Part shown: positions 1 through 64,000 of the stretch, piece by piece | Layout of the letters: each line of letters begins with the position of its first letter | How positions within the stretch are numbered: the stretch's first letter is position 1 | Sequence record: PP359570 | Length of the DNA: 64,000 nucleotides | From: Escherichia phage ALITA | Strand: one strand, 5' to 3' | Notes under the pieces: generated by a model | What the model was told of the DNA's origin: nothing | The model's input: the letters and a program-made list of their open reading frames with translations, nothing else | The model's database searches: none | Program-made: the position numbers and the translations under genes

Positions 1-2
1 GA

Positions 3-152
3 GCAGCAGAACACTGGTTAGAAATTCTTGAAAAAATGGAGTCCTCTTTTAAAGATTCAACTCCACCGGAAGAAGTTAATGAAAAACAACGGCAAGAGCG
101 TTTAGAAGGTCGTATTTTGTTTGCTAAGTATTTCCATAATTTGTGGAGCTAA
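3..152 (+). CDS. hypothetical protein, C-terminal fragment (5' end outside window)
   Basis: Frame open from window edge to TAA at 150-152; same strand as following genes. Confidence 0.4.
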   Translation, partial: AAEHWLEILEKMESSFKDSTPPEEVNEKQRQERLEGRILFAKYFHNLWS

Positions 153-228
153 ACATATCTGGTAAAATCACTTATATGTTCTTAGTATACTTGTGTAAAG
201 AAGTTATCGGTCTAATTAAGGGGAAGAT

Positions 229-480
229 ATGATTCAGTTTCAAAAAGGTCAAAAGATGACAGTTCACAATGCAGAGGAAATGGAATTTGCACTTAAACTT
301 CTCGAAAATGCTGGGTTTGTGTGGATCAACGGTGGAGAGAAGCCTACAGCTTGGCTTCCACATGAGAAAATAGCCAACCACACCTTTCCTGATAGTATCA
401 ATTGGCATTCTGATGGTAAGATTTGCCGTGGAAGTTACCCAACAGGTGTTGAGTGGACTATTAAATTAGGAGGGCTTTAA
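229..480 (+). CDS. hypothetical protein
   Basis: 83-aa ORF, purine-rich RBS (aaggggaag) upstream, followed 1 nt later by next gene. Confidence 0.6.
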   Translation: MIQFQKGQKMTVHNAEEMEFALKLLENAGFVWINGGEKPTAWLPHEKIANHTFPDSINWHSDGKICRGSYPTGVEWTIKLGGL

Positions 481-481
481 T

Positions 482-820
482 ATGTTTAGTAAAGAAATGA
501 GAGAAGTAATTGCCACTTTGGTAGTTGATCATGGTGTTGAAGTTGAGCGTCACGTTTGGAACGATGAACCTCCTTTCTTCGATTTGGCATCACGAGCTAA
601 AAGTCATATGCACCTGCTGGAAGACGGTAATGAGTTTGTTCTCCGTATGCGTTATGATCGAGAGTTTCGAATTCCGCTTGACACTGAACCAGATGGTGTA
701 GTAATGTGGTTGGCAGAACATTTCGCATACGATGCACTACATGGAAGAAGTTTTGGTAATGAGCGTTGGGATGCCATTTGTCGTAAGCATAATATTGAAC
801 CAGAGTACGGGAGTATGTAA
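482..820 (+). CDS. hypothetical protein
   Basis: 112-aa ORF, head-to-tail packing, stop overlaps next start (TAATG). Confidence 0.65.
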   Translation: MFSKEMREVIATLVVDHGVEVERHVWNDEPPFFDLASRAKSHMHLLEDGNEFVLRMRYDREFRIPLDTEPDGVVMWLAEHFAYDALHGRSFGNERWDAICRKHNIEPEYGSM

Positions 821-1071
821 TGTTAAGTATCAAACCTAAAATGATAACGGAAGATGAAGCAGACTTTATTTTCAAATGTGGACGTGTATGGAGAGAATTC
901 ACAAAAGGAAATGAAGTGGTTGTTGTTGTCGAACACAAGATATCTATCCAGGATCTGTTTGGACAATATGTTGATGTTATTAAATTAGGTATTGACAAGG
1001 GTTTAGTTGAGGTGTTAACATTAGATCAAGTTGAAGCAGAGCACCTCGATAAAGTAGTGGTTGAATTTTAA
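820..1071 (+). CDS. hypothetical protein
   Basis: 83-aa ORF, start overlaps previous stop. Confidence 0.65.
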   Translation: MLSIKPKMITEDEADFIFKCGRVWREFTKGNEVVVVVEHKISIQDLFGQYVDVIKLGIDKGLVEVLTLDQVEAEHLDKVVVEF

Positions 1072-1091
1072 AATACAGACGGGAGAAAGGT

Positions 1092-1265
1092 ATGAGTTTC
1101 TTTGTTACAGTATTTATGGCTATCTGGATTGTAGTCTCACTCGTTCTTTTCCTGGTGGGTTGTCTGGAAGAGATTAAGAAAGCGGTTATTTGCGGTTTCT
1201 TTGGCTTTATTATCTCTCCTGCCTGGATGTGGTTCTTCATTATGATTGGTTTCCTTAAAAGGTAA
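1092..1265 (+). CDS. small membrane protein (57 aa, hand-called)
   Basis: GGGAGAAAGG RBS then ATG; two hydrophobic segments; fills gap between annotated ORFs. Confidence 0.5.
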   Translation: MSFFVTVFMAIWIVVSLVLFLVGCLEEIKKAVICGFFGFIISPAWMWFFIMIGFLKR

Positions 1266-1279
1266 GTGAGGAATAAAGA

Positions 1280-1717
1280 ATGAGTAAAACAAACGCAATT
1301 GCAGATAAAGCAACGGATGTACTTCTGAACATGGTTAACGTCACTATTCAAACAATGAGTGATGTTGTAGAGTTTGGAAAACAACAAATTCCAGAAGTAA
1401 TCCATCAATTATTAGTGTGGAAAGCAGTATCCGCAGGTTTATGGCAACTTTTTAGTATTTGCTTTATGTTTATTACTTTTATTGCTGTGCGGAACCTCGT
1501 AAAAGCAATTAAAGATAAAGAATGCCTGTGGTCACGAGATCGCTATGGTGAAGTATCTGCTTTACCTATTGTTGGTCTTGTTGTCTGTGCTTTCTTTTTC
1601 TTTTTAGGATTTGTTATTTTCTTTTCGAATTTTGATTGGCTAAAAATCATTATTGCACCAAAAGTGTATCTGATTGAATTTGCTGCTGATTTAATTCGTT
1701 CATCTCAACAAAAATAA
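1280..1717 (+). CDS. membrane protein
   Basis: 145-aa ORF, GAGGA RBS, two long hydrophobic helices (LWQLFSICFMFITFIAV; IVGLVVCAFFFFLGFVIFF). Confidence 0.65.
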   Translation: MSKTNAIADKATDVLLNMVNVTIQTMSDVVEFGKQQIPEVIHQLLVWKAVSAGLWQLFSICFMFITFIAVRNLVKAIKDKECLWSRDRYGEVSALPIVGLVVCAFFFFLGFVIFFSNFDWLKIIIAPKVYLIEFAADLIRSSQQK

Positions 1718-1728
1718 AAGGGGTTAAA

Positions 1729-2856
1729 ATGAAATACACGATTTATGGTGATATTGTAAGTGTAAATAAAGATATGGGCGTGGAATCTAACTATCTTCCA
1801 CCTGGATTCTATACTGTTAGTCGTGATCCCCTTGGCAATTATTTTTTAAGCCGTGGTAATCTAACAGGTGTACCGGATGTTTTGTATGGTGAAACAGAAA
1901 AACGAGCAAATCACGTTATCCGTACATTCCATCGCCGGAGTGCACAAGGTAAAAACACAGGCTTGCTTCTGACAGGAACTAAGGGCAGTGGTAAAACTAT
2001 GTTAGCCAAACTCATTAGTCGTGACCTTGTAGAAGAAGGTATTCCAACTATTATGGTTACTCAAGCCTACAGCGATGCTAATTTCATTGAACTTATTAGC
2101 AAGATCACCGACAAAGCAGTGATTATTTTTGACGAGTTTGATAAAGTATATGAGAAGAAACAAGATCAAGAAGCACTTCTCACTTTGTTAGATGGTACTG
2201 GGAGTGGTAATAAACTGTTTATTCTAACTAAAAACAGTGGTTTTATCTCTGAATTCTTTTTAAATCGTCCTAGTCGTGTGTTTTATAATTTTAATTATGA
2301 TAAAATCTCACTAGAAACTATGATTGACTATTTAGATAAAAACTTGGATAACAAAGCACACTTTGATAATTTCCAAAGGCTTTGGGATGTAAGTTTAGAG
2401 TTGTCCTTTGATGTGATCCAAGGTATAGTAGAAGAACTTAATTTCTACCCTGATTTATCCTTTAAAGAATGCATCTCTATGATGGGCGTTTCTTTGGGTG
2501 GTGGTAATAAATGGGATATCAGCAGCGTTGTTATTAATGGAAAACTTCAGAAAGTTAGCTGGGTATCTAGTTGGCATAACTTCACACCTGCAATCTTCTT
2601 AGGTGGCTCGTGCACACTAGACGTGTACTTGTCATCTCCAAGTGATGCAGACTCTAAAGAAGCCCTTGCTAATAGCTCTTACGTGGTTTTTGATGATGAA
2701 GGCGATGCTCGAATTCCATTGAATGCGACAAAAATGAAAGCAGATCTTATTACAGGCGGTAAAATCGTTGTGTTTAGTGATGATCCAGAAGATTCTTTCC
2801 GTATTGTTCTGGAACCAACTATCACCAATGGTGCAACTTTGGCAAGCGTGTTTTAA
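1729..2856 (+). CDS. AAA+ family ATPase
   Basis: Walker A LLLTGTKGSGKTMLAK, Walker B VIIFDEFDK, AAA-like spacing. Confidence 0.8.
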   Translation: MKYTIYGDIVSVNKDMGVESNYLPPGFYTVSRDPLGNYFLSRGNLTGVPDVLYGETEKRANHVIRTFHRRSAQGKNTGLLLTGTKGSGKTMLAKLISRDLVEEGIPTIMVTQAYSDANFIELISKITDKAVIIFDEFDKVYEKKQDQEALLTLLDGTGSGNKLFILTKNSGFISEFFLNRPSRVFYNFNYDKISLETMIDYLDKNLDNKAHFDNFQRLWDVSLELSFDVIQGIVEELNFYPDLSFKECISMMGVSLGGGNKWDISSVVINGKLQKVSWVSSWHNFTPAIFLGGSCTLDVYLSSPSDADSKEALANSSYVVFDDEGDARIPLNATKMKADLITGGKIVVFSDDPEDSFRIVLEPTITNGATLASVF

Positions 2857-2874
2857 GTAAGCCAGCAAATAAAA

Positions 2875-2896
2875 ACCCGCTTCGGCGGGTTTTCTT
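2875..2896 (+). terminator. intrinsic terminator ACCCGC-TTCG-GCGGGT + T-run
   Basis: Perfect 6-bp GC stem, UUCG tetraloop, tttctt tail right after stop of 1729..2856. Confidence 0.7.
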
Positions 2897-2930
2897 GTAT
2901 TGATACCAGATTTAATAAGAGGAGTAATAG

Positions 2931-4337
2931 ATGCCAGCACCAAAATCATGGGAACAATATAAAGAAGAATTAACACCCCTTGCTAAAAATCACAACATTC
3001 AGATTCTGGGTTATATTGGTGAATGGAAAGGGAGCAAGACTAAACTTAAGCTATCTTGCTCTGATCATGGGGAGTGGGAAAGTACCATAATCAATAGCTT
3101 TAAAACTAAAGGCGGTAAATGTTGCCCCGATTGCAATGGTCGTAGAAAAGTAACAGAAGAAAAGGAATGTATTTCCCTTGTTGATGTTGCTAAAGAAAGA
3201 GGGTTTACTTTTATAGGTCTTGCCGAAGAGTGGCGAGGTGTGCTAACAAAAATCCGCATAGTTTGCCCTAAACATGGAGAGTGGAACACCACGACCATTA
3301 GTGGTTTTAGGAAGGGACGTGGTTGTCCGGCATGTGCAAGTAATAAGCCGTTAACATGGGAAACAGAATTACCGATCTTGGAAGAGATAGCACAGAAGAA
3401 GGGGTATCAGGTGTTAGGGTACGTGGGAGAATGGAAAGGGATTGATACAAAACTTGATTTGTTGTGTCACTGTGGTAACAGATGGGATACTACAAGTATT
3501 AACAGTTTTAAACATGATCATGGTTGTCCTTTATGTGGGTATGAGAATACAAGGAAGGCACAAACAATACCCGACGATCAACATATTGCAGATTTCTTTT
3601 CTACAGGGAAATTTAAGGAAGGCACTATCTTTACCAATACAGGGAAACGTAGTTGTAGTAAAAACAAGGACATTATCTGGATGATCGAATGTCCTGTTTG
3701 CTCTCATGATGAGTATGTGCAAGCAGGTGTATGTGATGGTAAGTTTTATATGACACGTAGCGATCTTAAGGCTGGACACTTGCCCTGCCGCTGTGCAACT
3801 AACTCTCATTATACAGAAAATCAGATTACCTACAGGGTAAAAAAGGAAGTAGAAGGGAGAGGGTATGTCTGGGTAGGTTGGATCGGTAAACCGTCTATAA
3901 GACTGGGTAATTTTAAATATCTTTGTCTTGTTCATGGGGAACAAATTGGTAGTGCTTATCGCTTACTATATCAGGATAATGGTTGTCCACAATGTGCAGG
4001 TCATAGTCAGCAGCAATTGTATGTTAATGTTGTTAAAGATAATGGTATTATAGTTGCTCTTAAGTTTGGTATATCTAAAGATAGTGCTAGGAGATTAAAC
4101 ATTCAAAATAGGCGTAATATGTTTTTTATGGAGCGTATTTGTTTATATGATTTTAGTACAGTGAAGCAGTGTAAGGCTGCTGAAAGAGCTATAAAGAAAA
4201 AATTAAAAACTGGTATCTTAACAGCAAGAGAGTTGAAAGATGGTTATACAGAAACAGTAAGTGTTTCTGATTTGGAAAATCTTCAAAAAATTATTACACA
4301 ATATGGTGGCAAATTAGTATACAGTAAGGAGGTGTAA
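2931..4337 (+). CDS. multi-Zn-ribbon protein with C-terminal T5orf172/GIY-YIG-like domain (possible homing-type nuclease)
   Basis: 4-5 tandem ~50-aa repeats (xGYxGEWKGxxTKLxLxCxxHGEWxTTxxxF...GCPxC); C-terminus LKFGIS...ERAIKKKL resembles T5orf172. Confidence 0.55.
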   Translation: MPAPKSWEQYKEELTPLAKNHNIQILGYIGEWKGSKTKLKLSCSDHGEWESTIINSFKTKGGKCCPDCNGRRKVTEEKECISLVDVAKERGFTFIGLAEEWRGVLTKIRIVCPKHGEWNTTTISGFRKGRGCPACASNKPLTWETELPILEEIAQKKGYQVLGYVGEWKGIDTKLDLLCHCGNRWDTTSINSFKHDHGCPLCGYENTRKAQTIPDDQHIADFFSTGKFKEGTIFTNTGKRSCSKNKDIIWMIECPVCSHDEYVQAGVCDGKFYMTRSDLKAGHLPCRCATNSHYTENQITYRVKKEVEGRGYVWVGWIGKPSIRLGNFKYLCLVHGEQIGSAYRLLYQDNGCPQCAGHSQQQLYVNVVKDNGIIVALKFGISKDSARRLNIQNRRNMFFMERICLYDFSTVKQCKAAERAIKKKLKTGILTARELKDGYTETVSVSDLENLQKIITQYGGKLVYSKEV

Positions 4338-4889
4338 ATGCGGATTACTGATAAGTATGTGTTCTTCTTCTCGGCAAAAGATGAATTTAGCAACTGGTAT
4401 CTATCATCTTTTATTGAACCTTTAGCTCCCAAGTATAATAATTCTATTACAAGTTCTGTTGAATTTACTTGTGTGGAACAATATATGATGTGGAGAAAAG
4501 CATGTTTGTTTTATGATTACAGTATTGCATCTTCTATTTTAACCGGAGATCTAAGATATACAGGAGAAAAAGAACAAGCATATTATAAACGACTAGGCAG
4601 ATTAGTTAAAGATTATGATGAAGATACCTGGGCTTCTTTACGGGAGAAGATTGTCAAGCGTGGTTTGTATCTTAAATACACACAAAATGAAGATCTCAAA
4701 AATAAACTTATCGCTTACGCAGATAAGGAGTTCGTAGAGGCAAGCCCCTATGATTCTATTTATGGTATCAAAATGGGGATGTGGGATCGGGACGTGGAAA
4801 ATAAGGATTGTTGGAAAGGGCAAAATCTTTTAGGAAAATGGCATACAGACCTTGCTGTTTATCTAAAATCACAATCTGATATTTCCTGA
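4338..4889 (+). CDS. NADAR (YbiA/DUF1768) family protein
   Basis: VFFFSAKDEFSNWY and EFTCVEQYMMWRKA motifs typical of NADAR domain; start abuts previous stop. Confidence 0.75.
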   Translation: MRITDKYVFFFSAKDEFSNWYLSSFIEPLAPKYNNSITSSVEFTCVEQYMMWRKACLFYDYSIASSILTGDLRYTGEKEQAYYKRLGRLVKDYDEDTWASLREKIVKRGLYLKYTQNEDLKNKLIAYADKEFVEASPYDSIYGIKMGMWDRDVENKDCWKGQNLLGKWHTDLAVYLKSQSDIS

Positions 4890-5104
4890 TATTTTGAAAA
4901 TTTTTATTTTTATAAAAAGGGGTGTGGGTTTCATGTACGGAAATCCACCCTCTGAATAATATATCCAGAGTAAGTAGTATTCTGTACTCTGTTAATAAAG
5001 TATTTAATTTGTTTGTTGGATTATGGTGGCTGATCTTTAAAAGGCATACTATCTCTTAACTACTACTTATAACAAAACAGTAAAATCCTTTTTATAAAAG
5101 TACA

Positions 5105-5305
5105 AAATTATTTAAAGTTTTTACAGATTTTCGGGTACAAATTTTGAAAATGAAAAGTTCAAGTTTGGTCAAAATTATTTAAAGTTTTTGTACGTATTTC
5201 TGTCCAGATTTTGAAAATGAAAACTTCAATTTTTTAAAAATTCCCCAGTTTATTTAAAGTTTTTTTGCCTTTTTCCGTAGAAAAATCAAAAATGAAAAGT
5301 TCAAT
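5105..5305. repeat. three imperfect direct repeats (~67-75 bp iterons)
   Basis: Blocks TTATTTAAAGTTTTT (5108, 5175, 5249) and GAAAATGAAAAGTTCAA (5144, 5210, 5287) recur in the same order. Confidence 0.6.
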
Positions 5306-5327
5306 TTCGTGTTTTTATAGGTGTGTT

Positions 5328-5439
5328 AATGAGAATCATTTTCGTTTGTAAATGAGAATCATTATCATTTAACTATGTAAGTGATAATCATTCTCAGTAA
5401 GAGAATGAGAATCATTAGCAAATGAGAATTTTTCTCATT
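5328..5439. promoter_or_regulatory. array of five Fur-box-like operators (AATGAGAATCATT)
   Basis: 13-mers at 5328, 5351, 5380, 5404 and the perfect palindrome AATGAGAA-TTT-TTCTCATT at 5421-5439; the 19-mer ending at 5364 matches GATAATGATAATCATTATC at 16/19. Confidence 0.5.
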
Positions 5440-5674
5440 TACAGAATAACGCGCAGGGGCGGTGTTTGTCTCGCGCTCCCGTGTCCCCTCGCCATACAAT
5501 AAGAATAGCATAACCAATAACAAAAGCAAGCGATTATTTTTATCTTTACATTTCTTTACAAATTTATTTTAGACGAGCTACCGGCGATCAACCTTCCAAC
5601 CAGTGCCCCCTGGTATGTTAGCCCCGCCTTTACGCCGTGGGGTGGCGTTTCCTCTTCTGTATGTAAAACAGTAT

Positions 5675-5693
5675 AAGCCCGATCCCTGGGCTT
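5675..5693 (-). terminator. intrinsic terminator AAGCCC-N7-GGGCTT
   Basis: Hairpin 7 nt after stop of 5701..5967 on minus strand, followed by atactgtttt. Confidence 0.5.
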
Positions 5694-5700
5694 GTCAAGA

Positions 5701-5967
5701 TTATTTTTTGTTTTCTTGCCAGGATAGGACACCTAACCAAAAATACATGTCGCCCCGCGCCCCTGGTGGGATCTTGCTTTCCCCGCCGCCACTGCAAGCC
5801 CATAAATAACCATCAGCGAACGGATCAAAGTGATCTATCTCTTCCACCTTATGATCGCCCAGGTTGAGAACGGTTTCAACCTTTAAGCCCGTTGCGCTTG
5901 CTACCTGGTGCACCGTGCCGCCTTGCCAGCCCAGTGAGTGCATGAGATGTAAAGAAGTATTTGTCAT
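5701..5967 (-). CDS. hypothetical protein (only minus-strand gene of the island)
   Basis: 88-aa ORF with its own promoter/hairpin/purine leader upstream and a terminator downstream. Confidence 0.6.
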   Translation of the reverse strand: MTNTSLHLMHSLGWQGGTVHQVASATGLKVETVLNLGDHKVEEIDHFDPFADGYLWACSGGGESKIPPGARGDMYFWLGVLSWQENKK

Positions 5968-5989
5968 GGTATCGCCCTTTCTTTGTTGT

Positions 5990-6043
5990 GCGCCCTGGTT
6001 GGCGCGGTAGAAAGATGATAGCCGTTTCCTTCATATATAGCAA
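5990..6043 (-). promoter_or_regulatory. promoter + leader hairpin cassette (minus strand) for 5701..5967
   Basis: TTGCTA-N17-TATCAT, then GCGCC-AACCAG-GGCGC hairpin, then acaacaaagaaaggg leader before ATG. Confidence 0.5.
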
Positions 6044-6077
6044 GCAAAAAAGAAATGAAAAAAAGATTAAAAAATGG

Positions 6078-6106
6078 TTGACGTTCCTCACCTGGTAGCG
6101 TAGTAT
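6078..6106 (+). promoter_or_regulatory. sigma70-like promoter TTGACG-N17-TAGTAT
   Basis: Consensus-like hexamers, divergent from the minus-strand promoter at 6015-6043. Confidence 0.45.
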
Positions 6107-6233
6107 TCATCTTGTCGAGGGGGGCAAGACACAACGACAATAAACAATAGGCGGGTGCAATGCAAGACGGGCAAAGGTGAGGATCTCCACAATCCACCGT
6201 CACAATAACATTACTTATAAAAGGTTGATAACG

Positions 6234-6329
6234 ATGATCAAGAAAGAAAATAGCTTGACGGTTGGAACGATTAACGCTATCATTCTTGCCGTTCCATTTT
6301 GGATTGTAGTTGCGGTTATTATTTTCTAA
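6234..6329 (+). CDS. 31-aa hydrophobic peptide (hand-called)
   Basis: ATG..TAA, sequence MIKKENSLTVGTINAIILAVPFWIVVAVIIF; lies between promoters 6078 and 6340. Confidence 0.4.
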   Translation: MIKKENSLTVGTINAIILAVPFWIVVAVIIF

Positions 6330-6339
6330 AAAAATATTC

Positions 6340-6397
6340 TTGACAACGTTTTTTAATCTGATAAGATGTATCACATAGGGCGGCAATAGTGCCGCTC
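6340..6397 (+). promoter_or_regulatory. promoter/hairpin cassette C1 (serves 6420)
   Basis: TTGACA-N16-TAAGAT (TGn extended), cacATAG, hairpin GGCGGCA-ATAG-TGCCGC, leader cataacagaagagagaaataatc. Confidence 0.7.
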
Positions 6398-6419
6398 ATA
6401 ACAGAAGAGAGAAATAATC

Positions 6420-6692
6420 ATGGCATCATATAGCGCATCAATGATTGTAAAGGGTATCACTGGTAAACCTATGCGCGGTGGCGGATCTTTCGCTAACATC
6501 AATATTGATGGACGTTTATCCCTGGACGCAGCGATCACAGTGGCACGGGAAACATTTAAAAAAGAATGTAATTTCAATAAACAAGATTATCTCGGTTTTG
6601 CTATTGAAAAAACCGCGCGCTTTGTGGATTATAAAAGCCCGAAAATGATCGACACTACACTAAAAGCGCAAGATGTAGCGTTTTTGCTTTAA
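6420..6692 (+). CDS. hypothetical protein
   Basis: 90-aa ORF directly behind cassette C1. Confidence 0.7.
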   Translation: MASYSASMIVKGITGKPMRGGGSFANINIDGRLSLDAAITVARETFKKECNFNKQDYLGFAIEKTARFVDYKSPKMIDTTLKAQDVAFLL

Positions 6693-6705
6693 GACTTGAC
6701 ACTGA

Positions 6706-6756
6706 AAAATAATTTGATAATATATACCACATAAGGCGGGGAAATGGTTTCCCGCC
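6706..6756 (+). promoter_or_regulatory. promoter/hairpin cassette C2 (serves 6779)
   Basis: TTGACA-N16-TAATAT, hairpin GGCGGGGAAA-TGG-TTTCCCGCC, leader aaatcaaagaaaggg. Confidence 0.7.
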
Positions 6757-6778
6757 AAATCAAAGAAAGGGTAATGCA

Positions 6779-7141
6779 ATGAGCAAGCAAATCAATACTA
6801 TCATGTTTAATCTGGTATCTTTCCGCGATGACGTGAAAAACCTTTCGCGTGATGCAGTGGATGCACGGATCGAAAGCTATCGCACACAGATCGCAACGTT
6901 ACCGCTGAAACGTGATCAACATGCCGCTAATATGATGCTTGATGCTATGATTAAAAAGATGATTCAATGTGATCTTACCCTGGCTTATGAATATGCTGGC
7001 GATCTCTTTGTAACATATAGCAAGCCCGTTCCAGGTATGAGCACCACGGAAGAATTGCATGCCTTAAATCTGCGACAAGATGCATGGGATAACATGCGCC
7101 GTGTTATGGTATGGGTAGAAAGCGGTAAAATTTACGAATAA
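6779..7141 (+). CDS. hypothetical protein
   Basis: 120-aa ORF behind cassette C2. Confidence 0.7.
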   Translation: MSKQINTIMFNLVSFRDDVKNLSRDAVDARIESYRTQIATLPLKRDQHAANMMLDAMIKKMIQCDLTLAYEYAGDLFVTYSKPVPGMSTTEELHALNLRQDAWDNMRRVMVWVESGKIYE

Positions 7142-7147
7142 AAACGG

Positions 7148-7200
7148 TTGACATTGCACTAAAACCTGATAAGCTATCTTAAAGCGGGAATAGTTCCCGC
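7148..7200 (+). promoter_or_regulatory. promoter/hairpin cassette C3 (serves 7220)
   Basis: TTGACA-N16-TAAGCT, hairpin GCGGGAA-TAG-TTCCCGC. Confidence 0.65.
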
Positions 7201-7219
7201 TTACATAGGATAAAACTTT

Positions 7220-7366
7220 ATGAAACAATATGTAATGAGTATTCACACCAAAAACGGCGCTACTGTTACGACTCCGGCACGGTTTGCACTTGTAAACCGT
7301 TGCAAGAGACTAAAACGAGAGCTAAAAAACAACCGTGCAACGGGCTTTAAACGCTGGGGAGGATAA
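7220..7366 (+). CDS. 48-aa basic protein (hand-called)
   Basis: ATG 20 nt after hairpin C3; ends GGAGGATAA, which supplies the RBS for the next gene. Confidence 0.5.
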   Translation: MKQYVMSIHTKNGATVTTPARFALVNRCKRLKRELKNNRATGFKRWGG

Positions 7367-7368
7367 TC

Positions 7369-7629
7369 TTGTTTTTTCTAAAAGTTTTTGATAATGTGAT
7401 CGCTTTTGAACATGCTACAACGTTCGACCTGGCGAGATACGCTATCAGGTTTAAAGATAATGTTTATCCCCGTGCTGGCGGCGGTTACACTATTTTTAAT
7501 CATCGCAACGCGCAACTAACTGATATAACTAATCCAGATCCTGGAGTGTATCGGATAGGCTGGCTACCGTCAAAAGATGCGGCAAGCATGTTTAAGGTAT
7601 GTAAACTACTAACAGAAGAGGCGAACTAA
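7369..7629 (+). CDS. hypothetical protein (TTG start)
   Basis: 86-aa ORF, GGAGG 6 nt upstream of TTG. Confidence 0.55.
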   Translation: MFFLKVFDNVIAFEHATTFDLARYAIRFKDNVYPRAGGGYTIFNHRNAQLTDITNPDPGVYRIGWLPSKDAASMFKVCKLLTEEAN

Positions 7630-7630
7630 C

Positions 7631-8185
7631 ATGGGGCGTGAATATGTGATCCAGTCCTGGGTAAAGCATGATGCTAATGATCCGCGCATAATACCAGATG
7701 ACATGATCGATCACATGGTAGGGTATAGCGGGGAGCAGATAGGAAATCGAGCGGCAAAGAGCAACGGCAACACCAGGACGCGATCCGTTCGCCCTGGATG
7801 GCTGGCAAATGGTAACGCTGACATTGCAAGCGCCGCAGATCCAAGCGATGACGCTAAAAATAATCCCTTATACAGTATTGATCCGGCTTTTAAGGTGTTG
7901 GAAGAGTATCCCGCTAAATTAGCCGCACTAGATAAAGCATACGAAGAAAAACGGGTGGCATGGACTGTATACAACACCGCTAAAATGGTGCTAGATGCAA
8001 AATTGATTAAAGCCCAGGAGAAGATCAATAAACTTGTTACCATAGCGCAAGAGGAAGACCAGGACGACCAGGAGGAAGAGGAAGAAATCATGCCTAACCT
8101 GGAAGAGGAAGAGATCCAGCCATACACGCCGACAGAAGAGGAAAAAATACAAGCCTTAAAAAATTATAAAAATTGTATTGTGTAA
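7631..8185 (+). CDS. hypothetical protein with strongly acidic C-terminus
   Basis: 184-aa ORF, 1 nt after previous stop; tail QEEDQDDQEEEEEIMPNLEEEE. Confidence 0.65.
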   Translation: MGREYVIQSWVKHDANDPRIIPDDMIDHMVGYSGEQIGNRAAKSNGNTRTRSVRPGWLANGNADIASAADPSDDAKNNPLYSIDPAFKVLEEYPAKLAALDKAYEEKRVAWTVYNTAKMVLDAKLIKAQEKINKLVTIAQEEDQDDQEEEEEIMPNLEEEEIQPYTPTEEEKIQALKNYKNCIV

Positions 8186-8188
8186 GGC

Positions 8189-8245
8189 TTGACATATGCA
8201 AACAAGCCCCGTAATATGTACCACATAGAGCGGGGCAACCCCCTC
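8189..8245 (+). promoter_or_regulatory. orphan promoter/hairpin cassette C4 (no ORF behind it)
   Basis: TTGACA-N17-TAATAT, cacATAG, GAGCGGGG-CAA-CCCCCTC hairpin, aaaggtgaaataaaaatc leader runs straight into the next promoter. Confidence 0.55.
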
Positions 8246-8265
8246 AAAGGTGAAATAAAAATCAC

Positions 8266-8293
8266 TTGACAACTGAAATCAGTAAGCTATAAT
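8266..8293 (+). promoter_or_regulatory. sigma70-like promoter TTGACA-N16-TATAAT (serves 8331)
   Basis: Perfect consensus hexamers; no GC hairpin in this leader. Confidence 0.6.
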
Positions 8294-8330
8294 GCTTATA
8301 TAAATTAAAGCGTTACTAAGGAATAAAATC

Positions 8331-8696
8331 ATGGCTAAAAATATCAATGTTTCTGCTTATGCTACCCTGGCTAACACTGCTAAAATTGAACTATCCAGCA
8401 TTGAAGCGGTACATATTAGCGCCCGTCGCTGGTTTCAAAAGTCTTATGGTAATACTTATTTCTCTTTGATGGTTGACGTTGAGATCGGCGGTAAACTGAT
8501 TGAAGTCGTTAACGTTCCGTTTCAATATGGTTATGGTGATCATTTTGATACCGTTGCCCTAGAAGAGTTTAGCAAGGTTATCAACCTGGAAGGTAAAGAC
8601 TTTTCAAATTATGCTTACCTTTCCCGTTTTTGCCGTGATAATGGGATCGCTGTATACAGTCATGCAAGCGATGTTAAACGTAAAAAAGATTTATAA
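8331..8696 (+). CDS. hypothetical protein
   Basis: 121-aa ORF, AAGGA RBS. Confidence 0.7.
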   Translation: MAKNINVSAYATLANTAKIELSSIEAVHISARRWFQKSYGNTYFSLMVDVEIGGKLIEVVNVPFQYGYGDHFDTVALEEFSKVINLEGKDFSNYAYLSRFCRDNGIAVYSHASDVKRKKDL

Positions 8697-8702
8697 AAAG
8701 TA

Positions 8703-8766
8703 TTGACAGCACGAATAAAAAGCGTAAAATGTTTTATATCAGGACGGGGGAACGGTTTCCCCTCCT
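8703..8766 (+). promoter_or_regulatory. promoter/hairpin cassette C5 (serves 8786)
   Basis: TTGACA-N16-TAAAAT, hairpin AGGACGGGGGAA-CGG-TTTCCCCTCCT, leader taacaaagagagaaataaaa. Confidence 0.65.
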
Positions 8767-8785
8767 AACAAAGAGAGAAATAAAA

Positions 8786-8968
8786 ATGGCTAAATGCACT
8801 ATCTGTAAGAAAGAAATAGTATTAGTTCCAAGCGCCCGTGAACGTGCCGCTAAGTTTGGTGGCAAACCGTCAGACTATACAAAAATGTTCACTACCCATG
8901 CAGCTTGCCAGGTAGCGAAACGTTCACAAGAAAGCGTAGAATTAATGCGTAAACTTTCCAAAAAATAA
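8786..8968 (+). CDS. hypothetical Cys-containing small protein
   Basis: Start moved to MAKCTICKK because the longer ORF (8729) would read through the promoter and hairpin. Confidence 0.6.
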   Translation: MAKCTICKKEIVLVPSARERAAKFGGKPSDYTKMFTTHAACQVAKRSQESVELMRKLSKK

Positions 8969-8970
8969 TA

Positions 8971-9029
8971 TTGACAAAGTATTTTATTACTATATAATGG
9001 TTTACATCGAGAGCGGGAATAGTTCCCGC
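8971..9029 (+). promoter_or_regulatory. promoter/hairpin cassette C6 (serves 9054)
   Basis: TTGACA-N16-TATAAT, hairpin GCGGGAA-TAG-TTCCCGC. Confidence 0.7.
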
Positions 9030-9053
9030 CTCACTGAAAAAGAGATTAACATC

Positions 9054-9293
9054 ATGGCTAAATCTAAAATGTACAACGGTCACAAAAACAAAACTCATTG
9101 GAATGTAAGCCTTTGGATCAACAACGATGAAGGTTTTTATAATCTTGCGCGTGAATTTATCGCAGCTAACACCAATAAGAATGACGCAGCGCGGGATATG
9201 ATGTTATTTCTTGAAAGTATGGATCAAGATAAAACGCCAGACGGTTACAAGTTCAGTAAAACTGCAATCCGTGCCGCTATGGTTGGAATGTAA
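9054..9293 (+). CDS. hypothetical protein (HWNVSLWINNDE motif)
   Basis: Start at MAKSKMY downstream of the hairpin; 79 aa. Confidence 0.65.
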   Translation: MAKSKMYNGHKNKTHWNVSLWINNDEGFYNLAREFIAANTNKNDAARDMMLFLESMDQDKTPDGYKFSKTAIRAAMVGM

Positions 9294-9306
9294 AGGAGAC
9301 ATAAAA

Positions 9307-9387
9307 ATGAAACATCGTTCGACCTATCTGACAAAACGTTTTAGCTTAGATCATAAATTAGGCTATTACGGAAGAAATAGAAAATAA
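9307..9387 (+). CDS. 26-aa basic peptide (hand-called, weak)
   Basis: GGAGA RBS then ATG; fills the 9294-9388 gap. Confidence 0.3.
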   Translation: MKHRSTYLTKRFSLDHKLGYYGRNRK

Positions 9388-9388
9388 T

Positions 9389-9448
9389 TTGACAACGTTT
9401 AAAATTAGTGTAAGATGTATCACATAGGGCGGGAAATGGTTTCCCGCC
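9389..9448 (+). promoter_or_regulatory. promoter/hairpin cassette C7 (serves 9471)
   Basis: TTGACA-N16-TAAGAT, cacATAG, GGCGGGAAA-TGG-TTTCCCGCC, leader aaatcaaagaaagg. Confidence 0.7.
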
Positions 9449-9470
9449 AAATCAAAGAAAGGTTATCATT

Positions 9471-9698
9471 ATGGCTATCGTTATTGTTCGCGTATCCGGT
9501 ACGGTTGGGATCTCCCAGGTAGTAGCAGTTATCACCGAGAAGAAAGGAGATGATCTTCACTCCTCCTTGAATAGCTGGGCGGTCGCTAACTTTGGGCAAT
9601 GGTCGAGCGTTGAGTACATCGAATCCTACCAGGTGCCAACGATTAGCCTAACCGATCTAAATGTTGATCGCTTGTTGTGCCTGGATCAATTAAACTAA
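9471..9698 (+). CDS. hypothetical protein
   Basis: 75-aa ORF behind cassette C7. Confidence 0.65.
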   Translation: MAIVIVRVSGTVGISQVVAVITEKKGDDLHSSLNSWAVANFGQWSSVEYIESYQVPTISLTDLNVDRLLCLDQLN

Positions 9699-9706
9699 AA
9701 ATAATA

Positions 9707-9764
9707 TTGACAAGATAACTAAAATCAGTAAAATGTAATGCATAGGGCGGCAATAGTGCCGCTC
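9707..9764 (+). promoter_or_regulatory. promoter/hairpin cassette C8 (serves 9786)
   Basis: TTGACA-N16-TAAAAT, gcATAG, GGCGGCA-ATAG-TGCCGC. Confidence 0.7.
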
Positions 9765-9785
9765 CTAGTGAGAGAGATTATCAAG

Positions 9786-10001
9786 ATGGCTAATATCCGC
9801 ACACTGTTAAAAAATGCAAGTCAAGTTTTATTTTCAGATGACGAGTATTTCAACAAAGACATTACAGGCGTGAAAAATTTAAAAGACGTGAAGGATGTTA
9901 TCGGTATCCGTGGATCTTTACGTAAAGGTGACATATACGGTAACAAGGTGCAATATAAACTGTCAAAAGATTATGATTTTACTTTGACATTTATTTCATA
10001 A
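9786..10001 (+). CDS. hypothetical protein
   Basis: Start at MANIRTLL after the hairpin; 71 aa. Confidence 0.6.
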   Translation: MANIRTLLKNASQVLFSDDEYFNKDITGVKNLKDVKDVIGIRGSLRKGDIYGNKVQYKLSKDYDFTLTFIS

Positions 10002-10007
10002 AACCGC

Positions 10008-10068
10008 TTGCAATACTGCAAAAATAAAGTAAACTGTATTCATCAAGGCGGTGGAATAGCCCACCGCC
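10008..10068 (+). promoter_or_regulatory. promoter/hairpin cassette C9 (serves 10092)
   Basis: TTGCAA-N16-TAAACT, hairpin GGCGGTGG-AATAGC-CCACCGCC, leader taacaaagagaagagg. Confidence 0.6.
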
Positions 10069-10091
10069 TAACAAAGAGAAGAGGAAACATC

Positions 10092-10262
10092 ATGATCACT
10101 TTCGCTACCCGTGAAGCCGCTCGCAACGTTGCACGTAAAGTTAACGCCGCCAACCTGGGCGCTACGCTTAAAGCCCCGGTAAAAGATGAATCAGGTAAAT
10201 GGATCTTCCCTGGTCTGCGTCACGCTGATAAGCTGGGAACGTTAACGCTAAAAAATAAATAA
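10092..10262 (+). CDS. hypothetical protein (56 aa)
   Basis: Start at MITFATRE after the hairpin. Confidence 0.55.
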   Translation: MITFATREAARNVARKVNAANLGATLKAPVKDESGKWIFPGLRHADKLGTLTLKNK

Positions 10263-10269
10263 AATCCGC

Positions 10270-10328
10270 TTGACAGTAGCATCATTTATAAGTAAAGTAA
10301 CAACAACGGCGGGAAATGGTTTCCCGCC
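10270..10328 (+). promoter_or_regulatory. promoter/hairpin cassette C10 (serves 10349)
   Basis: TTGACA-N17-TAAAGT, GGCGGGAAA-TGG-TTTCCCGCC, leader atcaataaagagataagatc. Confidence 0.7.
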
Positions 10329-10348
10329 ATCAATAAAGAGATAAGATC

Positions 10349-10708
10349 ATGAAATCAGTAAAAGCAATTAAAACTTACATTGTGTCGGCTATTTCTTTTG
10401 ATGGTACTACAACCGAAAAAGAAAAGATCACCGAACTGATGCGCCGTTTTAACTCTGAATACTGGTATCCCGATAATCAAAAACGTTACAATTATAACGT
10501 GATCAAGGCAATAGCCTCATGGTTACAAGGTTTACCGTCAGAAATCAATATTGCTTTTGATTATAACGAGATCGATCACTTGTTAATTGAATGGAAGTAC
10601 ATAAAAGAAACAAGCAAAGAAACAACCGTTACCCGTGAGCGGGAAAATTATTGGTTATATATTGCAAGCATGATCGTAATCCTGGCAAAACAGCATAACG
10701 CGGCGTAA
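10349..10708 (+). CDS. hypothetical protein
   Basis: 119-aa ORF behind cassette C10. Confidence 0.7.
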   Translation: MKSVKAIKTYIVSAISFDGTTTEKEKITELMRRFNSEYWYPDNQKRYNYNVIKAIASWLQGLPSEINIAFDYNEIDHLLIEWKYIKETSKETTVTRERENYWLYIASMIVILAKQHNAA

Positions 10709-10723
10709 TTAAGAGGAAAAAAC

Positions 10724-10861
10724 ATGAACGCATCACAGCAGATCGAAAAATTCAACCGCAGCAAGGCGCGTAAAGATTGGAACGAAGAGATCACCAAAAA
10801 AGGCGACAAGCGGAACAAAACAAAAAGAGATCGCAGCACAAAAAGATACTGGAACGAATAA
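10724..10861 (+). CDS. 45-aa lysine/arginine-rich protein (hand-called)
   Basis: AAGAGGA RBS, ATG; ends 6 nt before the terminator. Confidence 0.45.
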   Translation: MNASQQIEKFNRSKARKDWNEEITKKGDKRNKTKRDRSTKRYWNE

Positions 10862-10867
10862 CAAAAA

Positions 10868-10888
10868 GGGCGCAATAAGCGCCCTTTT
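10868..10888 (+). terminator. intrinsic terminator GGGCGC-AATAA-GCGCCC + TTTT
   Basis: Perfect stem plus T-run; same design as 14803 and 15959. Confidence 0.65.
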
Positions 10889-10978
10889 AGCTTATATAGA
10901 GGCTTGTTACCCATAGGCAATGGTAACGCCAGGGCAAGCCTATAAATCAACGTTAGACGGCTTTACAGGAGCTTTAAA

Positions 10979-11161
10979 ATGAGATTAGAAGAAATAAGCA
11001 AGGCACTAGCCCAGGGGCAAAGGTTAAACGCCCGTTATCGTGATCAATATGGCTTCATAACTAGCGGCGTGATCCTGGGGATTGAAGGCAATAAGATTTT
11101 TATTGACACGTTGAAAAACGTTGTATATAGTGACAATATAATCTCAATAAAACATATATGA
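10979..11161 (+). CDS. hypothetical protein
   Basis: 60-aa ORF with AGGAG RBS. Confidence 0.55.
   Translation: MRLEEISKALAQGQRLNARYRDQYGFITSGVILGIEGNKIFIDTLKNVVYSDNIISIKHI
11103..11131 (+). promoter_or_regulatory. sigma70-like promoter TTGACA-N17-TATAGT (inside 3' end of previous gene)
   Basis: Consensus-like hexamers ~40 nt upstream of 11170. Confidence 0.45.
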
Positions 11162-11169
11162 GGCAAGAA

Positions 11170-11571
11170 ATGAAAAAATTATTGATCGCTGGTTTAATCT
11201 CTTTTGGCATGGTTGGAACATCTAGCGCGGCGATATCCTCCACAGTAGCAGAATTAAGCGCCGTTGATGCAATGGAAAACGTCATGCTTATTAATAATGC
11301 GATCCCCGATGAAATCATGGAGGATTCACACATGATCGCTTATGGTGCTGTTACACAACTAACGGCAAAAATAGATAAATCTATTGTTAATGGCTTAAAT
11401 GAAGATGTACCATGTGAAATTATTACCAGTGTGCTCACTACTCAAAATTTTACGCCGTGGTTAAAAAGTATTCAAAAAGTACACAGTACAGCCGCAGATC
11501 GTAGCAATGAAAAACTAGTGTCAGCACTTGCAACGTATACCCTAGCAAAATGCACTGAAATAAAAGATTGA
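11170..11571 (+). CDS. secreted protein (signal peptide)
   Basis: MKKLLIAGLISFGMVGTSSA-A signal-peptide-like N-terminus; start chosen at MKKLL. Confidence 0.65.
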   Translation: MKKLLIAGLISFGMVGTSSAAISSTVAELSAVDAMENVMLINNAIPDEIMEDSHMIAYGAVTQLTAKIDKSIVNGLNEDVPCEIITSVLTTQNFTPWLKSIQKVHSTAADRSNEKLVSALATYTLAKCTEIKD

Positions 11572-11596
11572 CAGCATAGAAAGCACGTTATAAGAT
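11568..11596 (+). promoter_or_regulatory. sigma70-like promoter TTGACA-N17-TAAGAT (serves 11619)
   Basis: Consensus hexamers, no hairpin; leader acacacaacaaaggag. Confidence 0.55.
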
Positions 11597-11618
11597 ACAC
11601 ACAACAAAGGAGAACTAC

Positions 11619-11921
11619 ATGAACGGCATAGCTAAAACGTTTTTTCTTTTTTCTGGTGTAAATGATCCATCAATAAAAGTCGATAGTGTAAAAGAAAACA
11701 ATACTATCACCGCTAAATTGTTTCAAGATGAAACAAATAACGTGCTAATCATTAATCTTAAAGAAATAACTAAAGGTTATTATACTATTGCTTACCATGC
11801 GATCTATCATGCTGGTACTAGCGAGGAAGTGCAAACAAGCAACAACGAAAGCGCGGCGCTACCTGGTGATCTGGTGCTGGGTGTTATTAGTTTAATTGTC
11901 AATGATTTTTTTAAGGAGTAA
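11619..11921 (+). CDS. hypothetical protein
   Basis: 100-aa ORF with AAGGAG RBS. Confidence 0.6.
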   Translation: MNGIAKTFFLFSGVNDPSIKVDSVKENNTITAKLFQDETNNVLIINLKEITKGYYTIAYHAIYHAGTSEEVQTSNNESAALPGDLVLGVISLIVNDFFKE

Positions 11922-11925
11922 AACC

Positions 11926-12021
11926 ATGCCCTATTTACATTTATTTTTCGGGATCTTATTGTCAGGATCTTTTTTCTTCTGTATGCTTGTTTCTATTGTA
12001 AACCACGTTTTAAGACATTAA
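11926..12021 (+). CDS. 31-aa hydrophobic peptide (hand-called)
   Basis: AAGGAG RBS in the end of the previous gene; MPYLHLFFGILLSGSFFFCMLVSIV. Confidence 0.4.
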   Translation: MPYLHLFFGILLSGSFFFCMLVSIVNHVLRH

Positions 12022-12030
12022 GGAAACAGC

Positions 12031-12150
12031 ATGAAAATTATTCCCGTACAATATAGCGTAATAAATCCAGCATATGAGGAAGGAAGGAAAACAAGCATGG
12101 CTTTATGTTGTATTGTTACTATAGCCATGTTGTTATATATTGTGTTTTAA
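12031..12150 (+). CDS. 39-aa peptide with C-terminal TM segment (hand-called)
   Basis: AAGGAAACAGC then ATG; ...MALCCIVTIAMLLYIVF. Confidence 0.4.
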   Translation: MKIIPVQYSVINPAYEEGRKTSMALCCIVTIAMLLYIVF

Positions 12151-12179
12151 TAGGTTTTATAGTTGTACGCTTTAAAGGC

Positions 12180-12231
12180 TTGACAATTTTTTGTTATGCT
12201 TTAAAATATATCTTGAAAACGGCAAAGGCCG
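12180..12231 (+). promoter_or_regulatory. promoter TTGACA-N16-TAAAAT + short CGGC-AAAG-GCCG hairpin (serves 12251)
   Basis: Consensus hexamers; degenerate version of the cassette hairpin. Confidence 0.5.
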
Positions 12232-12250
12232 CAAACAAAAGGGTAAAATT

Positions 12251-12574
12251 ATGAAATCTGTGATCGGTGTTTATTTGGATAACTCTGATTTTTTCTATCA
12301 TCGCGCGCGTTTACTTGATGCTATTGAAATGATAGAATCAGGCTTTAAAGAGTATCGCCTTGCACATGATGACCTGGAAGCATTACAGGGCAATAGTGTT
12401 TTTACATTGCAAGCGAAAGCACTATGCAAAAGCCGGATCGAGATTGCAAGTAAAAAGATAGAGCGCGGCATGTCCTGGTTACGCACCGCAGAAATCAACA
12501 TGGGGCAATGGTACGGCAAAAACTTAGAAAATAAACATGCTTTTGTAAATGTAGAAAATATTGAAGATTATTGA
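12251..12574 (+). CDS. hypothetical protein
   Basis: Start at MKSVIGVY downstream of the promoter; 107 aa. Confidence 0.6.
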   Translation: MKSVIGVYLDNSDFFYHRARLLDAIEMIESGFKEYRLAHDDLEALQGNSVFTLQAKALCKSRIEIASKKIERGMSWLRTAEINMGQWYGKNLENKHAFVNVENIEDY

Positions 12575-12636
12575 TTGACAGCACACCTGATAAGGAGTAT
12601 ATTGTATCTCATAGAGCGGGGAAATGGTTTCCCCGC
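12575..12636 (+). promoter_or_regulatory. promoter/hairpin cassette C15 (serves 12657)
   Basis: TTGACA-N17-TATATT, tcATAG, GCGGGGAAA-TGG-TTTCCCCGC, leader ttaacagaagagataagat. Confidence 0.7.
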
Positions 12637-12656
12637 CTTAACAGAAGAGATAAGAT

Positions 12657-12941
12657 ATGAAGATCACAAAAGCACTTTCCAACTATGCAGCACGTCGCGG
12701 ATTATGCTTATCCGTTGAAAACTTAGGGAAAGAAGATTTTTTGTGCTTTTGGGAGCTTGAGAATGATAATGAGTGGATCTTCTCTTATTCTATCTGCAAA
12801 GATCAAAATGGTTGCTTGTTAACCTGGCGCGGTAATATCTATCTACCGGAAGAAATCAAAGAAGAATTACCAGGCACGATCATGACTGAGAAACAGCTTA
12901 AGGAAGTGATTAATTTTGTAGGGCAAAACATTAAAAAATAA
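12657..12941 (+). CDS. hypothetical protein
   Basis: 94-aa ORF behind cassette C15. Confidence 0.7.
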   Translation: MKITKALSNYAARRGLCLSVENLGKEDFLCFWELENDNEWIFSYSICKDQNGCLLTWRGNIYLPEEIKEELPGTIMTEKQLKEVINFVGQNIKK

Positions 12942-12942
12942 T

Positions 12943-13001
12943 TTGACACTAGGCAAACAACGTAGTAAAGTTTATCACATAGGGCGGCAATAGTGCCGCT
13001 C
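12943..13001 (+). promoter_or_regulatory. promoter/hairpin cassette C16 (serves 13024)
   Basis: TTGACA-N17-TAAAGT; 54 nt from tatcacatag to ATG (12973-13026) are identical to 6369-6422. Confidence 0.7.
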
Positions 13002-13023
13002 ATAACAGAAGAGAGAAATAATC

Positions 13024-13194
13024 ATGATCCCAACTATGTTTTATGTATCGCGCAAAGGTCACAATATTTTTTGGTCTGAAGATTTAAATGAAGCCATGAC
13101 GTTTGCCCGTGATCGTGTTGCTATCGGTGGCGTTAATATTACCGTAACCGATGAAAACGGCATTGAATACTACAACGGCGACGATGAAGAGTAA
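13024..13194 (+). CDS. 56-aa hypothetical protein (hand-called)
   Basis: ATG at the end of the duplicated leader; MIPTMFYVSRKGHNIFW... Confidence 0.55.
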   Translation: MIPTMFYVSRKGHNIFWSEDLNEAMTFARDRVAIGGVNITVTDENGIEYYNGDDEE

Positions 13195-13201
13195 TTAATA
13201 A

Positions 13202-13223
13202 GGCGGGGGGAGTATTCCCCGCC
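13202..13223 (+). promoter_or_regulatory. leader hairpin without promoter (C17, serves 13243)
   Basis: GGCGGGG-GGAGTATT-CCCCGCC then atcaataaagagataaatc ATG; no TTGACA upstream. Confidence 0.5.
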
Positions 13224-13242
13224 ATCAATAAAGAGATAAATC

Positions 13243-13512
13243 ATGAAAATATCATTGGACGTTGCAATCAAGGCCATCGAATCCGGTTACACCCTGGTAA
13301 AAGATGATAAGGCTAAAACCGTGCACCACGTTAACAAGGAAACAGGCGAAAGCATGATCACATATAAAGCCGCCTACTTTCTCCAATCAGTAGCAGATCC
13401 GCGCGTACAACGCCAGGTTACGGCGGCTATTGCTAAAAAATTATGTGCTTTACAGGGTACAAGTTTTAACGAGATCGCCCCGTGTTTTGACTGGTCGAGC
13501 TTGAAAAAATAG
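13243..13512 (+). CDS. hypothetical protein
   Basis: 89-aa ORF behind hairpin C17. Confidence 0.7.
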   Translation: MKISLDVAIKAIESGYTLVKDDKAKTVHHVNKETGESMITYKAAYFLQSVADPRVQRQVTAAIAKKLCALQGTSFNEIAPCFDWSSLKK

Positions 13513-13513
13513 T

Positions 13514-13575
13514 TTGACAATACGCGGTTATCTGGTAAAGTGTACGACATAGGGCGGGGCAATAAGGCAACGCCC
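13514..13575 (+). promoter_or_regulatory. promoter/hairpin cassette C18 (serves 13594)
   Basis: TTGACA-N16-TAAAGT, acATAG, GGGCG...CGCCC stem with large loop. Confidence 0.6.
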
Positions 13576-13593
13576 ATTAATGAGGGTAGAATC

Positions 13594-13698
13594 ATGTTAG
13601 AGAAAATTTTCACGGTTGTAGTAGTGGGCCTGGCGTTATCGGTTGGAGTGGTTGCAACTATGGCTAACATGATCCTATCTTCCCACGGTATTGGATAA
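13594..13698 (+). CDS. 34-aa membrane peptide (hand-called)
   Basis: GAGGG RBS; MLEKIFTVVVVGLALSVGVVATMANMIL. Confidence 0.45.
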   Translation: MLEKIFTVVVVGLALSVGVVATMANMILSSHGIG

Positions 13699-13708
13699 GG
13701 TGAATCAA

Positions 13709-13924
13709 ATGATCACGAATAAGACAGGTAAAACGGAATTCTTGCGCGGCTTGCAAATAGGTAAACCTGAGATCTGGCATTGCACTAAATCCGCGCATAA
13801 TGAAATGAAAGATTTTACCGCTACTTTACAACGTGTTAAAATATCTATCACGCAGAAAAAAGCCTTGTTAGTAGTAGAAAACGAGATACCGCAAACCATT
13901 ATTATTGTCGAGCGTACAGCATGA
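13709..13924 (+). CDS. hypothetical protein
   Basis: ORF track starts at TTG 13691; ATG 13709 has better TAAGGTG spacing. Confidence 0.55.
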   Translation: MITNKTGKTEFLRGLQIGKPEIWHCTKSAHNEMKDFTATLQRVKISITQKKALLVVENEIPQTIIIVERTA

Positions 13925-14307
13925 AAACTGAAATCATTATTGAAATCATCAACGGTTATAAAGAAGCCTTTATTTTTGCTGAATCAGCCAGGGATCATGA
14001 AGGTAATTTTATAGATGACATGACTGATCATGAGTTTTCAGATCAAGCCCATCAGCGGATCATACATGACGTGGCGGCGTTTTGTGATGCCAATGATGCC
14101 GCTATCTCTGAGGCAATGAGCGACGGCGCTACAGCAAACCAGATCGGGAATGACTTACATTTCACCCGTAATGGTCACGGCGTAGGCTTTTGGGATCGCC
14201 CTGAAATATACACTACTAACACCGCCAACCGACTAACAAATGCAGCTAAATTAATGCCATCGGTGCATGCTTACATTGGTGAAGATAATTTGATTTATAT
14301 TGAATAA
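13921..14307 (+). CDS. hypothetical protein (RNGHGVGFWD motif)
   Basis: 128-aa ORF, ATGA overlap with the previous gene. Confidence 0.7.
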   Translation: MKTEIIIEIINGYKEAFIFAESARDHEGNFIDDMTDHEFSDQAHQRIIHDVAAFCDANDAAISEAMSDGATANQIGNDLHFTRNGHGVGFWDRPEIYTTNTANRLTNAAKLMPSVHAYIGEDNLIYIE

Positions 14308-14313
14308 AAAGTA

Positions 14314-14372
14314 TTGACACCGATCCCCAATATGGTATGATTTACCACGTAGGCGGGAAATGGTTTCCCGCC
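14314..14372 (+). promoter_or_regulatory. promoter/hairpin cassette C19 (serves 14396)
   Basis: TTGACA-N16-TATGAT (TGn extended), cacGTAG, GGCGGGAAA-TGG-TTTCCCGCC. Confidence 0.7.
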
Positions 14373-14395
14373 AGGTAATCAAAAAGGTAAATACT

Positions 14396-14785
14396 ATGCG
14401 CAACCTGGTTTCTGTTTCTAACGTTGAAAAATTCCAATCTTTACAGGGTATCGTTAACAACGTAGCGCCTTTTTTAGTCAATGGCTTGATTGCAAAGATG
14501 AAAAATAAACATCATGCGGCATGGTCTGCTTACTGCTTTGATAATGATGAAAAAGCGGCTGAAATGATGTTAGATATGCTGTTAGATAGTGTAGAAACAT
14601 CTTTACCGGAAAACATCGCAGAAGAGATCACCTATCGTTATAATATGGCGATCACTTACCAGGAGGTTGCGCAATTTAATATGATGGATGATGACGAACA
14701 ACAGGATCAGGAAATGTTCTGGGAGTATGCAGATCGTCAATCGGCTTTTGATGAAAAGTTAGCGATGTATTATAACGAATATTAA
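14396..14785 (+). CDS. hypothetical acidic protein
   Basis: Start at MRNLVSV after the hairpin; 129 aa. Confidence 0.6.
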   Translation: MRNLVSVSNVEKFQSLQGIVNNVAPFLVNGLIAKMKNKHHAAWSAYCFDNDEKAAEMMLDMLLDSVETSLPENIAEEITYRYNMAITYQEVAQFNMMDDDEQQDQEMFWEYADRQSAFDEKLAMYYNEY

Positions 14786-14802
14786 TACACGGTAAAAGAA
14801 AG

Positions 14803-14826
14803 GGGCGCACTAAGCGCCCTTTTTTG
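14803..14826 (+). terminator. intrinsic terminator GGGCGC-ACTAA-GCGCCC + T6
   Basis: Perfect stem plus tttttt. Confidence 0.7.
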
Positions 14827-15170
14827 TATTCTTTTTTCACGATGGAAACAACACGTAAAGAATAGGCGTAAAGGTGGCGTAAAACAGCCTAAAACCGATT
14901 ATAACCGCTTAAACAAGGTAATAATGACTAATCACCTTGCCAGGATGAAAAAGCTGTTATAAAGCTATTTAGAGCGTTTAAAGCACATAGGAAATAATTT
15001 GCTTTTTATCTTGCCTTTTATCCTGCTTTTGATTATTATTATGGAACGGGCGGCACCTGGGGACAGGGGAAGATAATCACCGGAAGATCCCGCTATATAT
15101 TAATAGCTAATACCTATCAAACAACAAAACATCAAAGGAATAAACTATCAAATCTTTACAATCCTACCTA

Positions 15171-15231
15171 TTGACACAGGATCACCCTTATACTAATATG
15201 TATCCCGTAGGGCGGGAAATGGTTTCCCGCT
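15171..15231 (+). promoter_or_regulatory. promoter/hairpin cassette C20 (serves 15250)
   Basis: TTGACA-N17-TAATAT, ccGTAG, GGCGGGAAA-TGG-TTTCCCGC. Confidence 0.7.
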
Positions 15232-15249
15232 TGATATAGGAATCATACC

Positions 15250-15483
15250 ATGATCGAACAAATTAAAAGCACTACACCAAATGTTAACGGCAATGTTTCA
15301 CACTTTATCGGTGATAATGAAAGGGGCACACCATACGCCGCCGTAACCGTGCAACCTAATGGCGATTATTGGTTTACCGTGTACGGATCATACTCTTTCG
15401 GACGCCCGGCACATGATAAGATCTTGCAAGCGGTTAAACCTGCGGGGAAGAATATCACAGCAGAAAAATTTTATAAAAAATAG
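15250..15483 (+). CDS. hypothetical protein
   Basis: 77-aa ORF behind cassette C20. Confidence 0.7.
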   Translation: MIEQIKSTTPNVNGNVSHFIGDNERGTPYAAVTVQPNGDYWFTVYGSYSFGRPAHDKILQAVKPAGKNITAEKFYKK

Positions 15484-15484
15484 C

Positions 15485-15513
15485 TTGCTTTATTTCTTCT
15501 GTTAACTTATAGT
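15485..15513 (+). promoter_or_regulatory. promoter TTGCTT-N17-TATAGT with degenerate cassette remnant (gcGTAGGGC, no stem)
   Basis: Hexamers plus a conserved GTAGGGC word, but the palindrome is lost. Confidence 0.45.
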
Positions 15514-15558
15514 TATCGCGTAGGGCAAACAATTTTAAACGGTAAACGAGGAATCACC

Positions 15559-15942
15559 ATGAGCAATATCATCAACCTGGCAGCGACTGTAAACGGTAAA
15601 GACTTTAACGGCGCTGTAGACCGTGATCCTATGTGGTGCTTATCAGTGTTTAAAGGCGATCTGGTTGAAGTTAGAACAACCGAAGGTTATAGCGACGATT
15701 ATAAATGCGAGATTCATTTACACAACTGGTACACGGGTAAAACTTATGCGCTGAATCACGCGTTTATCGGGAAAATTGAATATCGCGAGATGATCGACGA
15801 AGAAACGGGGCAAGATTTTAGCGAGCATGTTTATATTCGTTCAGAAACATTAGCCGAACGTTTGATCGAGAAAATGAAAGCAAAAAATAAAATTAATTTA
15901 TCTCATTGGATTGATATAACAAACGATCCGGCTTATAAGTAA
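15559..15942 (+). CDS. hypothetical protein
   Basis: 127-aa ORF with GAGGA RBS. Confidence 0.7.
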   Translation: MSNIINLAATVNGKDFNGAVDRDPMWCLSVFKGDLVEVRTTEGYSDDYKCEIHLHNWYTGKTYALNHAFIGKIEYREMIDEETGQDFSEHVYIRSETLAERLIEKMKAKNKINLSHWIDITNDPAYK

Positions 15943-15958
15943 ATAACATTTCACACCA

Positions 15959-15985
15959 GGGCGCACAAAGCGCCCTTTCTTTTTA
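15959..15985 (+). terminator. intrinsic terminator GGGCGC-ACAAA-GCGCCC + T-run (end of island)
   Basis: Perfect stem plus tttcttttt. Confidence 0.7.
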
Positions 15986-16189
15986 CCTAAATAAAGATGA
16001 TAGCTTTTACCTATCAAAAACGTTCACCGAAAAAAGTGAATAGATCGCGGTATCGAACTAATCAAGCAACAGATGAACAACCATACCATGAAGGTCATAA
16101 GGCGCTTACAACGTGTTTTAGACCGCTTATTTTTAATTTCTTCATGTAACTATCTGGCAAAAACAGCCTTTTTCTTGTCTTTCCTCTTA

Positions 16190-16260
16190 AATGATAATCA
16201 TTCTTATTTATAGCTGATTATTTATGCAATTTATTGCATAATGCAATAATGATAATCATT
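16190..16260. promoter_or_regulatory. two exact Fur-core 13-mers AATGATAATCATT flanking a triple ATGCAAT/ATTGCAT palindrome
   Basis: 13-mers at 16190-16202 and 16248-16260; ATGCAAT-TT-ATTGCAT-A-ATGCAAT at 16224-16247. Confidence 0.5.
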
Positions 16261-16640
16261 CCTAACTTAAGACCATCTAACCTATAAAATAATAAGTTAT
16301 CTAACTAAATTAAAACTAATTATCTCACTTTTATTTATAACTTACTGTTACTATCTCATTGATAACCTTATATTAAACAACAATAACTAATATAAATCAT
16401 TACTAAGCTAAATATAATCTATCTAACCCTTAAAACTACAATTATAATCTATCTAATTGTTGCACAAAGTAACTATTAAATTGTTAGTAACATTACTAAA
16501 TAATTCACATCCTATCTATTTATGATCTAATCTTTACCTTTCTATCTATTACCTAAATAACCATTTCATACAGTAATTATTCCATATGGTAATCATTTCA
16601 TACAATAATTATAACAAGAAATATAATTCGCAAGCGTATC

Positions 16641-16816
16641 ATTAGCAGCCTATGCCGGACACATAGGCGGCTAATAATAACGCAACTACACACCCCACAT
16701 AATAACCATCAACGATGGTTATTATTTGTGTTTATGTAGCTTGCAACAATTGCAAGCGCAACAATATACATGGTATATTGTATTCCCTTACATTGTTGCG
16801 GTGCGTTATTATTAGC
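16641..16816. repeat. nested perfect palindromes / cruciform-capable element
   Basis: Outer arms GCTAATAATAACGCA (16670) / TGCGTTATTATTAGC (16802) enclose hairpins at 16699-16725 (12 bp), 16739-16757 (8 bp) and 16762-16780 (8 bp); a further hairpin lies at 16642-16673. Confidence 0.6.
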
Positions 16817-17119
16817 TAATGTTTAGAACATTGGCTATAATATAAGCTGCATATAATAAACTATGCAATAATAAACATGGTGAATAATGACACCGATGAT
16901 CATAATGCGCCACCCTCCAGGGGGCGCTATGTAAACACAAAGAAATCTTTCTTGTCAAGAAAATATTGCCACTATTGCGCAAAATTATTTTTATCTGAAT
17001 AGATGATTTTTCATACTATTGCCCCTATAACATACCTCATTTGTTGAGCCTACTTTCTTAAAAGCGCAATAAATCAGAATTATCTTGATTTTTAGGGCGT
17101 TTTATAGTACAGAAAGTAT

Positions 17120-17138
17120 GCAAATGATAATCATTATC
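17120..17138. promoter_or_regulatory. Fur-box-like site (17/19 to GATAATGATAATCATTATC)
   Basis: gcaAATGATAATCATTATC read directly from the sequence. Confidence 0.5.
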
Positions 17139-17305
17139 AGCTATCTTCCACGGGTAGCACTATTTCACGCCAGATCATTTCATTTGGCAAGGTGTATATA
17201 GATGTTTAGACTTGCCAAGCCATTGATTTACTTAGAATTTATCTGTTTTGTTGTGAGTAATACCTTTCTTACTCAGAAAATAATCAAAAGTCTTATAAGT
17301 CATTG

Positions 17306-17336
17306 AATGATAATACAAATGATAATTATTCTCATT
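17306..17336. promoter_or_regulatory. tandem Fur-hexamer-like repeats
   Basis: AATGATAATacaAATGATAATTATTCTCATT. Confidence 0.4.
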
Positions 17337-17695
17337 GATATTTGAGGGGGACGGTCGGCAGAAATCGGGGGGCGCTGAAAATCGCGTTAAGCACCTCTCG
17401 CAAGCGAGCAGTATTTTGCGGCAAGTTATTGATATTATTGACTTTACGCTTATGAAAAGGGGGTGTGTCGAAATAAATCGGGTATACCGGAAAATTTTTG
17501 TGGCATAGATATTTATTTGTCTATATTATGTACAAAGGGGTGTATTAAAAATAATAGGTATATATAGAATAATTGATAGGGAAATCCTATACTAATCCCT
17601 CCATTAATGATGTTTCTATGTTGCTGTTATTGTAATAGATGAAAAGACGCTGTATGATGTGTGGCATGAAACGTAAACTTATAAAGGAGTCTGAT

Positions 17696-18065
17696 ATGTG
17701 TGTCCCTCTTAGCAGTCCACTGCTGTTAGAATTTTACAAAGCATGGATGGAAGATCATTCCTCAATGCATCGTGAGAATGTTGGTTTGTGTATTTGCCTT
17801 ATGGATTATCTGGCAACCACTATGTCAAAGAAAAAAAAAACCTACGCAAGAAGATATAGAACATTTCAAGATGGTTCGTAGTAAAACGCTGGAAGAGATG
17901 AAATTGCAATTCACGTGTGCTGGGCTATCCTCCTTCCTGCCCTTTAATGATGACCTTCTGTGTTATGAAGATGAAGGTAAGAAACATTCTTGCCATACTA
18001 ACCCAGAGAGATTGCAGTGGGTGAAAGATCGTATCGAAGATGCAAATAATGTTTGCATTGGATAG
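17696..18065 (+). pseudogene. frameshifted member of paralog family A (split at A10 run 17831-17840)
   Basis: ORFs 17639..17881 and 17772..18065 together align with the full length of paralogs 19847..20215 and 20839..21423; removing one A restores the frame; AAGGAG RBS before ATG 17696. Confidence 0.6.
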
Positions 18066-18135
18066 AAATGCCTGTACACTGTGTTCCATAAGATATGCAA
18101 TATCGCGCATAACAAACTACTAATGAGAGGTGTAA

Positions 18136-18453
18136 ATGAGAACTTTATCTTTGTATATTGATCGTAACTCCATTCGAGAAATGCGAGATGTACAACAGGA
18201 TTATGAATTCTACCCGGAAATTTGTGAACGCTATGAAACTATTCTTAATTCTGTAGAAGACCCAGATACCAGTGAAACAGGTGCTTCCCACTTACTGTGG
18301 ATGTTGAATGAAATTCAGGATGGGTGTAATGATATGTCTGAAACCAAACGCCATCGTTGGCTAGGCTATATTCAGGGTGTTATGGTTATGAAAAACCTTA
18401 TTACAGTTGATGATGAACGTAACGCTACACGCCCCATCTTTAATGGAGCATAA
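18136..18453 (+). CDS. hypothetical protein
   Basis: 105-aa ORF with GAGAGG RBS. Confidence 0.65.
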   Translation: MRTLSLYIDRNSIREMRDVQQDYEFYPEICERYETILNSVEDPDTSETGASHLLWMLNEIQDGCNDMSETKRHRWLGYIQGVMVMKNLITVDDERNATRPIFNGA

Positions 18454-18454
18454 C

Positions 18455-18670
18455 ATGAAAAGCATTCAGGTGTGTATTGAAAATAATTGTGGTTATCTGG
18501 GGTTGACACATGTTGCTTTCCCTCTTATGTTAGATGCCGATATCGCTTACAGCGGAGTTGCTTATGTGTCATTCAAGACAATGAGCCAAGTACCTGGCTG
18601 GAAGTGGGAAGTAGTTGATGTTGTTGAAGGAGAAGATTATGTTTTCCTTCCACACGAATATATTGTTTAA
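18455..18670 (+). CDS. hypothetical protein
   Basis: Start at MKSIQVC with GGAG RBS, 1 nt after previous stop. Confidence 0.6.
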   Translation: MKSIQVCIENNCGYLGLTHVAFPLMLDADIAYSGVAYVSFKTMSQVPGWKWEVVDVVEGEDYVFLPHEYIV

Positions 18671-18684
18671 AAGAGGAAAAGAAG

Positions 18685-18861
18685 ATGGATAAAGAGACTA
18701 CTGTGTACTTAGTAACAAAGAATACCCCAGGCTGGAGCCAATGCAGCACTGTACCTTACAAAATCTGTGCAACATTAGAACTAGCACAACGTGCAGAAGC
18801 AGAAGTGAATGCCATGCAATACAGCTATGGTGAAATCATTCCTTTTACTCTTGAACAATAA
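18685..18861 (+). CDS. 58-aa hypothetical protein (hand-called)
   Basis: AAGAGGAAAAG RBS; fills the gap. Confidence 0.5.
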   Translation: MDKETTVYLVTKNTPGWSQCSTVPYKICATLELAQRAEAEVNAMQYSYGEIIPFTLEQ

Positions 18862-18872
18862 GGAGTTGTGTA

Positions 18873-19325
18873 ATGTTTGAAATTGGTAAAGTGTATCGTT
18901 TTAAAAACCCATCTTATATCCGTAAGTTTGCTAACGTGTCTGAGTGCAATAGCAGGATTGCTTCTTTTTTAGGTGATTCCTATTTTCGTGTATTAGATGT
19001 GGATGATTGGTATGGTGTCACTGCTTTGCAATCCTTAGCAGGAGAACAAGAAATTATCGCTCAAAATGAAGGAGACTTTCTTCAGTGTTACACGTTGCTT
19101 GCAAAAAGTGAGTTTGAATATTTTGTAGAAGTCTTAGAGGAAGCACCAAAAAGTAAACACGAAGAGAAATACCTGCTTGTAGTGGATGGAGTTCCGATCA
19201 TGGAAACCATCTCCCGTGAGGAAGTTGAAAAAGAGGCGAAACGTTACAAGCTGGATCGTACACAGAGTGTAGTTGAAATCTATTCTCTTGTTGGTGTTGC
19301 AGATATTAGTGTGAACATCGTATAA
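18873..19325 (+). CDS. hypothetical protein
   Basis: 150-aa ORF with AAGGAG RBS. Confidence 0.7.
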   Translation: MFEIGKVYRFKNPSYIRKFANVSECNSRIASFLGDSYFRVLDVDDWYGVTALQSLAGEQEIIAQNEGDFLQCYTLLAKSEFEYFVEVLEEAPKSKHEEKYLLVVDGVPIMETISREEVEKEAKRYKLDRTQSVVEIYSLVGVADISVNIV

Positions 19326-19328
19326 TAT

Positions 19329-19541
19329 ATGTGTAATGGCAGATACATTCTTCGTGTATCTGATAAGTCTCCTATGTTTGACTGGCGGGGCTGGTGGCTA
19401 CTAGCTCCGATGCAAGGTCTGACAGACGTGGAAAAGGAGGCTTATGTGTATACAAAAGAAGAGATAGAAGATAGTCTTTATTTGACAGATAACATTAAGA
19501 ATGGTATCTTTGAGTGTAAATTGAAAGGAGAGGAAGAATGA
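19329..19541 (+). CDS. hypothetical protein
   Basis: 70-aa ORF; weak RBS but tightly packed. Confidence 0.5.
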   Translation: MCNGRYILRVSDKSPMFDWRGWWLLAPMQGLTDVEKEAYVYTKEEIEDSLYLTDNIKNGIFECKLKGEEE

Positions 19542-19837
19542 CTATTACAGAAAAACTGCGCTGTATTGCGAAGCAAAGTGGAGAAGGTTTATGGTTTCCT
19601 ATTGAGGAAATTATTCAGGACTGTTATGATCAGGCTAAGACTGGCAAATACTCCAAAGCATTTAAACCATCTGTTTTCGGTTTGGATGACTATCCAAAAA
19701 ATGAGCAAGCAAAGAAACGACAAGTTGATTTGATTGATCTTGCTATGGAAGCACTACGAGAGCATGGGCTTAGTAAGGTGTATGCTTTAAACACCAAAGA
19801 GGGTTTTGTAGATTCAGTGATCGTAGACTGGTATTAA
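19538..19837 (+). CDS. hypothetical protein
   Basis: 99-aa ORF, ATGA overlap, GGAGAGGAAG RBS. Confidence 0.65.
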   Translation: MTITEKLRCIAKQSGEGLWFPIEEIIQDCYDQAKTGKYSKAFKPSVFGLDDYPKNEQAKKRQVDLIDLAMEALREHGLSKVYALNTKEGFVDSVIVDWY

Positions 19838-19846
19838 GGAGAAGCC

Positions 19847-20215
19847 ATGCAAGAGAATAGTAAAGTGTGTAACATGAAAAGCAGCCCCTATTTGCTACAA
19901 TTTTATGAGTGGTGGTTAGAACAAGAAGATACAAACTTTAGCAAAAAGCATTATGGTCTTTGCACGTGTCTTGTAGACTTCTTATACAATATTGCTTTGA
20001 TAAAAGATGTTGAGAATGTAGCAAAGCTCCAATCCTCTGTACGAGAGGAAATGAAGGAACAATTTAAGAAAGCGGGTTTGAACCATTTACATCCGTTTAA
20101 TACGGATTTCTCGCACTACTTTACGGAAACAGAACTAGGCATTGCACACCTTAATAAAGAACGTGTACAATGGGTGATTGATCGTATTCGTGATATGGAG
20201 GAATACAATGGTTAA
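19847..20215 (+). CDS. paralog family A protein
   Basis: SPYLLQFYEWW, GLCTCL, LHPFN, ERVQWVIDRI motifs shared with 17696.. and 20839.. Confidence 0.7.
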   Translation: MQENSKVCNMKSSPYLLQFYEWWLEQEDTNFSKKHYGLCTCLVDFLYNIALIKDVENVAKLQSSVREEMKEQFKKAGLNHLHPFNTDFSHYFTETELGIAHLNKERVQWVIDRIRDMEEYNG

Positions 20216-20426
20216 GTTTAAAACTTTCTGTGCAATCACTGTTTGTCTTATTCTTGCATACGTGTTATTCTCTAGTATCATTCGTTTAGGTGAGTATATG
20301 GCAAGAGAAGCTCGTGAAAGTGAAGCTAAAAAAGAACAGTGCATCGTGTTAAAGCACCAAAGGGATGCTGAAAAGTTTCTCGCACTTGATTGCAATCGTT
20401 ATGTATCTTATCAAATGTATGAGTAA
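20208..20426 (+). CDS. paralog family B membrane-anchored protein
   Basis: N-terminal TM segment + KEQCIVLKHQRDAEKFL, matching 23680..23904; GGAGG RBS before ATG 20208. Confidence 0.6.
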   Translation: MVKFKTFCAITVCLILAYVLFSSIIRLGEYMAREARESEAKKEQCIVLKHQRDAEKFLALDCNRYVSYQMYE

Positions 20427-20435
20427 GGAGGGTTT

Positions 20436-20660
20436 ATGGTAAAACGTCTGGAATGGGATGCGTGTACTGCTCACGCTTGTCACTGTGATATTGTTGAAGA
20501 TCCTAATGGAGAGATGGTGTATTATGAGGATTACGAAGCATTGCACAATGCTGTGATTGCTTTACTGGATGATATTGGCTCACGCTATCCAGGACAACAA
20601 TTCACGTGTCCACATATCCAACTATTAGCCGAACTTACGGAGTATCCAAGTGTTCCATAA
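20436..20660 (+). CDS. paralog family C protein
   Basis: CDIVEDPNGEMVYYEDYEAL matches CDIVPDPEGDYVLLADYNKL of 24565..24828; AAGGAGG RBS. Confidence 0.65.
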   Translation: MVKRLEWDACTAHACHCDIVEDPNGEMVYYEDYEALHNAVIALLDDIGSRYPGQQFTCPHIQLLAELTEYPSVP

Positions 20661-20661
20661 T

Positions 20662-20829
20662 ATGGGTGTCCCTGAACAACTGCTCTTTATTGTAGGATTA
20701 GTAGGCTTATTGGCGGCTGGCGCTAAAGCCGCTTCTCACACGCATCACATAATGTTAAGATTTCTATTCCTGCTCCCTTCTATCCTCGTACTACTAGTCA
20801 TACTGATCGATAACATTTTTCACAATTAA
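20662..20829 (+). CDS. 55-aa membrane protein (hand-called)
   Basis: Two hydrophobic stretches; fills the gap; no clear RBS. Confidence 0.4.
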   Translation: MGVPEQLLFIVGLVGLLAAGAKAASHTHHIMLRFLFLLPSILVLLVILIDNIFHN

Positions 20830-20838
20830 GGAGAGGTC

Positions 20839-21423
20839 ATGAGTAAAATTATACCAAGCAGTTATGAATTATTGCAGTTTTATGTATATTATATAGACTG
20901 GGTTAATAGATCGAATGTTAAAGACAATGCGATGTTTAGTAAAAACATCTGTTTAACAGAAAGTATCTTCCGTTACTGGCACACAGGTAGAAAGTGTACA
21001 CACAGTGAAGCTATGCGCATTGTAGGTGAATACCTGGAGCAATTGCAAAAAGCAGAGCTACCTGTCCTTCACCCATTCAATGAATCTAAAGAAGAATTAG
21101 AACAAGAGTGTAGAGAAGGTAAGTGCCATTTGAATGAAAAACGTATCGAATGGGTGAGGCAACGTTTAGCCGATGCAGGAAAGACTCCTAGTGACTCTGA
21201 CTATACGTGGTATGATGTAGAGGGTTTAGTTCAAGGTTTTGAGGCTTGTGCTATAGATAATACAAACTTTGCCAAAGTTTTATGCGAGGCTTATGACCTG
21301 GCAGATAAAATCCGAAATCACGGATGGAAACAAGAGCATAAAGAATCATATGAACGCCTTGACAAGATTTTCAAACAGATCTATTCTAACCACAAGAAGA
21401 TGTTCCAAATGGAGGATGTGTAA
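20839..21423 (+). CDS. paralog family A protein (long form)
   Basis: ELLQFYVYY..., LHPFN, KRIEWVRQRL; AAGGAGAGG RBS. Confidence 0.7.
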   Translation: MSKIIPSSYELLQFYVYYIDWVNRSNVKDNAMFSKNICLTESIFRYWHTGRKCTHSEAMRIVGEYLEQLQKAELPVLHPFNESKEELEQECREGKCHLNEKRIEWVRQRLADAGKTPSDSDYTWYDVEGLVQGFEACAIDNTNFAKVLCEAYDLADKIRNHGWKQEHKESYERLDKIFKQIYSNHKKMFQMEDV

Positions 21424-21495
21424 TGAAAGAGATTATTTTGAAGGGCATCGTTACGAAGTTCCAGAATACTGTCTTTGGATAAAACGGGAGGAATA

Positions 21496-21663
21496 ATGCA
21501 AACATTTTTTATCGACAAGTTCAATAAAAGTATGAACACGTGGATGGCAACATTCACTATGCAATTTGCGTCATTTAAAGAAGCTCAAGAATGGTGCGAT
21601 CAACACAAGGATTTTGATTTTTACTATCAAGTTAATGCAAACCTTTCTCCAGAGGAGAAATAA
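21496..21663 (+). CDS. hypothetical protein (55 aa)
   Basis: GGGAGGAATA then ATG (MQTFFIDKF). Confidence 0.55.
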   Translation: MQTFFIDKFNKSMNTWMATFTMQFASFKEAQEWCDQHKDFDFYYQVNANLSPEEK

Positions 21664-21664
21664 T

Positions 21665-22009
21665 ATGTTGGCTGATATTGAAATCCTTATGTACCGACAA
21701 GGTATGATCAAAATGTGGCTAGATTCTTTTAGCAACATATACTGTACAGTACGATCAGCAGACGAGCGTAAAACGCTTATTTTATCTGCTATTGTTGATA
21801 AACAACGTTTCTTCAAAGAAATTTTGCAAACAGGCTTCTCCGATGCAGGAGTAGAGATTGCAACGCTTAGTCTTGGAGTGCTGTCTTACTTGGAATCCGT
21901 TGTTTTATATGTCTTCTCTTTAGAGGAAGACTTGCAATTTGAAGCATTAAAACTTATCCTAGATGCTGCAATTGACATAGAACAAAATCGAATTGATTCT
22001 TTTGAATAA
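21665..22009 (+). CDS. hypothetical protein
   Basis: Start at MLADIEIL with GAGGAG RBS. Confidence 0.6.
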   Translation: MLADIEILMYRQGMIKMWLDSFSNIYCTVRSADERKTLILSAIVDKQRFFKEILQTGFSDAGVEIATLSLGVLSYLESVVLYVFSLEEDLQFEALKLILDAAIDIEQNRIDSFE

Positions 22010-22024
22010 AATAAGGAGAAAACT

Positions 22025-22483
22025 ATGAAAGAGGTTAAACATTATCCACATGGTCGTAGTTTTGTAGCTGTATGGCATGTTCCTGCTCGTAATGAACTAT
22101 TTTGTGCATCTTTTCATTACAAAGATGGACAATATTTCACCTATGACGAAACGATGGATGATTTTATCCCAGAGTGCGATCATGGGTATACACCAATGTT
22201 CTTTAAACGTATGAAAGCTCGTTTCTTCGTTACAGATGTTGATGGTGAACCTACTTGGCACATCGAAGAAGATTGGCAAGATTCTGTGGATATTAAAGAA
22301 GCCCCAGAATGGGCTACACTACTGGTACACGTCAAAACCCCTACTCTTGACGTTATGGCGTGGGTTAATCATGATGATACCCATTACCAATACATAAATG
22401 GTAGCACAGAGATTTCTGGTGAGATTATTGGTCGTTGGAAGCCTACGAATCAGGTTGCTATTGTCGGGTATAAGACAGTATAA
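22025..22483 (+). CDS. hypothetical protein
   Basis: 152-aa ORF with AAGGAG RBS. Confidence 0.7.
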   Translation: MKEVKHYPHGRSFVAVWHVPARNELFCASFHYKDGQYFTYDETMDDFIPECDHGYTPMFFKRMKARFFVTDVDGEPTWHIEEDWQDSVDIKEAPEWATLLVHVKTPTLDVMAWVNHDDTHYQYINGSTEISGEIIGRWKPTNQVAIVGYKTV

Positions 22484-22484
22484 T

Positions 22485-22679
22485 ATGAAAAATAATGTAG
22501 ATTGGGATGATTTATCCGATTTTGAAAAATGGTTCTTAGGTAGTGGTTGTTATGCAGATGGGGATCTCGAAAGAGATCCTTCTGGAAACTACACTATGCC
22601 ATTAACCCAAGGTTTTTATGAGTGCTGGTGCGCAGCACAAAACAACGTACTGATTAAGGAGACAACACAATGCAATTAA
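22485..22679 (+). CDS. hypothetical protein (64 aa)
   Basis: Start at MKNNVDWDD, 1 nt after previous stop. Confidence 0.5.
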   Translation: MKNNVDWDDLSDFEKWFLGSGCYADGDLERDPSGNYTMPLTQGFYECWCAAQNNVLIKETTQCN

Positions 22680-22909
22680 ACATCGGACAACCAATTTTTG
22701 ATGCAGATACTGGTCAATATGCAGTGATTGTTGCTCGTATGAGCGGTGATGACCTTATTGTTTCAGAACTACTCGGATCAGATCCGCAACTGCGCGTAGT
22801 ATGTGACCTATATCTTCGAGACGAAAGTGATCGCATTGCACTGAAAGAAGATGGTATGCTCTACTATACCTGGACTAGAGATCCTGGGGTAACGGAGGTA
22901 GAGGTATAA
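22670..22909 (+). CDS. hypothetical protein
   Basis: 79-aa ORF with AAGGAG RBS. Confidence 0.65.
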   Translation: MQLNIGQPIFDADTGQYAVIVARMSGDDLIVSELLGSDPQLRVVCDLYLRDESDRIALKEDGMLYYTWTRDPGVTEVEV

Positions 22910-23208
22910 TGGTAAGGAATAGGGGTTTACATAAAAGAAGACACCTTACTTACTGGCATCGTAAAGTACATGAACCTGTATCAAAGAAAGAATGGCAATA
23001 TCTGCCTTATGGGAAGGAGCGAAGAAAGTATCTGTTAGCTCACTTAAGGGTACATGGTTCTCTTCCTGTTAACAGTAAGTGGCAATTGCAAACAGCTTAT
23101 GACGAAGATATGAAATATCTGTTAAAGAGAGGCATTATTTGCCTTGTTAAGATAGGACGATGGAAATCTCGTCAATCTTATATCGTACTTAAACAGGAGA
23201 AACGATGA
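22909..23208 (+). CDS. basic protein, possible nucleic-acid binder
   Basis: 99 aa, very K/R/H-rich; GGAGGTAGAGG RBS. Confidence 0.6.
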   Translation: MVRNRGLHKRRHLTYWHRKVHEPVSKKEWQYLPYGKERRKYLLAHLRVHGSLPVNSKWQLQTAYDEDMKYLLKRGIICLVKIGRWKSRQSYIVLKQEKR

Positions 23209-23456
23209 ATATCAAAGATGTTGTAGCATACGTAGAAGATGAAGTTAAAAACCATACAAGTTTACTGAAAGTAATGGTTGTGGTTAAAGATGGTATTGGA
23301 CAAGTAAACGTACAACATGTCTTATCTGACACTGTATATAATGTGTTTGAATGTAAAGAAACACCTCATGGAGTACGTGTGGTTTATATTGATAACAATT
23401 TCAAAGAATGTGTGAGACATACCTTAGAAAATGAACTAAGGATCACAATCTTATGA
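23205..23456 (+). CDS. hypothetical protein
   Basis: 83-aa ORF, ATGA overlap. Confidence 0.65.
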   Translation: MNIKDVVAYVEDEVKNHTSLLKVMVVVKDGIGQVNVQHVLSDTVYNVFECKETPHGVRVVYIDNNFKECVRHTLENELRITIL

Positions 23457-23626
23457 GTTATTATGTTGTACCTTATGCCAATAAGTGGAGAGTAAGAGAA
23501 ACTTGTTTTCTATTCTCCTGGTGGGCTACGTTCGGAGATGGTTGTGGAAATGATACAGGAAAGCCTGTAGAGTACGACACAAAAGAAGAATGTGAACAGT
23601 GGATAAAATTAACACAAAGATGTTGA
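23453..23626 (+). CDS. 57-aa Cys-rich protein (hand-called)
   Basis: ATGA overlap with previous stop; MSYYVVPYANKWRV... Confidence 0.45.
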   Translation: MSYYVVPYANKWRVRETCFLFSWWATFGDGCGNDTGKPVEYDTKEECEQWIKLTQRC

Positions 23627-23651
23627 CACGATCTTAACTTCTTGTTAGTAT
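23623..23651 (+). promoter_or_regulatory. sigma70-like promoter TTGACA-N17-TAGTAT
   Basis: Consensus hexamers 30 nt upstream of 23680. Confidence 0.5.
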
Positions 23652-23679
23652 CAATGTGTACTAACGATAAGGAGGGTTT

Positions 23680-23904
23680 ATGAAGTCTGTAAACAAGTTG
23701 CAACAATTTTTGTTATCAACAGCAATCTTTTTGCTTTTGTTAATTGGTATTCTGTATGGTGCATCTAACTTATACAATCTACATAATGATGTAGAACAGA
23801 ATAAAGAGAAGTGCATCATTCTAAAACACAAGAAACAAGCAGAAGATTTCTTAAAGAATAAGTGTTACAACTACATTGATTATGAGGAGACAAACAATGA
23901 TTAA
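23680..23904 (+). CDS. paralog family B membrane-anchored protein
   Basis: TM segment + KEKCIILKHKKQAEDFL; AAGGAGGG RBS. Confidence 0.65.
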   Translation: MKSVNKLQQFLLSTAIFLLLLIGILYGASNLYNLHNDVEQNKEKCIILKHKKQAEDFLKNKCYNYIDYEETNND

Positions 23905-24139
23905 AGAATTAGGTATGCGAGTATACAGTGAGTGGACTCCAAGCAATGGCCCAGGAGTTGTTGCAGCTAAATGTATCAATGGTCGTATTGAGTACCTGGA
24001 AGGGTATGAAGATAATGAAGAGTTAGTAGATTATGCTAAATCTTTTATTGAAGATGATACAGACTTTATTGTATTATATGATACAGGAGAGTTAGAGTAT
24101 GGATATGATGGAGATGGGGATATCTTTGAACTTCAATAA
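23897..24139 (+). CDS. hypothetical acidic protein
   Basis: Start at MIKELGMRVY with GAGGAG RBS. Confidence 0.6.
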   Translation: MIKELGMRVYSEWTPSNGPGVVAAKCINGRIEYLEGYEDNEELVDYAKSFIEDDTDFIVLYDTGELEYGYDGDGDIFELQ

Positions 24140-24346
24140 GAGTAGTAAGTAAGGTATAAAGAGTATATAGTTAGTTATAGAGTTAGTAACATTACATATA
24201 CTCTTTCCATGTATAACATGGAATATTCTCTACCTCGCTATCGCTCGGTATATAAGATTAGGGTAGCATGTTTTTTACGAAAAGTAAAACTGTTTATACC
24301 GATTGATAGCAGGTTTTTAATAGATTCTATCTATGAGGAGTAAAAA

Positions 24347-24565
24347 GTGTACAAATTATATAAAGGAAAAGATAAGTTTACGGGTAATACATCTGGTTTC
24401 TATGTAACACCACGTGGCGTTGCCGTATTTGATTGGATTCCTGGTACTCCAGATCGTGAAATGATCTCTCTTGTAAAACTGTCGGAACAAGAGTACACTT
24501 ACGGTGACATTACAACATTCTATTCTCGTGCAGAAAATCCAAAACTGATCGCGGAGTGGGAATAA
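24347..24565 (+). CDS. hypothetical protein (GTG start)
   Basis: GAGGAG 6 nt upstream of GTG. Confidence 0.6.
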   Translation: MYKLYKGKDKFTGNTSGFYVTPRGVAVFDWIPGTPDREMISLVKLSEQEYTYGDITTFYSRAENPKLIAEWE

Positions 24566-24828
24566 TGGTTACACGATATGGCTTAGAGGTGTACAGCCAA
24601 GGTGCTGCTGGTCAATGTGATATTGTACCAGATCCAGAAGGAGACTATGTTCTTCTTGCTGATTACAACAAGCTAGAAGAAAGACTTCTGGCTGTGTATG
24701 CTAAAGAGAACAAAACAATCTGTCCTTATTGCAATGGAATGGGTTGGGTGGTTGCAGATGTTGGACAAATGTATGAATGTGTACCTTGTAAAACCACAGG
24801 CTTTATTGAAAAGGATACTGACAAATGA
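24565..24828 (+). CDS. paralog family C protein with DnaJ-type CxxCxGxG zinc finger
   Basis: CDIVPDPEGDYV...; CPYCNGMGWV...CVPCKTTGFI. Confidence 0.6.
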   Translation: MVTRYGLEVYSQGAAGQCDIVPDPEGDYVLLADYNKLEERLLAVYAKENKTICPYCNGMGWVVADVGQMYECVPCKTTGFIEKDTDK

Positions 24829-25073
24829 CTGTAGCAGATAAAATGAGAGAACTGGCAGAAAACGCAGAACTTAACAAAGCAAAAGAGAGTTTACAAAACG
24901 TCTACGCGTATATTGAAAGAGCAGCTAAAGATGGAGACAGAGAAGCTGCTATATATACGCTTTATCCAACTTTCGTAAAAGTTAGTTTGGATGCTGAAGG
25001 TTTTTCAACTTTTATTGATACAGAAACATCTCATTACGATGAAAACTTTACTCGAATAGTTATTCGATGGTAA
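24825..25073 (+). CDS. hypothetical protein
   Basis: 82-aa ORF, ATGA overlap. Confidence 0.65.
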   Translation: MTVADKMRELAENAELNKAKESLQNVYAYIERAAKDGDREAAIYTLYPTFVKVSLDAEGFSTFIDTETSHYDENFTRIVIRW

Positions 25074-25178
25074 ATTTCTGATATTTATGCGCCCTGGCTA
25101 CCTGGGCGTAATAAATTCAGCTTATATTTGATCCGCGCCTTCGGCGCTTAGGCAAAGCCACGCCACACAGGAGAGTTT

Positions 25179-25589
25179 ATGTTCAAATGGTTAAAAGAGT
25201 TTCTAACATCTTTGGCAGAACCTAAGCAAGATGTTATTAAAAGCTCTATCACAGGAAAACCGCTTGTTATAGTTACAGGCGGTTTTGGTCATGGGTTTTC
25301 TCTTAAACAAACAGATATAGGTTTACAGGGATCTTTGATTAGTTTTAGAATCACCCAACTAGGAGATAATAGACAAACAATCTTAGACCTTTTCAATGGG
25401 GAATTTGATGACTATTTATCCAAGAGTGGTAAAGAACGTCTGATCGAGCATATAAAACACCGCTATGAGCATGGTGGTTACTACTTAGATACAAAACGTA
25501 ATGCACAAGGTGATCTTGACATAGTTCGTATAGCGTGGGATAATGAATTTAAAACTAAACTTGGTAAACTTCTGGAGGAGTTATGGTAA
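25179..25589 (+). CDS. hypothetical protein
   Basis: 136-aa ORF with AGGAG RBS. Confidence 0.7.
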   Translation: MFKWLKEFLTSLAEPKQDVIKSSITGKPLVIVTGGFGHGFSLKQTDIGLQGSLISFRITQLGDNRQTILDLFNGEFDDYLSKSGKERLIEHIKHRYEHGGYYLDTKRNAQGDLDIVRIAWDNEFKTKLGKLLEELW

Positions 25590-25765
25590 ATATTAAAACA
25601 GGTGATATTGTACGTCTTGCCAGTGAAGAAATGTTAATGACTGTAATGGTATCTACTTATGATACTTGCGAAGTGGTATGGTTTGATGTTAATGAACAAC
25701 TACAGAAAGCTACATTTGATAAACGTATGCTTCGTAAAGTTGAAGAAGTGAAGGAGGAAGAATAA
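25583..25765 (+). CDS. DUF2158-like small protein
   Basis: GDIVRLASEEMLMTV...CEVVWFD pattern recalled from the YodC/DUF2158 family; GGAGGAG RBS. Confidence 0.55.
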   Translation: MVNIKTGDIVRLASEEMLMTVMVSTYDTCEVVWFDVNEQLQKATFDKRMLRKVEEVKEEE

Positions 25766-25766
25766 T

Positions 25767-25979
25767 ATGACAATGTTGCTTCGTATGTTTGTGTTTCTTA
25801 TGTTCTGGATTATCGTTGGTAACGGTATTGTATTTTTGATTTTTCCTGAAGTAATGACAGGTAATGAAAATAAGGCAGTGCCTTACATTATGCTTATCGG
25901 TTACGGTATTGGTACACTTGGATTACTGTTTGCTGACTGGTTAGTCAATACCTTGTTCTCTAAGTACAGGAACAACTAA
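25767..25979 (+). CDS. membrane protein (2 TM)
   Basis: MFVFLMFWIIVGNGIVFLIF and IMLIGYGIGTLGLLFADWLV. Confidence 0.65.
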   Translation: MTMLLRMFVFLMFWIIVGNGIVFLIFPEVMTGNENKAVPYIMLIGYGIGTLGLLFADWLVNTLFSKYRNN

Positions 25980-25980
25980 T

Positions 25981-26253
25981 ATGTCAGAAAAATTACCTAA
26001 TGTTTTCTTTTGTTTTGTAGATTGTGTTACACAAGAAATTATAGTTGACGAAGAAGGTATGTTTACTTATTTTGCATCTGAAGAAGAGGCAAAACTATCA
26101 GCTATGAAATGTATAAGCCAACTATCAGTACCTGCTGTCAACAGGTTCGGTATTGCACAGGTGTATAAAACAGTAACAGAGTTTACACCAGATCGAAAAC
26201 TAACTTTTCTTAACGTTCACTTTGTTTGTAAGTTTAGTGAACTACGACATTAA
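25981..26253 (+). CDS. hypothetical protein
   Basis: 90-aa ORF, 1 nt after previous stop. Confidence 0.6.
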   Translation: MSEKLPNVFFCFVDCVTQEIIVDEEGMFTYFASEEEAKLSAMKCISQLSVPAVNRFGIAQVYKTVTEFTPDRKLTFLNVHFVCKFSELRH

Positions 26254-26266
26254 ATCAGGAGTAAAA

Positions 26267-26866
26267 ATGAAAGAATATTGGAGTGGTGAGAAGGGCTTAC
26301 TGAAGCCAGGAATGCTTTTGCGAGTGAAGAACATGTTGATCACACAAGATTACATAATGCCTAACCCTGGAGCATTAGTAGAATTCCTTACTGCGCGAGA
26401 TCAACCTGGGGTTGGTGAAATGTGGATTGTAACGTGGATATCTCTCGATGGTAAATTGCGCGTTGCTCCTATTGACCCAAAACACCTAGAATCTCCTTAC
26501 GCCAGTATTGATCCTCGGATCATAGATTTGGCTAGAGTTTATAAAGCTCGGACTGGTGTAGAATTAAATGTGGAAATTTTAAATCAATGTATTGACTTCT
26601 TACCGGAAAAAGTGCATAATGCACAACAAGAAGGCAACGGTTTAGAAGTTGTTCTTCTTAATGATGGGATGTTCTCTGGTTTGGCATCCGTAGATTTTCC
26701 AATAACATTAAGATTGTTACCTGGAGAATATGTACTGGATGAAGATACTATTGCTATATCCTCTAAGATTTTAGAACTCATTCCAGGTGCAAGGTGTGTT
26801 GGTGATACATCTTCCTTGCTGTTTACCCTGAATGAAGAAGCCATTATAGTTAAAAAGGAGAAGTAA
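26267..26866 (+). CDS. hypothetical protein
   Basis: Start at MKEYWSGEK with AGGAG RBS; 199 aa. Confidence 0.65.
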   Translation: MKEYWSGEKGLLKPGMLLRVKNMLITQDYIMPNPGALVEFLTARDQPGVGEMWIVTWISLDGKLRVAPIDPKHLESPYASIDPRIIDLARVYKARTGVELNVEILNQCIDFLPEKVHNAQQEGNGLEVVLLNDGMFSGLASVDFPITLRLLPGEYVLDEDTIAISSKILELIPGARCVGDTSSLLFTLNEEAIIVKKEK

Positions 26867-26971
26867 ATGATGACGTTTATTGTTGGTGTTGTTGTTGGTT
26901 ATTTTGGTCACAAGTACCAAGATGTTATCATCGCTAAAGTTGACGAAGTAATCGAAAAATTTAAACACTAA
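26867..26971 (+). CDS. 34-aa peptide with N-terminal hydrophobic segment (hand-called)
   Basis: AAGGAGAAGTAAATG; abuts previous stop. Confidence 0.4.
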   Translation: MMTFIVGVVVGYFGHKYQDVIIAKVDEVIEKFKH

Positions 26972-27022
26972 TTTTTTAAAAGGCTGTACTGCTGTGCAGC
27001 CTATCTTTCAAAGGAGAGTAAA

Positions 27023-27196
27023 ATGTTCAAAGATACCAATTATAAATGTGTACATTGTGGTAAATCTTTTGGTGATCACAAAGCTAAAACATTCAATTGT
27101 CCACGAAAAGGGCGGGGTAGCTTTAAAGGTTTTAATCCATCCCACGTTTATTCTCCCAACTACGAGAAACCAGAAGAAGAAAAATTTGTAATCTGA
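27023..27196 (+). CDS. 57-aa zinc-ribbon-like protein (hand-called)
   Basis: AAGGAGAG RBS; CVHCGK...FNCPRKG; preferred over the track ORF 26994..27191 in another frame. Confidence 0.5.
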   Translation: MFKDTNYKCVHCGKSFGDHKAKTFNCPRKGRGSFKGFNPSHVYSPNYEKPEEEKFVI

Positions 27197-27205
27197 GGAG
27201 GCAAT

Positions 27206-27493
27206 ATGGAACTAGTGCAAGAAGTTTATGAAAAACTGAAAGAAGAGAATCTTGATTGGCCTGAACATGCTCTTATTGTCGTCAAAGATACTAATGGTGA
27301 AATAAAATTCTCAAGTGTAAGTGAAGATGATGTTGTTTTAAGTCCTACAGGATATTATATGAGAGGTGTTACGTGTCTATTCAACACCAAAGTGTATCCT
27401 GAAATTAAACTTAGTTACGGTGAACCTGATCATCCAGAAATCGTTACACGTAATGAATATGAAAATTATTATTTTGCTCGTGAAAGCAAATAA
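27206..27493 (+). CDS. hypothetical protein
   Basis: 95-aa ORF with GAGGAGG RBS. Confidence 0.7.
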   Translation: MELVQEVYEKLKEENLDWPEHALIVVKDTNGEIKFSSVSEDDVVLSPTGYYMRGVTCLFNTKVYPEIKLSYGEPDHPEIVTRNEYENYYFARESK

Positions 27494-27501
27494 GGAAAAC
27501 T

Positions 27502-27825
27502 ATGCAAAAAATAAACACTGGTTCTCGTCCTAAACAGAAGCAAACAAAAGCAAGGGTATCTTATGTTGACAACTCTTGTTATAATTTCAAAAATGTTAAA
27601 GAAGTTATCATTGATGAAAAAGAAGGTTTGATTCACATTTCATCTGAACGTTTGAAAGGTAGTGTTACTCTTCGTGAGAATGTATCTATACCTATGAAAG
27701 TTGTGGCTACACTCTGTGTTGATAAACCAGATGTTGTTAACTACTATGTGTTCCGTGATAGTTGTATTTCATTACATAACAAGATTTTTAAATCTTCGCA
27801 CGTTAAAACAAAACACATTGTATAA
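27502..27825 (+). CDS. hypothetical protein
   Basis: 107-aa ORF with TAAGGA RBS. Confidence 0.65.
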   Translation: MQKINTGSRPKQKQTKARVSYVDNSCYNFKNVKEVIIDEKEGLIHISSERLKGSVTLRENVSIPMKVVATLCVDKPDVVNYYVFRDSCISLHNKIFKSSHVKTKHIV

Positions 27826-27832
27826 CACATAA

Positions 27833-27854
27833 ACCCGCTTCGGCGGGTTTTCTT
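27833..27854 (+). terminator. intrinsic terminator ACCCGC-TTCG-GCGGGT + T-run
   Basis: 28-nt sequence identical to the terminator at 2873-2900. Confidence 0.7.
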
Positions 27855-27899
27855 GTATGTGTGTTTTTATTTGTCTTAGCATAAACAATAGGAGGTATT

Positions 27900-28121
27900 A
27901 TGTCTGTAGTTGTAGAAGGTAGTATTGGTTTCTTAGTAGATAACCCTCACCCTTTCGTGGTTAAGGTTCATATTCAAGAAAAGGTAAGCAACAATACGTG
28001 GTTGTGCTTGTTAGATAGTAAGATACACTCTTATACAGAGGTTTATCTTCACACTTGGCAAATTGGTACGATAACAGCAGAGGATGAATTGATAATTGAA
28101 CTATATGAACGAGATCTATAG
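27900..28121 (+). CDS. hypothetical protein
   Basis: 73-aa ORF with TAGGAGG RBS. Confidence 0.65.
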   Translation: MSVVVEGSIGFLVDNPHPFVVKVHIQEKVSNNTWLCLLDSKIHSYTEVYLHTWQIGTITAEDELIIELYERDL

Positions 28122-28196
28122 ATGACTTTATTAGAGAGTATCGTAGTGTTAATCATCTTTATCATTGTTGTCATAGGATATTTTACAGAAGACTAA
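28122..28196 (+). CDS. 24-aa hydrophobic peptide (hand-called)
   Basis: ATG abuts previous TAG; MTLLESIVVLIIFIIVVIGYF. Confidence 0.35.
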   Translation: MTLLESIVVLIIFIIVVIGYFTED

Positions 28197-28197
28197 A

Positions 28198-28233
28198 ATA
28201 AAGCCCCTAGAATCGCTTCTAGGGGGCTTTTGT
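28198..28233. terminator. bidirectional terminator at the convergence of + and - gene blocks
   Basis: AGCCCCTAGAA-TCGC-TTCTAGGGGGCT with an A-run on the left and a T-run on the right. Confidence 0.7.
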
Positions 28234-28297
28234 TTGCATTAGATAGGGAAACGTATTACTAAAATAAAAAGTGCGTTAGAATGCGTTACAGGAGGTT

Positions 28298-28555
28298 TTA
28301 AGAATGCATAAAATCTTCTTCAGGGCAGGTTGAGAGATAAGAGATGCACGTTGGGACAACAACAACATTATCTTTAAGGTTTGCAACCAAGCCTTTTGTA
28401 ATTCCAGCCACTGCCCCGTTAATATCTGCTTGACGGATACCGAAACCTTGTTGTGCGGATAGATAACAAAATCCCTCACCTTTCTGTTGATTATTATTGA
28501 AGTAATAAACGTAGTGCATCATAAAATGGTCTTTAACGATTTGTTCTGTGGTCAT
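28298..28555 (-). CDS. hypothetical protein
   Basis: 85-aa ORF with TAGGAGAA RBS; last gene of the minus block. Confidence 0.6.
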   Translation of the reverse strand: MTTEQIVKDHFMMHYVYYFNNNQQKGEGFCYLSAQQGFGIRQADINGAVAGITKGLVANLKDNVVVVPTCISYLSTCPEEDFMHS

Positions 28556-28571
28556 AATATTCTCCTATAAG

Positions 28572-28590
28572 AAAAGGGGCTTTCGCCCCC
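28572..28590 (-). terminator. hairpin GGGGC-GAAA-GCCCC + TTTT
   Basis: Just after the Sir2 stop; same hairpin recurs at 39854 and 52941. Confidence 0.55.
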
Positions 28591-28599
28591 TTGGTCAAG

Positions 28600-29412
28600 T
28601 TACTTAGTCAAATGATCTTCTATCATTTTTATGAAAGCAGGATTGCTAAAAGCCTCTGCTGCCTTTTCTCTATAAACAAAGACTCCTCTATCTTCGTAAA
28701 GAAGAGTTTCTTCGTAATTAATTCCTGGGTTAACAACAATCATTTTTGTACCCATATTAAGTGCAGGGAATAATTCCCAATTAAAATTGATAACTTGGTT
28801 TGAACATCCTACTACAACAACCAAATCTTGCATGGTCAAAGTATCAAACAAGTGAGCCATATCTGCATACAAAGGTGCAGCCTCACCAAAAAATACAACA
28901 TTAGGCTTCACCCAGTTATAATCATCTATGTTTATACTATTGTAACCAATGTCTACCAGTGTTTTGTAATCTCCAGGATGCATACGGTAAACTACTTCAG
29001 GAAGATACCCGTGCACGTGAATAACAGAATCCCTGTCCACACCTGCTCGCTCTAATAGATCATCAACGTTTGTTGTCAAGTTTACTACTTGGTTAGGATA
29101 TTCCTTAAACCACTTTGCTATTTGAATATGTGCAGCATTAGGTTGTACATCTTTAAGCTCAACACGTCTTTTGTTATAAAATTCGTGTGTTTTGGCATAC
29201 AAATCCATACCGTTCTCGTCTACACCACCGACCACTGGAAGATCTGGAGATGTTCTCACACGATAACCTGCTTGGAAAGCTCCAATATCGCAGACCTCTT
29301 CTAAATCATATTCTTCCCACAAGGCACGACCACTATCTGTGTCTGTTCGGAACGTTCGAATCCCACTGTCTGCACTTAAACCTGCGCCACTAACAAAAAT
29401 TACTCTTCGCAT
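28600..29412 (-). CDS. SIR2-family NAD-dependent deacylase / ADP-ribosyltransferase
   Basis: VSGAGLSADSGIRTFR NAD-binding motif at the N-terminus; length and VVVGCS...VN layout typical of CobB-like sirtuins. Confidence 0.85.
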   Translation of the reverse strand: MRRVIFVSGAGLSADSGIRTFRTDTDSGRALWEEYDLEEVCDIGAFQAGYRVRTSPDLPVVGGVDENGMDLYAKTHEFYNKRRVELKDVQPNAAHIQIAKWFKEYPNQVVNLTTNVDDLLERAGVDRDSVIHVHGYLPEVVYRMHPGDYKTLVDIGYNSINIDDYNWVKPNVVFFGEAAPLYADMAHLFDTLTMQDLVVVVGCSNQVINFNWELFPALNMGTKMIVVNPGINYEETLLYEDRGVFVYREKAAEAFSNPAFIKMIEDHLTK

Positions 29413-29954
29413 TCAATATCCTCTTCGTAATCATCATCCCAAGAAGATGCGTCGTAACGCTCTTCCTCTTCGAAATCCCAATTAATTTCTACTCCAAAAT
29501 CTAAAAACAATTTAACAATGTTTTCTGTAGAGTAGTATTTATCATAAGCGTTAGCTAGTTCCCAATACTTGTCACTCAATTTTTTATATTTAGGATCATT
29601 ATAATCATAATCTACTTTATAACCATAATCATACATCTCTTGTTCAGCTTTAAGCATAGCTTCTGGTGTAAGAAGATTAGGGAACGGACGATTTCTTTCT
29701 TTTAACTTAGAAACAATCCAGTTTGCAACATTTGCCACTTCACCATCTTGATTATCACCTAAACAACTTGCATAATCTCCATCTTCGTAAGTGCCTAAAT
29801 CCCCACAGACCACATGTACAATAGATGAATACGATCCACACGTTTCACAATCTGAAAAAGTGTCTACTGTTGTAATATCAATAGATAAAACTGGTAAAGC
29901 CATAGCTTCTTTCACACAAGCCTCCTCATATAATAACATATCATCAAAACCCAT
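29400..29954 (-). CDS. hypothetical acidic protein, translationally coupled to Sir2
   Basis: GGAGG RBS before ATG 29954 (MGFDDML); 13-nt overlap with the Sir2 start; C-terminus DDDYEEDIECEE. Confidence 0.6.
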   Translation of the reverse strand: MGFDDMLLYEEACVKEAMALPVLSIDITTVDTFSDCETCGSYSSIVHVVCGDLGTYEDGDYASCLGDNQDGEVANVANWIVSKLKERNRPFPNLLTPEAMLKAEQEMYDYGYKVDYDYNDPKYKKLSDKYWELANAYDKYYSTENIVKLFLDFGVEINWDFEEEERYDASSWDDDYEEDIECEE

Positions 29955-29970
29955 ATATCCTCCACACAAA

Positions 29971-29990
29971 TAAAGCCCCTGATTGGGGCT
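29971..29990 (-). terminator. hairpin AGCCCC-N5-GGGGCT (weak terminator or RNA-stability element)
   Basis: Sits in the 54-nt gap between two same-strand genes; poor T-run. Confidence 0.35.
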
Positions 29991-30008
29991 TTGGTTAAGT
30001 TTTACGGA

Positions 30009-30617
30009 TTATACCAGACTTTTAAGGTACTTGTCAAGGGCTTCTTGATCACCTTGACAAACATAGCAACGGAAGTCTTGAGCAGAAGGTTCTTTGTCCT
30101 CGTCCCAATCCCAATAAACAGTACCTTTATAACGTGAGCCTGGGAACTCGAAATATGCTGTATGAGTAATATGATGTGGGCCACCCCAAAACTGTATAAA
30201 AGTAAATTGAGGATACGCTGCTTTAACTGTATTTTCAAACCAAGTTTTACGATCTAATGCTTCGTTTATAAAATAAGCATGGCGTTCCATTTCATCCCAG
30301 TTTTTCCAAACGCATTTTTCATCCAGAGAAAAAACAAAATCCTCGCTGTTGAATTCATCTGTATCTTCCAAAATATCATAATCATGTGCACTAGGTATCC
30401 ACCATCCAGCTTCTAATAGTGCTTTCACGGGTACAAAACCTTTTTCAGCATATTGATCAAATTCTTTTACTCTACGTACAGTGCAGTATTCATCTTCACC
30501 ACCAATGTCCAGCAGACAAGCACCTTTGCGTCTTGCTGCAAGACCATGTGTATCAAAAACTACAACACTACCTTCACCATCTTCACGATCTACTTGATAT
30601 GCAACTTTTTGAGTCAT
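30009..30617 (-). CDS. hypothetical protein
   Basis: 202-aa ORF. Confidence 0.65.
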   Translation of the reverse strand: MTQKVAYQVDREDGEGSVVVFDTHGLAARRKGACLLDIGGEDEYCTVRRVKEFDQYAEKGFVPVKALLEAGWWIPSAHDYDILEDTDEFNSEDFVFSLDEKCVWKNWDEMERHAYFINEALDRKTWFENTVKAAYPQFTFIQFWGGPHHITHTAYFEFPGSRYKGTVYWDWDEDKEPSAQDFRCYVCQGDQEALDKYLKSLV

Positions 30618-30618
30618 A

Positions 30619-30741
30619 TTACCCCCAATGTATATGGGAAATTAACCAAAAGATAAATTCCCAAAAACACCAACCAAGAAAAGTTAATGGAATTATAAAA
30701 GCTATCAGAGCAGTCTTCCAGCCTTTCCACAATGTTTCCAC
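30619..30741 (-). CDS. 40-aa Trp-rich membrane peptide (hand-called, GTG start)
   Basis: GTG overlaps the methyltransferase stop (TAGTG) after GGAGGAATA; stop lies 1 nt before the next ATG. Confidence 0.4.
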   Translation of the reverse strand: METLWKGWKTALIAFIIPLTFLGWCFWEFIFWLISHIHWG

Positions 30742-31730
30742 TATTCCTCCATACATTTAAGAATATGTGCAATGACAGGTATAGTCCAACCGTTACCTAA
30801 CATCTTATATGCTTGTGTGTTACTACTCACTTTAAAGTAGTCATCTGGCACACCTTGCAAACGGCAACACTCTTTAACGGTTAACTTTCTATAATGTACG
30901 CCTTCACTCAATTTTTCAAAAGCATCTAAATATCTTCCAGGTGGAATGTAAGCTAATAGTACGTCTTTCGGCACAGTCGTGAGGCAACGAGTTTTTTCAC
31001 TGTCCTGAACTTCCAAACAATGTACCAAACGATCAGTTTTAGATGTACTACGTTTGCCATTTTCATTAATTCTACGCCCATATATTGCTGCTGGATAAAA
31101 AACCAGTTGTCTGCGACTCTTTTCAAAATACTGTTCTATATTACCACCTTTGGCATAATTTGCATCTATGCAATAAGCCTTATCTCTGTCTACAATACTA
31201 TCATCTTCAATGATATCTTGCAACACTTCATTGGTAATATCCCAGGGTTTTATTTCCCAGTTGCACCAGTATAAACGTTGTCTATTCTGTGCCGTGAAAT
31301 CTGCGGAGTTAATGAATACGGGATCAACACCTAAGTAACTTGTGATCACGTTTTCCCACTCCACTTTCATCTTAACGTTTTCAAGCATGAACTTAACATT
31401 AGGGTTAAACTTTTTAATATGTTCAAGAATCTCAACATATTCGAAGAATAGCTTAGATCGCGGATCTTGAAAGTTCAAACCCTTACCAGAAGAAGAGAAG
31501 CCTTGACACGGACTACCACCTAACAAAAGATCAATTTCTCCCCACGGGATATCCCATTCTCTCCATTTTGTAACATCACCTAACTGAATAATATCTGGAA
31601 AATTTGCTTGGCTTTCAGCTATGGCGAATTTGTCTAATTCTGAAGCATAATATGTATCTACGTCAATACCTGCACTTTTTAGCGCAAGCATTCCTCCTGA
31701 CATGCCATCAAAAAGACTTAAAACTTTCAT
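30741..31730 (-). CDS. DNA (cytosine-5)-methyltransferase
   Basis: Motif I LFDGMSGG, IV GGSPCQGFS, VI ENV, VIII QNRQR, X GNGW. Confidence 0.9.
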   Translation of the reverse strand: MKVLSLFDGMSGGMLALKSAGIDVDTYYASELDKFAIAESQANFPDIIQLGDVTKWREWDIPWGEIDLLLGGSPCQGFSSSGKGLNFQDPRSKLFFEYVEILEHIKKFNPNVKFMLENVKMKVEWENVITSYLGVDPVFINSADFTAQNRQRLYWCNWEIKPWDITNEVLQDIIEDDSIVDRDKAYCIDANYAKGGNIEQYFEKSRRQLVFYPAAIYGRRINENGKRSTSKTDRLVHCLEVQDSEKTRCLTTVPKDVLLAYIPPGRYLDAFEKLSEGVHYRKLTVKECCRLQGVPDDYFKVSSNTQAYKMLGNGWTIPVIAHILKCMEE

Positions 31731-31732
31731 TA

Positions 31733-32143
31733 TTACTTCTTCTCCTTAACACTAGCTGGTAATTCTGCCTTGAGGCAGAAGTTTAAACGGTAAGCCTCAT
31801 TCTCATTTAAAAGTACAGATTCACACGATAACCAGAACAAGAGATCCTCAATACCAGGGCTGTTAAGCCAACAGTGCAGAAGAGAATGTTGTTCTATATC
31901 AATGTAATTTAGTAACAAGGCTTGTAAGGCGTAACTAGTTCCTGTCGTTTTTGCTTTTTCAAGGATGATATTGTGTTTACTAACAACTTTCTTCCTAAGA
32001 CCAAACCATTTATTAACAACAACAGTCTCTTCTTGTAGTTGTTTTCTTATTTTCTCACATTCTTTAACTACAATCTGCATCTTATCCACTGCTGATTGAA
32101 GTTGTTCTTTTGTTGGGTTTACAAAATAATCACTATAATACAT
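31733..32143 (-). CDS. hypothetical protein
   Basis: 136-aa ORF with GAGGAG RBS. Confidence 0.65.
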   Translation of the reverse strand: MYYSDYFVNPTKEQLQSAVDKMQIVVKECEKIRKQLQEETVVVNKWFGLRKKVVSKHNIILEKAKTTGTSYALQALLLNYIDIEQHSLLHCWLNSPGIEDLLFWLSCESVLLNENEAYRLNFCLKAELPASVKEKK

Positions 32144-32169
32144 GCTAAACTCCTCTTCTGTTTTTCTGT

Positions 32170-32198
32170 AGTTTATTCGAAAAAACTGGTGTTGTCAA
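32170..32198 (-). promoter_or_regulatory. sigma70-like promoter TTGACA-N17-TAAACT (minus strand)
   Basis: Immediately downstream of terminator 32200-32220, upstream of 31733..32143. Confidence 0.5.
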
Positions 32199-32199
32199 C

Positions 32200-32220
32200 A
32201 AAAAACCCGCCGAAGCGGGT
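32200..32220 (-). terminator. intrinsic terminator ACCCGC-TTCG-GCGGGT + T5 (minus strand)
   Basis: Same hairpin as at 2875 and 27833 but on the other strand. Confidence 0.7.
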
Positions 32221-32225
32221 TTATA

Positions 32226-32483
32226 TTATTCTACAGGAACTTCTTCACCAAGAGAAACTTCTAAACGGAATGCTTTACTTTCAATACATTCACTACCTTT
32301 TAAGAAATCGAATTGCACTATAGACTGACTTAATAGAATAGATAGAATCACATCGCAATCTTCACTAGGGGCTAGATGTTTGTATTCTTCCTTCAAGGTA
32401 ACATCATAAAAACATAAGTCCCCTACTCCTAGTTCATCCCATCCTTCCCACGCATCTACAAAGTTAAACTCTAAACCTTTCAT
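32226..32483 (-). CDS. hypothetical protein
   Basis: 85-aa ORF, ATGA overlap. Confidence 0.6.
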   Translation of the reverse strand: MKGLEFNFVDAWEGWDELGVGDLCFYDVTLKEEYKHLAPSEDCDVILSILLSQSIVQFDFLKGSECIESKAFRLEVSLGEEVPVE

Positions 32484-33004
32484 ACAATCTCCTCGTAATT
32501 GTTATTGTGTTTTACTGTCTCAACATACAATAAAGATTCCATCTGTAATACATTACCAGAAATAATAAACCCATAAGCCATTTCAGATGTGTCTATATCA
32601 TATGCCCCGTCTTCCGGTTTAGCAAAGTGTAAAACTATTTCATCTGGGTTTTCTTCATCCCATAGTTTAGAAATTTTCCGAACCAGAATGTTAGCTAAAA
32701 TAGTTGACATTCGGGATAAAGCTGTATCCTCATATCTTTTAAAACCTAGCCAATAGAGGTTAAGAATTTCTACTTCTTCTTGTGTTAAGTTTTTGTCTAA
32801 AGTAATCAGATCTGTAGAGCACGGCGTTTTTGTTGAACCTACTGTTACAAAACCTGGAGTGTTATGAAAAACAATCTTAACTTTATCACGTATAAAGTTT
32901 AAACCTTGTGCCTCAACTATATATTGTATTGTAGGTACAATATCGTTTGTTACATCAATAAAACTATCTTTAATGACGCTTATATTATTTCTGGACAATA
33001 CCAT
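32480..33004 (-). CDS. hypothetical protein
   Basis: 174-aa ORF. Confidence 0.65.
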   Translation of the reverse strand: MVLSRNNISVIKDSFIDVTNDIVPTIQYIVEAQGLNFIRDKVKIVFHNTPGFVTVGSTKTPCSTDLITLDKNLTQEEVEILNLYWLGFKRYEDTALSRMSTILANILVRKISKLWDEENPDEIVLHFAKPEDGAYDIDTSEMAYGFIISGNVLQMESLLYVETVKHNNNYEEIV

Positions 33005-33566
33005 TCTCCTCTAAGATAGGCTTAATAAATTCGAAAATTTGTTTTTTACTTTTACCTCGAATATTAAAACAAGGAACATTAAACTTTTTAGCCAACATCC
33101 AAGCTGTTCTTGTACCACCTAAAGGATCTCCATTTTTATCTGTATTTGCACAAGCCAAAAGAAAACAAGATGGTTTTGGATTCTCAAGATCTCTTCCAAG
33201 AACTTGGTGGATATTTCTTTGATGTAATTTTTTAGCACCTTGAGATAATCTGTCCCAAGCTGGATGCAATTCTTTTGCATATTGCAAGGTTAAAGCATAG
33301 TTTACACTATCTGGTCTGTCAAGAACAATAACCTCTCCCTCTATTTCATTACCTTTAAACGAGAGCCAAGGGATGTATATTTCTTTCTTTGTATTGTTCC
33401 CACTATCATATACCCCGCATTCAAATGCGGAATCTGCACCTTCTGCTTTACCAGATCGCAAAATGAACCATGTAGATAGCCATTTTGCAACAGATACCAT
33501 AGTATCCCATTCTTCGTCTGTAATATCTCTGCTACCAACACCTGTGTAGAATAAATCGCTCATGGT
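32985..33566 (-). CDS. SLOG-superfamily (DprA/Smf-like) Rossmann-fold protein
   Basis: YTGVGSRD...RSGKAEGADSAFECG pattern; start set at MSDLFY with AAGGAG RBS. Confidence 0.55.
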   Translation of the reverse strand, partial: TMSDLFYTGVGSRDITDEEWDTMVSVAKWLSTWFILRSGKAEGADSAFECGVYDSGNNTKKEIYIPWLSFKGNEIEGEVIVLDRPDSVNYALTLQYAKELHPAWDRLSQGAKKLHQRNIHQVLGRDLENPKPSCFLLACANTDKNGDPLGGTRTAWMLAKKFNVPCFNIRGKSKKQIFEFIKPILEENGIVQK

Positions 33567-33573
33567 TTTCTCC

Positions 33574-33894
33574 TTAACAAGTAATATTGGGAGTAACAAT
33601 TGGATTAACAATTGGAGTGATAGGGTACGTAAACCAAGGGCTTCCAATTTCCCAAGGATTATAAGGTCTACGAGGATCAAATGGAGGAGTTACTTCAGGC
33701 TTTTTCCAAATCTCCGCTAGTTGTTTCTTCCATTTATCCCTTGCTGTCTCATTATCTTCATCCAACTGTTCATCATTATCTTTTATTTCTGGTTTTGGAA
33801 ATAAAAGCTCTTTGACTAACTCAACATCTTCCGTCTCAATAGTAGTTTCTTTCGTAAGTTCTCCTACTGTTTCTTTAATTGTGATTTTATACAT
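33574..33894 (-). CDS. hypothetical protein
   Basis: 106-aa ORF. Confidence 0.6.
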   Translation of the reverse strand: MYKITIKETVGELTKETTIETEDVELVKELLFPKPEIKDNDEQLDEDNETARDKWKKQLAEIWKKPEVTPPFDPRRPYNPWEIGSPWFTYPITPIVNPIVTPNITC

Positions 33895-34640
33895 TAGTCC
33901 TCCTCTAAAGTAGAATAAAATTGTAACGTATTTGAATCATCAAAATATGCAAAGGTTAAATTACCATTGAAGCAAGATCCTGTGTCCATATATACCCTAT
34001 TACTGCTAATCATAGGTTTAGGAACATAAGAATGCCCGTGAAATACATAATCTACTCCTGAAACCCTAGGAAGAAGAATCCCTTCAAGTGCGCAATCTAT
34101 CATATCACGATCCCACATTAAAGATTCTGTGAATCGAGAAACTTGCTCTTTATTCATATTCAAACAAAATGGCAAAACTTCTGTCACTGGTAAATGTTCC
34201 AAAACTGAAGGATACCCACCGTGAATAAAGCCTAGTTTCATATTACGATAATTGACAACAAGTACAACAGGTAAATCTTCTAGCATCAAAGCAAGAGCAG
34301 TTGCACCCTCTTCTCCACACTCGTCTAGAACTGTATGGCCTCCGTTCTGAAACCAACATTCGTAATATCGTCTATCACCTTCTAGCAACCCTTTAATCAT
34401 CATATCTTCATGGTTCCCACGAATACCATAACGATTTAGCTTTCTGGTGAATTCAACAACACAACGAAAATTCTGCTTGCCGCGATCTGTAAGATCTCCT
34501 AAAGATACAACAACATCTTGATCTCGGATACCTAAAGTATTAACACCTTTCTGGTACAAATCAAAGCAACCATGTAAATCACCAATAATAAACAGGTCTT
34601 GATCATCTTTTACACTAATTTCTTGATATACTAGCATCAA
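33894..34640 (-). CDS. Ser/Thr protein phosphatase (lambda PPase / PrpA-like metallophosphoesterase)
   Basis: GDLHGC, GDLTDRG, GNHE, HGG and HGH motifs in canonical order. Confidence 0.85.
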   Translation of the reverse strand: MMLVYQEISVKDDQDLFIIGDLHGCFDLYQKGVNTLGIRDQDVVVSLGDLTDRGKQNFRCVVEFTRKLNRYGIRGNHEDMMIKGLLEGDRRYYECWFQNGGHTVLDECGEEGATALALMLEDLPVVLVVNYRNMKLGFIHGGYPSVLEHLPVTEVLPFCLNMNKEQVSRFTESLMWDRDMIDCALEGILLPRVSGVDYVFHGHSYVPKPMISSNRVYMDTGSCFNGNLTFAYFDDSNTLQFYSTLEED

Positions 34641-34963
34641 CTCTCCTCAAAATCCATAAGTATAAAGATATTAACTTTACCTTCTATATTATGTTCTACA
34701 ACAAGATCTGCAAATTCTTTGTAGGCTTTTTCTTCTATTTGTTCAATGTGAGACGCTACATCTTTGTATATAGCGTCACCATCTACTTTAACAAGGAGGA
34801 ATAGAGATCTTACTTCAATCTCTTTATTTTTACGGGGTAGAAAATCGACGGCTTCTTGTATACGCCAGCCGAGATACCCTGGAGTCCTTTGAATATCCTC
34901 CAAATGACTTTCTAAGATTTCCCTTCCTTTGTCTATTAAAGCCTGTTCTGTCGTTATTTTCAT
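34637..34963 (-). CDS. hypothetical protein
   Basis: 108-aa ORF, 4-nt overlap. Confidence 0.65.
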   Translation of the reverse strand: MKITTEQALIDKGREILESHLEDIQRTPGYLGWRIQEAVDFLPRKNKEIEVRSLFLLVKVDGDAIYKDVASHIEQIEEKAYKEFADLVVEHNIEGKVNIFILMDFEES

Positions 34964-34973
34964 CCCCTTCTCC

Positions 34974-35546
34974 TTAATGTGTTAATGAAACTGCGTAACT
35001 AAACACAGGTTCAGATATTACATCGGCTACAGTAATAAAAACGTCTTCGTCTTGAGTTGTTTCTACACGACATACAGTTACACCATTCACCACGAATTCA
35101 ACGCAATGTGGAATATCTTCACAAACGAAGGTAGTGTAAGTAACACCCAAAGCATCATACAAAGATTTAACAGTGTTTGCAAGTGCCGCAGTTTCTTCTT
35201 TTTCTGAGACAATGAATGCTGTAACAACAAGATTGTTTGCATAGTTTAGACTGTCCTCTATAGCCAATGATTTACAAGGTAGTAATGCAAAATATTTACC
35301 TGGTTTAATCAGACCTGCTTCCCATTGATTCAAAATTGCTTGGGATGGTTTAGTAATATAAAACAGATTTTCACTTGGGTTATCAATATTACTTCTGGCG
35401 ATACAACGTGAAGGATTATTAATATCAAACACATGATCAAAATCTACACAAACTGGTAAACTGAAAGGTGTGAATTTTTTACCTAATAATCCTACTGCTG
35501 ACAATATGTTTGCTGTGCTTATCTTCCCGTTAAAAGCTAAACGCAT
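34974..35546 (-). CDS. hypothetical protein
   Basis: 190-aa ORF. Confidence 0.65.
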   Translation of the reverse strand: MRLAFNGKISTANILSAVGLLGKKFTPFSLPVCVDFDHVFDINNPSRCIARSNIDNPSENLFYITKPSQAILNQWEAGLIKPGKYFALLPCKSLAIEDSLNYANNLVVTAFIVSEKEETAALANTVKSLYDALGVTYTTFVCEDIPHCVEFVVNGVTVCRVETTQDEDVFITVADVISEPVFSYAVSLTH

Positions 35547-35557
35547 ATTTAACTCCT

Positions 35558-35761
35558 TTAACTAGCAACCGTAACTTCCGAACTTTCTTCTTTCGTACTG
35601 TCTACGATATGCCTGGTGGCAATATACGAGACTTGCCAGTTACCATCTGGTGTAGTCTCAATAAGTACCCTATCTACTTCGAGAAAATGCAAAAATTCAA
35701 CCATCGCTCGCTTCGATAGGAATTGTTTTTTAACAGTCTCCTCAAAAGATTGAACTGCCAT
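35558..35761 (-). CDS. hypothetical protein
   Basis: 67-aa ORF with GGAGGAAAC RBS. Confidence 0.6.
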   Translation of the reverse strand: MAVQSFEETVKKQFLSKRAMVEFLHFLEVDRVLIETTPDGNWQVSYIATRHIVDSTKEESSEVTVAS

Positions 35762-35770
35762 GTTTCCTCC

Positions 35771-36433
35771 TTATTTAATATTCAATTTTGCACAAAGACG
35801 TTGTACCGCTTTGGCATCGAACAAACTCCCACGAATAGTTCTCTTTCCTGATTCATTCAGATGTTTTGCAATCGTCATATATGGCGTTTTACAAGCTCTG
35901 TATGCAACTAAAGAATCTTTTAAAGAAAGCGCAAACTCTTTTGAGCGTTTTGCTTCTTCCGTTTTCGTATAATCTGTTCTTTTGTATTTAGGGTTTGCTG
36001 CACCAAGAAGCGTTCCCTTCGCTTTTGCTACTTTAAGGCTCTTCTTAACACGATCAGATATTGCACGAGCCTCTTCTTCTGCCAGAACTGCTAAAATATT
36101 TATTATCATATTTTCAGCGGAGGGCATAGTTGCTATTCGTACATTAATCATCTCTAACAAGGTTGCAACAGAAGCTGTGTTACGTCCAAGACGGTCAACC
36201 TTAGCAACAACAAGTGTAGCACCTGTTTCTTTGCAAAGATTAACAGCTTTTACAAGCTCTCTACGTTGCTTCCAATCGCCTTTACCCGAATAAAACTCTG
36301 CAAAGCTACCTACAATAGTATAATTTTCTTGTGAATCCAGGAAGCGTTGGATATCTGCTTCCTGTGATTCTATACCATACTGGTTGCCTTGTTGTTTCTT
36401 CTTAGAAAGTCGATGATACAGTACAAACTTCAT
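35771..36433 (-). CDS. small serine recombinase (resolvase/invertase type, C-terminal HTH)
   Basis: YHRLSKKKQ catalytic-Ser motif, VAKVDRLGRN, EEEARAISDRVK, C-terminal HTH IAKHLNESGKRTIRG. Confidence 0.85.
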   Translation of the reverse strand: MKFVLYHRLSKKKQQGNQYGIESQEADIQRFLDSQENYTIVGSFAEFYSGKGDWKQRRELVKAVNLCKETGATLVVAKVDRLGRNTASVATLLEMINVRIATMPSAENMIINILAVLAEEEARAISDRVKKSLKVAKAKGTLLGAANPKYKRTDYTKTEEAKRSKEFALSLKDSLVAYRACKTPYMTIAKHLNESGKRTIRGSLFDAKAVQRLCAKLNIK

Positions 36434-36490
36434 AATACCCTCCTGTTCTGTTACAGGAAGTATGCACTACCTTAACGTTAAAGTCAACAG

Positions 36491-36694
36491 TTAAGTAGTG
36501 GTAATATCATCTTCTTGAATATCAGGATCAACTTCTGCAAAGATAGCTTCTACAGGAATTTCTTCACCTGCTATTCTAGAAAGAAGCACTGAACCAATAG
36601 CTTTTGCGTGTTCTTCGGATTCCGCATAAACATTAGTCCCTGTGTCTTTTTTCTTAGTTTCGTTAAAATATACCAGATAGTAATTGTATGCCAT
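36491..36694 (-). CDS. hypothetical protein
   Basis: Start at MAYNYY overlapping the previous stop (TAATG). Confidence 0.55.
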   Translation of the reverse strand: MAYNYYLVYFNETKKKDTGTNVYAESEEHAKAIGSVLLSRIAGEEIPVEAIFAEVDPDIQEDDITTT

Positions 36695-36924
36695 TATTCT
36701 TCCCAATCGTTGTTACGAGCATTTTCAAGAACCTTGACAACTTCTGCATACTCTACAGCTAAACCAGCACACACTTCAGCTTGTTTTGCAATTGCTTGTT
36801 TAAAGAACATAGCGATTGCAACACTCTGTGTTGTGTGAATGTTATCTGCTTTAGTTGATACGTGAAGATCAAAATCTTCTTCATCAAAGGGGAGTTCCAT
36901 AGTAACAATAAATTTCTCGGTCAT
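36694..36924 (-). CDS. hypothetical protein
   Basis: Start at MTEKFIV with AAGAGGAG RBS. Confidence 0.55.
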   Translation of the reverse strand: MTEKFIVTMELPFDEEDFDLHVSTKADNIHTTQSVAIAMFFKQAIAKQAEVCAGLAVEYAEVVKVLENARNNDWEE

Positions 36925-36937
36925 AAAAATGCTCCTC

Positions 36938-37447
36938 TTAAACAAAATAGAAAGGTTGAGTTAAACCCAGCCTGTTTTTTGGGTCGTAGACGTACCAAGC
37001 ATATGCTGTCTTATCAGTACCACCTGCAACAAAAGATGGTCGTTCAGAAAGAACAATCAAATTTGTTGGTGGATTCTGTTTATGGAACTCCCTTCGTTTA
37101 ATAGACTCTAGGAACCCAAGACGCAACAAGTATATGCAAACGTCTGCTTCTTTTAAGCTCTTTTGCAAGAACTCAAGTGCAAGTTTGAATGGGGGATTTG
37201 TGATTATAATATCCGGCTTAGTATGCCATTCGTGGTTAAAATAATCTTTCCCTTCTTCTAACTCACAATATTCTGATCCTTCTGGAAAATGTTGATAAAT
37301 TGCAGCAGCAGCACCTTTACACGGTTCTGCAAAAATAAAACCTTCTTCTTTAAGGTTATTAAAATCTATTACACTAAATAATGCATTTATACATTTTTGT
37401 GGAGTAGGATAGTAATCAGTTGGTGGACGATCATACTTATTTGCCAC
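36938..37447 (-). CDS. DNA N6-adenine methyltransferase (gamma-type, NPPF)
   Basis: YYPTP (motif X), FAEPCKGAAA (motif I-like), IIITNPPF (motif IV). Confidence 0.7.
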   Translation of the reverse strand: MANKYDRPPTDYYPTPQKCINALFSVIDFNNLKEEGFIFAEPCKGAAAAIYQHFPEGSEYCELEEGKDYFNHEWHTKPDIIITNPPFKLALEFLQKSLKEADVCIYLLRLGFLESIKRREFHKQNPPTNLIVLSERPSFVAGGTDKTAYAWYVYDPKNRLGLTQPFYFV

Positions 37448-37865
37448 TACTTAAAATCTCCTCTTTTGTGATTTCAGGGTCTTCTTCAAAAACCATAATA
37501 TCTCTTAAGAACGTTAATTCTTCCATAGATACTGGTATTGTATCTTCTTCTGTTTTTCGTTTACATAAATCGTCAAGAAAGTTTTTAAAGTTTTCTGACA
37601 AATCGTAAAATTTCAACAGTTGATAATCACAGGAGGAGATCCTATCTAGTTCTAACATTCTTTCTAAGATATTTTCTGTGTTGCCATACAGCACACGAAC
37701 TTCTCCGAAAGGGTTGACTGAATATTGTGAAGTTCTGAACCATCCCTTTTTAGATACAGTGTAACGCTGTTCTGCTAAACTTTCAATAAAATTTTTAGCT
37801 CTTTTACAGTTTTGTTCTAAAGAGTAGTAGGCTTTTTCTACAAAGGTTACAGGTACTGGTAACAT
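37437..37865 (-). CDS. hypothetical protein
   Basis: 142-aa ORF with GGAGGAG RBS. Confidence 0.65.
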   Translation of the reverse strand: MLPVPVTFVEKAYYSLEQNCKRAKNFIESLAEQRYTVSKKGWFRTSQYSVNPFGEVRVLYGNTENILERMLELDRISSCDYQLLKFYDLSENFKNFLDDLCKRKTEEDTIPVSMEELTFLRDIMVFEEDPEITKEEILSSGK

Positions 37866-37875
37866 ATCTCCTCCT

Positions 37876-37896
37876 AATAAACCCCCTCAAGGGGGT
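37876..37896 (-). terminator. hairpin ACCCCC-TTGA-GGGGGT
   Basis: 10 nt after the stop of the HslV-like gene. Confidence 0.5.
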
Positions 37897-37906
37897 TTGT
37901 GTTAGA

Positions 37907-38560
37907 TTAATTATCAGAGGATACTTTATCAAGTTTTTCAGAGACTGTCAATACTTTTTCTTGTGATTCTTTCATTTCTGCTAAAATACTTTCAGCTTCA
38001 TCACTATCAGGATCACCAGTCAACAGCATACTAATTAGTTGCTCCTTGCTGAAGTTCAGAATATCTTCCGCTGTTAGCTCCAGTTGTTCTTCGATCTCTT
38101 CAACAAAAGTTTCACCCCCTGAAAAAGCATCTCGTAGTTTTGCAACTTCCATTGCTTCTTCTGGGGTTGCCCCAGCGTCTAAAGCTGCTAAAGCAAAATC
38201 TGCCCCACTACCAACAGCATAGTAATCTTCAGTTAAAGGATATGCTCGCGTTGGATTATTACCCTCGTGCATATAAATTTTACCGTCTGGGTGAACAACC
38301 AATGCCACAAACTCTTCATCTTCTTTATCAGGATCGGACTGGATCACCAAACCTGGGATTGTCTCTTGTGCTGCTTGGCATTGTAAGTTTTGTTCGAACC
38401 AAGAAAAGAAAGTCAGGATAGAAGACAGACGTCCTGCACCACCAACAAGGTAGTCCCCAATTTTACGCACTTTCTTGAAATTTAAAGTGTCTACACGACT
38501 ACCTACTGTTACTTTACCGTCAGACAGAATTTTGTTACGTGTTGCAATAATTGTTGTCAT
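37907..38560 (-). CDS. HslV/proteasome-beta-like Ntn peptidase with acidic C-terminal extension
   Basis: MTTIIATRNK (Thr2 nucleophile), KVRKIGDYLVGGAG, AVGSGADFALAA align with E. coli HslV as recalled. Confidence 0.75.
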   Translation of the reverse strand: MTTIIATRNKILSDGKVTVGSRVDTLNFKKVRKIGDYLVGGAGRLSSILTFFSWFEQNLQCQAAQETIPGLVIQSDPDKEDEEFVALVVHPDGKIYMHEGNNPTRAYPLTEDYYAVGSGADFALAALDAGATPEEAMEVAKLRDAFSGGETFVEEIEEQLELTAEDILNFSKEQLISMLLTGDPDSDEAESILAEMKESQEKVLTVSEKLDKVSSDN

Positions 38561-39051
38561 TGTACTTCCTCCTGTAGTGTTTTAAGGACTGCTTTACCAC
38601 CGCTTACATATTTACGGAGGTAATCAATAGCTCTTAGTGTTTCTTTATCCACAAGAATTTTATTAGTTCTTGTTAGTGGATGATTTAGTAAATCACTGCA
38701 ATTTCTTACTAACATAGATTTCTTGTGAAAAATACTGCTAAGAAAAAGAAGTTTAGAATCTTCTTCATCAATCAGGAGTAATTCTGAATTAGACCCAGCT
38801 ACATTTATTATACACTCAAACAAGCCTTCTTGACTATCAGATAATTCCTGGTAATATTTAGTTAGCCAATCCTCGCCTTTTAACCAACTAAAAAACATCT
38901 GAACTTTTTGTAAAGTTGTCATGTTCTCTAAACGAAGAGATATTTCTTTTTCAATCTTGTCAATATAAATCTGTCTAAACTCATTCGGCTTAACTAAGCC
39001 AGCTTGATAGCATTCATCAATACCATTGCGATCAATCTCAATTAGCGTCAT
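38557..39051 (-). CDS. hypothetical protein (4-nt overlap with HslV-like gene)
   Basis: 164-aa ORF. Confidence 0.65.
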   Translation of the reverse strand: MTLIEIDRNGIDECYQAGLVKPNEFRQIYIDKIEKEISLRLENMTTLQKVQMFFSWLKGEDWLTKYYQELSDSQEGLFECIINVAGSNSELLLIDEEDSKLLFLSSIFHKKSMLVRNCSDLLNHPLTRTNKILVDKETLRAIDYLRKYVSGGKAVLKTLQEEVQ

Positions 39052-39087
39052 TTAACCTCCATAACAGGCATCCTTGCCTTGTAATTA

Positions 39088-39840
39088 TTAGTATACTTCC
39101 GTGATGAACTGAGACAAACGGGAACGTTGGTTATCAGCAGTTGTCATTTCAACATAACCAATAAAATCCACAATAGCTTCCCTTTCTCCTTCTTCATTAA
39201 TAGGAACAACACGATCTAACAAATCACCTAACCCGTTAGCTCTTCGTTTAATTGCATATGTTTGATTAACATCGCCCATAATGACAATACGTGTATTAAG
39301 ACCTGCTCGCTCAAGGAGAAGTTTTACTGTATTTGGTGACATAAGTTGAACTTCATCAATAAGAATAATGCTGTTATCCCACGTAGCACCTAGTGCATAG
39401 TTTGGAATATTAAGTTCAATTTTGCCACTTGCAATATCGTTTTCCAATTTATTTGCAGTCATAAACTGTTGGAAAATTCTTTTAGTTGATTCGTAGTGTG
39501 CTGCTAGTTTATCAGTCTTATCTCCAGATAAGAAACCAATTTGATCATCACCTACTTCTGTCGGGTTTTTAAGGAAAATCAACTTTCTGAAGTCACCAGC
39601 TTTAAGCATTTGCAATGCTTTCCATAGTGCTGTTGTCGTTTTTCCTGTTCCTGCTGGGGCATTAACAATGGTTAAATCATTCCAAACCATGCTTCTTACA
39701 ATAGCTTCTTGATTCCCAACAGGGGTAAATTCATCAAGACGGTAATCATCATTTCCTACTGCTTTAGCCGCATAACGACTGGCACGTTTGTCATCATTGG
39801 CTGCTGATTGACGACGAGCCTTTGCGGTTTTATTTCCCAT
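39088..39840 (-). CDS. phoH: PhoH-like ATPase
   Basis: Walker A NAPAGTGKTT, Walker B ILIDEVQ, GDVNQ motif. Confidence 0.85.
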   Translation of the reverse strand: MGNKTAKARRQSAANDDKRASRYAAKAVGNDDYRLDEFTPVGNQEAIVRSMVWNDLTIVNAPAGTGKTTTALWKALQMLKAGDFRKLIFLKNPTEVGDDQIGFLSGDKTDKLAAHYESTKRIFQQFMTANKLENDIASGKIELNIPNYALGATWDNSIILIDEVQLMSPNTVKLLLERAGLNTRIVIMGDVNQTYAIKRRANGLGDLLDRVVPINEEGEREAIVDFIGYVEMTTADNQRSRLSQFITEVY

Positions 39841-39853
39841 GTTTGCACTCCTT

Positions 39854-39874
39854 ATAAAAGGGGCTTTCGCCCCT
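39854..39874 (-). terminator. hairpin AGGGGC-GAAA-GCCCCT + T-run
   Basis: Directly after the lysozyme stop. Confidence 0.6.
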
Positions 39875-39878
39875 TTGT

Positions 39879-40379
39879 TTAGTTATAAGCGTCTAATGTT
39901 CCAGTTTTAAGTACCTGAATTACACGCTCTGCGCGATTAGGCGTTTGGCGATACCATTTACTTTTACGTAAATTTATAGAGGCTTGAGTATAATATGAAT
40001 TACTCACTAAAGTCAAGCTATTTTTGAAAGATTCTGCACCTTTCAATCCCATTTGAAATACCATATTGATAATAGCCATTTTACGATTAGGACTTACTTT
40101 ATCGTAAATAGGAGATAATATGGTGCTTGAATGGATCTGTTGTATCGCTTTCTTTACGTCACTCTCAAAGATTTTTCTAGCTTCCGCTTCAGTAATAACC
40201 CCATTGGTTTTTCTACCTACTAAGTTATCAAGAATGCGTATAGCTTCTGCTTTATCTTTGCGTTTTGTCAGAAGGTGTCCAATACCAACTGTCCAATACC
40301 CTTCGGTATCAGGATACACAGTTAGCTTTAGTCCTTCATCAAAACGTAACATATCAAACACATCAACTACTTTAGCCAT
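39879..40379 (-). CDS. T4-type lysozyme (endolysin, gpe homolog)
   Basis: FDMLRFDEGLKLTVYPDTEGYWTVGIGHLLTK and WYRQTPNRAERV nearly collinear with T4 lysozyme. Confidence 0.95.
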   Translation of the reverse strand: MAKVVDVFDMLRFDEGLKLTVYPDTEGYWTVGIGHLLTKRKDKAEAIRILDNLVGRKTNGVITEAEARKIFESDVKKAIQQIHSSTILSPIYDKVSPNRKMAIINMVFQMGLKGAESFKNSLTLVSNSYYTQASINLRKSKWYRQTPNRAERVIQVLKTGTLDAYN

Positions 40380-40391
40380 GTTTTCCTTATA

Positions 40392-40535
40392 TCAGTCGCC
40401 CTCCCCATGATCTAACTCTTGAAACAGTAGGTGTTCAGGAGACATTTCACGTTTAGGCTTCGTCTTTTTAGTTTGGGACTTAAGCTCTGTTGCCAAAGCA
40501 CGAGAAAAGATCTTACGTTTCTGTTTACCTTTCAT
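40392..40535 (-). CDS. 47-aa basic protein (hand-called)
   Basis: GGAG RBS in the end of the grx gene; MKGKQKRKIFSRALATELK... Confidence 0.4.
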   Translation of the reverse strand: MKGKQKRKIFSRALATELKSQTKKTKPKREMSPEHLLFQELDHGEGD

Positions 40536-40539
40536 ATTG

Positions 40540-40800
40540 TTACTCCGCAATCTGAGCCATGAATTCACGTAGTTCAGAAAAACCTCCTACGTGGGTTAGC
40601 TGTTCACCATCTTCCACAAAAATCTGAGGAAATGTACGTGGTAGAACACCTGTTTTCTCTAAGACCAGATTCTGAATCTGATCTAAAGAATAGTCTTCAT
40701 CTAAGGTAAGGTATTTAAAATCCTGTTCACGCTGTTCTAGTAGAATCTTAGCGTTAGTGCAGAAAGGACAATTTGGTTTACCGTAGATAATAAAATTCAT
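40540..40800 (-). CDS. glutaredoxin/NrdH-like redoxin
   Basis: YGKPNCPFCTNAK active site; AAGGAG RBS favours the ATG at 40800. Confidence 0.85.
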   Translation of the reverse strand: MNFIIYGKPNCPFCTNAKILLEQREQDFKYLTLDEDYSLDQIQNLVLEKTGVLPRTFPQIFVEDGEQLTHVGGFSELREFMAQIAE

Positions 40801-40802
40801 TT

Positions 40803-41633
40803 TCACTCCTTGTTTAAAAGTATAGTTAAAGTTCTTACAATACCGCTATCAACACTTCGCGGATTTAAAGTAGGATCTGTTTTTAAATAAGATGTTGCTG
40901 GTCTGACTGCTTTGGAGTTATAGGTTGAAGCAGACACAGGATTAACTGTAACCGATAAATCTATAACAAGAAATATCTTACGTGCAAAGTCATACCAAGA
41001 AATATAATCTGCACCTGCATAGTGTACAATTTTACTATTTACACCATCTTTTACAAGTTTAAAAATTGTTTCTGCAAGATCAGGTGCATAAGTAGGACAC
41101 GACAAATGATCACATACTACATTAAATTCTTTTTGACCACCGTTGTAGCGTTCCAACATAGTTTTCAAAAAGTTATGTCCAAATTCACTATAAACAGAAG
41201 CTGTTCTGATAATAAGTGCTGTAGGACAAACTGTTTGTACTAAAGTTTCACCTAATTGTTTACTATAACCGTAGGTGTTCAAGGGGTTTGTTTTACTATC
41301 TTCTGTACCAGCAACATGCCCATCAAAAACATAGTCTGTTGAAATATGTACAAACTGTATCAGTAAATCATTACATGCTTTGGCAATGTTTGTTGCACCG
41401 TATGCATTAACATTTATACAGGTGTTAACATCTTCTTCAGCTTTATCTACTGCCGTGTAAGCCGCACAATTCACAACAACATCAGGCACATGCTGTACAA
41501 GATTATTCATAACATCTTTAAAGTTGGTAATGTCTACATCACTTGCTTCAATCAAAATAACATCTTCGGGCGCAACTTTTGCCAAAGACTGTCCTAATTG
41601 ACCTTTTGAACCAAAGATTAAAAATTTTGTCAA
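40803..41633 (-). CDS. rmlD: dTDP-4-dehydrorhamnose reductase
   Basis: FGSKGQLGQ Rossmann motif, STDYVFDG, length 276 aa. Confidence 0.9.
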   Translation of the reverse strand: MTKFLIFGSKGQLGQSLAKVAPEDVILIEASDVDITNFKDVMNNLVQHVPDVVVNCAAYTAVDKAEEDVNTCINVNAYGATNIAKACNDLLIQFVHISTDYVFDGHVAGTEDSKTNPLNTYGYSKQLGETLVQTVCPTALIIRTASVYSEFGHNFLKTMLERYNGGQKEFNVVCDHLSCPTYAPDLAETIFKLVKDGVNSKIVHYAGADYISWYDFARKIFLVIDLSVTVNPVSASTYNSKAVRPATSYLKTDPTLNPRSVDSGIVRTLTILLNKE

Positions 41634-42184
41634 AGTATGATCTCCTTTAGTGTTTTTGCTTCCTGATCTTTTTGTGACAAGATAGGTTTAAAATTAATAT
41701 CATTAAAGATTAAATCAAAACCCCAATCTATATTGATATCTGGATCATTCCACGCAAGACTACACTCTGAAGTCGGATCGTAATATTCTGTACACTTATA
41801 TTCAAAATCAGCAATATCGCTAATCACAACAAAGCCATGAGCGAAACCAGGAGGAATCCAAAATTGTGTTTTATTCTTTTCAGATAAGAGAACACCTACC
41901 CATTCTCCAAATGTTGGACTACCAACTCTAATATCTACAGCAACATCATAAACTTCACCACGAACACAACGTACTAACTTCCCTTGTGGGTTTTTCTTTT
42001 GAAAATGAAGCCCACGTAGAACTCCTCGGATAGAACGTGAATGGTTATCTTGGACAAAGTTTTGTTTACCTATGTATTGATCATATAAAGCCTGATTAAA
42101 ACTTTCTAAGAAAAAACCACGTTCATCTCCGTAAACGTCAGGTTGAATGATCAACAAATCTTCGATTTTTGTTGCTTGAATCAT
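41630..42184 (-). CDS. rmlC: dTDP-4-dehydrorhamnose 3,5-epimerase
   Basis: GDERGFFLESF, RGLHFQ, PPGFAHGF cupin motifs. Confidence 0.92.
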   Translation of the reverse strand: MIQATKIEDLLIIQPDVYGDERGFFLESFNQALYDQYIGKQNFVQDNHSRSIRGVLRGLHFQKKNPQGKLVRCVRGEVYDVAVDIRVGSPTFGEWVGVLLSEKNKTQFWIPPGFAHGFVVISDIADFEYKCTEYYDPTSECSLAWNDPDINIDWGFDLIFNDINFKPILSQKDQEAKTLKEIIL

Positions 42185-42196
42185 TTAATCTCCCCT

Positions 42197-43066
42197 TTAT
42201 TTTAATTTAAGTAAATACTTGCCGTAGTCTGTTTTACTTAAAACCTCTCCAGAACTTTTTACGGAATCTAAAGTAATCCATTCATTTTTAAAAGCAATCT
42301 CTTCTAGACATGCAACCTTCATACCTTGTTGCTTTTCTATTGCATGAACAAATTGAGATGCTTCCATAAGACTTTCATGTGTTCCTGTATCCAGCCAAGT
42401 GAAACCTCTTCCTAGCTTACAGACACGTAAAGCCTTTTCTTTCCAGTACATCTCATTTATATCTGTGATCTCTAACTCCCCTCTAGCAGAAGGCTTAACG
42501 CTTTTAGCTTTCTGTATAACAGAATTATCGTAAAAGTACAAGCCTGTAATTGCATAGTTGCTTTTTGGTGCTTTTGGTTTTTCTTCAATACTTACCACTG
42601 TACCTTCAGAATCAAACTCAACAACACCAAATCTTTCAGGATCATTTACGTGATACCCAAAAATATTAGCTCCACCATTCTTTTCAATATGTTCTCTAGC
42701 AGAATCTAAAATGCTACCAAAACTCTGACCAAAGAATAAATTATCACCTAGAACAAGTGCTACAGAATCTTCACCAATAAAGCTCTCACCAATAATAAAC
42801 GCTTCTGCTAAACCTTTTGGGCTGTCCTGTATTGCATACTGTAGGGAAACACCAAAAGAAGAACCATCACCTAGAAGATTTACAAAATTAATTTGATCTT
42901 CTGGTGTTGTAATTATTAGTATTTCCCTAATTCCAGAAAGCATTAGGACAGAGAGTGGATAATAAATCATAGGTTTATCGTAAATTGGTAATAGTTGTTT
43001 ACTAACCCCTTTAGTAACTGGGTAAAGTCTTGTTCCACTACCACCCGCTAAGATAATACCTTTCAT
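42197..43066 (-). CDS. rmlA: glucose-1-phosphate thymidylyltransferase
   Basis: [31 protein letters not shown] motifs. Confidence 0.95.
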
Positions 43067-43074
43067 ACTCCTCC

Positions 43075-44064
43075 TTAAACTTTATTTTCCCACCACTCTT
43101 TGTTATCTACATACCAATCAATGGTTGAATAAAGTTTTTCTTCAAATGTGCCTTTAGCTTTCCACCCTAATTCCTTTTCAATCTTATAAGGATTCACTTC
43201 ATATCTTAGATCATGTCCAGGTCTATCTGTAACCATCTCAATTAGGCTACAAGCATCTGTTTCAGATGGATACACCGCATCCATATAATCACAAATCATA
43301 TAGATTACATCAATATTAGTTCTAGGGTTTCTGCTCCCAATATTATATGTTTCTCCAGATTTGCCTTTAGTTACTACTAGGTGTAATGCTTCTGCGTGAT
43401 CGTCAACGTATAACCAGTCTCTTACCTGAAGACCATTGCCATAAACAGGGATTGGTTTATTCATCAAGATATTTGTTATCGTTTTAGGTATTAGTTTTTC
43501 TGGATGATGGTATGCTCCAAAATTATTTGAACAATTTGTTATAACTGTCGGAATACCATAAGTACGATGCCACGCTCTTACCAAATGATCGCTTGCTGCC
43601 TTAGATGCAGCATATGGACTACTTGGCTTATAAGGATTCTGTTCTGTAAACGGATAATCCCCTTCTTCCATATCACCATATACTTCATCTGTTGAAATAT
43701 GATGGAACATTTTAAGATTTGATTTATCTCCCATTAAACGAACAGCTTCTAGGAGATTAAATGTCCCAACAATATTTGAATTTATAAAAACACTCGGTGA
43801 TGCTATTGAATTATCTACGTGACTTTCTGCTGCAAGATGCATTATATAATCTGGATTAACATCTGCCACAATCTTAGCAGTTAACTGCGCATTTGTCAAG
43901 TCAACACGACAAAACTTTACATTGGGTGTTTCTGATAAATTTCTAGGGTCTGAAGCGTAACCCCATTTATCTATAACGTAAATATCATTTTTAGTATTTT
44001 TAGCCAGGAAACGAACTACTGCACTTCCAATAAAGCCTAAACCACCTGTTACTAAGTATTTCAT
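43075..44064 (-). CDS. rmlB: dTDP-glucose 4,6-dehydratase
   Basis: [26 protein letters not shown] (YxxxK). Confidence 0.95.
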
Positions 44065-44261
44065 TTAGTCTCCTTCCAATTATTCCCTTCAGTAAAAATA
44101 ATACCTTCATAAAACAACCATCTGGAACCTTTTTCAACAGGAACAGGAATCTCTTCTTCAGTAAAGTTATAAACTTCTCTAGCATCTTCTAAAAGTGATG
44201 CAAATGTTTTTGGACTTACTGTTACGCGAGGAGCATTGATCAGTTGATCTAGCATCATTCT
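44061..44261 (-). CDS. hypothetical protein (66 aa)
   Basis: AAGGAGG RBS before MMLDQL; the longer track ORF overlaps the upstream gene. Confidence 0.55.
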   Translation of the reverse strand, partial: RMMLDQLINAPRVTVSPKTFASLLEDAREVYNFTEEEIPVPVEKGSRWLFYEGIIFTEGNNWKETK

Positions 44262-44271
44262 ACTATCCTCC

Positions 44272-44598
44272 TTACCAAACGTGTTGAGAAATAATAGTTT
44301 CCGTTTCAATGTTATATTTTTCAAGAAGTTGTGCGTAGGCTTCTTTTGCATTCTTATTTAGTTGCTCAAGATCTACAGCTATACTTCCTTCGCCACCTTC
44401 TAAATAAATGCCATATATGCAATAAGATTCATCAGCATCATAGAAAGGAGAGATACGGCTTAAATCAAGACCTTCTTGTAAGAACCAATTAAAATCTCCA
44501 TCAAATTCTTCTTCAATTCTAGGATCTTCTCCTACAGCCCCTTCCCATTTATTAAAAGGTGCACCCTGTAACATACGCCATGCAATATCAACCCCCAC
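44272..44598 (-). CDS. hypothetical protein (GTG start)
   Basis: 108-aa ORF. Confidence 0.6.
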   Translation of the reverse strand: MGVDIAWRMLQGAPFNKWEGAVGEDPRIEEEFDGDFNWFLQEGLDLSRISPFYDADESYCIYGIYLEGGEGSIAVDLEQLNKNAKEAYAQLLEKYNIETETIISQHVW

Positions 44599-44734
44599 TA
44601 TCTTCCTCCTCTTCTTTTTCTTCTGTATGAACGAAACCTAAGCCGTTACAATTCCAACAAGGAATAAATTGTTCCATACTAACAATAAAATTCCCAGTGC
44701 CGCCGCAGATAGGACAAATACTTACATCGTCCAT
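44588..44734 (-). CDS. 48-aa DnaJ-type zinc-finger mini-protein (hand-called)
   Basis: CPICGGTG...CWNCNGLG; acidic tail; overlaps the next start by 11 nt. Confidence 0.45.
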   Translation of the reverse strand: MDDVSICPICGGTGNFIVSMEQFIPCWNCNGLGFVHTEEKEEEEDSGG

Positions 44735-44736
44735 TA

Positions 44737-44919
44737 TTAAAGCTCCTCAATCTTTTCTAACATCTGTTTTAACTCATTCTCTGTTAACAGAATTTCTGTG
44801 ATACCATCATAAGTTTCTACCATCAGAGTAAAACATTTCTCTCCATCTGAACACACAAAAGCACCACCTTCATCTTCTGTTAAGTCAGAATTAATATCTA
44901 CATCAACAAAATCAATCAT
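44737..44919 (-). CDS. hypothetical acidic protein
   Basis: AAGGAGAAAAAG RBS before ATG 44919 (track ORF starts at TTG 44943). Confidence 0.55.
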   Translation of the reverse strand: MIDFVDVDINSDLTEDEGGAFVCSDGEKCFTLMVETYDGITEILLTENELKQMLEKIEEL

Positions 44920-45130
44920 CTTTTTCTCCTTTGATAATTTCAAACTTGGCTACACCATTAACTATAATATGACCGCAAGACAGAACTCCTAGCCAATGAT
45001 CACCATTCTTTTTTAAACGTTTACCGTAAACATCACAGAAACCATTCTGTAATTCGGAAGCCTCATAAGAGGCTCCCTTTTCGAAAACGTCTTTGAAGTC
45101 AGAAATTAATCCAACACAAAGTAGTTTCAT
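44912..45130 (-). CDS. hypothetical protein
   Basis: 72-aa ORF; start overlaps the nrdB stop. Confidence 0.6.
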   Translation of the reverse strand: MKLLCVGLISDFKDVFEKGASYEASELQNGFCDVYGKRLKKNGDHWLGVLSCGHIIVNGVAKFEIIKGEKDD

Positions 45131-46215
45131 TAGAAGTCTAACTCCTCGTCATCACTTACATCTTTATTTGCTGAATTCAGTTTGTAAGCTGTAATTTGGA
45201 TCTCCTGTGCTGCTGCTTGAATTTGATCTGGGTTTAACCAAACATCCATCCAAGGCAGTGGACTTTTCTTCGGTGCACGGAATTTGTGTTTCATTTTCAG
45301 TCTGCGATAGATAGGTGCAGCATTGAAGTAAACCCAAAGTTTGAACAACTCTGCGTTACCACCAACGATAACCCTTCCTTCACTAAACAGATAGTCACAC
45401 CAATCTTCCTCTTGTCCAACTACCGTGTCAAGAATTTCTGTCAGAACGTCGATATTATCTTCGTATACTTTTCTCCAAACAGGATCTTTCAGCAGTGCAT
45501 CAATAATAGCATAATCCATTTTAACGTGCAATAGTTCATCCAACATAATTTTTTGAATGAGTTTAGCTGCACCTACAAACAATTGCTGCTCTGCTAAGGC
45601 AAATGTTGCAGCAAAAGAGGATATGAATTGAATGCCTTCCAGACCGATAAGTGCAATCATTCCTTTCAAGATCAGTAGACGAAGGTTATCATCCTTCTCA
45701 ATCAGACCTAGAGCATATTTATGTCCTGCCTCTGCCAGATCACCCATTATCTCTTCAACTATACCCATCCTCTGGAAGATTCTTTCATTCTCCATAATCT
45801 GATCGATAACTTCATTTGGATTAGGGATACACTGACGAATAATTTCAGAATATGTCAAAGCGTGTAAAACTTCCATTTCTGATTGCTTCATCATCATTGC
45901 ACATGCTTCGTTGTTGCTTAAAAATGGTGCAAACAAAGTGATGATTGATTTAGCAAGTGAATCATTTTCCCATTGGAAAGATAGGTTTTTGATCATAACA
46001 TCATAGTTGCTTTTAGAACAAGCTACGAAATCTTTTCGTGTCTGATCTAAGTTTACTTCGTTTTCATCCCAATCTTGCTGTTTTTGTAGTTTGTACAGAC
46101 GATGCATTTCTGGGTATGTTACATTAATAGAATCAAAAATACCTAACTGTTCTCCCAAAAATACAGGGTAGAAACCTTCTTTGTAAGTGTCGTTGTATAA
46201 GTTAATTGCTGCCAT
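45130..46215 (-). CDS. nrdB: ribonucleotide reductase class Ia beta subunit
   Basis: Iron-ligand helices (EVLHALTYSE, LEGIQFISSFA, DELLHV) and acidic C-terminal tail. Confidence 0.9.
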   Translation of the reverse strand: MAAINLYNDTYKEGFYPVFLGEQLGIFDSINVTYPEMHRLYKLQKQQDWDENEVNLDQTRKDFVACSKSNYDVMIKNLSFQWENDSLAKSIITLFAPFLSNNEACAMMMKQSEMEVLHALTYSEIIRQCIPNPNEVIDQIMENERIFQRMGIVEEIMGDLAEAGHKYALGLIEKDDNLRLLILKGMIALIGLEGIQFISSFAATFALAEQQLFVGAAKLIQKIMLDELLHVKMDYAIIDALLKDPVWRKVYEDNIDVLTEILDTVVGQEEDWCDYLFSEGRVIVGGNAELFKLWVYFNAAPIYRRLKMKHKFRAPKKSPLPWMDVWLNPDQIQAAAQEIQITAYKLNSANKDVSDDEELDF

Positions 46216-46537
46216 TTAAATCCTCCACAATATCACACATTGCTTTTATTGTATCAATGTGTTCTCTCTCCATACCATCATCTAGGTAAGCCTTCTCTAA
46301 TGCGTCCCATACACTCTTTGTGAGTAGTATAGTAACCTCTCCCTCATACCTTGCTCTGGTTAAAGCATACCAGGTAGCTATGGGATCATTGGAAGCCCAT
46401 ATTTCAACACTGGAAAATTGAAAACCTGCAATATAATGACAACACCAATCGAATGTAAAATCTTTACTATCTACCAGTGTATAATTTCCCCAGCGTCTTT
46501 GTGGTGTTGCTCCAGGTAATACAACTAATGTAGGCAT
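46202..46537 (-). CDS. hypothetical protein between nrdA and nrdB
   Basis: AAGGAGG RBS before MPTLVVL; 14-nt overlap with the nrdB start. Confidence 0.55.
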   Translation of the reverse strand: MPTLVVLPGATPQRRWGNYTLVDSKDFTFDWCCHYIAGFQFSSVEIWASNDPIATWYALTRARYEGEVTILLTKSVWDALEKAYLDDGMEREHIDTIKAMCDIVEDLNGSN

Positions 46538-46550
46538 ATTCCTCCTTAAG

Positions 46551-46570
46551 AAAGGGGGACAAAGCCCCCT
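46551..46570 (-). terminator. hairpin GGGGG-N6-CCCCC + TTTC
   Basis: After the nrdA stop. Confidence 0.45.
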
Positions 46571-46577
46571 AGTTTCA

Positions 46578-48839
46578 TTACATCTTACAAGCCTCACAAC
46601 CGGATTCTTCATCCTCTTGAGCGAGTGAGGTTGCCGATTTTGTTCTGCTATTTAGATAGTACAAAGATTTACCACCAAGTTTTGCAAACTGAAGAATATA
46701 TTGCATTTCTGATTTAATGGATAAACGACCACCTTCCATCTTAGAATAGTCAATCCACTTATCACATGATGCACCTTGATCTAAGAATTTAGTCAACAGC
46801 CCATATGCTTCAGCCATATCTTTATCTGGTGTATCCCAAGCCGATTGGTAAATATCTTTTAGTTTATCGTAGTCTGGCACAATAAACAGAACATTACCCT
46901 TTTGGCTTTGTTTATAAACTATAGTATCACGTACAGGATACACAGAGTTAGTCGTATTACTTACAAGACTACTGGACTCATTTGGAGCAATAGCTGCTAA
47001 TACACTATTTCGGATACCGCCCTGTGCAATGATATCTTGTCGTAAACCTTCCCAATCCATTTTAAGTTTAAAATTGCCAATATCGTCTACAGCTTTAGCG
47101 TAGGTGTCAATAGGCAACCATCCTTCAGGCCATTTGGTTTTATGCATCCATTCTGCATTACCTTTCTCTTTTGCCAAACGAAGAGAAGCTCTTGCTAACC
47201 AATAATAATGTCTTTCTGCTAATTCGTGAATTAGTTTTTTGCCGTAAGGATCTGAATAAGTAACAAAATTACTTGCCAGATAATGTGCAAGGTTTGTAAT
47301 ACCTACACCGATAGACCTACGTGCTTTAGCAGTGATTTCGTTATGTTTAAACGGATACTGCATTGTTTCAATAACATTATCAATAGTTAGAACGGTATAA
47401 TATGCAACATCTTCATATTCTTCTGGTGTAACACGACCAGCTACAATAGAAGACAGGAAGCATAATGCCAATTCTTGGTCTTCTGTATTCTCACCTGTGA
47501 AAAGATCAGTCATATTGTGAAATGCTTTCGTAGGTAAGAAAATTTCTTGGCACAAGTTTGACTGGTAAATAACATCCTTAAACGGAGTATGCTTATTAGC
47601 ATTATCCGCAAAGAACATATAAATACGTCCTGTTTCTGCTCTTTGTGTAATAATTTCTGCCAGAAGATCTCGTGCTTTTACAAACTTCTTCTTAATTCGT
47701 TTGCGACTAACTTTTTCATATACTTCTTCAAACTCTTCCTCGCTTTTATAAAGCGCCTCATAGAGTTCTGGTGCTTCGTCATAACTGACTAGCATCCAAT
47801 CTTTACCTTTTGCTGCACGTCGCAGGAAAGCATTGTTTACTACAATAGAGTAATCAAGTTTATCTACTCGTTTTTCACTAACAGTAGTTGGGTTTTTCAA
47901 ACGTACCAGATCTTCAAAATCAGGTTCTAATATTGTAAACGTTACTGTTGCACTTCCACCACGGCTTGCTTGTTTTGATGCTCCAACACTTGTCTCCATC
48001 CATTTCAGATATGGTAAAAGACCACCGTGAACGATACGGTTGTTCTTAACACCTTGTCCTGTAGCACGGGTTTGGAGGTTAACACCAATACCTGCATTAT
48101 TCAATGTATATTCATGAGCAAGATAGTTAGCAATTGCTAAAGACTCTGCTGTATCATCTGCTCTAAACAGACAACAAGAAGCACTACCTTTAATCTTAGT
48201 ACGCAAAGTTGTTAAATAAGGCGATGGTAAATTAATCTTAAGATCACTTACGTAGGTATATAGACGTTTAATGTCTTCTACTCTGCGATCTTTTGGTTGA
48301 ATTTCCATTACCTTCATTGCTACACCAATGAATAAAAACTGTGGTGATTCAAAAACAACATCATTGATCGCATCTTTCACAAGATACTTATCAACCATCT
48401 GGCGCAGTACGGAATAACCATAAGTTAGGTTTTTATCGTGATTGACAATCTTACCAATCTCAATAATTTCTTCTTCTGTATAATCCATTTTTCCCCAATA
48501 GCCTTTACTTACAGACATATTGTAGAAATCCAGGAGGGAGGGGATATTGTGATATCCCCCATGAGCCTGTTTATAAATCATACCAAGAAGTAACCGACCT
48601 GCCATATCACTATATGCCTGATCTTTCTTATCAATACATGCTGCTATCATAGCTTTATGTAAATCACGAGTAGGCACACCGTCGTAACAACGTTTAACAG
48701 CTTCGAGTTCGATTTCAGACCAATTTAATTTACCAGCAGCAAACTCTGACCATTTACGAAGTTTTTCTGGATTAAATTCTTCTTTCTTGCCGTTTGTTTT
48801 TGTTACATAACGGATAGATTTGCTTAGATACTGAGTCAC
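46578..48839 (-). CDS. nrdA: ribonucleotide reductase class Ia alpha subunit
   Basis: N-terminal ATP-cone (YVTKTNGKKEEFNPEKL), catalytic-core motifs, C-terminal CEAC redox pair. Confidence 0.95.
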   Translation of the reverse strand: MTQYLSKSIRYVTKTNGKKEEFNPEKLRKWSEFAAGKLNWSEIELEAVKRCYDGVPTRDLHKAMIAACIDKKDQAYSDMAGRLLLGMIYKQAHGGYHNIPSLLDFYNMSVSKGYWGKMDYTEEEIIEIGKIVNHDKNLTYGYSVLRQMVDKYLVKDAINDVVFESPQFLFIGVAMKVMEIQPKDRRVEDIKRLYTYVSDLKINLPSPYLTTLRTKIKGSASCCLFRADDTAESLAIANYLAHEYTLNNAGIGVNLQTRATGQGVKNNRIVHGGLLPYLKWMETSVGASKQASRGGSATVTFTILEPDFEDLVRLKNPTTVSEKRVDKLDYSIVVNNAFLRRAAKGKDWMLVSYDEAPELYEALYKSEEEFEEVYEKVSRKRIKKKFVKARDLLAEIITQRAETGRIYMFFADNANKHTPFKDVIYQSNLCQEIFLPTKAFHNMTDLFTGENTEDQELALCFLSSIVAGRVTPEEYEDVAYYTVLTIDNVIETMQYPFKHNEITAKARRSIGVGITNLAHYLASNFVTYSDPYGKKLIHELAERHYYWLARASLRLAKEKGNAEWMHKTKWPEGWLPIDTYAKAVDDIGNFKLKMDWEGLRQDIIAQGGIRNSVLAAIAPNESSSLVSNTTNSVYPVRDTIVYKQSQKGNVLFIVPDYDKLKDIYQSAWDTPDKDMAEAYGLLTKFLDQGASCDKWIDYSKMEGGRLSIKSEMQYILQFAKLGGKSLYYLNSRTKSATSLAQEDEESGCEACKM

Positions 48840-48850
48840 TTCCTCTCCTA

Positions 48851-49099
48851 TTAATTGTGCATGTTTAGAACATCTACATCATAACCGCCACGCATCTCAT
48901 TATATAAGCCATTTGCGTATAGAAAACCTTCAAAATGATCTATACCTTCAAAACCTTTTGCCTTTGCTTTGCGGTCTGCTTCTTGTCTTTTTGGAGATAA
49001 TCTTTTAGATGTATCAAGGATAACTGTTACATTGCAACCTAATGTTTCATCAAAATAGACTTCAATTTCACAGCCTTCATATTTATTACTTTCTGTCAT
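48851..49099 (-). CDS. hypothetical protein
   Basis: GAGG RBS before MTESNKY. Confidence 0.55.
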   Translation of the reverse strand: MTESNKYEGCEIEVYFDETLGCNVTVILDTSKRLSPKRQEADRKAKAKGFEGIDHFEGFLYANGLYNEMRGGYDVDVLNMHN

Positions 49100-49111
49100 T
49101 TGGCCTCTCAA

Positions 49112-49522
49112 TTAGAATTCAGAATCATCATCTCGTGATGGATCATGTTCATTTCCGAAGTCTTCCATTTTGATATGAGAGCTACCCCAACCTGTAAAAT
49201 CTTCTTCTCCAAAGTGCAAAATATCTACACCTTGATAGATTCGCTTATATTTATAGTCCTGTCGAACTGGGAAAGTATACAATGTAGTATTTGCAAACAC
49301 CACACGTCGATTGTTGTTACTACGAATATTAACACCACGTTCTACTGTATAATGTCCATCGGTAGACATACCAAGCATTACTAATGCTGCTCGCAATGTA
49401 GTGTTATGATACTCGTGAGGAATTTTTCCTCCGTGCTTTTTAGCCATTTCTTTCCAGATCGGTGTAGCCTTAATGGTAGACATACTTACGGTCGCCCAAA
49501 TGGTTGTATTAATTAGTGACAT
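49112..49522 (-). CDS. hypothetical protein
   Basis: 136-aa ORF with AAGGAGAA RBS. Confidence 0.65.
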   Translation of the reverse strand: MSLINTTIWATVSMSTIKATPIWKEMAKKHGGKIPHEYHNTTLRAALVMLGMSTDGHYTVERGVNIRSNNNRRVVFANTTLYTFPVRQDYKYKRIYQGVDILHFGEEDFTGWGSSHIKMEDFGNEHDPSRDDDSEF

Positions 49523-49543
49523 AAATTCTCCTTCTCTCTTTTA

Positions 49544-64000: not shown

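Follow-up and report, generated by a model that had tools for sequence, protein, structure and literature searches.

How can a phage genome that is otherwise tightly packed with genes afford about 1.65 kb without any sizeable open reading frame (ORF)? A sequence-only reading of the window, by which is meant the whole stretch of 64,000 nucleotides analysed here, had drawn attention to this locus and had listed an origin, centromere or pac region, a cluster of non-coding RNAs and a regulatory hub as possible answers.

The gene-free stretch and its borders

As had been claimed, 15943-17638 is free of ORFs of at least 60 aa in the six-frame list, and these 1,696 nt form the longest such stretch of the window, followed by stretches of 713, 464 and 301 nt. 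The biggest ORFs within it encode 57 aa (17335-17508, + strand) and 56 aa (16812-16982, - strand). Alignment with annotated relatives places the start of the first downstream gene at ATG 17696, behind the RBS AAGGAG (17684-17689), so that the non-coding stretch, hereafter the gap, really covers 15943-17695. The GC content is 0.30 in 16001-17000 compared with about 0.37 elsewhere, and the local GC skew is -0.24. The description of the remaining genome as tightly packed holds, except near 4890-5600, where a second non-coding region contains tandem repeats of roughly 70 bp. The G-rich patches of the gap are also real, at 17344 and 17455.

By its sequence, the window is that of a phi92-like myovirus (Justusliebigvirus), and its gap shows 93-95% identity to that of 47 Justusliebigvirus records. 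The gap is preceded by a homologue of Phi92_gp248, the last phi92 gene, and followed by a phAPEC8_0019-like gene and then by homologues of Phi92_gp002 and gp003. Syntenic gaps of about 1.5-1.9 kb occur in Phapecoctavirus, in a third Klebsiella-phage lineage and in Vequintavirinae Av-05. Two elements mark the left border:

15958-15985, + strand: intrinsic terminator from the terminator scan, stem AGGGCGC/GCGCCCT and then a T-run
15986-16140, unstranded: conserved block 3' of the terminator with the words GATAGCTTTTACCTATC, TGAATAGATCGCGGTATCGA and TTTAGACCGCTTA

The terminator closes the rightmost transcription unit (the Phi92_gp248-like gene, 15559-15942) and is also annotated in Paula and phAPEC8; in the Justusliebigvirus/Phapecoctavirus alignment its stem is kept and its loop is variable. 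The adjoining block is the most widely conserved portion of the gap, common to Justusliebigvirus and Phapecoctavirus and also matching Vequintavirinae Av-05 and Klebsiella phage KP13-16, and a 22-nt piece of it (16117-16138) reappears in the E. coli islands described below. Conserved hairpins in 15986-16100 were considered and rejected, for in spite of a stable fold (z = -4.1) Phapecoctavirus keeps no hairpin other than that of the terminator.

The 9-11 tiny ORFs that some depositors called in the gap, and the neighbouring regions rich in small genes of unknown function, might suggest decayed coding sequence, a graveyard of lost small genes without any function of its own. Such a view is hardly credible. 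Two subfamilies keep a gap of similar size at the corresponding position, the Justusliebigvirus/Phapecoctavirus alignment shows discrete invariant blocks beside divergent ones, the hairpins show compensatory changes, and curated annotations leave the gap empty.

The ends of the chromosome, as placed by homology

The favoured explanation, with an estimated probability of about 0.85, is that the gap represents the terminus, or concatemer junction, of a phage whose packaged DNA is of unit length and carries short direct terminal repeats (DTRs) at its ends. The ends of the present genome are placed by homology, with cut positions taken from the records of other groups:

17043-17049, unstranded: left edge GTTG^AGC, putative terminase cut site, cut between 17046 and 17047
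17047-17389, unstranded: homologue of the 343-bp repeat of phi92, aligned end to end with few mismatches
17331-17409, unstranded: right-edge site comprising TGATATTTG, G-runs and CGCTGAAAATCGCGTTA^AGCACCTCTCGCAA, putative cut between 17389 and 17390
17390-17695, + strand: left-end leader with the conserved block GGTATATATAGAATAATTGATAGGGAA (17557-17583), the RBS and, directly behind it, ATG 17696

The phi92 record (NC_023693.1) annotates DTR-L at 1-343 and DTR-R at 148270-148612, both of which align to 17047-17389, and this homologue sits between the last and the first genes of the linear map. DTR-L of phi92 begins with AGCCTAC, corresponding to 17047, and the record of PHB05 ends exactly at 17046. 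The record of Schickermooser (Phapecoctavirus) opens and closes with an exact 329-bp repeat whose borders read ...GTTG^AGC and ...GTTA^AGC; this repeat begins after ...AATGTTG and ends at the same position as DTR-R of phi92, which closes with ...CGCGTTA. In phage BME3 (genus Justusliebigvirus), a 342-bp DTR was reported by PhageTerm (PMC12210895). The repeat edges GTTG^AGC and GTTA^AGC thus occupy homologous positions in two genera. Their common short motif, GTTR^AGC, is invariant across genera, TGTTGAGC at the left edge is invariant in the Justusliebigvirus/Phapecoctavirus alignment, and the pair of edge motifs recurs at a spacing of 330-412 bp in four other lineages. We infer that the right-edge site serves terminase recognition and cleavage. 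The likeness to phi92 and other Stephanstirmvirinae covers the full 343 nt, the flanking genes and the edges; the difference is that the present assembly is permuted, and the repeat appears once, internally, with its two copies collapsed into one, so that both chromosome ends abut in mid-gap. The pac/terminus branch of the sequence-only reading, together with the terminus mapping that it called for, is therefore supported, and its pac reading holds in part; its centromere found no support. Judged from sequence homology, the identity as terminus appears secure; the roles of the sub-elements are proposed below as what may follow from it.

The left part of the virion chromosome would run from the DTR (17047-17389) through the leader to the first genes, and the right part from the last gene (ending at 15942) through the terminator and 1.1 kb of non-coding DNA (15977-17046) to the second DTR copy. 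Replicated concatemers might be cut at two GTTR^AGC sites by terminase or an associated nuclease, and fill-in synthesis might duplicate the 343 bp between the cuts, as in the T7-type model. At about 230-400 bp to the left of the junction, the hairpin nest with its ATTAGC words would act, together with the G-poor AT tract, as cis-acting packaging or replication-start DNA, and the DTR would carry the first rightward early promoter. An origin of replication or a transcribed region would be equally compatible with the nest and the tract.

In T7 and T3, a short DTR with adjoining repeat arrays is reportedly duplicated during packaging, and an inverted repeat left of the junction is said to give a hairpin intermediate, as proposed there. 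The present junction is similar in its short DTR with defined cuts, in the palindromes and strand-specific arrays of short words immediately to its left, and in a promoter in or beside the repeat. Nevertheless, this phage is a myovirus without detectable sequence relationship to T7, its repeat measures 343 bp instead of 160 bp, its palindromes form a nested multi-hairpin unit, and phage RNA polymerase promoters are absent; the mechanism is here proposed by analogy.

The accessible records and papers on Stephanstirmvirinae annotate the repeat alone, and the Fur-like boxes, cut-site motif and hairpin nest are undescribed in them. A conspicuous 'empty' region of well over a hundred sequenced phages from two subfamilies, some of them studied as therapeutic candidates, would thereby be explained. 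The GTTR^AGC pair, about 330-345 bp apart in most lineages examined, would tell annotators where the true chromosome ends lie, so that genomes could be consistently oriented and spurious small ORFs removed. In a group without molecular genetics, this probable terminase cut motif is a testable cis-element.

The hairpin nest and the AT-rich tract

The palindrome nest noticed earlier to the left of the junction proved real, with a 15-nt arm pair and inner hairpins:

16641-16816, - strand (weakly favoured): conserved hairpin nest of 176 nt, from 22 aligned variants and covariation
16641 and 16811, unstranded: ATTAGC words at the nest
16648-16668, - strand: hairpin 1, beside the outer stem
16670-16684 / 16802-16816, - strand: outer stem of 15 bp, arms 100% complementary
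16702-16722, - strand: hairpin 2, enclosed by the outer stem
16739-16757, - strand: hairpin 3, enclosed by the outer stem
16757-16800, - strand: genus-specific arm, enclosed by the outer stem

The nest is present in 132 phage records; the IMG/VR locus L011 and several metagenome loci were left out as chance matches to the search pattern. Nested palindromes of unrelated sequence lie at the same position in KP13-16 and Av-05. Among the 22 distinct variants, 13 of the 45 base pairs show double compensatory changes, and the covariation score is 0.227, a value reached in 0 of 500 shuffles, compared with 0.088 after shuffling and at most 0.059 after sliding; the conservation and covariation check suggested for the region thus came out in favour of supported base pairs. 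The RNAalifold energy of these variants is -57.7 kcal/mol on the - strand, where 99.3% of cells pair, compared with -50.5 on the other. The breaks on the + strand are mostly A.C, that is, G.U on the - strand. The - strand is weakly favoured as the folded one, a preference that rests on about six independent A.C events against one. With its unusually clean covariation, this folded element is open to direct test as a cis-element.

Searches for known RNAs came back empty. The nest matched no Rfam family; no family reached its gathering score in the window, 15800-17800 gave chance-level matches alone at E up to 10, and ARAGORN found neither tRNA nor tmRNA in the window. The proposed cluster of non-coding RNAs thus gives way to a single conserved folded element, which seems to be undescribed. 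Might leftward transcription of the minus strand turn this element into a structured non-coding RNA, so that part of the gap would be an RNA gene? The strong covariation, the persistence in so many records, the better folding of the minus strand and the G.U pairs found on that strand only would suit an RNA. Yet DNA hairpins also tolerate G.T pairs, the element has no Rfam family, neither a minus-strand sigma-70-like promoter (score of at least 8.5) within the gap nor a terminator following the structure was found, and the outer-stem word repeats as extra direct copies outside the structure, which suggests protein-bound DNA. An RNA gene is accordingly improbable. A literature search on transcriptomes of these phages found nothing relevant.

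Besides the nest, two repetitive elements lie further left:

16265-16560, + strand: G-poor, AT-rich tract of 296 nt (A 0.41, T 0.38, C 0.18, G 0.037) with ATCTA/TATCTAA words
16558-16612, + strand: three tandem 16-bp units TAAYCATTYCATAYRGTAATTAT, including the duplicated CATTTCATACA(G/A)TAATTAT

The short repeated words pointed out earlier are non-random, as 16270-16560 holds nine copies of ATCTA where dinucleotide shuffles predict 2.24 (nine being reached in 0 of 500), and the other strand holds none. The duplicated word is likewise real, at 16562 and 16594; two of the earlier coordinates were off by one base. The tract is a candidate DNA-unwinding tract, Rho-loading (rut-like) tract or junction-flanking repeat array. 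In Phapecoctavirus it is, by eye, also A/C-rich and G-poor, and its sequence is not conserved. The tandem units, annotated as repeat_region in inny and arall, differ in copy number among relatives, with one unit fewer in phi92.

The same elements could be assembled into a replication origin, in which the ATTAGC words and inverted repeats would be iterons for a phage initiator and the tract the unwinding element. T7 has origin-associated promoters near its genome ends. The position beside the ends could be of that kind or incidental, and an origin would be compatible with the terminus reading. The composition of the tract (79% A+T, 3.7% G) suits unwinding, lineage-specific words occur in both orientations (ATTAGC here, other words in Av-05 and KP13-16), and the E. 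coli islands are weakly colinear with the gap within their own iteron-rich stretch, beside a replication-initiator-like gene. Other observations fit an origin poorly. The DnaA box TTATCCACA is absent from the gap at up to one mismatch, and ATTAGC occurs only twice in the present genome (plus one inverted copy), compared with four times in phAPEC8 and at least nine times in KP13-26. In addition, hairpins 1 and 2 keep pairing despite complete sequence change, as would be expected of a folded strand more than of a duplex site recognised by its sequence, and the second non-coding region is an equally good origin candidate. An origin within the gap is less likely than not, though it deserves to be kept in view.

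Fur-like boxes and promoters

Within and to the left of the repeat lie sites resembling operators of the host iron regulator Fur, as well as a predicted promoter:

16192-16206, unstranded: Fur-like box 1 (within 16189-16264), 2 mismatches to the 15-mer TGATAATNATTATCA
16222-16241, unstranded: 20-bp palindrome TTATGCAATTTATTGCATAA, flanked by boxes 1 and 2
16250-16264, unstranded: Fur-like box 2 (within 16189-16264), 3 mismatches to the 15-mer
17125-17139, unstranded: Fur-like box 3, perfect TGATAATCATTATCA, inside the DTR
17184-17219, + strand: best sigma-70-like promoter of the gap, TTGGCA-17-TAGACT, score 11.9, predicted
17320-17334 (element 17307-17334), unstranded: Fur-like box 4, TGATAATTATTCTCA, 1 mismatch to the 15-mer, inside the DTR

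The Fur-like 13-mers seen earlier are real and stronger than first stated, the 15-mer being matched without mismatch at 17125. At up to two mismatches the gap holds three matches against 0.08 expected (0 of 1000 shuffles), and the whole window holds seven Fur-like matches against 1.0. The region of box 3 agrees with 16 of 19 positions of the 19-mer consensus GATAATGATAATCATTATC (17120-17138), and box 4 has an extra upstream GATAAT hexamer (17309-17314). Boxes occur in the syntenic gap of every lineage examined (Phapecoctavirus, the KP13-26 lineage, KP13-16 and Vequintavirinae Av-05). For instance, Phapecoctavirus keeps box 1 as TGATAACCATTATCA and box 3 as TAATAATCATTCTCA; box 4 is identical in four of four Phapecoctavirus loci, at 179 bp from box 3 compared with 195 bp here. 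Av-05 has TGATAACCATTCTCA and TGATAATGACTCTCA at the place corresponding to boxes 1 and 2. A second cluster of five or six boxes, with a GAGAAT variant, lies at 5324-5437. Consensus match, excess over chance and retention in relatives are all as expected of Fur operators.

From these sequences, it may be predicted that the four boxes recruit host Fur, and they would number six per virion genome, two of them lying in the repeat. Such recruitment could make transcription at the chromosome ends iron-responsive, soak up Fur, or both. No clear overlap of the boxes with a conserved -35/-10 pair was found in the gap; box 4 overlaps a weak TTGAAT-18-TATTCT promoter candidate whose conservation does not extend to every lineage. 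Good plating on iron-replete media makes simple repression of essential early promoters unlikely in these phages.

Could the boxes only look like Fur boxes, and be either the operators of a regulator that the phage itself encodes or AT-rich palindromes with another reason for being kept? They share flanks beyond the Fur core (a 29-nt family), as copies of one module would, the second cluster uses the GAGAAT variant, and a conserved overlap with a promoter was not found. Nevertheless, one box agrees with the 7-1-7 Fur motif at 15 of 15 positions besides its 16 of 19 with the longer consensus, all copies converge on the Fur core AATGAKAATCATT, and the boxes remain Fur-like across lineages whose surroundings have diverged beyond alignment. 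The aerobactin promoter is one example of a genuine Fur site with GAGAAT variants. Look-alikes are thus the less probable interpretation, albeit one with some weight, and the boxes presumably bind Fur. Their likeness to the E. coli Fur operator (19 bp, GATAATGATAATCATTATC; 7-1-7 reading, TGATAATnATTATCA) reaches a perfect 15-mer and extends to clustering and to overlapping GATAAT hexamers at box 4.

Fur-controlled genes of temperate phages include stx1. The Fur-controlled sit operon is likewise carried by lambdoid phages (PMC6969025). In contrast, the present boxes belong to a virulent phage, where they lie at the chromosome ends and inside the terminal repeat and not before an iron-related cargo gene, and their Fur binding and regulatory effect are predicted. 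A literature search on Fur boxes in lytic phages found nothing relevant. Resembling host Fur operators and located at the chromosome ends of a virulent phage, these boxes too are testable cis-elements, through which infection would be tied to iron status. Capture of a host promoter was considered and set aside, as the DTR matched no Fur-regulated host promoter when compared by BLAST with E. coli genomes. An exact 22-nt match to box 3, in an IS-rich mosaic, is uninformative.

Boxes 3 and 4 enclose the best promoter (17184-17212), which overlaps the inverted repeat TTGGCAAG/CTTGCCAA. Its counterpart in phi92 has the -35 sequence TTGACA and a score of 13.8; in Phapecoctavirus the -35 is kept and the -10 is not. 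A 38-nt look-alike of the region occurs in the E. coli islands. Transcription from this promoter would run rightward, out of the left-end repeat and in the direction of the first genes. The gap as a whole shows no enrichment of promoter-like sites, with 11 in the promoter scan against 13.9 expected, and a heuristic position-weight matrix found five in 1.8 kb, all on the + strand, against 2.95 per kb window-wide. A cluster of early promoters as a statistical feature thereby lacks support. What stands of the regulatory hub suggested earlier are the conserved Fur-like boxes and one good sigma-70-like promoter in the DTR, and a hub in this sense is plausible.

Islands sharing the right-edge site

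The right-edge site is copied in integrative islands of 9-12 kb in several hundred of 5,426 complete E. coli genomes, with a 46-nt match at 95.7% in the island of APEC O1 and a 48-nt match at 87.5% in that of ATCC 8739. The 46-nt site is the only DNA common to island and window, and among 50,697 phage records the site of the islands was found only in Stephanstirmvirinae. The island with the 46-nt match has a tRNA-Thr repeat at its borders. Genes for a tyrosine integrase and for capsid, tape-measure-like and Dit-like proteins are found in the islands, as is a replication-initiator-like gene with its iteron-rich origin; neither terminase nor portal is annotated in them.

Tn3 and Tn501 have 38-bp terminal repeats. 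A likeness of the right-edge site (GGGGG...GCAGAAATCGG...GAAAATCGCGTTAAG) to such a Tn3-family inverted repeat was considered and rejected, since BLAST of 17325-17405 against 72,556 plasmids gave no relevant match and the site in the ATCC 8739 island is wrongly oriented relative to the nearby recombinase gene.

P4 shares its cos with P2. The present case is similar in that a short site is common to a phage and to otherwise unrelated integrative islands, and it shares with lambda cosB and P2-P4 cos a defined cut site with adjoining repeated words. It differs in its 343-bp repeats in place of cohesive overhangs, its terminase recognition is putative, and the islands are candidate satellites only. 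A literature search on satellites of these phages found nothing relevant. It is conceivable, if rather speculative, that the right-edge element of about 60-80 nt is a phi92-like terminase site pirated by the islands and that, in addition, the phage Fur boxes form a Fur sink or iron sensor. In that case, the islands would be satellites of a virulent myovirus packaging with terminal repeats, and replicating phage DNA, with six boxes per virion plus the five or six at 5324-5437, would act as the sink or sensor. The right-edge copy in the islands is a concrete lead to satellites of virulent coliphages.

Extent and gene neighbourhood of the gap

The sequence-only reading of a long ORF-free segment in this part of the window was borne out, as no ORF of 60 aa or more occurs in any of the six frames of 15943-17638. 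When ORF-free stretches were ranked across the 64-kb window at this cut-off, the segment was the longest (1,696 nt), the next longest being 713 nt. Since the annotated ATG of the first downstream gene in relatives aligns to window 17696, preceded by AAGGAG, the non-coding DNA spans 15943-17695. The gap is AT-rich (GC 0.30 in 16001-17000), and every repeat listed earlier was found again, at most one base away and non-random where tested.

The gap is 93-95% identical to the same, likewise empty, region of 47 phi92-like myoviruses (Stephanstirmvirinae, Justusliebigvirus), and curated records of relatives annotate only a terminator and a small repeat there. Its upstream neighbour is a homologue of Phi92_gp248, the last phi92 gene, while the downstream genes include homologues of Phi92_gp002 onward. 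A ten-A run (17831-17840), where inny and Paula have six A, interrupts the first gene of the left end (ATG 17696) in this genome and breaks it into two frames (17639-17881 and 17772-18065). The longer run may reflect a sequencing error in the homopolymer or a genuine frameshift, or it may be slippery.

Chromosome ends of relatives map to the gap

Mapping of genome termini had been proposed as a check on the gap, and termini of relatives do fall within it. The RefSeq record of phi92 annotates left and right direct terminal repeats (DTRs) of 343 bp, both of which match window 17047-17389 over their full length, and the last base of the PHB05 record corresponds exactly to window 17046. In a second genus, Phapecoctavirus, the Schickermooser record carries an exact 329-bp repeat at either end, with edges ...AATGTTG^AGCAAG and ...CGCGTTA^AGCACT at positions homologous to the phi92-type edges. 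Left and right edges thus have GTTR^AGC in common, a motif without variation in an alignment of the gap between Justusliebigvirus and Phapecoctavirus. The motif pair also occurs in four other lineages with a spacing of 330-412 bp, and a 342-bp repeat was identified in BME3 by PhageTerm (PMC12210895).

This homology to chromosome ends argues that the window is a permuted assembly in which the terminal repeat has collapsed. In the gap, the repeat would be preceded by the non-coding DNA of the right end and followed by the leader of the left end, and the whole is most probably the terminus region of a phage that carries direct terminal repeats. In the T7-type model, concatemers are cut and fill-in synthesis duplicates the repeat between the cuts; here the cuts would fall at the two GTTR^AGC sites, and the 343 bp lying between them would be duplicated. 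Such a terminus region is a known kind of feature and the phi92 repeat is already annotated; the conserved elements around it appear to be undescribed so far. These elements merit experiments, and the mimicry of the right edge by bacterial islands even more.

Conserved layout of the gap

A gap of 1.5-1.9 kb lies at the syntenic place in Phapecoctavirus, one Klebsiella-phage lineage and the Vequintavirinae phage Av-05. The two-genus alignment was used to tell conserved blocks from divergent filler.

Elements of the gap (window positions)
Terminator and about 150 nt beyond: conserved block, kept also in Av-05 and KP13-16
16192: Fur-like box 1, with a 20-bp palindrome, conserved block
296-nt tract: 79% A+T and 3.7% G on the plus strand
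16641-16816: hairpin nest, conserved block
17046/17047 and 17389/17390: the two repeat edges, conserved blocks
17125 and 17320: Fur-like boxes 3 and 4, within the repeat, conserved blocks
Leader block: conserved block

The Phapecoctavirus counterpart of the 296-nt tract looks G-poor too, its sequence not being conserved. In one relative, KP13-16, a 160-aa gene sits in the middle of an otherwise gene-free terminus gap (locus L039, 3511-3993). In the lineage of Klebsiella phage KP13-26 (locus L015, 2600-2870 and 3001-3137), the word TATTATTAGC is amplified to at least nine copies beyond the nest, and the left-edge motif TGTTGAGC occurs three times, spaced 67-69 bp. These copies suggest that the junction region expands via duplication of its own motifs.

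The hairpin nest

Twenty-two distinct versions of the nest, from phage records, IMG/VR and metagenomes, were aligned. The nest comprises five elements, namely a 15-bp outer stem with two hairpins inside it, a further hairpin alongside and a genus-specific arm. Pairing is preserved through many double changes; hairpin 2, for instance, has at least six unrelated stem sequences, each with a 3-nt loop. With RNAalifold, compensatory changes were seen at 13 pairs, whichever strand was folded. Of the cells, 99.3% are paired on the minus strand and 98.1% on the plus strand, and the minus-strand covariation score is 0.227 versus 0.088 after shuffling (reached in 0 of 500) and at most 0.059 with slid partners. 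Plus-strand breaks are mostly A.C and correspond to G.U in the minus strand (10 cells, about six independent events versus one), and the fold energy is -57.7 kcal/mol for the minus and -50.5 for the plus strand; a single-stranded form of the minus strand, as RNA or as DNA, is therefore weakly favoured.

Several points stand against the nest being an RNA gene: it has no Rfam match, neither promoter nor terminator was found on the minus strand of the gap, and the outer-stem word TTATTAGC recurs as extra direct copies, four in phAPEC8 and at least nine in KP13-26. In more distant relatives this position is occupied by perfect, nested palindromes whose sequences are unrelated, likewise composed of lineage-specific words in both orientations. 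The nest is read as putative cis-acting DNA at the junction, for packaging recognition or replication, and with the AT tract it may aid initiation of either process.

Fur-like boxes

The Fur-operator-like word TGATAATNATTATCA matches perfectly at 17125, with one mismatch at 17320, two at 16192 and three at 16250. At up to two mismatches, three matches were observed in the gap against 0.08 expected (0 of 1,000 shuffles) and seven in the whole window against 1.0, six of the seven falling in two non-coding regions, the gap and a cluster at 5324-5437. The Fur 19-mer consensus gave six matches at up to three mismatches (0.04 expected). In the syntenic gap of Phapecoctavirus, Fur-like boxes align with boxes 1, 3 and 4, the last two being 179 bp apart there and 195 bp in the window; boxes also occur in the gaps of the KP13-26 lineage, KP13-16 and Av-05. 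That they recur across lineages despite diverged flanks probably reflects binding of a factor to the boxes. The obvious candidate for this role is host Fur, which may bind them.

No conserved promoter overlapping the boxes could be demonstrated in the gap. The sigma-70-like site that scores best, TTGGCA-17-TAGACT (17184-17212), is located between boxes 3 and 4, and the terminal repeat may carry the first rightward promoter. Searches of the literature yielded no description of Fur boxes at the termini of lytic phages, the sole match on Fur and phages being the sit operon carried by temperate phages (PMC6969025).

The right-edge site in E. coli islands

BLAST comparison of the repeat with 5,426 complete E. 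coli genomes revealed two related families of small integrative islands (9-12 kb).

Representative islands
APEC O1, NC_008563.1, about 295.1-307.4 kb (locus L037, 621-12865): 12.2 kb; site at L037 1729-1774
ATCC 8739, NZ_CP043852.1, about 1818.3-1827.2 kb (locus L035): 9 kb, at thiM; site at L035 16647-16694

The APEC O1 island is bordered by a 19-bp repeat matching the 3' end of tRNA-Thr and encodes a tyrosine integrase, major head, tape-measure-like and Dit-like proteins, and a replication-initiator-like protein whose gene adjoins a 2.8-kb unannotated iteron-rich stretch. With the 64-kb window it has a single segment in common, the 46-nt ATCGGGGGGCGCTGAAAATCGCGTTA^AGCACCTCTCGCAA straddling the right cut (95.7% identity). 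In the ATCC 8739 island the copy has diverged further (48 nt at 87.5%, then GCGTTGAGC) and is accompanied by genes for a tyrosine integrase, a GmrSD nuclease, a serine recombinase and HTH proteins. Apart from this site neither family shares DNA with the window, and an annotated terminase or portal is absent from both islands. Any match to the repeat was found in 514 of the 5,426 genomes, a few being unrelated short matches; the best match was at least 99% identical in 343 records (mostly a 26-nt exact core in sampled rows) and 80-90% identical in 125 (mostly the 48-nt variant). Several hundred of the genomes carry such a copy. A search of 50,697 phage records with the island site gave matches in Stephanstirmvirinae only.

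Its retention by two diverged island families argues that the right-edge site is a functional, transferable cis-element, and the islands are on this account candidates for satellites of phi92-like phages. The site fits a putative terminase recognition and cleavage site; alternatively, it may be a helper-responsive promoter.

Other observations

A second non-coding region covers 713 nt (4890-5602) in which no ORF reaches 60 aa. At 5100-5310 within it, a unit of about 70 bp (…ATTTAAAGTTTTT…TTTTGAAAATGAAAAGTTCAA…) is present in three to four tandem copies, and this array is an alternative replication-origin candidate. The cluster at 5324-5437 holds five or six Fur-like boxes within 115 bp, including TGAGAATCATTATCA and TGATAATCATTCTCA, in a region aligning at about 86% with Phapecoctavirus. 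Directly after it comes a G-rich segment. A GC-rich, hairpin-rich segment at 5420-5710 is conserved far outside the subfamily, at 75-85% identity in Vequintavirinae-like, Cronobacter, Pectobacterium phiTE, Proteus Mydo, Pantoea and Klebsiella phages. It has no Rfam match; a near-consensus promoter (TTGACA-17-TATACT, 5698-5670, minus strand) is directed into it, and it is a candidate widespread phage non-coding RNA.

Several records labelled as Campylobacter, Pseudomonas or Acinetobacter phages (MG065639, MG065645, MG065656, MG065689 and others, OR584014, OP562383) are near kin of these E. coli phages across the gap region. Across the entire gap, Campylobacter-labelled records show about 94% identity with the window, and Pseudomonas- and Acinetobacter-labelled ones have a Phapecoctavirus-type nest and gap; these host labels look doubtful.

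Follow-up and report, generated by a model that had tools for sequence, protein, structure and literature searches.

Our analyses of a 64,000-nucleotide stretch of Escherichia phage ALITA (PP359570, one strand; hereafter the window) identified a family of boxes that score like genuine operators of the host regulator Fur on an independent matrix, that are confined to non-coding DNA, and that are conserved in related genera where the flanking sequences no longer align, as expected from the Fur-type reading proposed in the first-pass annotation. The boxes fall into two loci, one of which comprises the terminal repeat of the phage genome and the untranslated DNA next to it. It is likely, judging from these sequence features, that host Fur-Fe2+ binds the predicted sites, and there is close to an even chance that the repeated 13-mers described below are the cores of high-affinity host Fur sites gating promoter-like modules at the genome ends.

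Few bacterial operators are as well understood as Fur boxes, and iron is in short supply in the gut as well as in the infected host. The setting reported here is unlike that of every Fur site known to us or found in our searches, the known phage-borne Fur boxes being those that control prophage cargo genes (PMC6969025). A full-text literature search, complemented by texts on rV5, the BASEL collection and T5, returned no report that Fur boxes are conserved in the terminal repeats or untranslated control regions of virulent phages, and no paper linking Fur to phi92-, rV5- or T5-like phages was found by the full-text search. If Fur binds, a connection to the iron status of the host would be built into phages that are in wide use for therapy and as models (phi92, the BASEL Bas60-62 group, rV5 relatives and T5). 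The main interest of these observations lies in the cross-lineage pattern and in the experiments that it makes possible.

Sequence and distribution of the boxes

The 13-mer AATGATAATCATT occurs exactly at 16190-16202, 16248-16260 and 17123-17135, precisely where the first-pass annotation had placed it, and nowhere else in the 64 kb (0.02 occurrences expected from dinucleotide shuffles). With up to one mismatch, nine matches were obtained, all within 5328-5416 or 16190-17330, in agreement with the earlier count of at least nine copies restricted to two ORF-free flanks. The enrichment check that had been proposed, a genome-wide motif search, likewise returned matches confined to these two non-coding loci, both in the window and, with up to one mismatch, in a complete 148-kb relative. 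The 19-mer at 17120-17138, GCAAATGATAATCATTATC, agrees with the classical Fur 19-mer GATAATGATAATCATTATC at 17 of 19 positions, which reproduces the match originally noticed. Six sites in the window differ from this classical sequence at three positions or fewer, against 0.04 expected; of these, four are located in the two ORF-free regions, and one more is the 17120 site read on the reverse strand. Both members of the tandem pair reported at 17306-17330 are also there, AATGATAAT at 17306-17314 and AATGATAATTATT at 17318-17330.

A minimal Fur unit of the 7-1-7 or 9-1-9 form has been described (Chen et al. 2007, PMC2189734), and the register that better fits the phage boxes is a 19-bp 9-1-9 palindrome, AATGAKAAT-N-ATTMTCATT, whose centre lies 3 bp to the right of that chosen in the first-pass annotation. 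Three of the four right-end sites (R1, R3 and R4; Table 1) match the consensus in this register at 16-17 of 18 positions, and the sequence at 17125-17139, TGATAATCATTATCA, is a perfect 7-1-7 box of the form TGATAATnATTATCA. In Fur clusters the boxes typically overlap, with shifts of 3 or 6 bp between them (PMC2189734); here, offsets of 6 bp were found at two places (17117/17123 and 5345/5351), in addition to the left array with its five to six boxes.

Scores were obtained with a matrix derived from 21 distinct Fur boxes of iron-induced A. baumannii promoters (PMC3055841 Table 1), that is, from Acinetobacter promoters with a motif seeded on experimentally determined E. coli sites, and not from an E. 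coli ChIP set. Its consensus, AATGATAATCATTATCATT, equals the phage consensus. Real Fur sites scored 10.1-25.4 bits in a leave-one-out procedure (median 19.2), and R1-R4, at 12.2-25.3 bits, stand within the range of iron-regulated sites as defined by this A. baumannii-derived matrix. The two loci contain 11 hits of at least 10 bits, two of which are duplicated in the terminal repeat; chance hits per 64 kb, estimated from Markov shuffles of the window, amount to 1.8 at this threshold and to 0.15 at 15 bits or more. In the complete 148-kb relative (OZ035770), all hits of at least 15 bits are located in these two non-coding loci. In a full-text search, the exact strings AATGAGAATCATT and AATGATAATCATTATCA appeared in ten papers, most of them on Fur or metal regulation, and at least two of the ten use them as Fur boxes.

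Table 1. Features of the right genome end and of the left array (window coordinates; a slash marks the DTR boundary; bits refer to the independent Fur matrix).
Feature	Position	Strand	Description
Left array	5325-5439	none	Five to six Fur-like boxes of the same family, 15.5-25.9 bits; ~12 kb from right genome end
gp248 homologue	15559-15942		Last gene of linear genome, right arm; Phage_30_8 domain (Pfam); phi92 and Paula annotations
Intrinsic terminator after gp248 homologue	15958-15976	+	ORF-free right end begins here
Untranslated right-end DNA	15977-17046		Between gp248 terminator and DTR
R1	16190-16208	none	AATGATAATCATTCTTATT; 23.2 bits; 16/18 of 9-1-9 consensus
Triple palindrome	16224-16247	none	ATGCAAT-TT-ATTGCAT-A-ATGCAAT; between R1 and R2
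R2	16245-16266	none	Exact 13-mer, weak right half; 12.2 bits; 15/19 in classical register
Structured nucleic-acid element	16649-16816	- (tentative)	Four helices, one of them long-range and 15 bp in length (16670-16684 with 16802-16816)
Heptamer GTTG/AGC	17043-17049	+	Left DTR boundary; genome left end starts at 17047
Direct terminal repeat (DTR)	17047-17389	none	343 bp; end-to-end alignment to phi92 DTR-L and DTR-R
Promoter-like TTGATT-17-TACAGA	17085-17113	+	Candidate recognised by eye, below scan threshold
R3	17117-17141	none	Pair of overlapping boxes (11.6 and 15.8 bits) offset by 6 bp; 17/19 in classical 19-mer; holds perfect 7-1-7 box TGATAATCATTATCA
Segment between R3 and R4	17157-17259	+	103 bp; promoter-like TTGGCA-17-TAGACT (17184-17212), TTGACA in phi92
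R4	17303-17336	none	TTGAAT-GATAAT then AATGATAATTATTCTCATT; 25.3 bits; 17/18 of 9-1-9 consensus
Heptamer GTTA/AGC	17386-17392	+	Right DTR boundary; DTR end at 17389

The genome terminus and its other elements

Megablast of the region assigned the window to Justusliebigvirus, a genus of phi92-like virulent E. coli myophages within the Stephanstirmvirinae, with ~95% identity to Nernie, inny and EmilieFrey. The phi92 record (FR775895.2) annotates a 343-bp direct terminal repeat (DTR) twice, as DTR-L (1-343) and DTR-R (148270-148612), and the window contains a colinear homologue with equal boundaries. The left boundary is supported by independent records, that of phage PHB05 among them, which stop exactly at window position 17046, and a heptamer, GTTR/AGC, is common to both boundaries (17043 and 17386). 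In the window the DTR is single-copy, the assembly having been collapsed into a circle. By its homology with phi92, what had been regarded as the right flank of an island of genes is the physical end of the linear genome, the island being the right-terminal ~12 kb of small genes, and left-arm genes begin near 17640.

R3 and R4 lie within the DTR and are therefore present in duplicate, at both ends of the virion DNA, while R1 and R2 belong to the non-coding DNA of the right genome end, ~800 bp upstream of the DTR. The nearest ORF downstream of R4 is ~300 bp away, and none of the Fur-like sites is followed by an iron-related gene. The left array is placed at 8.1% of genome length from the right end. 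Terminase recognition repeats, all of which should be near the cleavage site, were considered as an identity for the boxes, which do not show this pattern: the 13-mer of R3 begins 76 bp from the left terminus (the left edge of the DTR) and R4 ends 53 bp before the right DTR boundary, whereas R1 and R2 are ~800 bp and the largest array ~12 kb distant.

Several other elements occupy the same terminus. The triple palindrome described in the first-pass annotation was found as reported, and its ATGCA...TGCAT core is partly conserved in two other genera (ZCKP1 and KP13-26); the heptamer ATGCAAT is not enriched across the window (24 observed, 16.8 +/- 3.8 expected). Between R2 and R3, a G-poor, A/C-rich tract (16262-16640) precedes a structured element that is 94% paired over eight distinct sequences from three lineages, against 22-48% in slid controls, with nine pairs changed on both sides and a covariation score of 0.202, compared with 0.072 in shuffles, none of 500 of which reached the observed score. 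The element is probably an RNA, and the excess of A-C mismatches (nine cells) over G-T mismatches (one cell) hints that it would be read from the minus strand. RNAalifold gave a covariation term of only -0.32 for a conserved element next to the left array, the sequence of which is too invariant to be informative. Scans of both non-coding regions with Rfam (gathering and E-value thresholds) and for tRNAs with ARAGORN returned only noise. The map of this region is thus corrected, the former flank being a genome terminus with an unannotated covarying structured element and conserved cut-site heptamers.

A sigma-70 scan detected no strong promoter over any of the right-flank sites, the best candidate matching 9 of 12 positions and the total being no higher than in shuffles. 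Promoter-like modules recognised by eye at the boxes, TTGATT-17-TACAGA and, in the Vequintavirinae, TTGAAT-18-CAGAAT, are weak and vary in spacing between genera, and promoter calls are confounded here because Fur boxes themselves contain -10-like hexamers. The predicted start of the first module falls on R3; its TTGATT -35 hexamer is kept in the aligned Justusliebigvirus, Phapecoctavirus and KP13-26 sequences, and not in Citrobacter phage Tr1. The promoter-like segment between R3 and R4 is inverted in phage AMO3598, so that in either orientation a transcript starting from it would run into a Fur-like box.

Conservation among relatives and the identity of the binder

Among 11 sequences from within the genus Justusliebigvirus, conservation of the sites exceeds that of the neighbouring DNA only marginally, and footprinting at this level is uninformative because divergence is too low; the variability at 17170-17260 is moreover inflated by the inversion carried by a single genome, AMO3598. 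Across genera, the boxes are kept although the surrounding DNA no longer aligns. The conservation check suggested in the first-pass annotation gave equivalently placed sites in Phapecoctavirus, in unclassified Stephanstirmvirinae and in Vequintavirinae, the last sampled through 4MG, SSE121, CR3 and IMG/VR contigs. In Phapecoctavirus (Schickermooser, ZCKP1, AV125, phiWec190 and SF1-1), KP13-26 and Citrobacter phage Tr1, a box is found ~230 bp past the gp248 terminator, in the DTR-equivalent, or in both, the position of R1 being kept in Phapecoctavirus and KP13-26. Wherever a DTR-equivalent box exists, one box always follows TGTTGAGC by 79-82 bp in all the genera checked. The homologous non-coding regions of Phapecoctavirus, KP13-26, Citrobacter phage Tr1, 4MG, SSE121 and CR3 contain one to eight sites (in the Vequintavirinae, sites with at least 14 of 18 matches), with no more than 0.4 expected, and all of these regions except that of SSE121 contain at least four. 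The box of SSE121 and CR3 is a perfect symmetric variant, AATGAGAAT-C-ATTCTCATT, flanked by a TTGAAT and a CAGAAT hexamer that are separated by 18 bp.

A tentative interpretation, which we hold to be somewhat less probable than not, is that bound Fur holds the promoter-like modules of the genome ends repressed in iron-replete cells, and that this repression is lifted once iron becomes limiting. With iron in good supply, dimers of Fur-Fe2+ would occupy the boxes as soon as the DNA is intracellular. The boxes sit on or beside promoter-like modules, R3 at the predicted start of TTGATT-17-TACAGA and R3 together with R4 on the two sides of the putative promoter-bearing segment, so that their occupancy could block host RNA polymerase and keep non-coding or leader transcription at the genome ends switched off. 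Iron starvation would release Fur and open this transcription. Since these phages grow in iron-replete laboratory media, any repression by Fur cannot be essential.

Fur, or another host protein, could instead act on these boxes as an architectural factor in transactions of the DNA ends, rather than as a transcriptional repressor, much as IHF does at lambda cosB. Candidate transactions are DNA entry, including an injection pause of the T5 type, recombination or circularisation through the terminal repeats, and assembly of terminase at the DTR cut sites. This alternative, which we consider unlikely on balance, would account for the constant distance of 79-82 bp between R3 and the cut motif TGTTG/AGC in five lineages despite the divergence of the intervening sequence, and for the position of R4, which ends 53 bp from the second cut motif, GTTA/AGC; the constant spacing may, however, only reflect the conserved TTGATT module in between, and R1/R2 (~800 bp) and the left array (~12 kb) are too distant from the cut sites for terminase recognition. 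A T5-like role is suggested by the position of the left array, 8.1% from the right end with an intervening gene layout that mirrors the first-step region of T5, and by the T5 boxes themselves (DRC repeats and palindromes E-I, 9468-9637), which abut the 7.9% nick and the stop of first-step transfer (bioRxiv 10.1101/866236). Against it, the arrays are devoid of DnaA boxes, unlike those of T5, and no protein homology to the T5 pre-early genes was found.

The binder might also be a dimeric DNA-binding protein encoded by the phage, with a specificity that coincides with or mimics that of Fur. All known hosts have one Fur consensus, and host range therefore cannot separate Fur from such a mimic. Any dimeric regulator would be expected to have sites of the kind seen here, nearly perfect palindromes that vary symmetrically (TGAGAAT-C-ATTCTCA in SSE121 and CR3), and in these phages most of the small early proteins lack a known function. 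Nevertheless, a phage-encoded mimic appears improbable. Pfam searches of the neighbouring proteins identified NADAR and Phage_30_8 domains and no DNA-binding domain, nor was a DNA-binding Pfam domain found in any of 15 nearby or candidate ORFs, and a tblastn search for a phage Fur homologue (E. coli Fur query) gave only a match with E = 5.5, to an ORF without Pfam match. The motif furthermore agrees with the Fur consensus at 17-18 of 18 positions, so close a match that coincidence is unlikely; ORFs of the T5-like first-step region have no detectable similarity to the window, yet the boxes are identical; and abundant host Fur would bind such sites anyway.

Alternatively, the boxes could serve mainly as a sink, the ~10 to 12 high-affinity boxes per genome titrating Fur as the phage replicates and derepressing host iron-uptake genes, RyhB and nrdHIEF to the benefit of the phage. 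Their number and strength (11 hits of at least 10 bits in the two loci, two of them duplicated in the DTR) and the conservation of arrays even where no ORF follows speak for titration, for which the FURTA assay offers a precedent, a single Fur box on a multicopy plasmid being enough to derepress chromosomal Fur targets. Sequestration would not need fixed positions, and yet the sites are conserved in position relative to the termini and to conserved elements. We judge a main role as a sink to be quite improbable.

Finally, the earlier proposals that the two clusters loop together or silence the block between them, or are remnants of a once-continuous control region, are scarcely credible and were rejected for want of support and because the sites are terminal: one motif family does occur on both sides of 5700-16000, but the bracketed look of the island results from the circular collapse of the assembly, the right cluster lies at the physical genome end and is partly duplicated at the other, the genes that open the block near the left array, at the least, possess strong sigma-70 promoters of their own in a promoter scan, relatives hold the two clusters in the same separate contexts, and we know of no case in which Fur loops DNA over 10 kb.

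Comparison with known systems

One close counterpart of the right cluster is the DTR of phi92, to which the window sequence aligns end to end with few substitutions and which also contains both Fur-like sites. It differs in being present twice in its record and once in the window, and the phi92 annotation marks the repeat and nothing within it. Compared with enterobacterial Fur boxes, the phage sites show the same consensus, the same palindromic form and the 6-bp overlaps of clusters such as those of fhuF and ryhB, and their scores are in the upper range of real sites. In contrast with these, they are not upstream of iron-acquisition or iron-storage genes but in ORF-free DNA of a virulent phage, partly within a terminal repeat, and those of the right flank are not overlapped by a strong sigma-70 promoter, whereas 83% of the E. 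coli Fur clusters overlap promoters (Chen et al., PMC2189734). The Fur boxes of temperate phages, for example upstream of sitABCD in lambdoid prophages, likewise represent a host Fur site on phage DNA; those sites control a cargo iron/manganese transporter in the lysogen, while the sites described here are multiple, belong to a virulent phage and have no iron gene attached (PMC6969025).

A further counterpart is Repeat Region 3 of T5, to which we were led by a weak blastn match of the left array to T5-like phages. In T5 (AY587007.1), this untranslated part of the left terminal repeat contains direct repeats C1-C4 and palindromes E-I (9468-9637), which are found immediately to the left of the nick at 7.9%. 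The T5 repeat boxes score 16.3, 25.9, 18.3 and 17.7 bits with the same Fur matrix, and the 19-mer AATGAGAATCATTATCATT is identical to window positions 5351-5369; the boxes also occur in T5_ev219. An analysis of this region as an injection stop signal by Davison discusses DnaA boxes and never Fur (bioRxiv 10.1101/866236). Proteins of the T5 first-step region have no detectable similarity to the window, and because T5-like phages share the boxes without sharing proteins, a shared host protein is the simplest binder.

On a broader view, at least two unrelated lineages of large virulent coliphages, the phi92/rV5-like myophages and the T5-like siphophages, would place arrays of Fur boxes in untranslated DNA at their genome ends, where Fur would read iron status or handle entering or replicating ends; in the phi92-like phages, a pre-early segment of T5 type, the first to enter, would be bounded by the array at 8% of genome length from the right end and by the terminal sites, and the T5 boxes would form part of the long-unexplained injection stop signal. 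We regard this as a conjecture of low probability, and the parallel bears on a question that is 60 years old, namely why transfer of T5 DNA halts at 8% of its length. The paired DnaA boxes of a T5-type injection stop have no counterpart here, in that no DnaA box occurs within the arrays or the right flank and the count over the window equals chance. T5 further differs in its 10-kb repeat, compared with 343 bp here, in the nick beside its array and in its non-homologous proteins. The two systems nevertheless share an array of the same boxes, with an identical 19-mer and a spacing of ~23-36 bp, in untranslated DNA that is tied to a terminal repeat and situated ~8% of genome length from an end.

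Conserved elements of the left non-coding region

Directly to the right of the left Fur-like array, the group of predicted host-Fur boxes, we identified a GC-rich element (see table) whose conservation far exceeds that of the flanking DNA and which is matched in 251 phage records. Its core retains 83-86% identity in Cronobacter phage CR3 and in Klebsiella and Pectobacterium phages, while about 76% identity is found over the wider element in Salmonella phage SSE121, and in all lineages a Fur-like palindrome adjoins its left edge. The element is flanked by a strong promoter and terminator-like hairpins, and neither Rfam nor a tRNA search returned a match to it; it may represent a new non-coding RNA or cis element. 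Just upstream of the array lie three direct repeats (ATTTAAAGTTTTT...GAAAATGAAAAGTTCAA) that look like iterons; Vequintavirinae also carry three repeats at the same place, but of a different sequence (CTCGATCGA...AAAACGTATTTTTT).

The motif GGGGTGT-N-AAAAATAAT-GGTATA, present once before these repeats and twice just after the direct terminal repeat (DTR), has no further copy in this form elsewhere in the window. Equivalents exist in the Phapecoctavirus ZCKP1 and in phage KP13-26, and the motif may serve as a phage-specific promoter or binding site.

Features of the two flanks and side genes in the window
Feature	Position	Strand	Remarks
NADAR domain gene	4338-4889		Pfam
GGGGTGT motif	4917-4930, 17446-17475, 17533-17562
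Three direct repeats	5089-5307		~70 bp each
GC-rich element	5420-5720		ORF-free; core 5543-5667
Terminator-like hairpins	5624-5648	plus
Promoter	5698-5670	minus	TTGACA-17-TATACT
A/C-rich, strongly G-poor tract	16262-16640		~380 nt; GC 0.30, GC skew -0.24
Structured element	16649-16816	minus suggested	four helices; covariation
GTTR/AGC heptamers (slash, DTR boundary)	17043-17049, 17386-17392		GTTG/AGC, GTTA/AGC
Promoter-bearing segment	17157-17259		inside DTR; 103 bp; promoter-like TTGGCA-17-TAGACT
Sir2-family gene	28600-29412		Pfam
C-5 cytosine DNA methylase gene	30741-31730		Pfam

The right flank and the terminal repeat

The right flank, the ORF-free right end of the linear genome, holds a structured element that covaries strongly among sequences from Justusliebigvirus, Phapecoctavirus, KP13-26 and Citrobacter phage Tr1. 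This element is absent from Rfam and is the only part of the flank still alignable to Tr1. The pattern of mismatches suggests that it lies on the minus strand. TATCTA repeats are dispersed through the neighbouring G-poor tract, to which an equally G-poor, CA-rich tract corresponds in position in Phapecoctavirus; if transcribed rightward, it could constitute a Rho-loading or unstructured leader.

The heptamers at both DTR boundaries likely constitute a terminase nicking motif. Both TGTTGAGC, at times in two to three copies, and CGCGTTAAGCAC are kept in other genera. Within the DTR, the promoter-bearing segment occurs in inverted orientation in phage AMO3598 (94% identity, against locus L035 1358-1460), where it is bounded on either side by the inverted repeats GGCACTATT / AATAGTGC, and, judging from a two-piece BLAST hit, probably also in pEC-M2929-1AR.1. 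This segment may be an invertible promoter.

Side genes and database records

Pfam identified three genes for which a counter-defence or defence-related role is plausible. The first, just before the left non-coding region, encodes a protein with a NADAR domain; the other two encode a member of the Sir2 family and a C-5 cytosine DNA methylase. Separately, four 'Campylobacter phage' records (MG065639, MG065645, MG065656 and MG065689; host C. jejuni) share about 94% identity with the coliphage ALITA across the region, which suggests contaminated or mislabelled entries; the matches to 'Acinetobacter' and 'Pseudomonas' phages may be further cases.

A parallel in phage T5

In T5, 'direct repeats C' and palindromes E-I (AY587007.1 9468-9637, locus L039) lie in untranslated DNA at the end of the left terminal repeat, beside the nick at 7.9% and the region of the injection stop; the counterpart region in T5_ev219 is L038 1159-1673. 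Davison's analysis of this T5 region does not mention Fur. By matrix score, these repeats and palindromes contain strong predicted Fur boxes, reaching 25.9 bits, and one of their 19-mers is identical to window positions 5351-5369.

Follow-up and report, generated by a model that had tools for sequence, protein, structure and literature searches.

The nest of palindromes between positions 16,641 and 16,820 of the analysed DNA is a conserved four-way fold of approximately 180 nt, which is supported by covariation among related phages. The window, that is the whole 64-kb stretch that was analysed (record PP359570, Escherichia phage ALITA), belongs to a phi92-like myophage of the genus Justusliebigvirus, and the nest lies in unique DNA just inside the direct terminal repeat at the right end of the genome. 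Judged from sequence and position, there is about an even chance that the nest is a cis-acting element, which folds in single-stranded DNA and serves end replication, concatemer processing or packaging.

Architecture and covariation of the fold

The fold consists of an upstream hairpin (H1) and a long-range stem (P1), which encloses three further helices (P2, P3 and P4). Its parts are the following:

16642-16674, + strand: hairpin H1, TTAGCAGCCTATG / CATAGGCGGCTAA, 13-bp stem interrupted by a single A·G mismatch, loop CCGGACA
16670-16684, + strand: 5' arm of the long-range closing stem P1, GCTAATAATAACGCA; 15 pairs, 100% paired in 23 sequences, 4 of them covarying
16686-16739, + strand: extended hairpin P2, composed of CTACA/TGTAG, then CACA/TGTG, then a 12-bp perfect hairpin
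16739-16757, + strand: palindrome P3, GCTTGCAA-CAA-TTGCAAGC, with an 8-bp stem and the loop CAA
16757-16800, + strand: stem P4, CGCAACAAT/ATTGTTGCG, enclosing the hairpin ACAATATAC-ATG-GTATATTGT at 16761-16781
16802-16816, + strand: 3' arm of P1, TGCGTTATTATTAGC; the 10-bp palindrome ATTAGCTAAT comes next, at 16811-16820

All hairpins and the 15-bp long-range repeat listed in an earlier note, which was made from the letters of the window alone, are present in the sequence. The outer arms at 16670-16684 and 16802-16816 are complementary at 15/15 positions and separated by 117 nt, and both the hairpin with the loop AAC at 16699-16725 and the one with the loop CAA at 16739-16757 were found as described; the former, which forms the tip of P2, is with its 12-bp stem the longest perfect short-loop hairpin of the window. 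Two extents had to be corrected: the near-perfect 13-bp hairpin upstream of the nest contains one mismatch and ends one position later than proposed (16674), and the hairpin with the loop ATG, given as 16762-16780, comprises 9 bp and spans 16761-16781. The last five nucleotides of H1 are shared with the 5' arm of P1. The proposed extension of the outer stem by GCAAC/GTTGC is not kept by relatives, in which GTTGC (16795-16799) pairs with GCAAC at 16758-16762, thereby forming a fourth helix.

In a sliding scan, the nest is the most structured 180-nt segment of the 64-kb window with a GC-corrected z of -7.06, the runner-up reaching -4.3. Compared to shuffled sequences, the z value of the fold is -8.8 for DNA of the + strand, -6.8 for RNA of the + strand and -7.65 for RNA of the - strand. 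Perfect hairpins with a stem of at least 8 and a loop of at most 8 occur 41 times in the window versus 12.4 +/- 4.4 times in dinucleotide shuffles, and three such hairpins within 100 bp were seen in 0/40 shuffles. When the local non-coding stretch was shuffled, at least three such hairpins arose in 26/2000 and a 12-bp stem in 5/2000 cases. A perfect inverted repeat of 15 nt with a spacer of 20-200 nt is found once in the window, and was obtained in 8/3000 local shuffles and 0/60 shuffles of the window.

The covariation analysis was based on 23 diverged copies, across which H1, P1 and P3 are paired to 100% and the tip of P2 to 97%. Twelve pairs show compensatory, two-sided changes, four of which are located in the long-range stem P1. 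The covariation score of 0.217 compares with 0.062 in shuffles (0/500 reach it) and with values of up to 0.033 in slid controls. The earlier proposal of a multi-branched fold of about 175 nt is therefore strongly supported, and selection acts on pairing, not on sequence. P1 carries an A-T to T-A swap even within the genus, in phage arall; the central 7 pairs of H1 are paired to 100% in relatives, with 3/7 covarying; and the tip helix of P2 has five covarying pairs around a loop whose sequence varies freely. In two of the loci (L013 and L022), the stem of P2 is wholly different in sequence and the pairing is retained. The CTACA/TGTAG helix of P2 is invariant in sequence and thus uninformative for covariation. 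The 9-bp hairpin with the loop ATG within P4 is restricted to the genus Justusliebigvirus; P4 is shorter in other genera (CGTAATG/CATTACG). In phage KP2025, a perfect hairpin of unrelated sequence is inserted at this tip, so that KP2025 and Justusliebigvirus have each acquired a perfect palindrome of their own at one and the same position.

Some parts of the element do not vary. The stem of P3 is identical in 23/23 copies around a variable loop (CAA, TAA, TTA, TGA or TGC), which suggests that P3 may be a sequence-specific contact point; the full P3 palindrome occurs a single time in the window. Further invariant blocks are unpaired, namely AACTACAC, CTTACA and the loop CCGGACA of H1.

The character of the pairing looks like that of DNA. 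Three hairpins have loops of 3 nt and perfect stems, and 862/867 stem cells are Watson-Crick pairs with no G·T on the + strand and five would-be G·T on the - strand, although the lack of G·U pairs is weak evidence because of the AT-richness of the stems and because many compensatory changes, being transversions, have no wobble intermediate. Unpaired positions consist of 7% G and 35% C on the + strand, whereas G equals C at paired positions, and the same G-poor and C-rich bias is repeated in the flipped elements of LL12 and KPP-1, which are described below. One strand thus appears to be favoured for folding; this asymmetry suits RNA equally, since the upstream genes have that same strand as their sense strand.

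Distribution and position at the right end of the genome

The element was found in 132/132 records, all of them Stephanstirmvirinae, and is present in one copy per genome. Searches of E. coli genomes and plasmids gave no match, and a host-derived repeat, a MITE or a plasmid was rejected as its origin. The single copy per genome at one locus also speaks against a MITE or a transposon with terminal inverted repeats; no flanking target-site duplication is visible around the element, and its outer arms covary instead of staying constant as terminal repeats of such elements would. Scans of IMG/VR and metagenomes queried with the invariant P3 core yielded 4 and 12 loci; six metagenome matches (L015, L018, L019, L021, L023 and L024) were unrelated chance matches and were discarded. 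Literature searches revealed no earlier description of the element. In several GenBank records, small 'hypothetical proteins' are wrongly annotated across it.

The nest is located in a gene-free stretch, the largest in this part of the genome, which contains the following features:

15559-15942: last right-end gene, with a hit to Pfam Phage_30_8
15958-15985, + strand: intrinsic terminator after the last right-end gene, detected by a terminator scan (7-bp GC stem and T run)
16140-16500: AT-rich stretch with 21-25% GC, the region's least stable DNA according to the sliding fold and GC scan
16410 and 16440: direct repeats AAATATAATCTATCTAA with 30-bp spacing, inside the AT-rich stretch
16558-16653, + strand: six tandem copies of a unit of about 16 bp, TAAYCATTnCAnAnnn, which degenerates to TATCATTAGCAG
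17042-17049, + strand: motif TGTTG^AGC at the left boundary of the terminal repeat; the cut lies between 17046 and 17047
17047-17389: direct terminal repeat of 343 bp, single copy in the assembled window, mapped by alignment from the UAB_1 annotation
17383-17393, + strand: motif CGCGTTA^AGCA at the right boundary of the terminal repeat; the cut lies between 17389 and 17390

The terminator at 15958-15985 opens the gene-free terminal region and is kept across genera in the alignment. The tandem array carries the annotation 'repeat_region' in the records of arall and inny; its last unit provides the 5' base of H1, and alignments show that ATTAGC-type repeats flank the nest on both sides in relatives. 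The position of the terminal repeat is backed by three independent records: in addition to the annotation of UAB_1, the BME3 repeat was determined as 342 bp by PhageTerm with its end mapping to 17388, and the end of the PD06 record maps to 17046. The left boundary motif TGTTG^AGC is invariant in six genus-level representatives, and the identical left-boundary position was reported independently for UAB_1 and Schickermooser; the right boundary motif resembles the left one (GTTR^AGC).

The nest ends 230 bp before the start of the terminal repeat and 573 bp before the physical right end, in unique DNA outside the repeat. In Schickermooser, which belongs to a different genus, a repeat of 328-329 bp starts at the identical TGTTG^AGC, 208 bp past the nest, and in 22/22 related loci the nest lies upstream of the boundary motif at a distance of 168-465 bp, the low end of this range referring to the first and the high end to the last copy of the motif. 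Because the spacing is not fixed and varies between 190 and 465 bp, a simple mechanism that measures the distance from nest to cut was rejected. Since synteny extends over the whole subfamily, the nest could owe its place near the repeat to common descent and not to function.

Elements of the same design are present in two rV5-related lineages, which show no BLAST-detectable similarity to the phi92-type element. In the rV5-like phage LL12, a perfect 18-bp repeat with arms 148 nt apart encloses nested repeats (z = -9.2), and in the mydovirus KPP-1 a 21-bp outer stem closes a four-way junction with three hairpins (z = -10.2); the outer stems of these relatives are perfect duplexes of 18-21 bp. 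The two elements start 212 and 309 bp, respectively, from their repeat boundaries, and have the same orientation. The phi92-type covariance model matches both in flipped orientation only, aligning H1, P1, the C-rich linker, P2 and P3 in the same order, and the terminal repeat therefore lies on the same side. This match across subfamilies amounts to 28 bits, which is no higher than that of the window's own reverse strand, and the two types may thus be either homologous or convergent. A BLAST search with the LL12 element retrieved 118 records, all but three of which are E. coli or 'Campylobacter' phage records; the core of the rV5-type element is nearly invariant, which makes a covariation test impossible for it. 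In total, the design recurs in roughly 250 sequenced genomes of two subfamilies, and in three lineages it has a fixed location and orientation with respect to the terminal repeat.

Candidate functions of the element

The earlier note had offered a structured RNA, a cruciform or ssDNA-hairpin origin, and a recombinase or terminase site as possible functions. The ssDNA-hairpin and terminase-related branch of this list fits best, since the nest adjoins the terminal repeat, and the recombinase and the cruciform are unsupported: a classical double-stranded cruciform cannot account for a covarying stem with arms 117-164 nt apart. According to the preferred reading, the folded molecule would be DNA rather than RNA, and the process it serves would be end replication, end processing or packaging. 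The right end of the phage genome would contain a cis-acting DNA region with the nest as its structured core; in this region, the last gene and its terminator are followed by an AT-rich repeat array, H1, the four-way junction (P1 around P2, P3 and P4), a spacer of 190-465 bp and the short direct terminal repeat. The element would be active while this stretch is single-stranded. The + strand has its 3' end at the adjacent terminus and would therefore be the lagging-strand template for a fork moving towards that end; it would also be the 3' tail that is left after incomplete end replication or resection. The folded junction, together with the invariant P3 and linker sequences, might then be read by the replication or terminase machinery of the phage, which would prepare concatemer junctions for processing, allow the terminal repeat to be copied or initiate packaging at the right end. 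A more specific version can be put forward tentatively. It is possible that the element acts as a strand-specific, folded ssDNA 'end organiser' common to rV5-like and phi92-like myoviruses, whose four-way junction is recognised by the replisome or terminase through its shape and a few invariant bases, and which is needed to regenerate the terminal repeat from concatemers or to start packaging. If this is true, the element would define a new class of structured DNA that acts in cis in large dsDNA phages, closer to integron attC sites or parvoviral terminal repeats than to known pac or cos sites.

Alternatively, the + strand could encode a structured non-coding RNA of about 170-190 nt, whose transcription would run on from the upstream operon or start at a phage promoter that escaped recognition, and which could act in trans or in cis, e.g., as a regulator, decoy or packaging cofactor. 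This is the most serious competitor, and is considered somewhat unlikely. Covarying helices together with invariant unpaired blocks are the classic signature of a functional RNA, and the size, the multi-branched design, the G-poor and C/A-rich linkers on the upstream genes' sense strand, the RNA z value of -6.8 and a T-rich tail after P2 on the + strand would all suit an RNA. However, the Rfam search suggested in the earlier note returned 0 hits for the whole window at gathering thresholds and chance-level hits only at E <= 10, the best of which over the nest reached about 21 bits versus a cut-off of 170. On neither strand does a scan for sigma-70 promoters list a site from 15900 to 16749, and a strong terminator is located about 650 bp upstream. 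A promoter-like sequence inside P3/P4 (TTGCAA-18-TATATT) was rejected as a dedicated sigma-70 promoter, as it depends on a genus-specific insertion; inspection of the alignment by eye revealed no matching -10 element in other genera. Furthermore, no terminator follows P1, the outer stem having no T run, and 0/867 stem cells are G·U on the + strand. Long perfect RNA duplexes of 15-21 bp, as they occur in the outer stems, are expected to be substrates of RNase III. Direct-repeat arrays surround the element, and in three lineages its location is linked to the repeat boundary, which likewise speaks against an RNA. No transcriptome study that covers the region came up in the literature searches. 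Should the element prove to be an RNA, it would constitute a new and well-supported family of phage non-coding RNAs.

The surroundings of the nest also bring to mind a replication origin. It could be envisaged that an initiator binds the repeat array, the stretch with 21% GC unwinds, and the strand exposed in this way folds at the nest into a signal for loading or priming, similar to the single-strand initiation signals of plasmids and ssDNA phages; the adjacent terminal repeat would then be incidental, or the region would combine origin and packaging functions as at the right end of T7. Tandem repeats of about 16 bp and repeats with 30-bp spacing are present, the region's least stable DNA is located directly upstream, and a direct-repeat array adjoins an AT-rich region of the unwinding type, as in iteron origins. 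The gene-free stretch is the largest of this part of the genome, folding in single strands is under selection, and in T7 the secondary-origin promoter phiOR is found near the right repeat. Nevertheless, the analysis yielded no support from an initiator gene or DnaA boxes, the rV5 paper was unable to tell an origin from transcription switches by skew analysis, and the conserved orientation towards the terminal repeat in three lineages is left unexplained. A role as part of the phage origin is thus rather improbable; it overlaps heavily with the preferred reading of a signal for genome ends, and sequence alone cannot separate the two.

Palindromes may also be double-stranded binding sites for dimeric proteins such as a serine recombinase (with the nest as a res-like site), the small terminase subunit or a repressor, in which case no strand would fold. 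The recombinase encoded at 35771-36433, to which the earlier note had pointed, was confirmed by a Pfam Resolvase hit (E = 8e-22) and is conserved across the subfamily. Nothing connects it with the element, however: the gene is 19 kb distant, and the Vequintavirus records, which contain the analogous nest, gave no recombinase hit at E <= 1e-20. A resolvase res site or an invertase crossover site was rejected as the gene is not adjacent and the subsites share no conserved half-site. The stem of P3 is invariant around a free 3-bp spacer, the half-site TYGCAAGCG is found at 16628, 16750 and 17398 (7 copies versus 0.59 expected), and the rV5-type element carries GGCAACTAT in alternating orientations, all of which would be in line with protein sites. 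On the other hand, H1, P1 and P2 vary in sequence and stay complementary over distances of up to 117 nt, whereas a protein site would keep its sequence and not its complementarity; the fact that the stems change sequence freely while keeping complementarity likewise argues against recombinase half-sites. The arms of P2, P3 and P4 have no common half-site consensus, and the full P3 palindrome is single-copy in the window. Protein sites are thus a very unlikely explanation for the nest as a whole, and may apply to P3 alone. TYGCAAGCG was also considered as a promoter or operator family and rejected: its four copies outside the terminal region have no common context, and at least three lie inside ORFs.

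Least probable, and hardly to be expected, is a cluster of terminators or a transcription insulator, which would prevent RNA polymerase from running from the right-end operon via the concatemer junction into the early genes of the next genome. Convergent transcription units flank the region in rV5-like phages, and the Vequintavirus record Murica annotates a 'terminator' under the equivalent element. In the intrinsic-terminator test, the sole structure with a terminator-like score is P2 on the + strand, which has 3 GC pairs and the tail TTTGTGTTTAT, and P1 is without a T run. Against this, the last gene already has a canonical terminator behind it, 650 bp upstream, the rV5-type element does not retain the T-rich tail of P2, and termination requires neither a covarying closing stem with arms 117-164 nt apart nor an invariant P3 or repeat arrays.

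Comparison with known genome-end and single-strand elements

To our knowledge, the question of how two terminal repeats are regenerated from the single copy at a concatemer junction has been open since the work on T7 in the 1970s to 1990s, and we know of no cis element that has been pinned down for short exact terminal repeats, apart from the loosely defined signals of T7 and T3. The element described here is a sharply defined stretch of about 180 nt with natural compensatory variants, located beside the mapped cut sites TGTTG^AGC and CGTTA^AGC, and its host phages infect E. coli, are easily grown and are widely used for therapy; its role is thus directly testable. In practice, it would be a landmark for orienting and trimming assemblies of these phages, and a region to spare when they are engineered.

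The pRNA of phi29 is multi-branched, about 170 nt long, encoded close to the genome end and required for packaging. The element resembles it in branching, size and location; however, pRNA is a transcript with its own promoter from protein-primed phages without a classical terminase, while for the element no promoter and no Rfam match were found and the pairing is DNA-like. The complementary-strand origin of G4, the ssi and sso signals of plasmids and the attC sites of integrons are DNA elements of 100-300 nt in which one specific strand is selected to fold, with covarying stems and a few conserved unpaired bases. The replicons of G4 and of the ssi and sso signals differ from the phages described here in that they pass through a fully single-stranded stage. 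In the ITR of AAV and other parvoviruses (A-B-B'-C-C'-A', T-shaped), a long outer palindrome closes small inner ones near the genome end, and the structure is read in single-stranded DNA; it forms a three-way junction at both ends and depends on the Rep nickase and a terminal resolution site. In the element, the outer palindrome P1 likewise closes P2, P3 and P4 near a genome end. The AAV ITR is located at the very terminus of an ssDNA genome, whereas the element is internal, single-copy, four-way and part of a dsDNA phage; a parvovirus-type ITR was therefore rejected, the element being neither terminal nor present at both ends of this myophage genome.

By analogy, the nearest precedents appear to be the terminal hairpins of T7 and N4. 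T7 and T3 share with these phages a short direct terminal repeat with T7-type ends and short repeat arrays that flank it. The arms of the T7 palindrome are located at 39568-39608, approximately 170-190 bp to the left of the repeat start at 39778; in both cases, unique DNA contains an inverted repeat at a distance of a few hundred bp inward of the right-end repeat (230 bp here). A DNA hairpin intermediate has been reported for the processing of T7 concatemers (cited in PMC4281155). The analogy is loose because the T7 palindrome is far weaker: it is a single imperfect palindrome with 79% complementarity and a z of -1.6, compared to a junction of about 180 nt with perfect stems and a z of -7. There is also no sequence similarity, and the hosts of the element are myoviruses of about 146 kb. 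In N4, which has a direct terminal repeat of about 400-500 bp, PMC3896407 describes terminal inverted repeats at the right end that act as DNA hairpins in replication by priming it. As far as described there, the N4 repeats are situated at the 3' ends themselves, whereas the element lies 573 bp from the end and outside the repeat; N4 and the element have in common inverted repeats at the right end of a genome with direct terminal repeats, which in N4 act, and in the phi92-like phages may act, as hairpins of DNA.

A covarying multi-branched fold

The nest of palindromes at 16642-16816 forms the strongest fold of the 64 kb, with a GC-corrected z (fold-energy score against shuffled sequence) of -7.06 versus -4.3 for the runner-up; a 201-nt segment scores -8.8 as DNA and -6.8 and -7.65 as RNA of the two strands. 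In the minimum-energy fold, an upstream hairpin, H1, is followed by a four-way junction, which is closed by the long-range stem P1 and encloses the helices P2, P3 and P4:

16642-16674, + strand, hairpin H1
16670-16684 with 16802-16816, + strand, closing stem P1
16686-16739, + strand, P2
16739-16757, + strand, P3
16757-16800, + strand, P4

All hairpins and the 15-bp long-range inverted repeat listed in the earlier note were recovered, in place or at most one base away; its hairpin at 16762-16780 is present, but represents an insertion at the P4 tip that is confined to this genus. Perfect short-loop hairpins are three times commoner in the window than in shuffles. Three of them within 83 bp were seen in 26 of 2000 local shuffles, a 12-bp hairpin stem in 5 of 2000 and a perfect 15-nt inverted repeat with a 117-nt spacer in 8 of 3000; window shuffles matched these features in 0/40 to 0/60 cases.

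Exactly one copy of the nest is found in each of 132 phage records, the same 132 being retrieved with any clade's copy as query, whereas a search of 5,426 complete E. coli genomes and 72,556 plasmids gave no match. Copies from the genus share 96-98.5% identity, those from Phapecoctavirus ~81% and those from Klebsiella and Citrobacter phages of the subfamily 74-79%. The covariation analysis proposed in the earlier note was performed on a MAFFT alignment of 23 distinct copies, drawn from GenBank, IMG/VR and metagenomes, and supports the pairing. RNAalifold recovers H1, P1, the P2 tip and P3 (paired fractions 100%, 100%, 97% and 100%), with both sides changed in 12 of 38 pairs and no one-sided wobble changes. 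The covariation score is 0.217 versus 0.062 for column shuffles, 0 of 500 of which reach it, and does not exceed 0.033 once partners are shifted by 1-3 columns. P1, whose arms lie 117 nt apart, has four covarying positions (ACGCA/TGCGT is replaced by AGCCA/TGGCT, CCGCA/TGCGG or ACACA/TGTGT), and in phage arall an A-T to T-A swap has occurred within the genus. The P2 stem is wholly replaced in some lineages (GGAATAATC, GTGACTATT, TTACTATC), always with pairing kept. P4, where the MAFFT alignment is not good enough, was left out of the pair count; visual inspection shows it retained as CGCAACAAT/ATTGTTGCG, CGTAATG/CATTACG or GCGTAAT/ATTGCGC, and Klebsiella phage KP2025 carries an unrelated perfect hairpin, ATGATGTAT-GTG-ATACATCAT, at the same tip. 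As judged from z-scores and covariation in relatives, the multi-branched fold of ~175 nt is real, statistically strong and under selection.

Unlike the other helices, P3 has an invariant stem, with a variable 3-nt loop, and unpaired blocks are also conserved (AACTACAC, CTTACA, H1 loop CCGGACA/CGGGAAA); therefore, most helices are selected for pairing, P3 and the linkers for sequence. This invariance would suit double-stranded protein sites, a recombinase site included, which are plausible for P3 only and very improbable as an explanation of the nest. The serine recombinase to which the earlier note had pointed (35771-36433, - strand; resolvase family, 220 aa, Pfam PF00239, E = 8e-22) is genuine and conserved in the subfamily, but nothing was found that connects it with the nest. 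Members of this subfamily, apparently virulent phages, have it at 57-100% identity, and some Vibrio and Shewanella phages have it too; no Vequintavirus record matched at E <= 1e-20. Circularisation or concatemer resolution are possible roles in a lytic phage with terminal repeats. The P3 half-site 9-mer TYGCAAGCG has seven copies versus 0.59 expected (7824, 10005(-), 12407, 15424, 16628, 16750 and 17398), six of them on the + strand and all within 7.8-17.4 kb. Three flank the nest and the right cut of the terminal repeat; of the other four, at least three lie inside ORFs, with no context in common.

The nest at the genome end

Many phi92-like E. coli myophages (Justusliebigvirus, Stephanstirmvirinae, ~146 kb) share 93-95% identity with the 1.15 kb around the nest, which matches no plasmid. 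Near-identity to these E. coli phages is also seen in ~20 records filed as 'Campylobacter phage', of which several are marked UNVERIFIED or lack annotation. The nest is located in an AT-rich stretch without genes, downstream of:

15559-15942, + strand, last gene of the upstream block (Pfam Phage_30_8)
15958-15985, + strand, intrinsic terminator after this gene

On the other side, the first ORFs annotated as genes in relatives start past ~17400-17640. The concatemer order is right-end genes, terminator, AT-rich stretch (21-25% GC) with repeats, six tandem ~16-bp units, the last of which runs into H1, the nest, a 230-bp spacer, the terminal repeat and left-end genes with several inward-directed promoter-like sites. 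This genome-end context was not visible to the first, sequence-only reader.

The annotated 343-bp direct terminal repeat of Salmonella phage UAB_1 aligns to 17047-17389. For BME3, PhageTerm gave a 342-bp repeat (PMC12210895); the end of its record aligns to window position 17388, and that of a PD06-derived record to 17046. Schickermooser, from a different genus, has a 328-329-bp repeat (PMC6563267) with its left boundary at the identical motif position, TGTTG^AGC; the motif does not vary among six genus-level representatives. Conservation extends to the right boundary, CGCGTTA^AGCA, which is similar to the left one (GTTR^AGC). The nest lies upstream of the boundary motif in 22 of 22 loci and thus adjoins the terminal repeat; the distance is not fixed, since it spans ~190 to ~465 bp, in part because some genomes carry tandem duplications of a 58-81-bp unit with the boundary motif TGTTGAGC.

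Two to three copies of this unit (window ~17000-17047) lie just left of the terminal repeat in L008 (KP13-26), L027 (FKP3), L029 (nepoznato), L006 (WPEC4), L010 (Citrobacter Tr1), L026 and L028 (KP2025), and BME3 (L031) has ~45 extra bp there. The sequence directly left of the cut is a hot spot of variation, as has also been reported for T7-like phages.

Further elements were noticed in the surroundings. At 16222-16249, overlapping perfect palindromes TTATGCAATTTATTGCATAATGCAATAA adjoin a AATGATAATCATTC motif; both are kept across genera in an alignment of the upstream non-coding region and may form an operator or promoter module. The perfect hairpin GGCGGGAAA-TGG-TTTCCCGCC has at least five near-identical copies (9428-9448, 10308-10328, 12616-12636, 14352-14372, 15212-15230) and a variant at 7182-7202; the copies sit between listed small + strand ORFs of the right-end block and, as a family, might act as terminators, processing sites or protein sites. 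Several GenBank records (e.g., PQ110661, PV682947, PQ360875, OR515479) string 'hypothetical proteins' of 30-100 aa across the nest and the repeat arrays, where indels and compensatory substitutions are not compatible with coding.

The same design in rV5-like and Mydovirus phages

LL12 (rV5-like, Vequintavirus) has a 459-bp repeat according to PhageTerm (PMC6658697). An inverted repeat of 18 bp, perfect and with 148 nt between its arms, lies 212 bp beyond one repeat boundary, encloses a second perfect 18-bp repeat and a perfect hairpin and is flanked by more hairpins (z = -9.2); the element is single-copy and nearly invariant in 118 matched records. In Klebsiella phage KPP-1 (Mydovirus; 514-bp repeat, PMC9862379), the outer stem, 309 bp beyond the repeat boundary, is a perfect 21-bp duplex whose arms are separated by 164 nt. 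Together with the three hairpins that it encloses, it forms a four-way junction (z = -10.2); in two of these hairpins, a 9-bp stem carries a 3-nt loop.

The LL12 and KPP-1 elements went undetected in BLAST searches with the phi92-type nest. A covariance model of the phi92-type alignment matches them weakly (28, 25 and 18 bits) and in flipped orientation only, with the same order of H1 (loop CGGA), P1, C-rich linker (CACCCC), P2 and P3, an arrangement that places the terminal repeat on the side where it lies in the window. An equally high score is reached by the reverse strand of the window itself; shared ancestry is therefore taken as likely, not proven, and the more solid finding is that the design recurs at the same location. 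By design, the nest is common to ~250 sequenced rV5-like and phi92-like genomes; by descent, it probably is. The rV5 genome paper labels the region simply 'non-coding', and no earlier description of the element was found in the literature.

The E. coli Fur-box consensus GATAATGATAATCATTATC (up to three mismatches) has six matches in the window versus 0.04 expected, among them 17120-17138 inside the terminal repeat, with just two mismatches, and 29594-29612. Three more (5325-5343, 5348-5366, 5401-5419) cluster in 5281-5460, the second most structured segment (z = -4.3), and a related palindrome, AATGATAA...TTATCATT, forms one hairpin of the KPP-1 element. Such matches may point to control by iron or to a site for a phage regulator.

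Strand, state and possible role of the nest

The earlier note had considered a cruciform. Its classical double-stranded form is ruled out by the covarying stem with arms 117-164 nt apart, which it cannot explain; pairing therefore takes place within a single strand. Stem cells are Watson-Crick in 862 of 867 cases, with no G·T on the + strand and five if the - strand is read; P4 of the phAPEC8 clade has a single + strand T·G, which means that there is no wobble asymmetry, wobble being almost absent. The stems are perfect, with 3-nt loops in three hairpins and the KP2025 insertion, and the outer stems of relatives are perfect 18-21-bp duplexes. A sigma-70 scan of 15900-16749 on both strands listed no site, P1 is not followed by a T run and the terminator lies upstream. 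These features favour pairing at the DNA level, none of them being decisive, and speak against a structured non-coding RNA, as does the Rfam search suggested earlier, which matched no family even at E <= 10. A terminator or insulator is the least probable reading.

Unpaired positions of the + strand contain 7% G and 35% C, while G equals C at paired positions; the flipped LL12 and KPP-1 elements have the same bias, which points to folding of the + strand. This strand is also the sense strand of the upstream genes, so that the bias fits RNA too, and we regard a structured RNA as unlikely overall. The + strand has its 3' end at the adjacent terminus; a fork heading for this end therefore has it as lagging-strand template. 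It also corresponds to the 3' tail expected in the classical view of how concatemers form.

We give about an even chance to an element that acts in cis, folds when the DNA is single-stranded and is used in end replication, in concatemer-junction processing with repeat copying or in packaging start. As part of the right-terminal control region, the folded strand would then serve one of these steps. An origin or priming signal, which overlaps with this reading, is rather doubtful.

Among the terminal hairpin elements known from phages with short terminal repeats, the nest appears, from sequence comparison, to be a variant not yet described. The nearest precedents are T7, with a palindrome left of its repeat and a hairpin intermediate there, as cited in PMC4281155, and N4, with its terminal inverted repeats (PMC3896407). 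The nest is far more elaborate than the T7 region, for which the same scan gave z = -1.6, and its geometry is analogous to that of parvoviral terminal repeats.

Follow-up and report, generated by a model that had tools for sequence, protein, structure and literature searches.

In the stretch of DNA analysed here, hereafter the window (64,000 nt of Escherichia phage ALITA, sequence record PP359570), the reading frame of a small early gene breaks off at a run of ten adenines (A10). This raises the question of whether the run is a device that makes two proteins from one gene, a switch that turns the gene on and off, the mark of a gene that has recently been lost or simply a place where one base was called too many. 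The window belongs to Justusliebigvirus, the phi92-like E. coli myoviruses of the Stephanstirmvirinae, and phages Paula, Eryne and AV123 are ~97-98% identical to it.

The split gene and its family

The A10 run lies exactly at positions 17831-17840, as the first-pass annotation of the sequence had placed it, between AAAG on its 5′ side and CCTACG on its 3′ side. In the frame of the start codon (the zero frame) the codons read ACT ATG TCA AAG AAA AAA AAA ACC TAC and continue, through GGT TCG, to the stop codon TAG at 17879-17881, which falls 13 codons past the A-run and gives the protein the tail ...SKKKKTYARRYRTFQDGS*. The start is ATG 17696, which is the one annotated for the orthologue in most relatives, and a Shine-Dalgarno sequence, AAGGAG, read from the sequence at 17684-17689 on the + strand, stands 6 nt 5′ of it. 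On the same grounds ATG 17639 was rejected as the start, so that of the ORF first reported as 17639..17881 the end holds but the start does not, and the tail given for it (...TYARR*) had been cut short. The zero-frame ORF (17696..17881, + strand) translates into 61 residues, comprising 47 native residues that correspond to predicted helices 1-2, an extra Lys and 13 out-of-frame residues (TYARRYRTFQDGS) before the TAG, and this product is without helices 3-5 and without the EM..QF, PFN and R..WV..R motifs.

The ORF in the +1 frame, KKKPTQEDIEHFK...LPFN...ERLQWVKDRI, does continue to 18065, as had been noticed. Its part beyond the run (17841..18065, + strand; PTQEDIEHFK...WVKDRIEDANNVCIG*) is open to the native stop and accounts for predicted helices 3-5 as well as the majority of the conserved motifs. 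Taking away one A yields a protein of 122 residues that is 97% identical to intact database proteins, which bears out the earlier statement that loss of one A restores a full-length protein. The claimed collinearity with two paralogues farther along the window is borne out as well, since the joined protein aligns with them end to end, at 41% identity (19847-20215) and 30% identity (20839-21423), and shares with them the motifs LLxFY, CL, PFN and RxxWVxxR. The loss of one base or the gain of two restores the frame, whether this happens in the DNA or in the RNA, and so does a ribosomal shift of +1, whereas a -1 ribosomal shift leads into the wrong frame. The peptides that distinguish the products are the trans-frame SKKKKPTQEDIEHFK or SKKKKKPTQEDIEHFK on the one hand and the zero-frame tail TYARRYRTFQDGS on the other. 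Separate translation of the downstream part from GTG 17772 was considered and rejected, there being no ribosome-binding site and the first 19 codons being out of the native frame.

The repaired protein matches the PHROG 2510 family (E = 1.1e-22), as does the intact 122-aa paralogue at 19847..20215 (+ strand; E = 1e-25), which was identified from the ORF list, by alignment and by its profile match. The second intact paralogue, at 20839..21423 (+ strand), is more distant, has 194 aa with a C-terminal extension and belongs to PHROG 27059, PHROG 2510 also being matched. PHROG 2510 has no annotated function, and no Pfam family was found for the gene or for 73 family members. A search with the PHROG 2510 profile gave 806 cluster representatives at E ≤ 0.001. 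Members of the family include proteins with two or three tandem domains, and its invariant or near-invariant positions are the Cys in the GLC motif, PFN, an Asn (N111) and R..WV. An AlphaFold2 model of an orthologue (P0001; mean pLDDT 93.5) has five helices, with the KKK that corresponds to the run in the loop between helices 2 and 3, a region of variable length among paralogues. No convincing match to this model was found among solved structures in the PDB.

Near the frameshifted gene no Rfam family or tRNA was found, and a promoter and terminator scan gave no signal above shuffled expectation there. A separate observation concerns two clusters of Fur-box-like sites, one at 16190-17330 in the 1.75-kb ORF-poor region (15943-17695) directly 5′ of the frameshifted gene and the other at 5325-5419 in a second intergenic region. 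The E. coli Fur-box consensus is GATAATGATAATCATTATC. The 19-mer, at up to three mismatches, has 6 matches at 5 sites (0.04 expected), with 17 of 19 positions matched at the best of them (17120-17138), and AATGATAATNATT occurs 5 times where shuffles give 0.04. These sites suggest that early genes may be under iron- and Fur-dependent control, or that the phage may titrate Fur.

The run and the gene among related phages

The first-pass annotation had proposed that the length of the tract be checked in relatives, and the site was compared in 38 loci including the window, the other 37 coming from phages in GenBank, from assemblies in ENA and Logan and from a single JGI/ENA metagenome contig. Six bases (AAAAAA or AAAAAG, both Lys-Lys) and an intact gene of 111-125 codons are found at 36 of them. 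A10 occurs in the window alone, four bases above A6, and the alignment of AV123 with the window at this locus is base for base except for a 4-base gap within the A-run. The one other departure is phage ECGD1 (locus L028), with A7 and a truncated annotated CDS. Since OZ035773 (locus L049) has A6 and is identical to ECGD1 in the other 635 bases of the 636-base locus, this A7 would be either very recent or an error. A7 and A10 are in the same wrong frame and both are OFF, and long in-frame alleles (A9 or A12) are absent from the 38 loci, as are the intermediate lengths A8 and A9 from every relative. The 13-residue zero-frame tail has its only counterpart in the frameshifted ECGD1 copy and none in the intact genes of relatives. 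A different kind of truncation was seen in phage 92CQ (locus L023), where gene 1 is shortened at its 3′ end to 111 codons.

The search was also carried beyond these loci. Exact-product look-ups with the three local ORFs and the next gene in a public assembly index returned no match from an independent assembly, and the flank followed by at least seven A's was not found in a metagenome scan. A gapped pattern scan of metagenomes brought up one relative, with six bases at the site, and the same type of pattern was not found in IMG/VR or in bacterial genomes. Matches to CACTATGTCAAAGAAAAAA in IMG/VR were rejected as unrelated chance matches. Both the long run and the division of the gene into two frames thus lack conservation, and this is what speaks most strongly against evolved recoding and against an evolved phase-variable locus.

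Apart from the run, the gene in the window is undamaged. It has no other stop or indel, and over codons 1-112 the A6-equivalent protein matches that of the nearest relative in every residue, with no amino-acid change specific to the window. Against the nearest relative the copy counts 4.5 synonymous and 1.5 non-synonymous differences, and of its substitutions only those at 18052 and 18061, both in the last six codons, occur in no other of the DNA loci compared. The lack of any other lesion indicates that the break is recent. The pristine state of the rest of the gene fits a very recent event, which is also what an error in the sequence would predict.

The gene stands in an array of PHROG 2510 paralogues that varies from 0 to 3 copies among phages otherwise 95-98% identical. 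One copy (423 bp) is present in AV123, Antha, UAB_1 and others, two copies (793 bp) in inny, Paula, outra and others, and three ORFs (932 bp) in Nernie, ESCO8, Eryne and others, while phi92, PHB05, VEcB and others, together with locus L032, retain only a 54-nt remnant of gene 2; at locus L038 gene 2 stands alone and at locus L042 the array position is empty. Given this range of copy number the gene is dispensable in nature, and in the window the two further intact paralogues (19847-20215 and 20839-21423) remain. Where it is kept, the gene is under purifying selection, with a pooled pN/pS of 0.17 in 14 relatives. To judge from the two-copy locus of phage inny and from single-copy relatives, the single copy in the window is a deletion chimera of two tandem paralogues, in which array gene 1 (GATCGTAT) gives way at 18027..18040 (+ strand) to the tail that gene 2 has at its 3′ end (CGAAGATGCAAATAAT), the crossover lying in WVKDRI near 18034/18035. 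The crossover point differs slightly between AV123 and the window, which suggests that unequal recombination in the array has been repeated. Elsewhere in this region, at ~21458-21465, the window has ~1.2 kb less than Paula, the missing part being homologues of Phi92_gp011 to gp013. The junction lies directly after the paralogue 20839-21423, with short remnant ORFs beyond it, and AV123 has a similar gap.

Composition alone does not make an A10 improbable, as dinucleotide-preserving shuffles of the window yield ~3 A10/T10 runs. The real window is strongly depleted in long A/T runs, with 276 runs of five, 82 of six, four of seven, none of eight or nine and one of ten, and AV123 (49 kb) and Paula (47 kb) are depleted in the same way. 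The run at 17831-17840 is the longest in the 64-kb window and its sole homopolymer of at least eight bases. The one exception to the depletion in these two phages is an intergenic A10 in phage Paula (locus L019, 7535-7544), where the window (6046-6051) and AV123 have A6; net growth from A6 to A10 has therefore happened at least twice in the clade, once at a presumably neutral site. That the A-run coincides with the frame break is not chance, because relatives have the gene whole and the two frames meet precisely in the run.

As a check on the assembly, ATG-initiated ORFs of at least 70 codons from AV123 (104 ORFs) and Paula (99 ORFs) were aligned to the window. Of those aligned over at least 95% of their length, ~90 from AV123 and ~80 from Paula, the A10 gene is the only real one that is disrupted. 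The other flags were rejected: one arises where an alignment ends, one is a single stop in an antisense ORF of 261 nt, one belongs to an alignment of 79.7% identity, and the one at 5556-5803 falls in an ORF that spans a promoter region and is no gene, the real gene beside it (5701-5967) being intact. The window thus shows no sign of systematic homopolymer error, and the check says little about runs of eight bases or more since the window contains only one. A difference of a related kind was noticed in AV123, which has GGG (locus L018, ~21644-21646) where the window (19388-19391) and Paula have GGGG. The AV123 homologue of window gene 19329-19541 is annotated as a CDS of 132 nt, against 213 nt in Paula, and this is either another homopolymer frameshift in an early accessory gene of the clade or an error.

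Origin of the frameshift and competing explanations

The explanation that we consider probable is a recent, lineage-specific slippage frameshift in a dispensable accessory early gene, and not a programmed decoding device. Ancestrally the site would have been an A6 for Lys-Lys, placed in a variable loop on the surface of a small PHROG 2510 protein with five helices, and slippage of the replication polymerase would have extended it to A10, a net gain of four bases that was probably stepwise and passed through out-of-frame lengths, so that the gene may already have been out of frame as the run grew. The 61-residue product now made from ATG 17696, having lost helices 3-5 and most of the conserved motifs, is presumably inactive. 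What is usually asked of a pseudogene is largely found here, namely an indel in a repeat relative to intact orthologues, an early stop with loss of domains, and dispensability, whereas further degenerative changes are absent. Two points stand against such an event, one being that a net +4 is unusual for a single slip and that A8 and A9 intermediates are lacking in relatives, and the other that a knockout should carry a cost in nature given the purifying selection on the gene in relatives, a cost that laboratory propagation may remove.

The run would still allow some rescue. A10 is long enough that a degree of slippage by RNA polymerase and frequent A10-to-A9 reversion during replication may be expected, and a small share of the protein would then be full-length and a small share of the genomes revertant, as a by-product and not as an evolved mechanism. 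In the light of published slippage data, the full-length protein is expected to amount probably to a few percent or less. Such rescue would be weak and incidental because the frame needs -1 or +2 nt, which is not the commonest slip of E. coli RNA polymerase (+1). With reporters, insertion slippage by this polymerase was detectable only from A8, and there was no deletion on the poly(A) runs tested (PMC6260861), while in the E. coli transcriptome most insertions in runs add one base and runs seldom lose bases (PMC5574713). Ribosomes slide robustly on A11 but only slightly on A9/A10 (PMC4363877). Rescue at A10 could nevertheless exceed the assumed level, since the A11 run of Citrobacter rodentium tssM1 gives rise to mRNAs with 10 to 15 A's (PMC4256274).

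An error in the consensus would dispose of the frameshift altogether. The DNA would then truly carry A9, the gene would be intact with one extra in-frame Lys in the variable loop, and the tenth A would have come from miscalling the homopolymer or from a majority vote among heterogeneous reads. Homopolymers of 9-10 bases are a classic site of miscalls, and the product with one base fewer is a complete protein, with KKKK instead of KKK in a loop whose length varies among paralogues. The purifying selection in relatives and the pristine downstream frame also count for this possibility, as does the A7 of ECGD1 beside the A6 of OZ035773, an instance of single-base discrepancies between database entries at the same site. 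We nonetheless hold an error to be unlikely. It leaves the +4 relative to every relative unexplained, of which at least +3 must be real; the ~90 ORFs shared with AV123 and the ~80 shared with Paula read through in the window; and there is no frameshift at its 86 A/T runs of 6-7 bases, which speaks against an unpolished long-read assembly. The earlier suggestion of a sequencing error is tenable if it means that a real A9 was read as A10, and fails as an account of the whole difference of four bases.

Somewhat less likely again is that the run is a new hypermutable ON/OFF switch, or a leaky allele, that is kept because it is useful, following the logic of a 'savior indel'. The gene would be harmful on some hosts and useful on others, an OFF allele of A10 would often regenerate ON alleles (A9 or A12), and slippage at the RNA level would supply a low dose of the protein. 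Phages reportedly do use hypermutable homopolymers. The length of the run, far above other run lengths tolerated in the genome, falls within the slippage range documented in enterobacteria (PMC4256274), and slippage on runs of nine A or T has been reviewed (PMC5009743). As A7 and A10 share the wrong frame, growth from one to the other would raise leakiness and leave the frame unchanged. Against this, 36 of the 38 loci have a short, stable tract, several of them interrupted as AAAAAG, and mutability has not evolved at this site in the clade. Among close relatives the lengths are A6 or A5G (ON) and A7 or A10 (OFF), which is not the ON/OFF length polymorphism of a contingency locus, the long in-frame variant (A9 or A12) having been observed in none. 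The commonest slip in RNA (+1) leaves the frame unrestored (PMC5574713), and the like growth from A6 to A10 at a neutral intergenic site in Paula makes selection unnecessary. The option of a phase-variable gene, raised in the first-pass annotation, thus holds no further than for any A10, which trivially mutates more readily than an A6, and there is no sign of an evolved contingency locus. It is more doubtful still that a useful leaky or hypermutable allele is newly born here, with a +1 knockout first and growth of the run in the same wrong frame then favoured. If this were true, a contingency locus would have been caught at its origin in a virulent coliphage, one that hedges between hosts on which the accessory protein helps and hosts on which it harms.

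Evolved programmed recoding, in which transcriptional slippage or a +1 ribosomal shift on AAA-AAA-AAA-A makes two proteins in a fixed ratio, is in our judgement very improbable. The layout has some of its features, in that on AAA-A a tRNA-Lys shifted one base downstream pairs perfectly again, with CCT as the next codon in the restoring frame, and in that two ORFs meet at a run of at least nine A/T. Run length and ORF layout also resemble those of tssM1 in C. rodentium (PMC4256274). Neither the site nor the split layout is conserved among the 38 loci, however, a -1 shift, which would call for an X XXY YYZ heptamer and a downstream structure, enters the wrong frame, and neither stimulator of a +1 shift is seen, as there is no SD-like element upstream of the A-run and ACC, the next codon in the zero frame, is a common one at which no ribosome stall is expected. 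The 13-residue zero-frame tail is without a counterpart in the relatives' intact genes, and the truncated product amounts to two of the five helices. Comparison with relatives has largely refuted programmed recoding.

The idea that two protein forms are made on purpose finds no support, as the run and the two-ORF layout are not conserved, the shift needed is not the favoured one (PMC6260861; PMC5574713) and no frameshift stimulator is visible. The alternative of a freshly dead gene, offered in the same place, is the best fit, with a lineage-specific +4 over the A6/A5G of 36 relatives in a gene that is dispensable and otherwise pristine. The ORFs 17696-17881 and 17772-18065 are best annotated as one frameshifted gene, with a remark on the homopolymer, in place of two hypothetical proteins. 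The locus also illustrates how early accessory genes turn over in phi92-like phages, both by unequal recombination in tandem paralogue arrays and by slippage at A-runs in Lys codons. If the tract proves heterogeneous in reads, it would offer a natural system in which to measure homopolymer mutation and transcriptional slippage during infection.

Comparison with known systems

Several systems in which a slippery sequence joins or separates two reading frames resemble the locus to different degrees. In the tail assembly chaperones of phages (the lambda G/GT type), a -1 shift on a heptamer, in an arrangement conserved across tailed phages, yields two proteins of structural assembly. The likeness is that two overlapping ORFs of a tailed phage are joined at a slippery sequence; here, by contrast, an early accessory gene would need a shift of +1, at a site that is not conserved. 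Campylobacter phages are said to carry polyG tracts in receptor-binding genes that are conserved across the phage group and variable within populations. In both cases a homopolymer lies inside a phage gene and its slippage could toggle the gene ON and OFF, but here there is one polyA case, in one genome, in an early gene without an assigned function.

The G7 allele of the herpes simplex virus thymidine kinase, a 'savior indel', is also a viral gene lowered by a homopolymer indel with trace expression through slippage, but that allele, unlike the one here, is explained by a known selective agent, the antiviral drug (PMC5009743). The A11 run of C. rodentium tssM1 is closer in its machinery, as an enterobacterial RNA polymerase meets a run of 10-11 A's before the premature stop of a split gene and non-templated A's make a full-length protein possible (PMC4256274). 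The function of tssM1 depends on both products and on their ratio, and its layout recurs in Yersinia (PMC4256274), whereas the ALITA gene is dispensable and 36 relatives lack the run; moreover, the frame here needs -1 or +2 nt, for which one added A is insufficient. The resemblance to tssM1 frameshifting and to the polyG switches of Campylobacter phages is superficial, and the locus fails the test of conservation that defines the evolved systems.

The ALITA case works like the poly(A) frameshift pseudogenes of Buchnera and Blochmannia (PMC5009743; PMC5574713), in which a gene intact in relatives is likewise broken at an A-run made by slippage, the downstream frame is likewise open and transcriptional slippage could likewise yield some full-length product. 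The two settings differ in that long A-runs are common throughout the endosymbiont genomes as a result of AT bias, whereas this is the single run of at least eight bases in 64 kb, and in that the host polymerase here is that of E. coli. Traverse and Ochman reported no case of restoration in their data (PMC5574713). Nothing found at the ALITA locus suggests a new mechanism, and the frameshift is an event of a known kind.

Follow-up and report, generated by a model that had tools for sequence, protein, structure and literature searches.

A zinc-less CobB-like sirtuin gene and its acidic neighbor gp039 in the predicted transcription units of a phi92-like Escherichia phage

The window analyzed here, a stretch of 64,000 nucleotides from Escherichia phage ALITA (PP359570), comes from a phi92-like Justusliebigvirus and is 98.7% identical to published phages. 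The part examined holds the equivalents of phi92 gp043 to gp037, all of them annotated already (Table 1), and phi92 gp037-gp043 and their orthologues in published Justusliebigvirus genomes such as VivaForever, arall, and EmilieFrey (Bas61) agree with it in gene content and gene order, with 97-99% nucleotide identity. Published Justusliebigvirus labels for the Sir2 gene are “Sir2 (NAD-dependent deacetylase)” or “sirtuin family protein”, the 40-aa open reading frame (ORF) is gp042 in the phi92 annotation, and no substantive difference separates these genomes from the window; the end of gp039 is annotated variously, with a premature stop in EmilieFrey. The Sir2 gene, its neighbors, and the sirtuin family are known from GenBank annotations and two papers. 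The ORFs and junctions described in an earlier note on this DNA are all present: the TAG stop of the methyltransferase (MTase) gene shares its G with the GTG start codon (30741) of the 40-aa peptide, the TAA stop of this peptide lies 1 nt from the ATG (30617) of the 202-aa ORF, the 184-aa ORF overlaps the Sir2 ATG (29412) by 13 nt, and the 85-aa ORF comes after Sir2.

Table 1. Genes and predicted transcription signals around the Sir2 gene (window coordinates)
Feature	Position	Strand	Evidence or remark
Dcm-like C5 cytosine DNA methyltransferase (phi92 gp043)	30741..31730	-	Pfam PF00145 E = 1.5e-43; TIGR00675 dcm E = 9e-41
40-aa Trp-rich peptide, one predicted transmembrane segment (phi92 gp042)	30619..30741	-	sequence read
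202-aa conserved protein (phi92 gp041), phrog_8514	30009..30617	-	last gene of upstream operon
184-aa highly acidic protein (phi92 gp039), phrog_9509	29400..29954	-	
270-aa zinc-less CobB-like sirtuin (phi92 gp038)	28600..29412	-	Pfam PF02146; phrog_2162 E = 1e-105
85-aa protein (phi92 gp037), phrog_15991	28298..28555	-	PHROG match E = 4e-52; last gene of leftward arm
Predicted promoter, consensus sigma-70, TTGACA-N18-TATAAT, TG extended -10	30008..30037	-	12/12 match, within 3' end of gp041
8-bp GC-rich hairpin + U-rich tract, between promoter and gp039 ribosome-binding site	29972..29992	-	terminator-like scan; -14.4 kcal/mol, z = -2.1
Terminator-like hairpin between Sir2 and 85-aa gene	28574..28592	-	-15 kcal/mol, z = -2.7; annotated terminator in Paula
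Strong bidirectional terminator where leftward and rightward arms converge	28204..28225	.	-18.3 kcal/mol, z = -4.3; both strands in Paula
Terminator hairpin (32222-32203), then promoter-like site (32198-32170)	32170..32222	-	10/12 promoter match; -13.8 kcal/mol, z = -3.6

The earlier note took these genes for a single translationally coupled string, which is broken by the predicted sigma-70 promoter and two terminator-like hairpins (29992-29972 and 28592-28574). The stop codon of gp041 falls inside the -10 hexamer of the promoter at 30037-30008. Perfect promoter sites occur three times in 64 kb compared to 0.11 expected, a number that none of the shuffles reached, and TTGACA...TGGTATA(A/G)T is kept in phi92, Paula, EmilieFrey, two Phapecoctaviruses, FKP3, and a metagenomic relative; we infer from the sequence that the element works as a promoter. 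It stands before a terminator-like hairpin, an unusual order. This hairpin had been described as weak; it is indeed there, but at -14.4 kcal/mol it resembles a terminator and is kept in all relatives examined, with a wobble change, an inserted pair, and zero true compensatory changes among them. It probably terminates the upstream operon, stabilizes the gp039-Sir2 mRNA as a 5' stem-loop, or does both.

With these signals, the genes would fall into two transcription units. The first would run from the promoter-like site near 32198, in the element that marks the beginning of the operon, through gp044, the Dcm-type MTase, the 40-aa membrane peptide, and gp041. The second would start at the conserved consensus promoter within the final 30 nt of gp041, and its transcript would pass through the conserved hairpin into gp039 and the sirtuin and then past a leaky hairpin into gp037. 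Because its promoter matches the sigma-70 consensus and is conserved, this unit would most likely be transcribed early in infection, by the unmodified RNA polymerase of the host. Tight coupling is no special signal in this genome, where overlaps are the rule: in the corresponding 45 kb of EmilieFrey, neighboring genes on the same strand overlap or are separated by at most 2 nt in 50% of cases. Moreover, the 13-nt overlap of gp039 and Sir2 is not conserved; a premature TAA turns it into an 11-nt gap in EmilieFrey, and other relatives show 1 or 16 nt.

The MTase gene is part of the upstream operon, outside the Sir2 unit, and is missing from the corresponding position in Phapecoctavirus relatives. 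The peptide encoded after it fits its earlier description as a Trp-rich membrane micropeptide: Trp makes up 6 of its 40 residues, and it has a single hydrophobic segment (Kyte-Doolittle maximum 1.94, residues 12-30). It starts with GTG here and with ATG at the same codon in phi92, and the two copies otherwise differ by only two synonymous and two conservative changes, a divergence too small for a selection test. No PHROG family matched the peptide, which is limited to records at least 96.7% identical that also have the MTase. We rejected it as a part of any Sir2 system: its place is in the MTase operon, Phapecoctavirus lacks it, and FKP3 has an unrelated peptide at that position. Also rejected was an ADP-ribose-processing role (Macro, Nudix, 2H, or cREC) for gp041, which has no Pfam match and whose model resembles an NTF2/cystatin-like fold only weakly. 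At the other end of the locus, gp037 has a 47% identical counterpart at the same position in Phapecoctavirus and a candidate counterpart of 86 aa at that position in the metagenomic relative L012, and no match to it was found in FKP3.

The Sir2 protein matches Pfam PF02146 with 81.1 bits (cut-off 24, E = 1.3e-22), and its nearest solved relative is E. coli CobB (1S5P, E = 1.5e-18), with SIRT5 also among the best. The NAD+-binding motif GAGLSADSGIRTFR at residues 9-22, of the GAGxS...GIxxFR type, TTNVDD at 113, which corresponds to the TQNID-type motif, and HVHG, which contains the catalytic His134, all align to their CobB counterparts. The NAD+-binding, TTNVDD, and HG motifs are invariant in seven divergent phage homologues, and FYNKRR (78-83), VVFFGE (172), and GCSN (202) are kept across the T5-like, rV5-like, and Seunavirus homologues. 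FYNKRR, which aligns to CobB FYNARR, carries the class III Tyr-x-x-Arg found in all aligned phage homologues, which we take to be the pair that binds the negatively charged acyl group in CobB and SIRT5. Between HG and FGE, the Cys4 zinc module is absent: residues 135-172 hold zero Cys, the only cysteines of the protein being C41 and C203, and the length of the segment is retained. Scores for the NCBIfam CobB equivalogs stay below the cut-offs (NF040867 and NF001753; 87 vs 320 and 106.9 vs 243 bits). The family occurs in 983 phage records, and the clade includes T5-like, rV5-like, Seunavirus, KVP40-like, and jumbo phages. By sequence, the protein belongs to the proposed RNA-repair clade of Iyer et al. 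(2022), known from rV5-like, Mydo, jumbo, and SP15-type phages, with 47-56% identity over 99% of its length to rV5-like and Seunavirus Sir2 and with family-specific motifs in common. A zinc-less Sir2/CobB of KVP40-like phages has been described and proposed to be a deacetylase (PMC5107563); searches of the literature found no published enzymatic or expression data on members of the clade. With its motifs intact, the protein is predicted to be a catalytically competent member of a phage-specific, zinc-less, CobB-like clade.

The neighbor gp039 is highly acidic, as the earlier note described: its pI is 4.05 and its net charge -31, and just one of the 95 window ORFs is more acidic. Invariant in it are the SDCETCG (CxxC) knuckle and, as a third cysteine, Cys64; the protein also has a helical domain and a disordered tail of Asp/Glu. 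The label “putative aminoacyl-tRNA synthetase” that it bears in EmilieFrey and PaulScherrer was unsupported by our searches. The gene occurs in 133 phage records and adjoins Sir2 only in Stephanstirmvirinae, where the two are co-located throughout the lineages examined, down to a gp039 identity of 38%; in FKP3, an HNH gene stands between them. In the jumbo phage Turkey5, a gp039-like gene lies about 29 kb from Sir2 and one gene from a Dps-like gene, and in pEa_SNUABM_12 the gp039-like gene is directly adjacent to a Dps-like gene, with no Sir2 among its neighbors. The neighborhoods of Sir2 itself vary as well: small ORFs between nrdD and primase in T5-like phages; RNA ligase, cREC, and kinase in rV5-like phages and Seunavirus; a Nudix gene in Turkey5; and a setting different from that of the window in Vibrio phage nt-1. 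Finally, a three-way alignment resolved a natural recombinant (L009/L010 mosaic) in which Sir2 alone was swapped between genera and gp039 was unaffected.

Among the roles offered by the earlier note, that of a deacylase or ADP-ribosyltransferase is consistent with the sequence, given the CobB and SIRT5 relatives and the intact NAD-binding motifs, His, FGE, and Tyr/Arg. The enzyme would cleave NAD+ and pass ADP-ribose to a negatively charged acceptor held by Tyr79 and Arg82, and the nicotinamide released could be recycled by Nampt and PRPP synthetase, the genes for which relatives carry just outside the window-equivalent region. By analogy with CobB and SIRT5, our first, tentative choice of acceptor would be an acyl-lysine, acetylated or succinylated, in a protein of the host or the phage. 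Ranked second, and rather doubtful, is the acceptor that Iyer et al. proposed for the clade, the 2'-phosphate of a repaired tRNA. In this KptA/Tpt1-like role, which we regard as possible at best, Sir2 would move the 2'-phosphate from the ligated tRNA junction onto NAD+, working with the phage RNA ligase, kinase, calcineurin-like phosphoesterase, and cREC against damage by host anticodon nucleases, and gp039 would be unrelated. The proposal for the main viral sirtuin clade rests on three independent neighborhood types (PMC9503650, section 3.7.3). We confirmed the order RNA ligase-cREC-(kinase)-Sir2 in the rV5-like and Seunavirus phages whose enzymes are 47-56% identical to this one, and the position of Sir2 inside that cluster favors RNA repair over deacylation. 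The whole module is present in the window at 59329-62078 (AAA_33 kinase, Rnl1-type ligase, Metallophos_2, and cREC_REC, E = 2.9e-13), its kinase lacks a phosphatase domain, which would make a 2'-phosphate route plausible, the conserved Tyr/Arg pair could hold a phosphate, and relatives have a cluster of 14 tRNA genes. However, Sir2 lies about 30 kb from this module under its own predicted promoter, and its immediate neighbors are gp039 and gp037, with no RNA ligase, cREC, kinase, 2H, Nudix, or HAD gene beside it. Moreover, the closest homologues outside the subfamily (T5-like, about 60% identity) have no RNA ligase nearby, and the FGE loop and the overall likeness to CobB and SIRT5 are typical of peptide-binding deacylases.

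A different question is whether gp039 is a dedicated partner that binds the sirtuin as inhibitor, adaptor, substrate mimic, or substrate, the two forming a Stephanstirmvirinae-specific, NAD+-dependent, two-component module for host takeover or counter-defense. We consider this unlikely. It would account for the way the genes stay next to each other, tightly coupled from stop to start, in Justusliebigvirus, Phapecoctavirus, and a metagenomic relative, where gp039 identities are 38-54%, for the placement of both genes under one dedicated and conserved predicted promoter, and for an acidity like that of known protein or DNA mimics. However, gp039 is not adjacent wherever the Sir2 family occurs: with 133 gp039 records vs 983 for Sir2, about 85% of the Sir2-bearing phage records have no detectable gp039, so the earlier expectation of a co-conserved partner does not hold. 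The idea of an inhibitor/enzyme pair is weakened further by the jumbo phages, in which the two genes are far apart or Sir2 is not a neighbor and a Dps-like gene is near the gp039-like gene instead, by the HNH gene that splits the pair in FKP3, and by the Sir2-only swap, which left a Justusliebig-type Sir2 allele in Phapecoctavirus beside a gp039 only 38% identical to its native neighbor. In addition, the gp039 tail is truncated and the overlap gone in EmilieFrey, in a genome where overlaps are commonplace. We also rejected gp039 as the zinc module of a “split” sirtuin: the HG-FGE segment has normal length, and the zinc-less enzymes of rV5-like, T5-like, and further phages occur without gp039. 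Nevertheless, adjacency in every Stephanstirmvirinae lineage examined, down to 38% identity, may indicate a lineage-specific functional link. A still less probable form of it is that in this subfamily the sirtuin left the RNA-repair cluster and, together with gp039, came to form a dedicated early module of two genes, in which gp039 regulates, targets, or is modified by the sirtuin; for example, gp039 may undergo deacylation or ADP-ribosylation as an acidic mimic, or may gate NAD+ consumption. If true, phages of this subfamily would encode a sirtuin/partner system, for host takeover or counter-defense, of a kind not described before. Phages face Sir2-based immunity, and defense SIR2 effectors have the SIR2 superfamily fold; these two points are all that speaks for Sir2 as an NAD+-depleting effector of the ThsA, DSR, or SIR2-HerA kind, acting for instance in superinfection exclusion, or as a decoy that titrates activators. 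Both roles are highly improbable and largely refuted. PADLOC gave one trivial match, to an unrelated candidate model (E = 0.0066, 13.8 bits, 37 residues), and no credible match to a defense SIR2 model, PF02146 is the sole Pfam match of the protein, which is a stand-alone domain, and neither Pfam nor PADLOC found a ThsB-TIR, HerA, or pAgo gene or a fused sensor among its neighbors. The catalytic site, intact in this protein and conserved even between distant phage families, disfavors the decoy, and a lytic phage whose relatives carry NAD+ salvage genes fits poorly with deliberate depletion.

Taken together, the reading that we favor, with some confidence, is that the locus is a pair of ordinary phage transcription units, one of them with a competent sirtuin, and that gp039 is a lineage-restricted operon neighbor rather than an obligate subunit or inhibitor. 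The Sir2-gp039 pair is mostly ordinary, since the sirtuin family is widespread and gp039 accompanies Sir2 in one phage subfamily only. What our analysis adds is the predicted promoter, hairpin, and operon structure of the Sir2 locus; the recognition that gp039, with its conserved Cys knuckle, forms a tiny orphan family and is no general partner of the sirtuin; and the movement of Sir2 between genera as a single-gene cassette. The phage sirtuin clade is large (about 1,000 phage records), and its enzymes may deacylate lysine or remove the 2'-phosphate of tRNA; phages of the BASEL collection, e.g., EmilieFrey (Bas61), are tractable systems to choose between these two concrete hypotheses.

Compared to known systems, the locus resembles SirTM-Macro pairs in that a sirtuin would be co-transcribed with a small partner gene, but no neighbor has a Macro or other Pfam domain: Pfam found no Macro domain in gp039, gp041, or gp037, and the models of gp039 and gp041 had no Macro-like fold match. 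With the defense effectors ThsA, DSR1/2, SIR2-HerA, and SIR2-pAgo, the protein has the superfamily fold and the NAD+ substrate in common, but it differs in having no credible model match and no partner genes and in being encoded by a lytic phage. CobB and SIRT5, which are class III lysine deacetylases/desuccinylases, share with it the NAD-binding motifs, catalytic His, FGE loop, and Tyr-x-x-Arg, whereas it has no zinc-binding cysteines and scores far under the NCBIfam CobB cut-offs. With the phage Sir2/CobB clade (PMC5107563, PMC9503650), it shares motifs, among them the family-specific GCSNxVINFNWELFP block, and it is 37-62% identical to the members, which lack the zinc cysteines as well; some 30 residues (46-75) form a variable insertion that is missing from the rV5-like and Seunavirus enzymes, and Stephanstirmvirinae Sir2 stands outside the RNA ligase-cREC-kinase cluster, behind gp039 and under its own predicted promoter.

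Comparing the 5-kb stretch around the Sir2 locus with published genomes, we found 98.7% identity to VivaForever, vB-Eco-KMB37 and other Justusliebigvirus genomes and 97.2% to the type phage phi92. The ORFs of the locus are phi92 gp043 (Dcm-type methyltransferase, MTase), gp042, gp041, gp039, gp038 and gp037, with gp038 labeled "Sir2 (NAD-dependent deacetylase)" in GenBank; therefore, dozens of GenBank records already carry an annotation of the Sir2 gene. The feature is known, and the literature already describes its family and offers two functional hypotheses for it. An earlier note, made from the sequence alone, had placed the gene in a translationally coupled string with an acidic partner; its details are accurate while its framing is over-read, and its interpretation is partly supported. 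Read on the minus strand, the MTase stop (TAG) and the GTG start of the 40-aa peptide gp042 have one base in common at 30741, the peptide stop meets the 202-aa gp041 as TAA-T-ATG at 30619/30617, the 184-aa gp039 (ATG 29954, stop 29400) overlaps Sir2 (ATG 29412) by 13 nt, and the 85-aa gp037 (28555-28298) lies downstream of Sir2. The acidity of gp039 (pI 4.05, net charge -31, rank 2 among 95 window ORFs) and the Trp-rich nature of the peptide (6 of its 40 residues, with one hydrophobic span) are likewise borne out, and the GTG start is supported because phi92 has ATG at that codon. Four records labeled as phages of Campylobacter jejuni, "Campylobacter phage" A150, A145, C3 and A110a (MG065639.1, MG065645.1, MG065656.1 and MG065689.1), are ~95 to 98% identical to E. 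coli phi92-like sequence, in nucleotides over the locus region and in protein for gp039, and their host labels look doubtful.

What proved overstated is the translationally coupled string itself, since coupling is the default here, the 13-nt overlap is variable, and the string is interrupted by a promoter and hairpins. Half of the adjacent same-strand gene pairs in the equivalent 45 kb of the phi92-like phage EmilieFrey overlap or lie at most 2 nt apart, so coupled genes are the rule for this phage, and the gp039/Sir2 overlap is 1 or 16 nt in other relatives and gives way to an 11-nt gap in EmilieFrey. The predicted promoter sits in the final codons of gp041, and its -10 hexamer includes the gp041 stop codon; three perfect sigma-70 sites are present in 64 kb where 0.11 would be expected, a count that 100 shuffles never reached. 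Moreover, TTGACA-N18-TGGTATA(A/G)T is retained in phi92, Paula, EmilieFrey, two Phapecoctaviruses, Klebsiella phage FKP3 and a metagenomic relative, despite divergence of the coding sequence around it. About nine bases 3' of the expected transcription start lies a GC-rich hairpin conserved in all relatives examined, and after it come a GGAGG ribosome-binding site and the start of gp039. Given this internal promoter and the hairpins, the locus is two operons; one of them, gp039-Sir2(-gp037), would be an early unit served by a separate predicted promoter of host type and near-consensus sequence.

Predicted regulatory features of the Sir2 locus and genes of the RNA-repair module (positions in the window)
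Feature	Position	Strand	Basis or remark
Sigma-70 promoter, 12/12 match, TG extended -10	30037-30008	minus	promoter scan
8-bp GC-rich hairpin with U-rich tail	29992-29972	minus	-14.4 kcal/mol, z = -2.1
Terminator-like hairpin, Sir2/gp037 gap	28592-28574	minus	scan; terminator in Paula annotation
Strong bidirectional terminator ending the arm	28225-28204	both	scan
Terminator, then directly a promoter-like site	32222-32203, 32198-32170	minus	scan; opens gp044-MTase-peptide-gp041 unit
AAA_33 kinase	59329-59733	minus	RNA-repair module
Rnl1-type RNA ligase	59734-60666	minus	RNA-repair module
Calcineurin-like phosphoesterase	60668-61219	minus	RNA-repair module
cREC_REC domain protein, PF20274	61737-62078	minus	E = 2.9e-13; RNA-repair module

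Besides the predicted promoter of the gp039-Sir2 unit, the window has just two perfect TTGACA-N16-18-TATAAT sites, both on the plus strand (8266-8293, in the gap 5' of ORF 8331-8696, and 8971-8998); they probably serve the rightward arm as early promoters. A 20-nt palindromic, bidirectional terminator-like hairpin, AAACCCGCTTCGGCGGGTTT, is present twice, within the rightward arm (27831-27850) and 5' of the MTase operon (32203-32222). In the acidic tail of gp039 (29415-29435), GAG/GAA codons double as a Shine-Dalgarno-like sequence (GAGGA) for Sir2, as they do in Phapecoctavirus and the metagenomic relative (GAGGAGGA).

The gene that holds the internal promoter, gp041, belongs to the upstream operon; it is conserved along with the block at 57 to 69% identity, and a fold search gave no informative match. 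Only the E. coli Justusliebigvirus group has the MTase and the 40-aa peptide, and both are missing from Phapecoctaviruses. In their place FKP3 carries (1562-2394) a different, short 229-aa C5-MTase-like gene with an FPPC motif, and after it an unrelated 47-aa membrane peptide whose hydrophobic segment is C-terminal. Divergence of the 40-aa peptide is too low for a selection test; its co-restriction with the MTase makes it, plausibly, a small membrane protein of the methyltransferase module, and it is without link to Sir2.

The acidic gp039 is an orphan: its homologues form only 6 word-indexed clusters, and exhaustively scanning 1.84 billion proteins gives only 12 representative clusters. The homologue alignment has an invariant SDCETCG knuckle, Cys64 and a C-terminal Cys, the last of which is absent in some relatives, and the resemblance to the L32 zinc ribbon is weak and sub-threshold. 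C36, C39 and C64 would be the cysteines of a putative zinc knuckle. In its confident AF2 model (pLDDT 84.5), a beta-hairpin domain at the N-terminus is joined by a helical domain and a disordered Asp/Glu tail, and the only matches of the model in BFVD are uncharacterized phage proteins (ukendt, pEa_SNUABM_47, RaK2, Serratia BF). The GenBank label "putative aminoacyl-tRNA synthetase" for gp039 is unsupported.

The proposal that gp039 is a partner of Sir2 finds its footing within Stephanstirmvirinae, where gp039 (38 to 54% identity) lies directly 5' of Sir2, overlapping or near-abutting, in each lineage examined and has the conserved promoter in common with it. However, the adjacency does not extend to jumbo phages: where both genes are present they are not neighbors (29 kb apart in Turkey5), the gp039-like gene of pEa_SNUABM_12 has no Sir2 gene among its neighbors. 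Across phage records, gp039 is found in 133 and Sir2 in 983. In FKP3 an HNH endonuclease gene separates the two (PP895363.1, 3854-4504), and both tail and overlap are dispensable in EmilieFrey, where a GAA-to-TAA change at ~3435 (window ~29424) shortens gp039 by eight residues, dropping the ...EEDIECEE tail with its conserved Cys and leaving no overlap with Sir2. Moreover, Sir2 alone is swapped in the Phapecoctavirus vB_EcoM_10C3_SA_NWU: its Sir2 ORF (OR062526.1, 4495-5310; window ~29420-28650) is 94 to 100% identical in nucleotides to the Justusliebig-type allele, whereas the gp039 and gp037 flanks stay Phapecocta-type, with ~50% identity to the window and 97 to 100% to a sister phage whose own Sir2 is only 65% identical. 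This is a clean natural single-gene cassette exchange of Sir2 between genera. Judged by co-conservation in relatives, as the earlier note had set out, an obligate gp039-Sir2 pair is largely, not wholly, refuted, and a lineage-specific functional link that would make gp039 a partner is improbable.

Phage phAPEC8_ev052 likewise carries a Sir2 allele at 97%. A Dps-like gene ("starvation-inducible DNA-binding protein" or DpsA) lies close to the gp039-like gene in two jumbo-phage genera, directly 3' of it in pEa_SNUABM_12 (3513-4528) and one gene further on in Turkey5 (2162-3378), with thymidine kinase a few genes further 3' in both; this proximity suggests a conserved context unrelated to Sir2.

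The 983 records in which tblastn finds Sir2 are of phages of Escherichia, Salmonella, Klebsiella, Vibrio and others, including T5-like, rV5-like, Seunavirus, KVP40-like and jumbo phages, and its neighborhood varies by lineage. It lies amid small ORFs between nrdD and primase in T5-like phages, precedes topoisomerase in Vibrio phage nt-1, adjoins a Nudix gene in Turkey5, and stands directly 3' of RNA ligase, a cREC domain gene and (in Seunavirus) a P-loop kinase in rV5-like phages and Seunavirus. From the last pattern, Iyer et al. proposed 2'-phosphate removal in tRNA repair as the role of the main viral sirtuin clade (PMC9503650, section 3.7.3). In the window, the RNA-repair module (59329-62078) is ~30 kb from Sir2, whereas in rV5-like phages and Seunavirus the gene adjoins ligase, cREC and kinase. 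Just past the right end of the window, relatives carry PRPP synthetase and Nampt, followed by a 14-tRNA cluster (EmilieFrey 139344-145542); these NAD+ salvage and tRNA genes bear on a phage with a predicted NAD+-consuming sirtuin and an RNA-repair module. This phage, otherwise regarded as lytic, also encodes a protein with a serine recombinase/resolvase domain (PF00239, E = 8e-22; 35771-36433, minus strand), labeled "putative site-specific recombinase" in EmilieFrey.

The protein passes Pfam SIR2 (81 bits, threshold 24) and is a member of phrog_2162. Aligned with homologues from T5-like and rV5-like phages, Seunavirus, Phapecoctavirus, FKP3 and a metagenomic phage, it retains the NAD-binding GAGLSADSGIRTFR, TTNVDDLLERAG, the HG motif (His134), KPNVVFFGE and the family-specific GCSNxVINFNWELFP block, and none of the PADLOC defense SIR2 models matches it credibly. 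Thus, it is an intact, divergent, classical-type sirtuin, and appears to be neither a defense-type NADase nor a dead decoy. Sequence comparison shows an intact sirtuin active site, a conserved predicted promoter of its own and a phage-wide family. Host RNA polymerase would transcribe the gp039-Sir2 unit early; Sir2 would then cleave NAD+ and pass ADP-ribose to a negatively charged acceptor held by Tyr79/Arg82, and the released nicotinamide could be recycled by the phage Nampt. Among targets we rank acyl-lysine deacylation first, tentatively, on CobB/SIRT5 homology and the FGE loop; RNA 2'-phosphate removal, drawing on neighborhoods in other lineages and the complete repair module elsewhere in the genome, is a somewhat less likely possibility, protein ADP-ribosylation or another activity takes up the remainder, and defense-like NAD+ depletion or a decoy role comes last as very improbable. 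Our literature search turned up no experimental work on members of the phage sirtuin clade, for which the putatively early gp039-Sir2 operon of Stephanstirmvirinae is a tractable test case.

The closest relatives of solved structure are E. coli CobB first (E = 1.5e-18), then archaeal and bacterial Sir2 and SIRT5. The retained FYNxRR aligns with FYNARR of CobB, which holds the class III Tyr/Arg pair contacting the succinyl-lysine carboxylate in CobB and SIRT5. No zinc-binding cysteines align at the usual sirtuin positions, the same loss having been reported for the Sir2 of KVP40-like phages (PMC5107563). Compared with CobB and SIRT5, the phage protein differs in these cysteines and in scoring far under the cut-offs of the NCBI CobB equivalog, but shares with them the Tyr/Arg pair.
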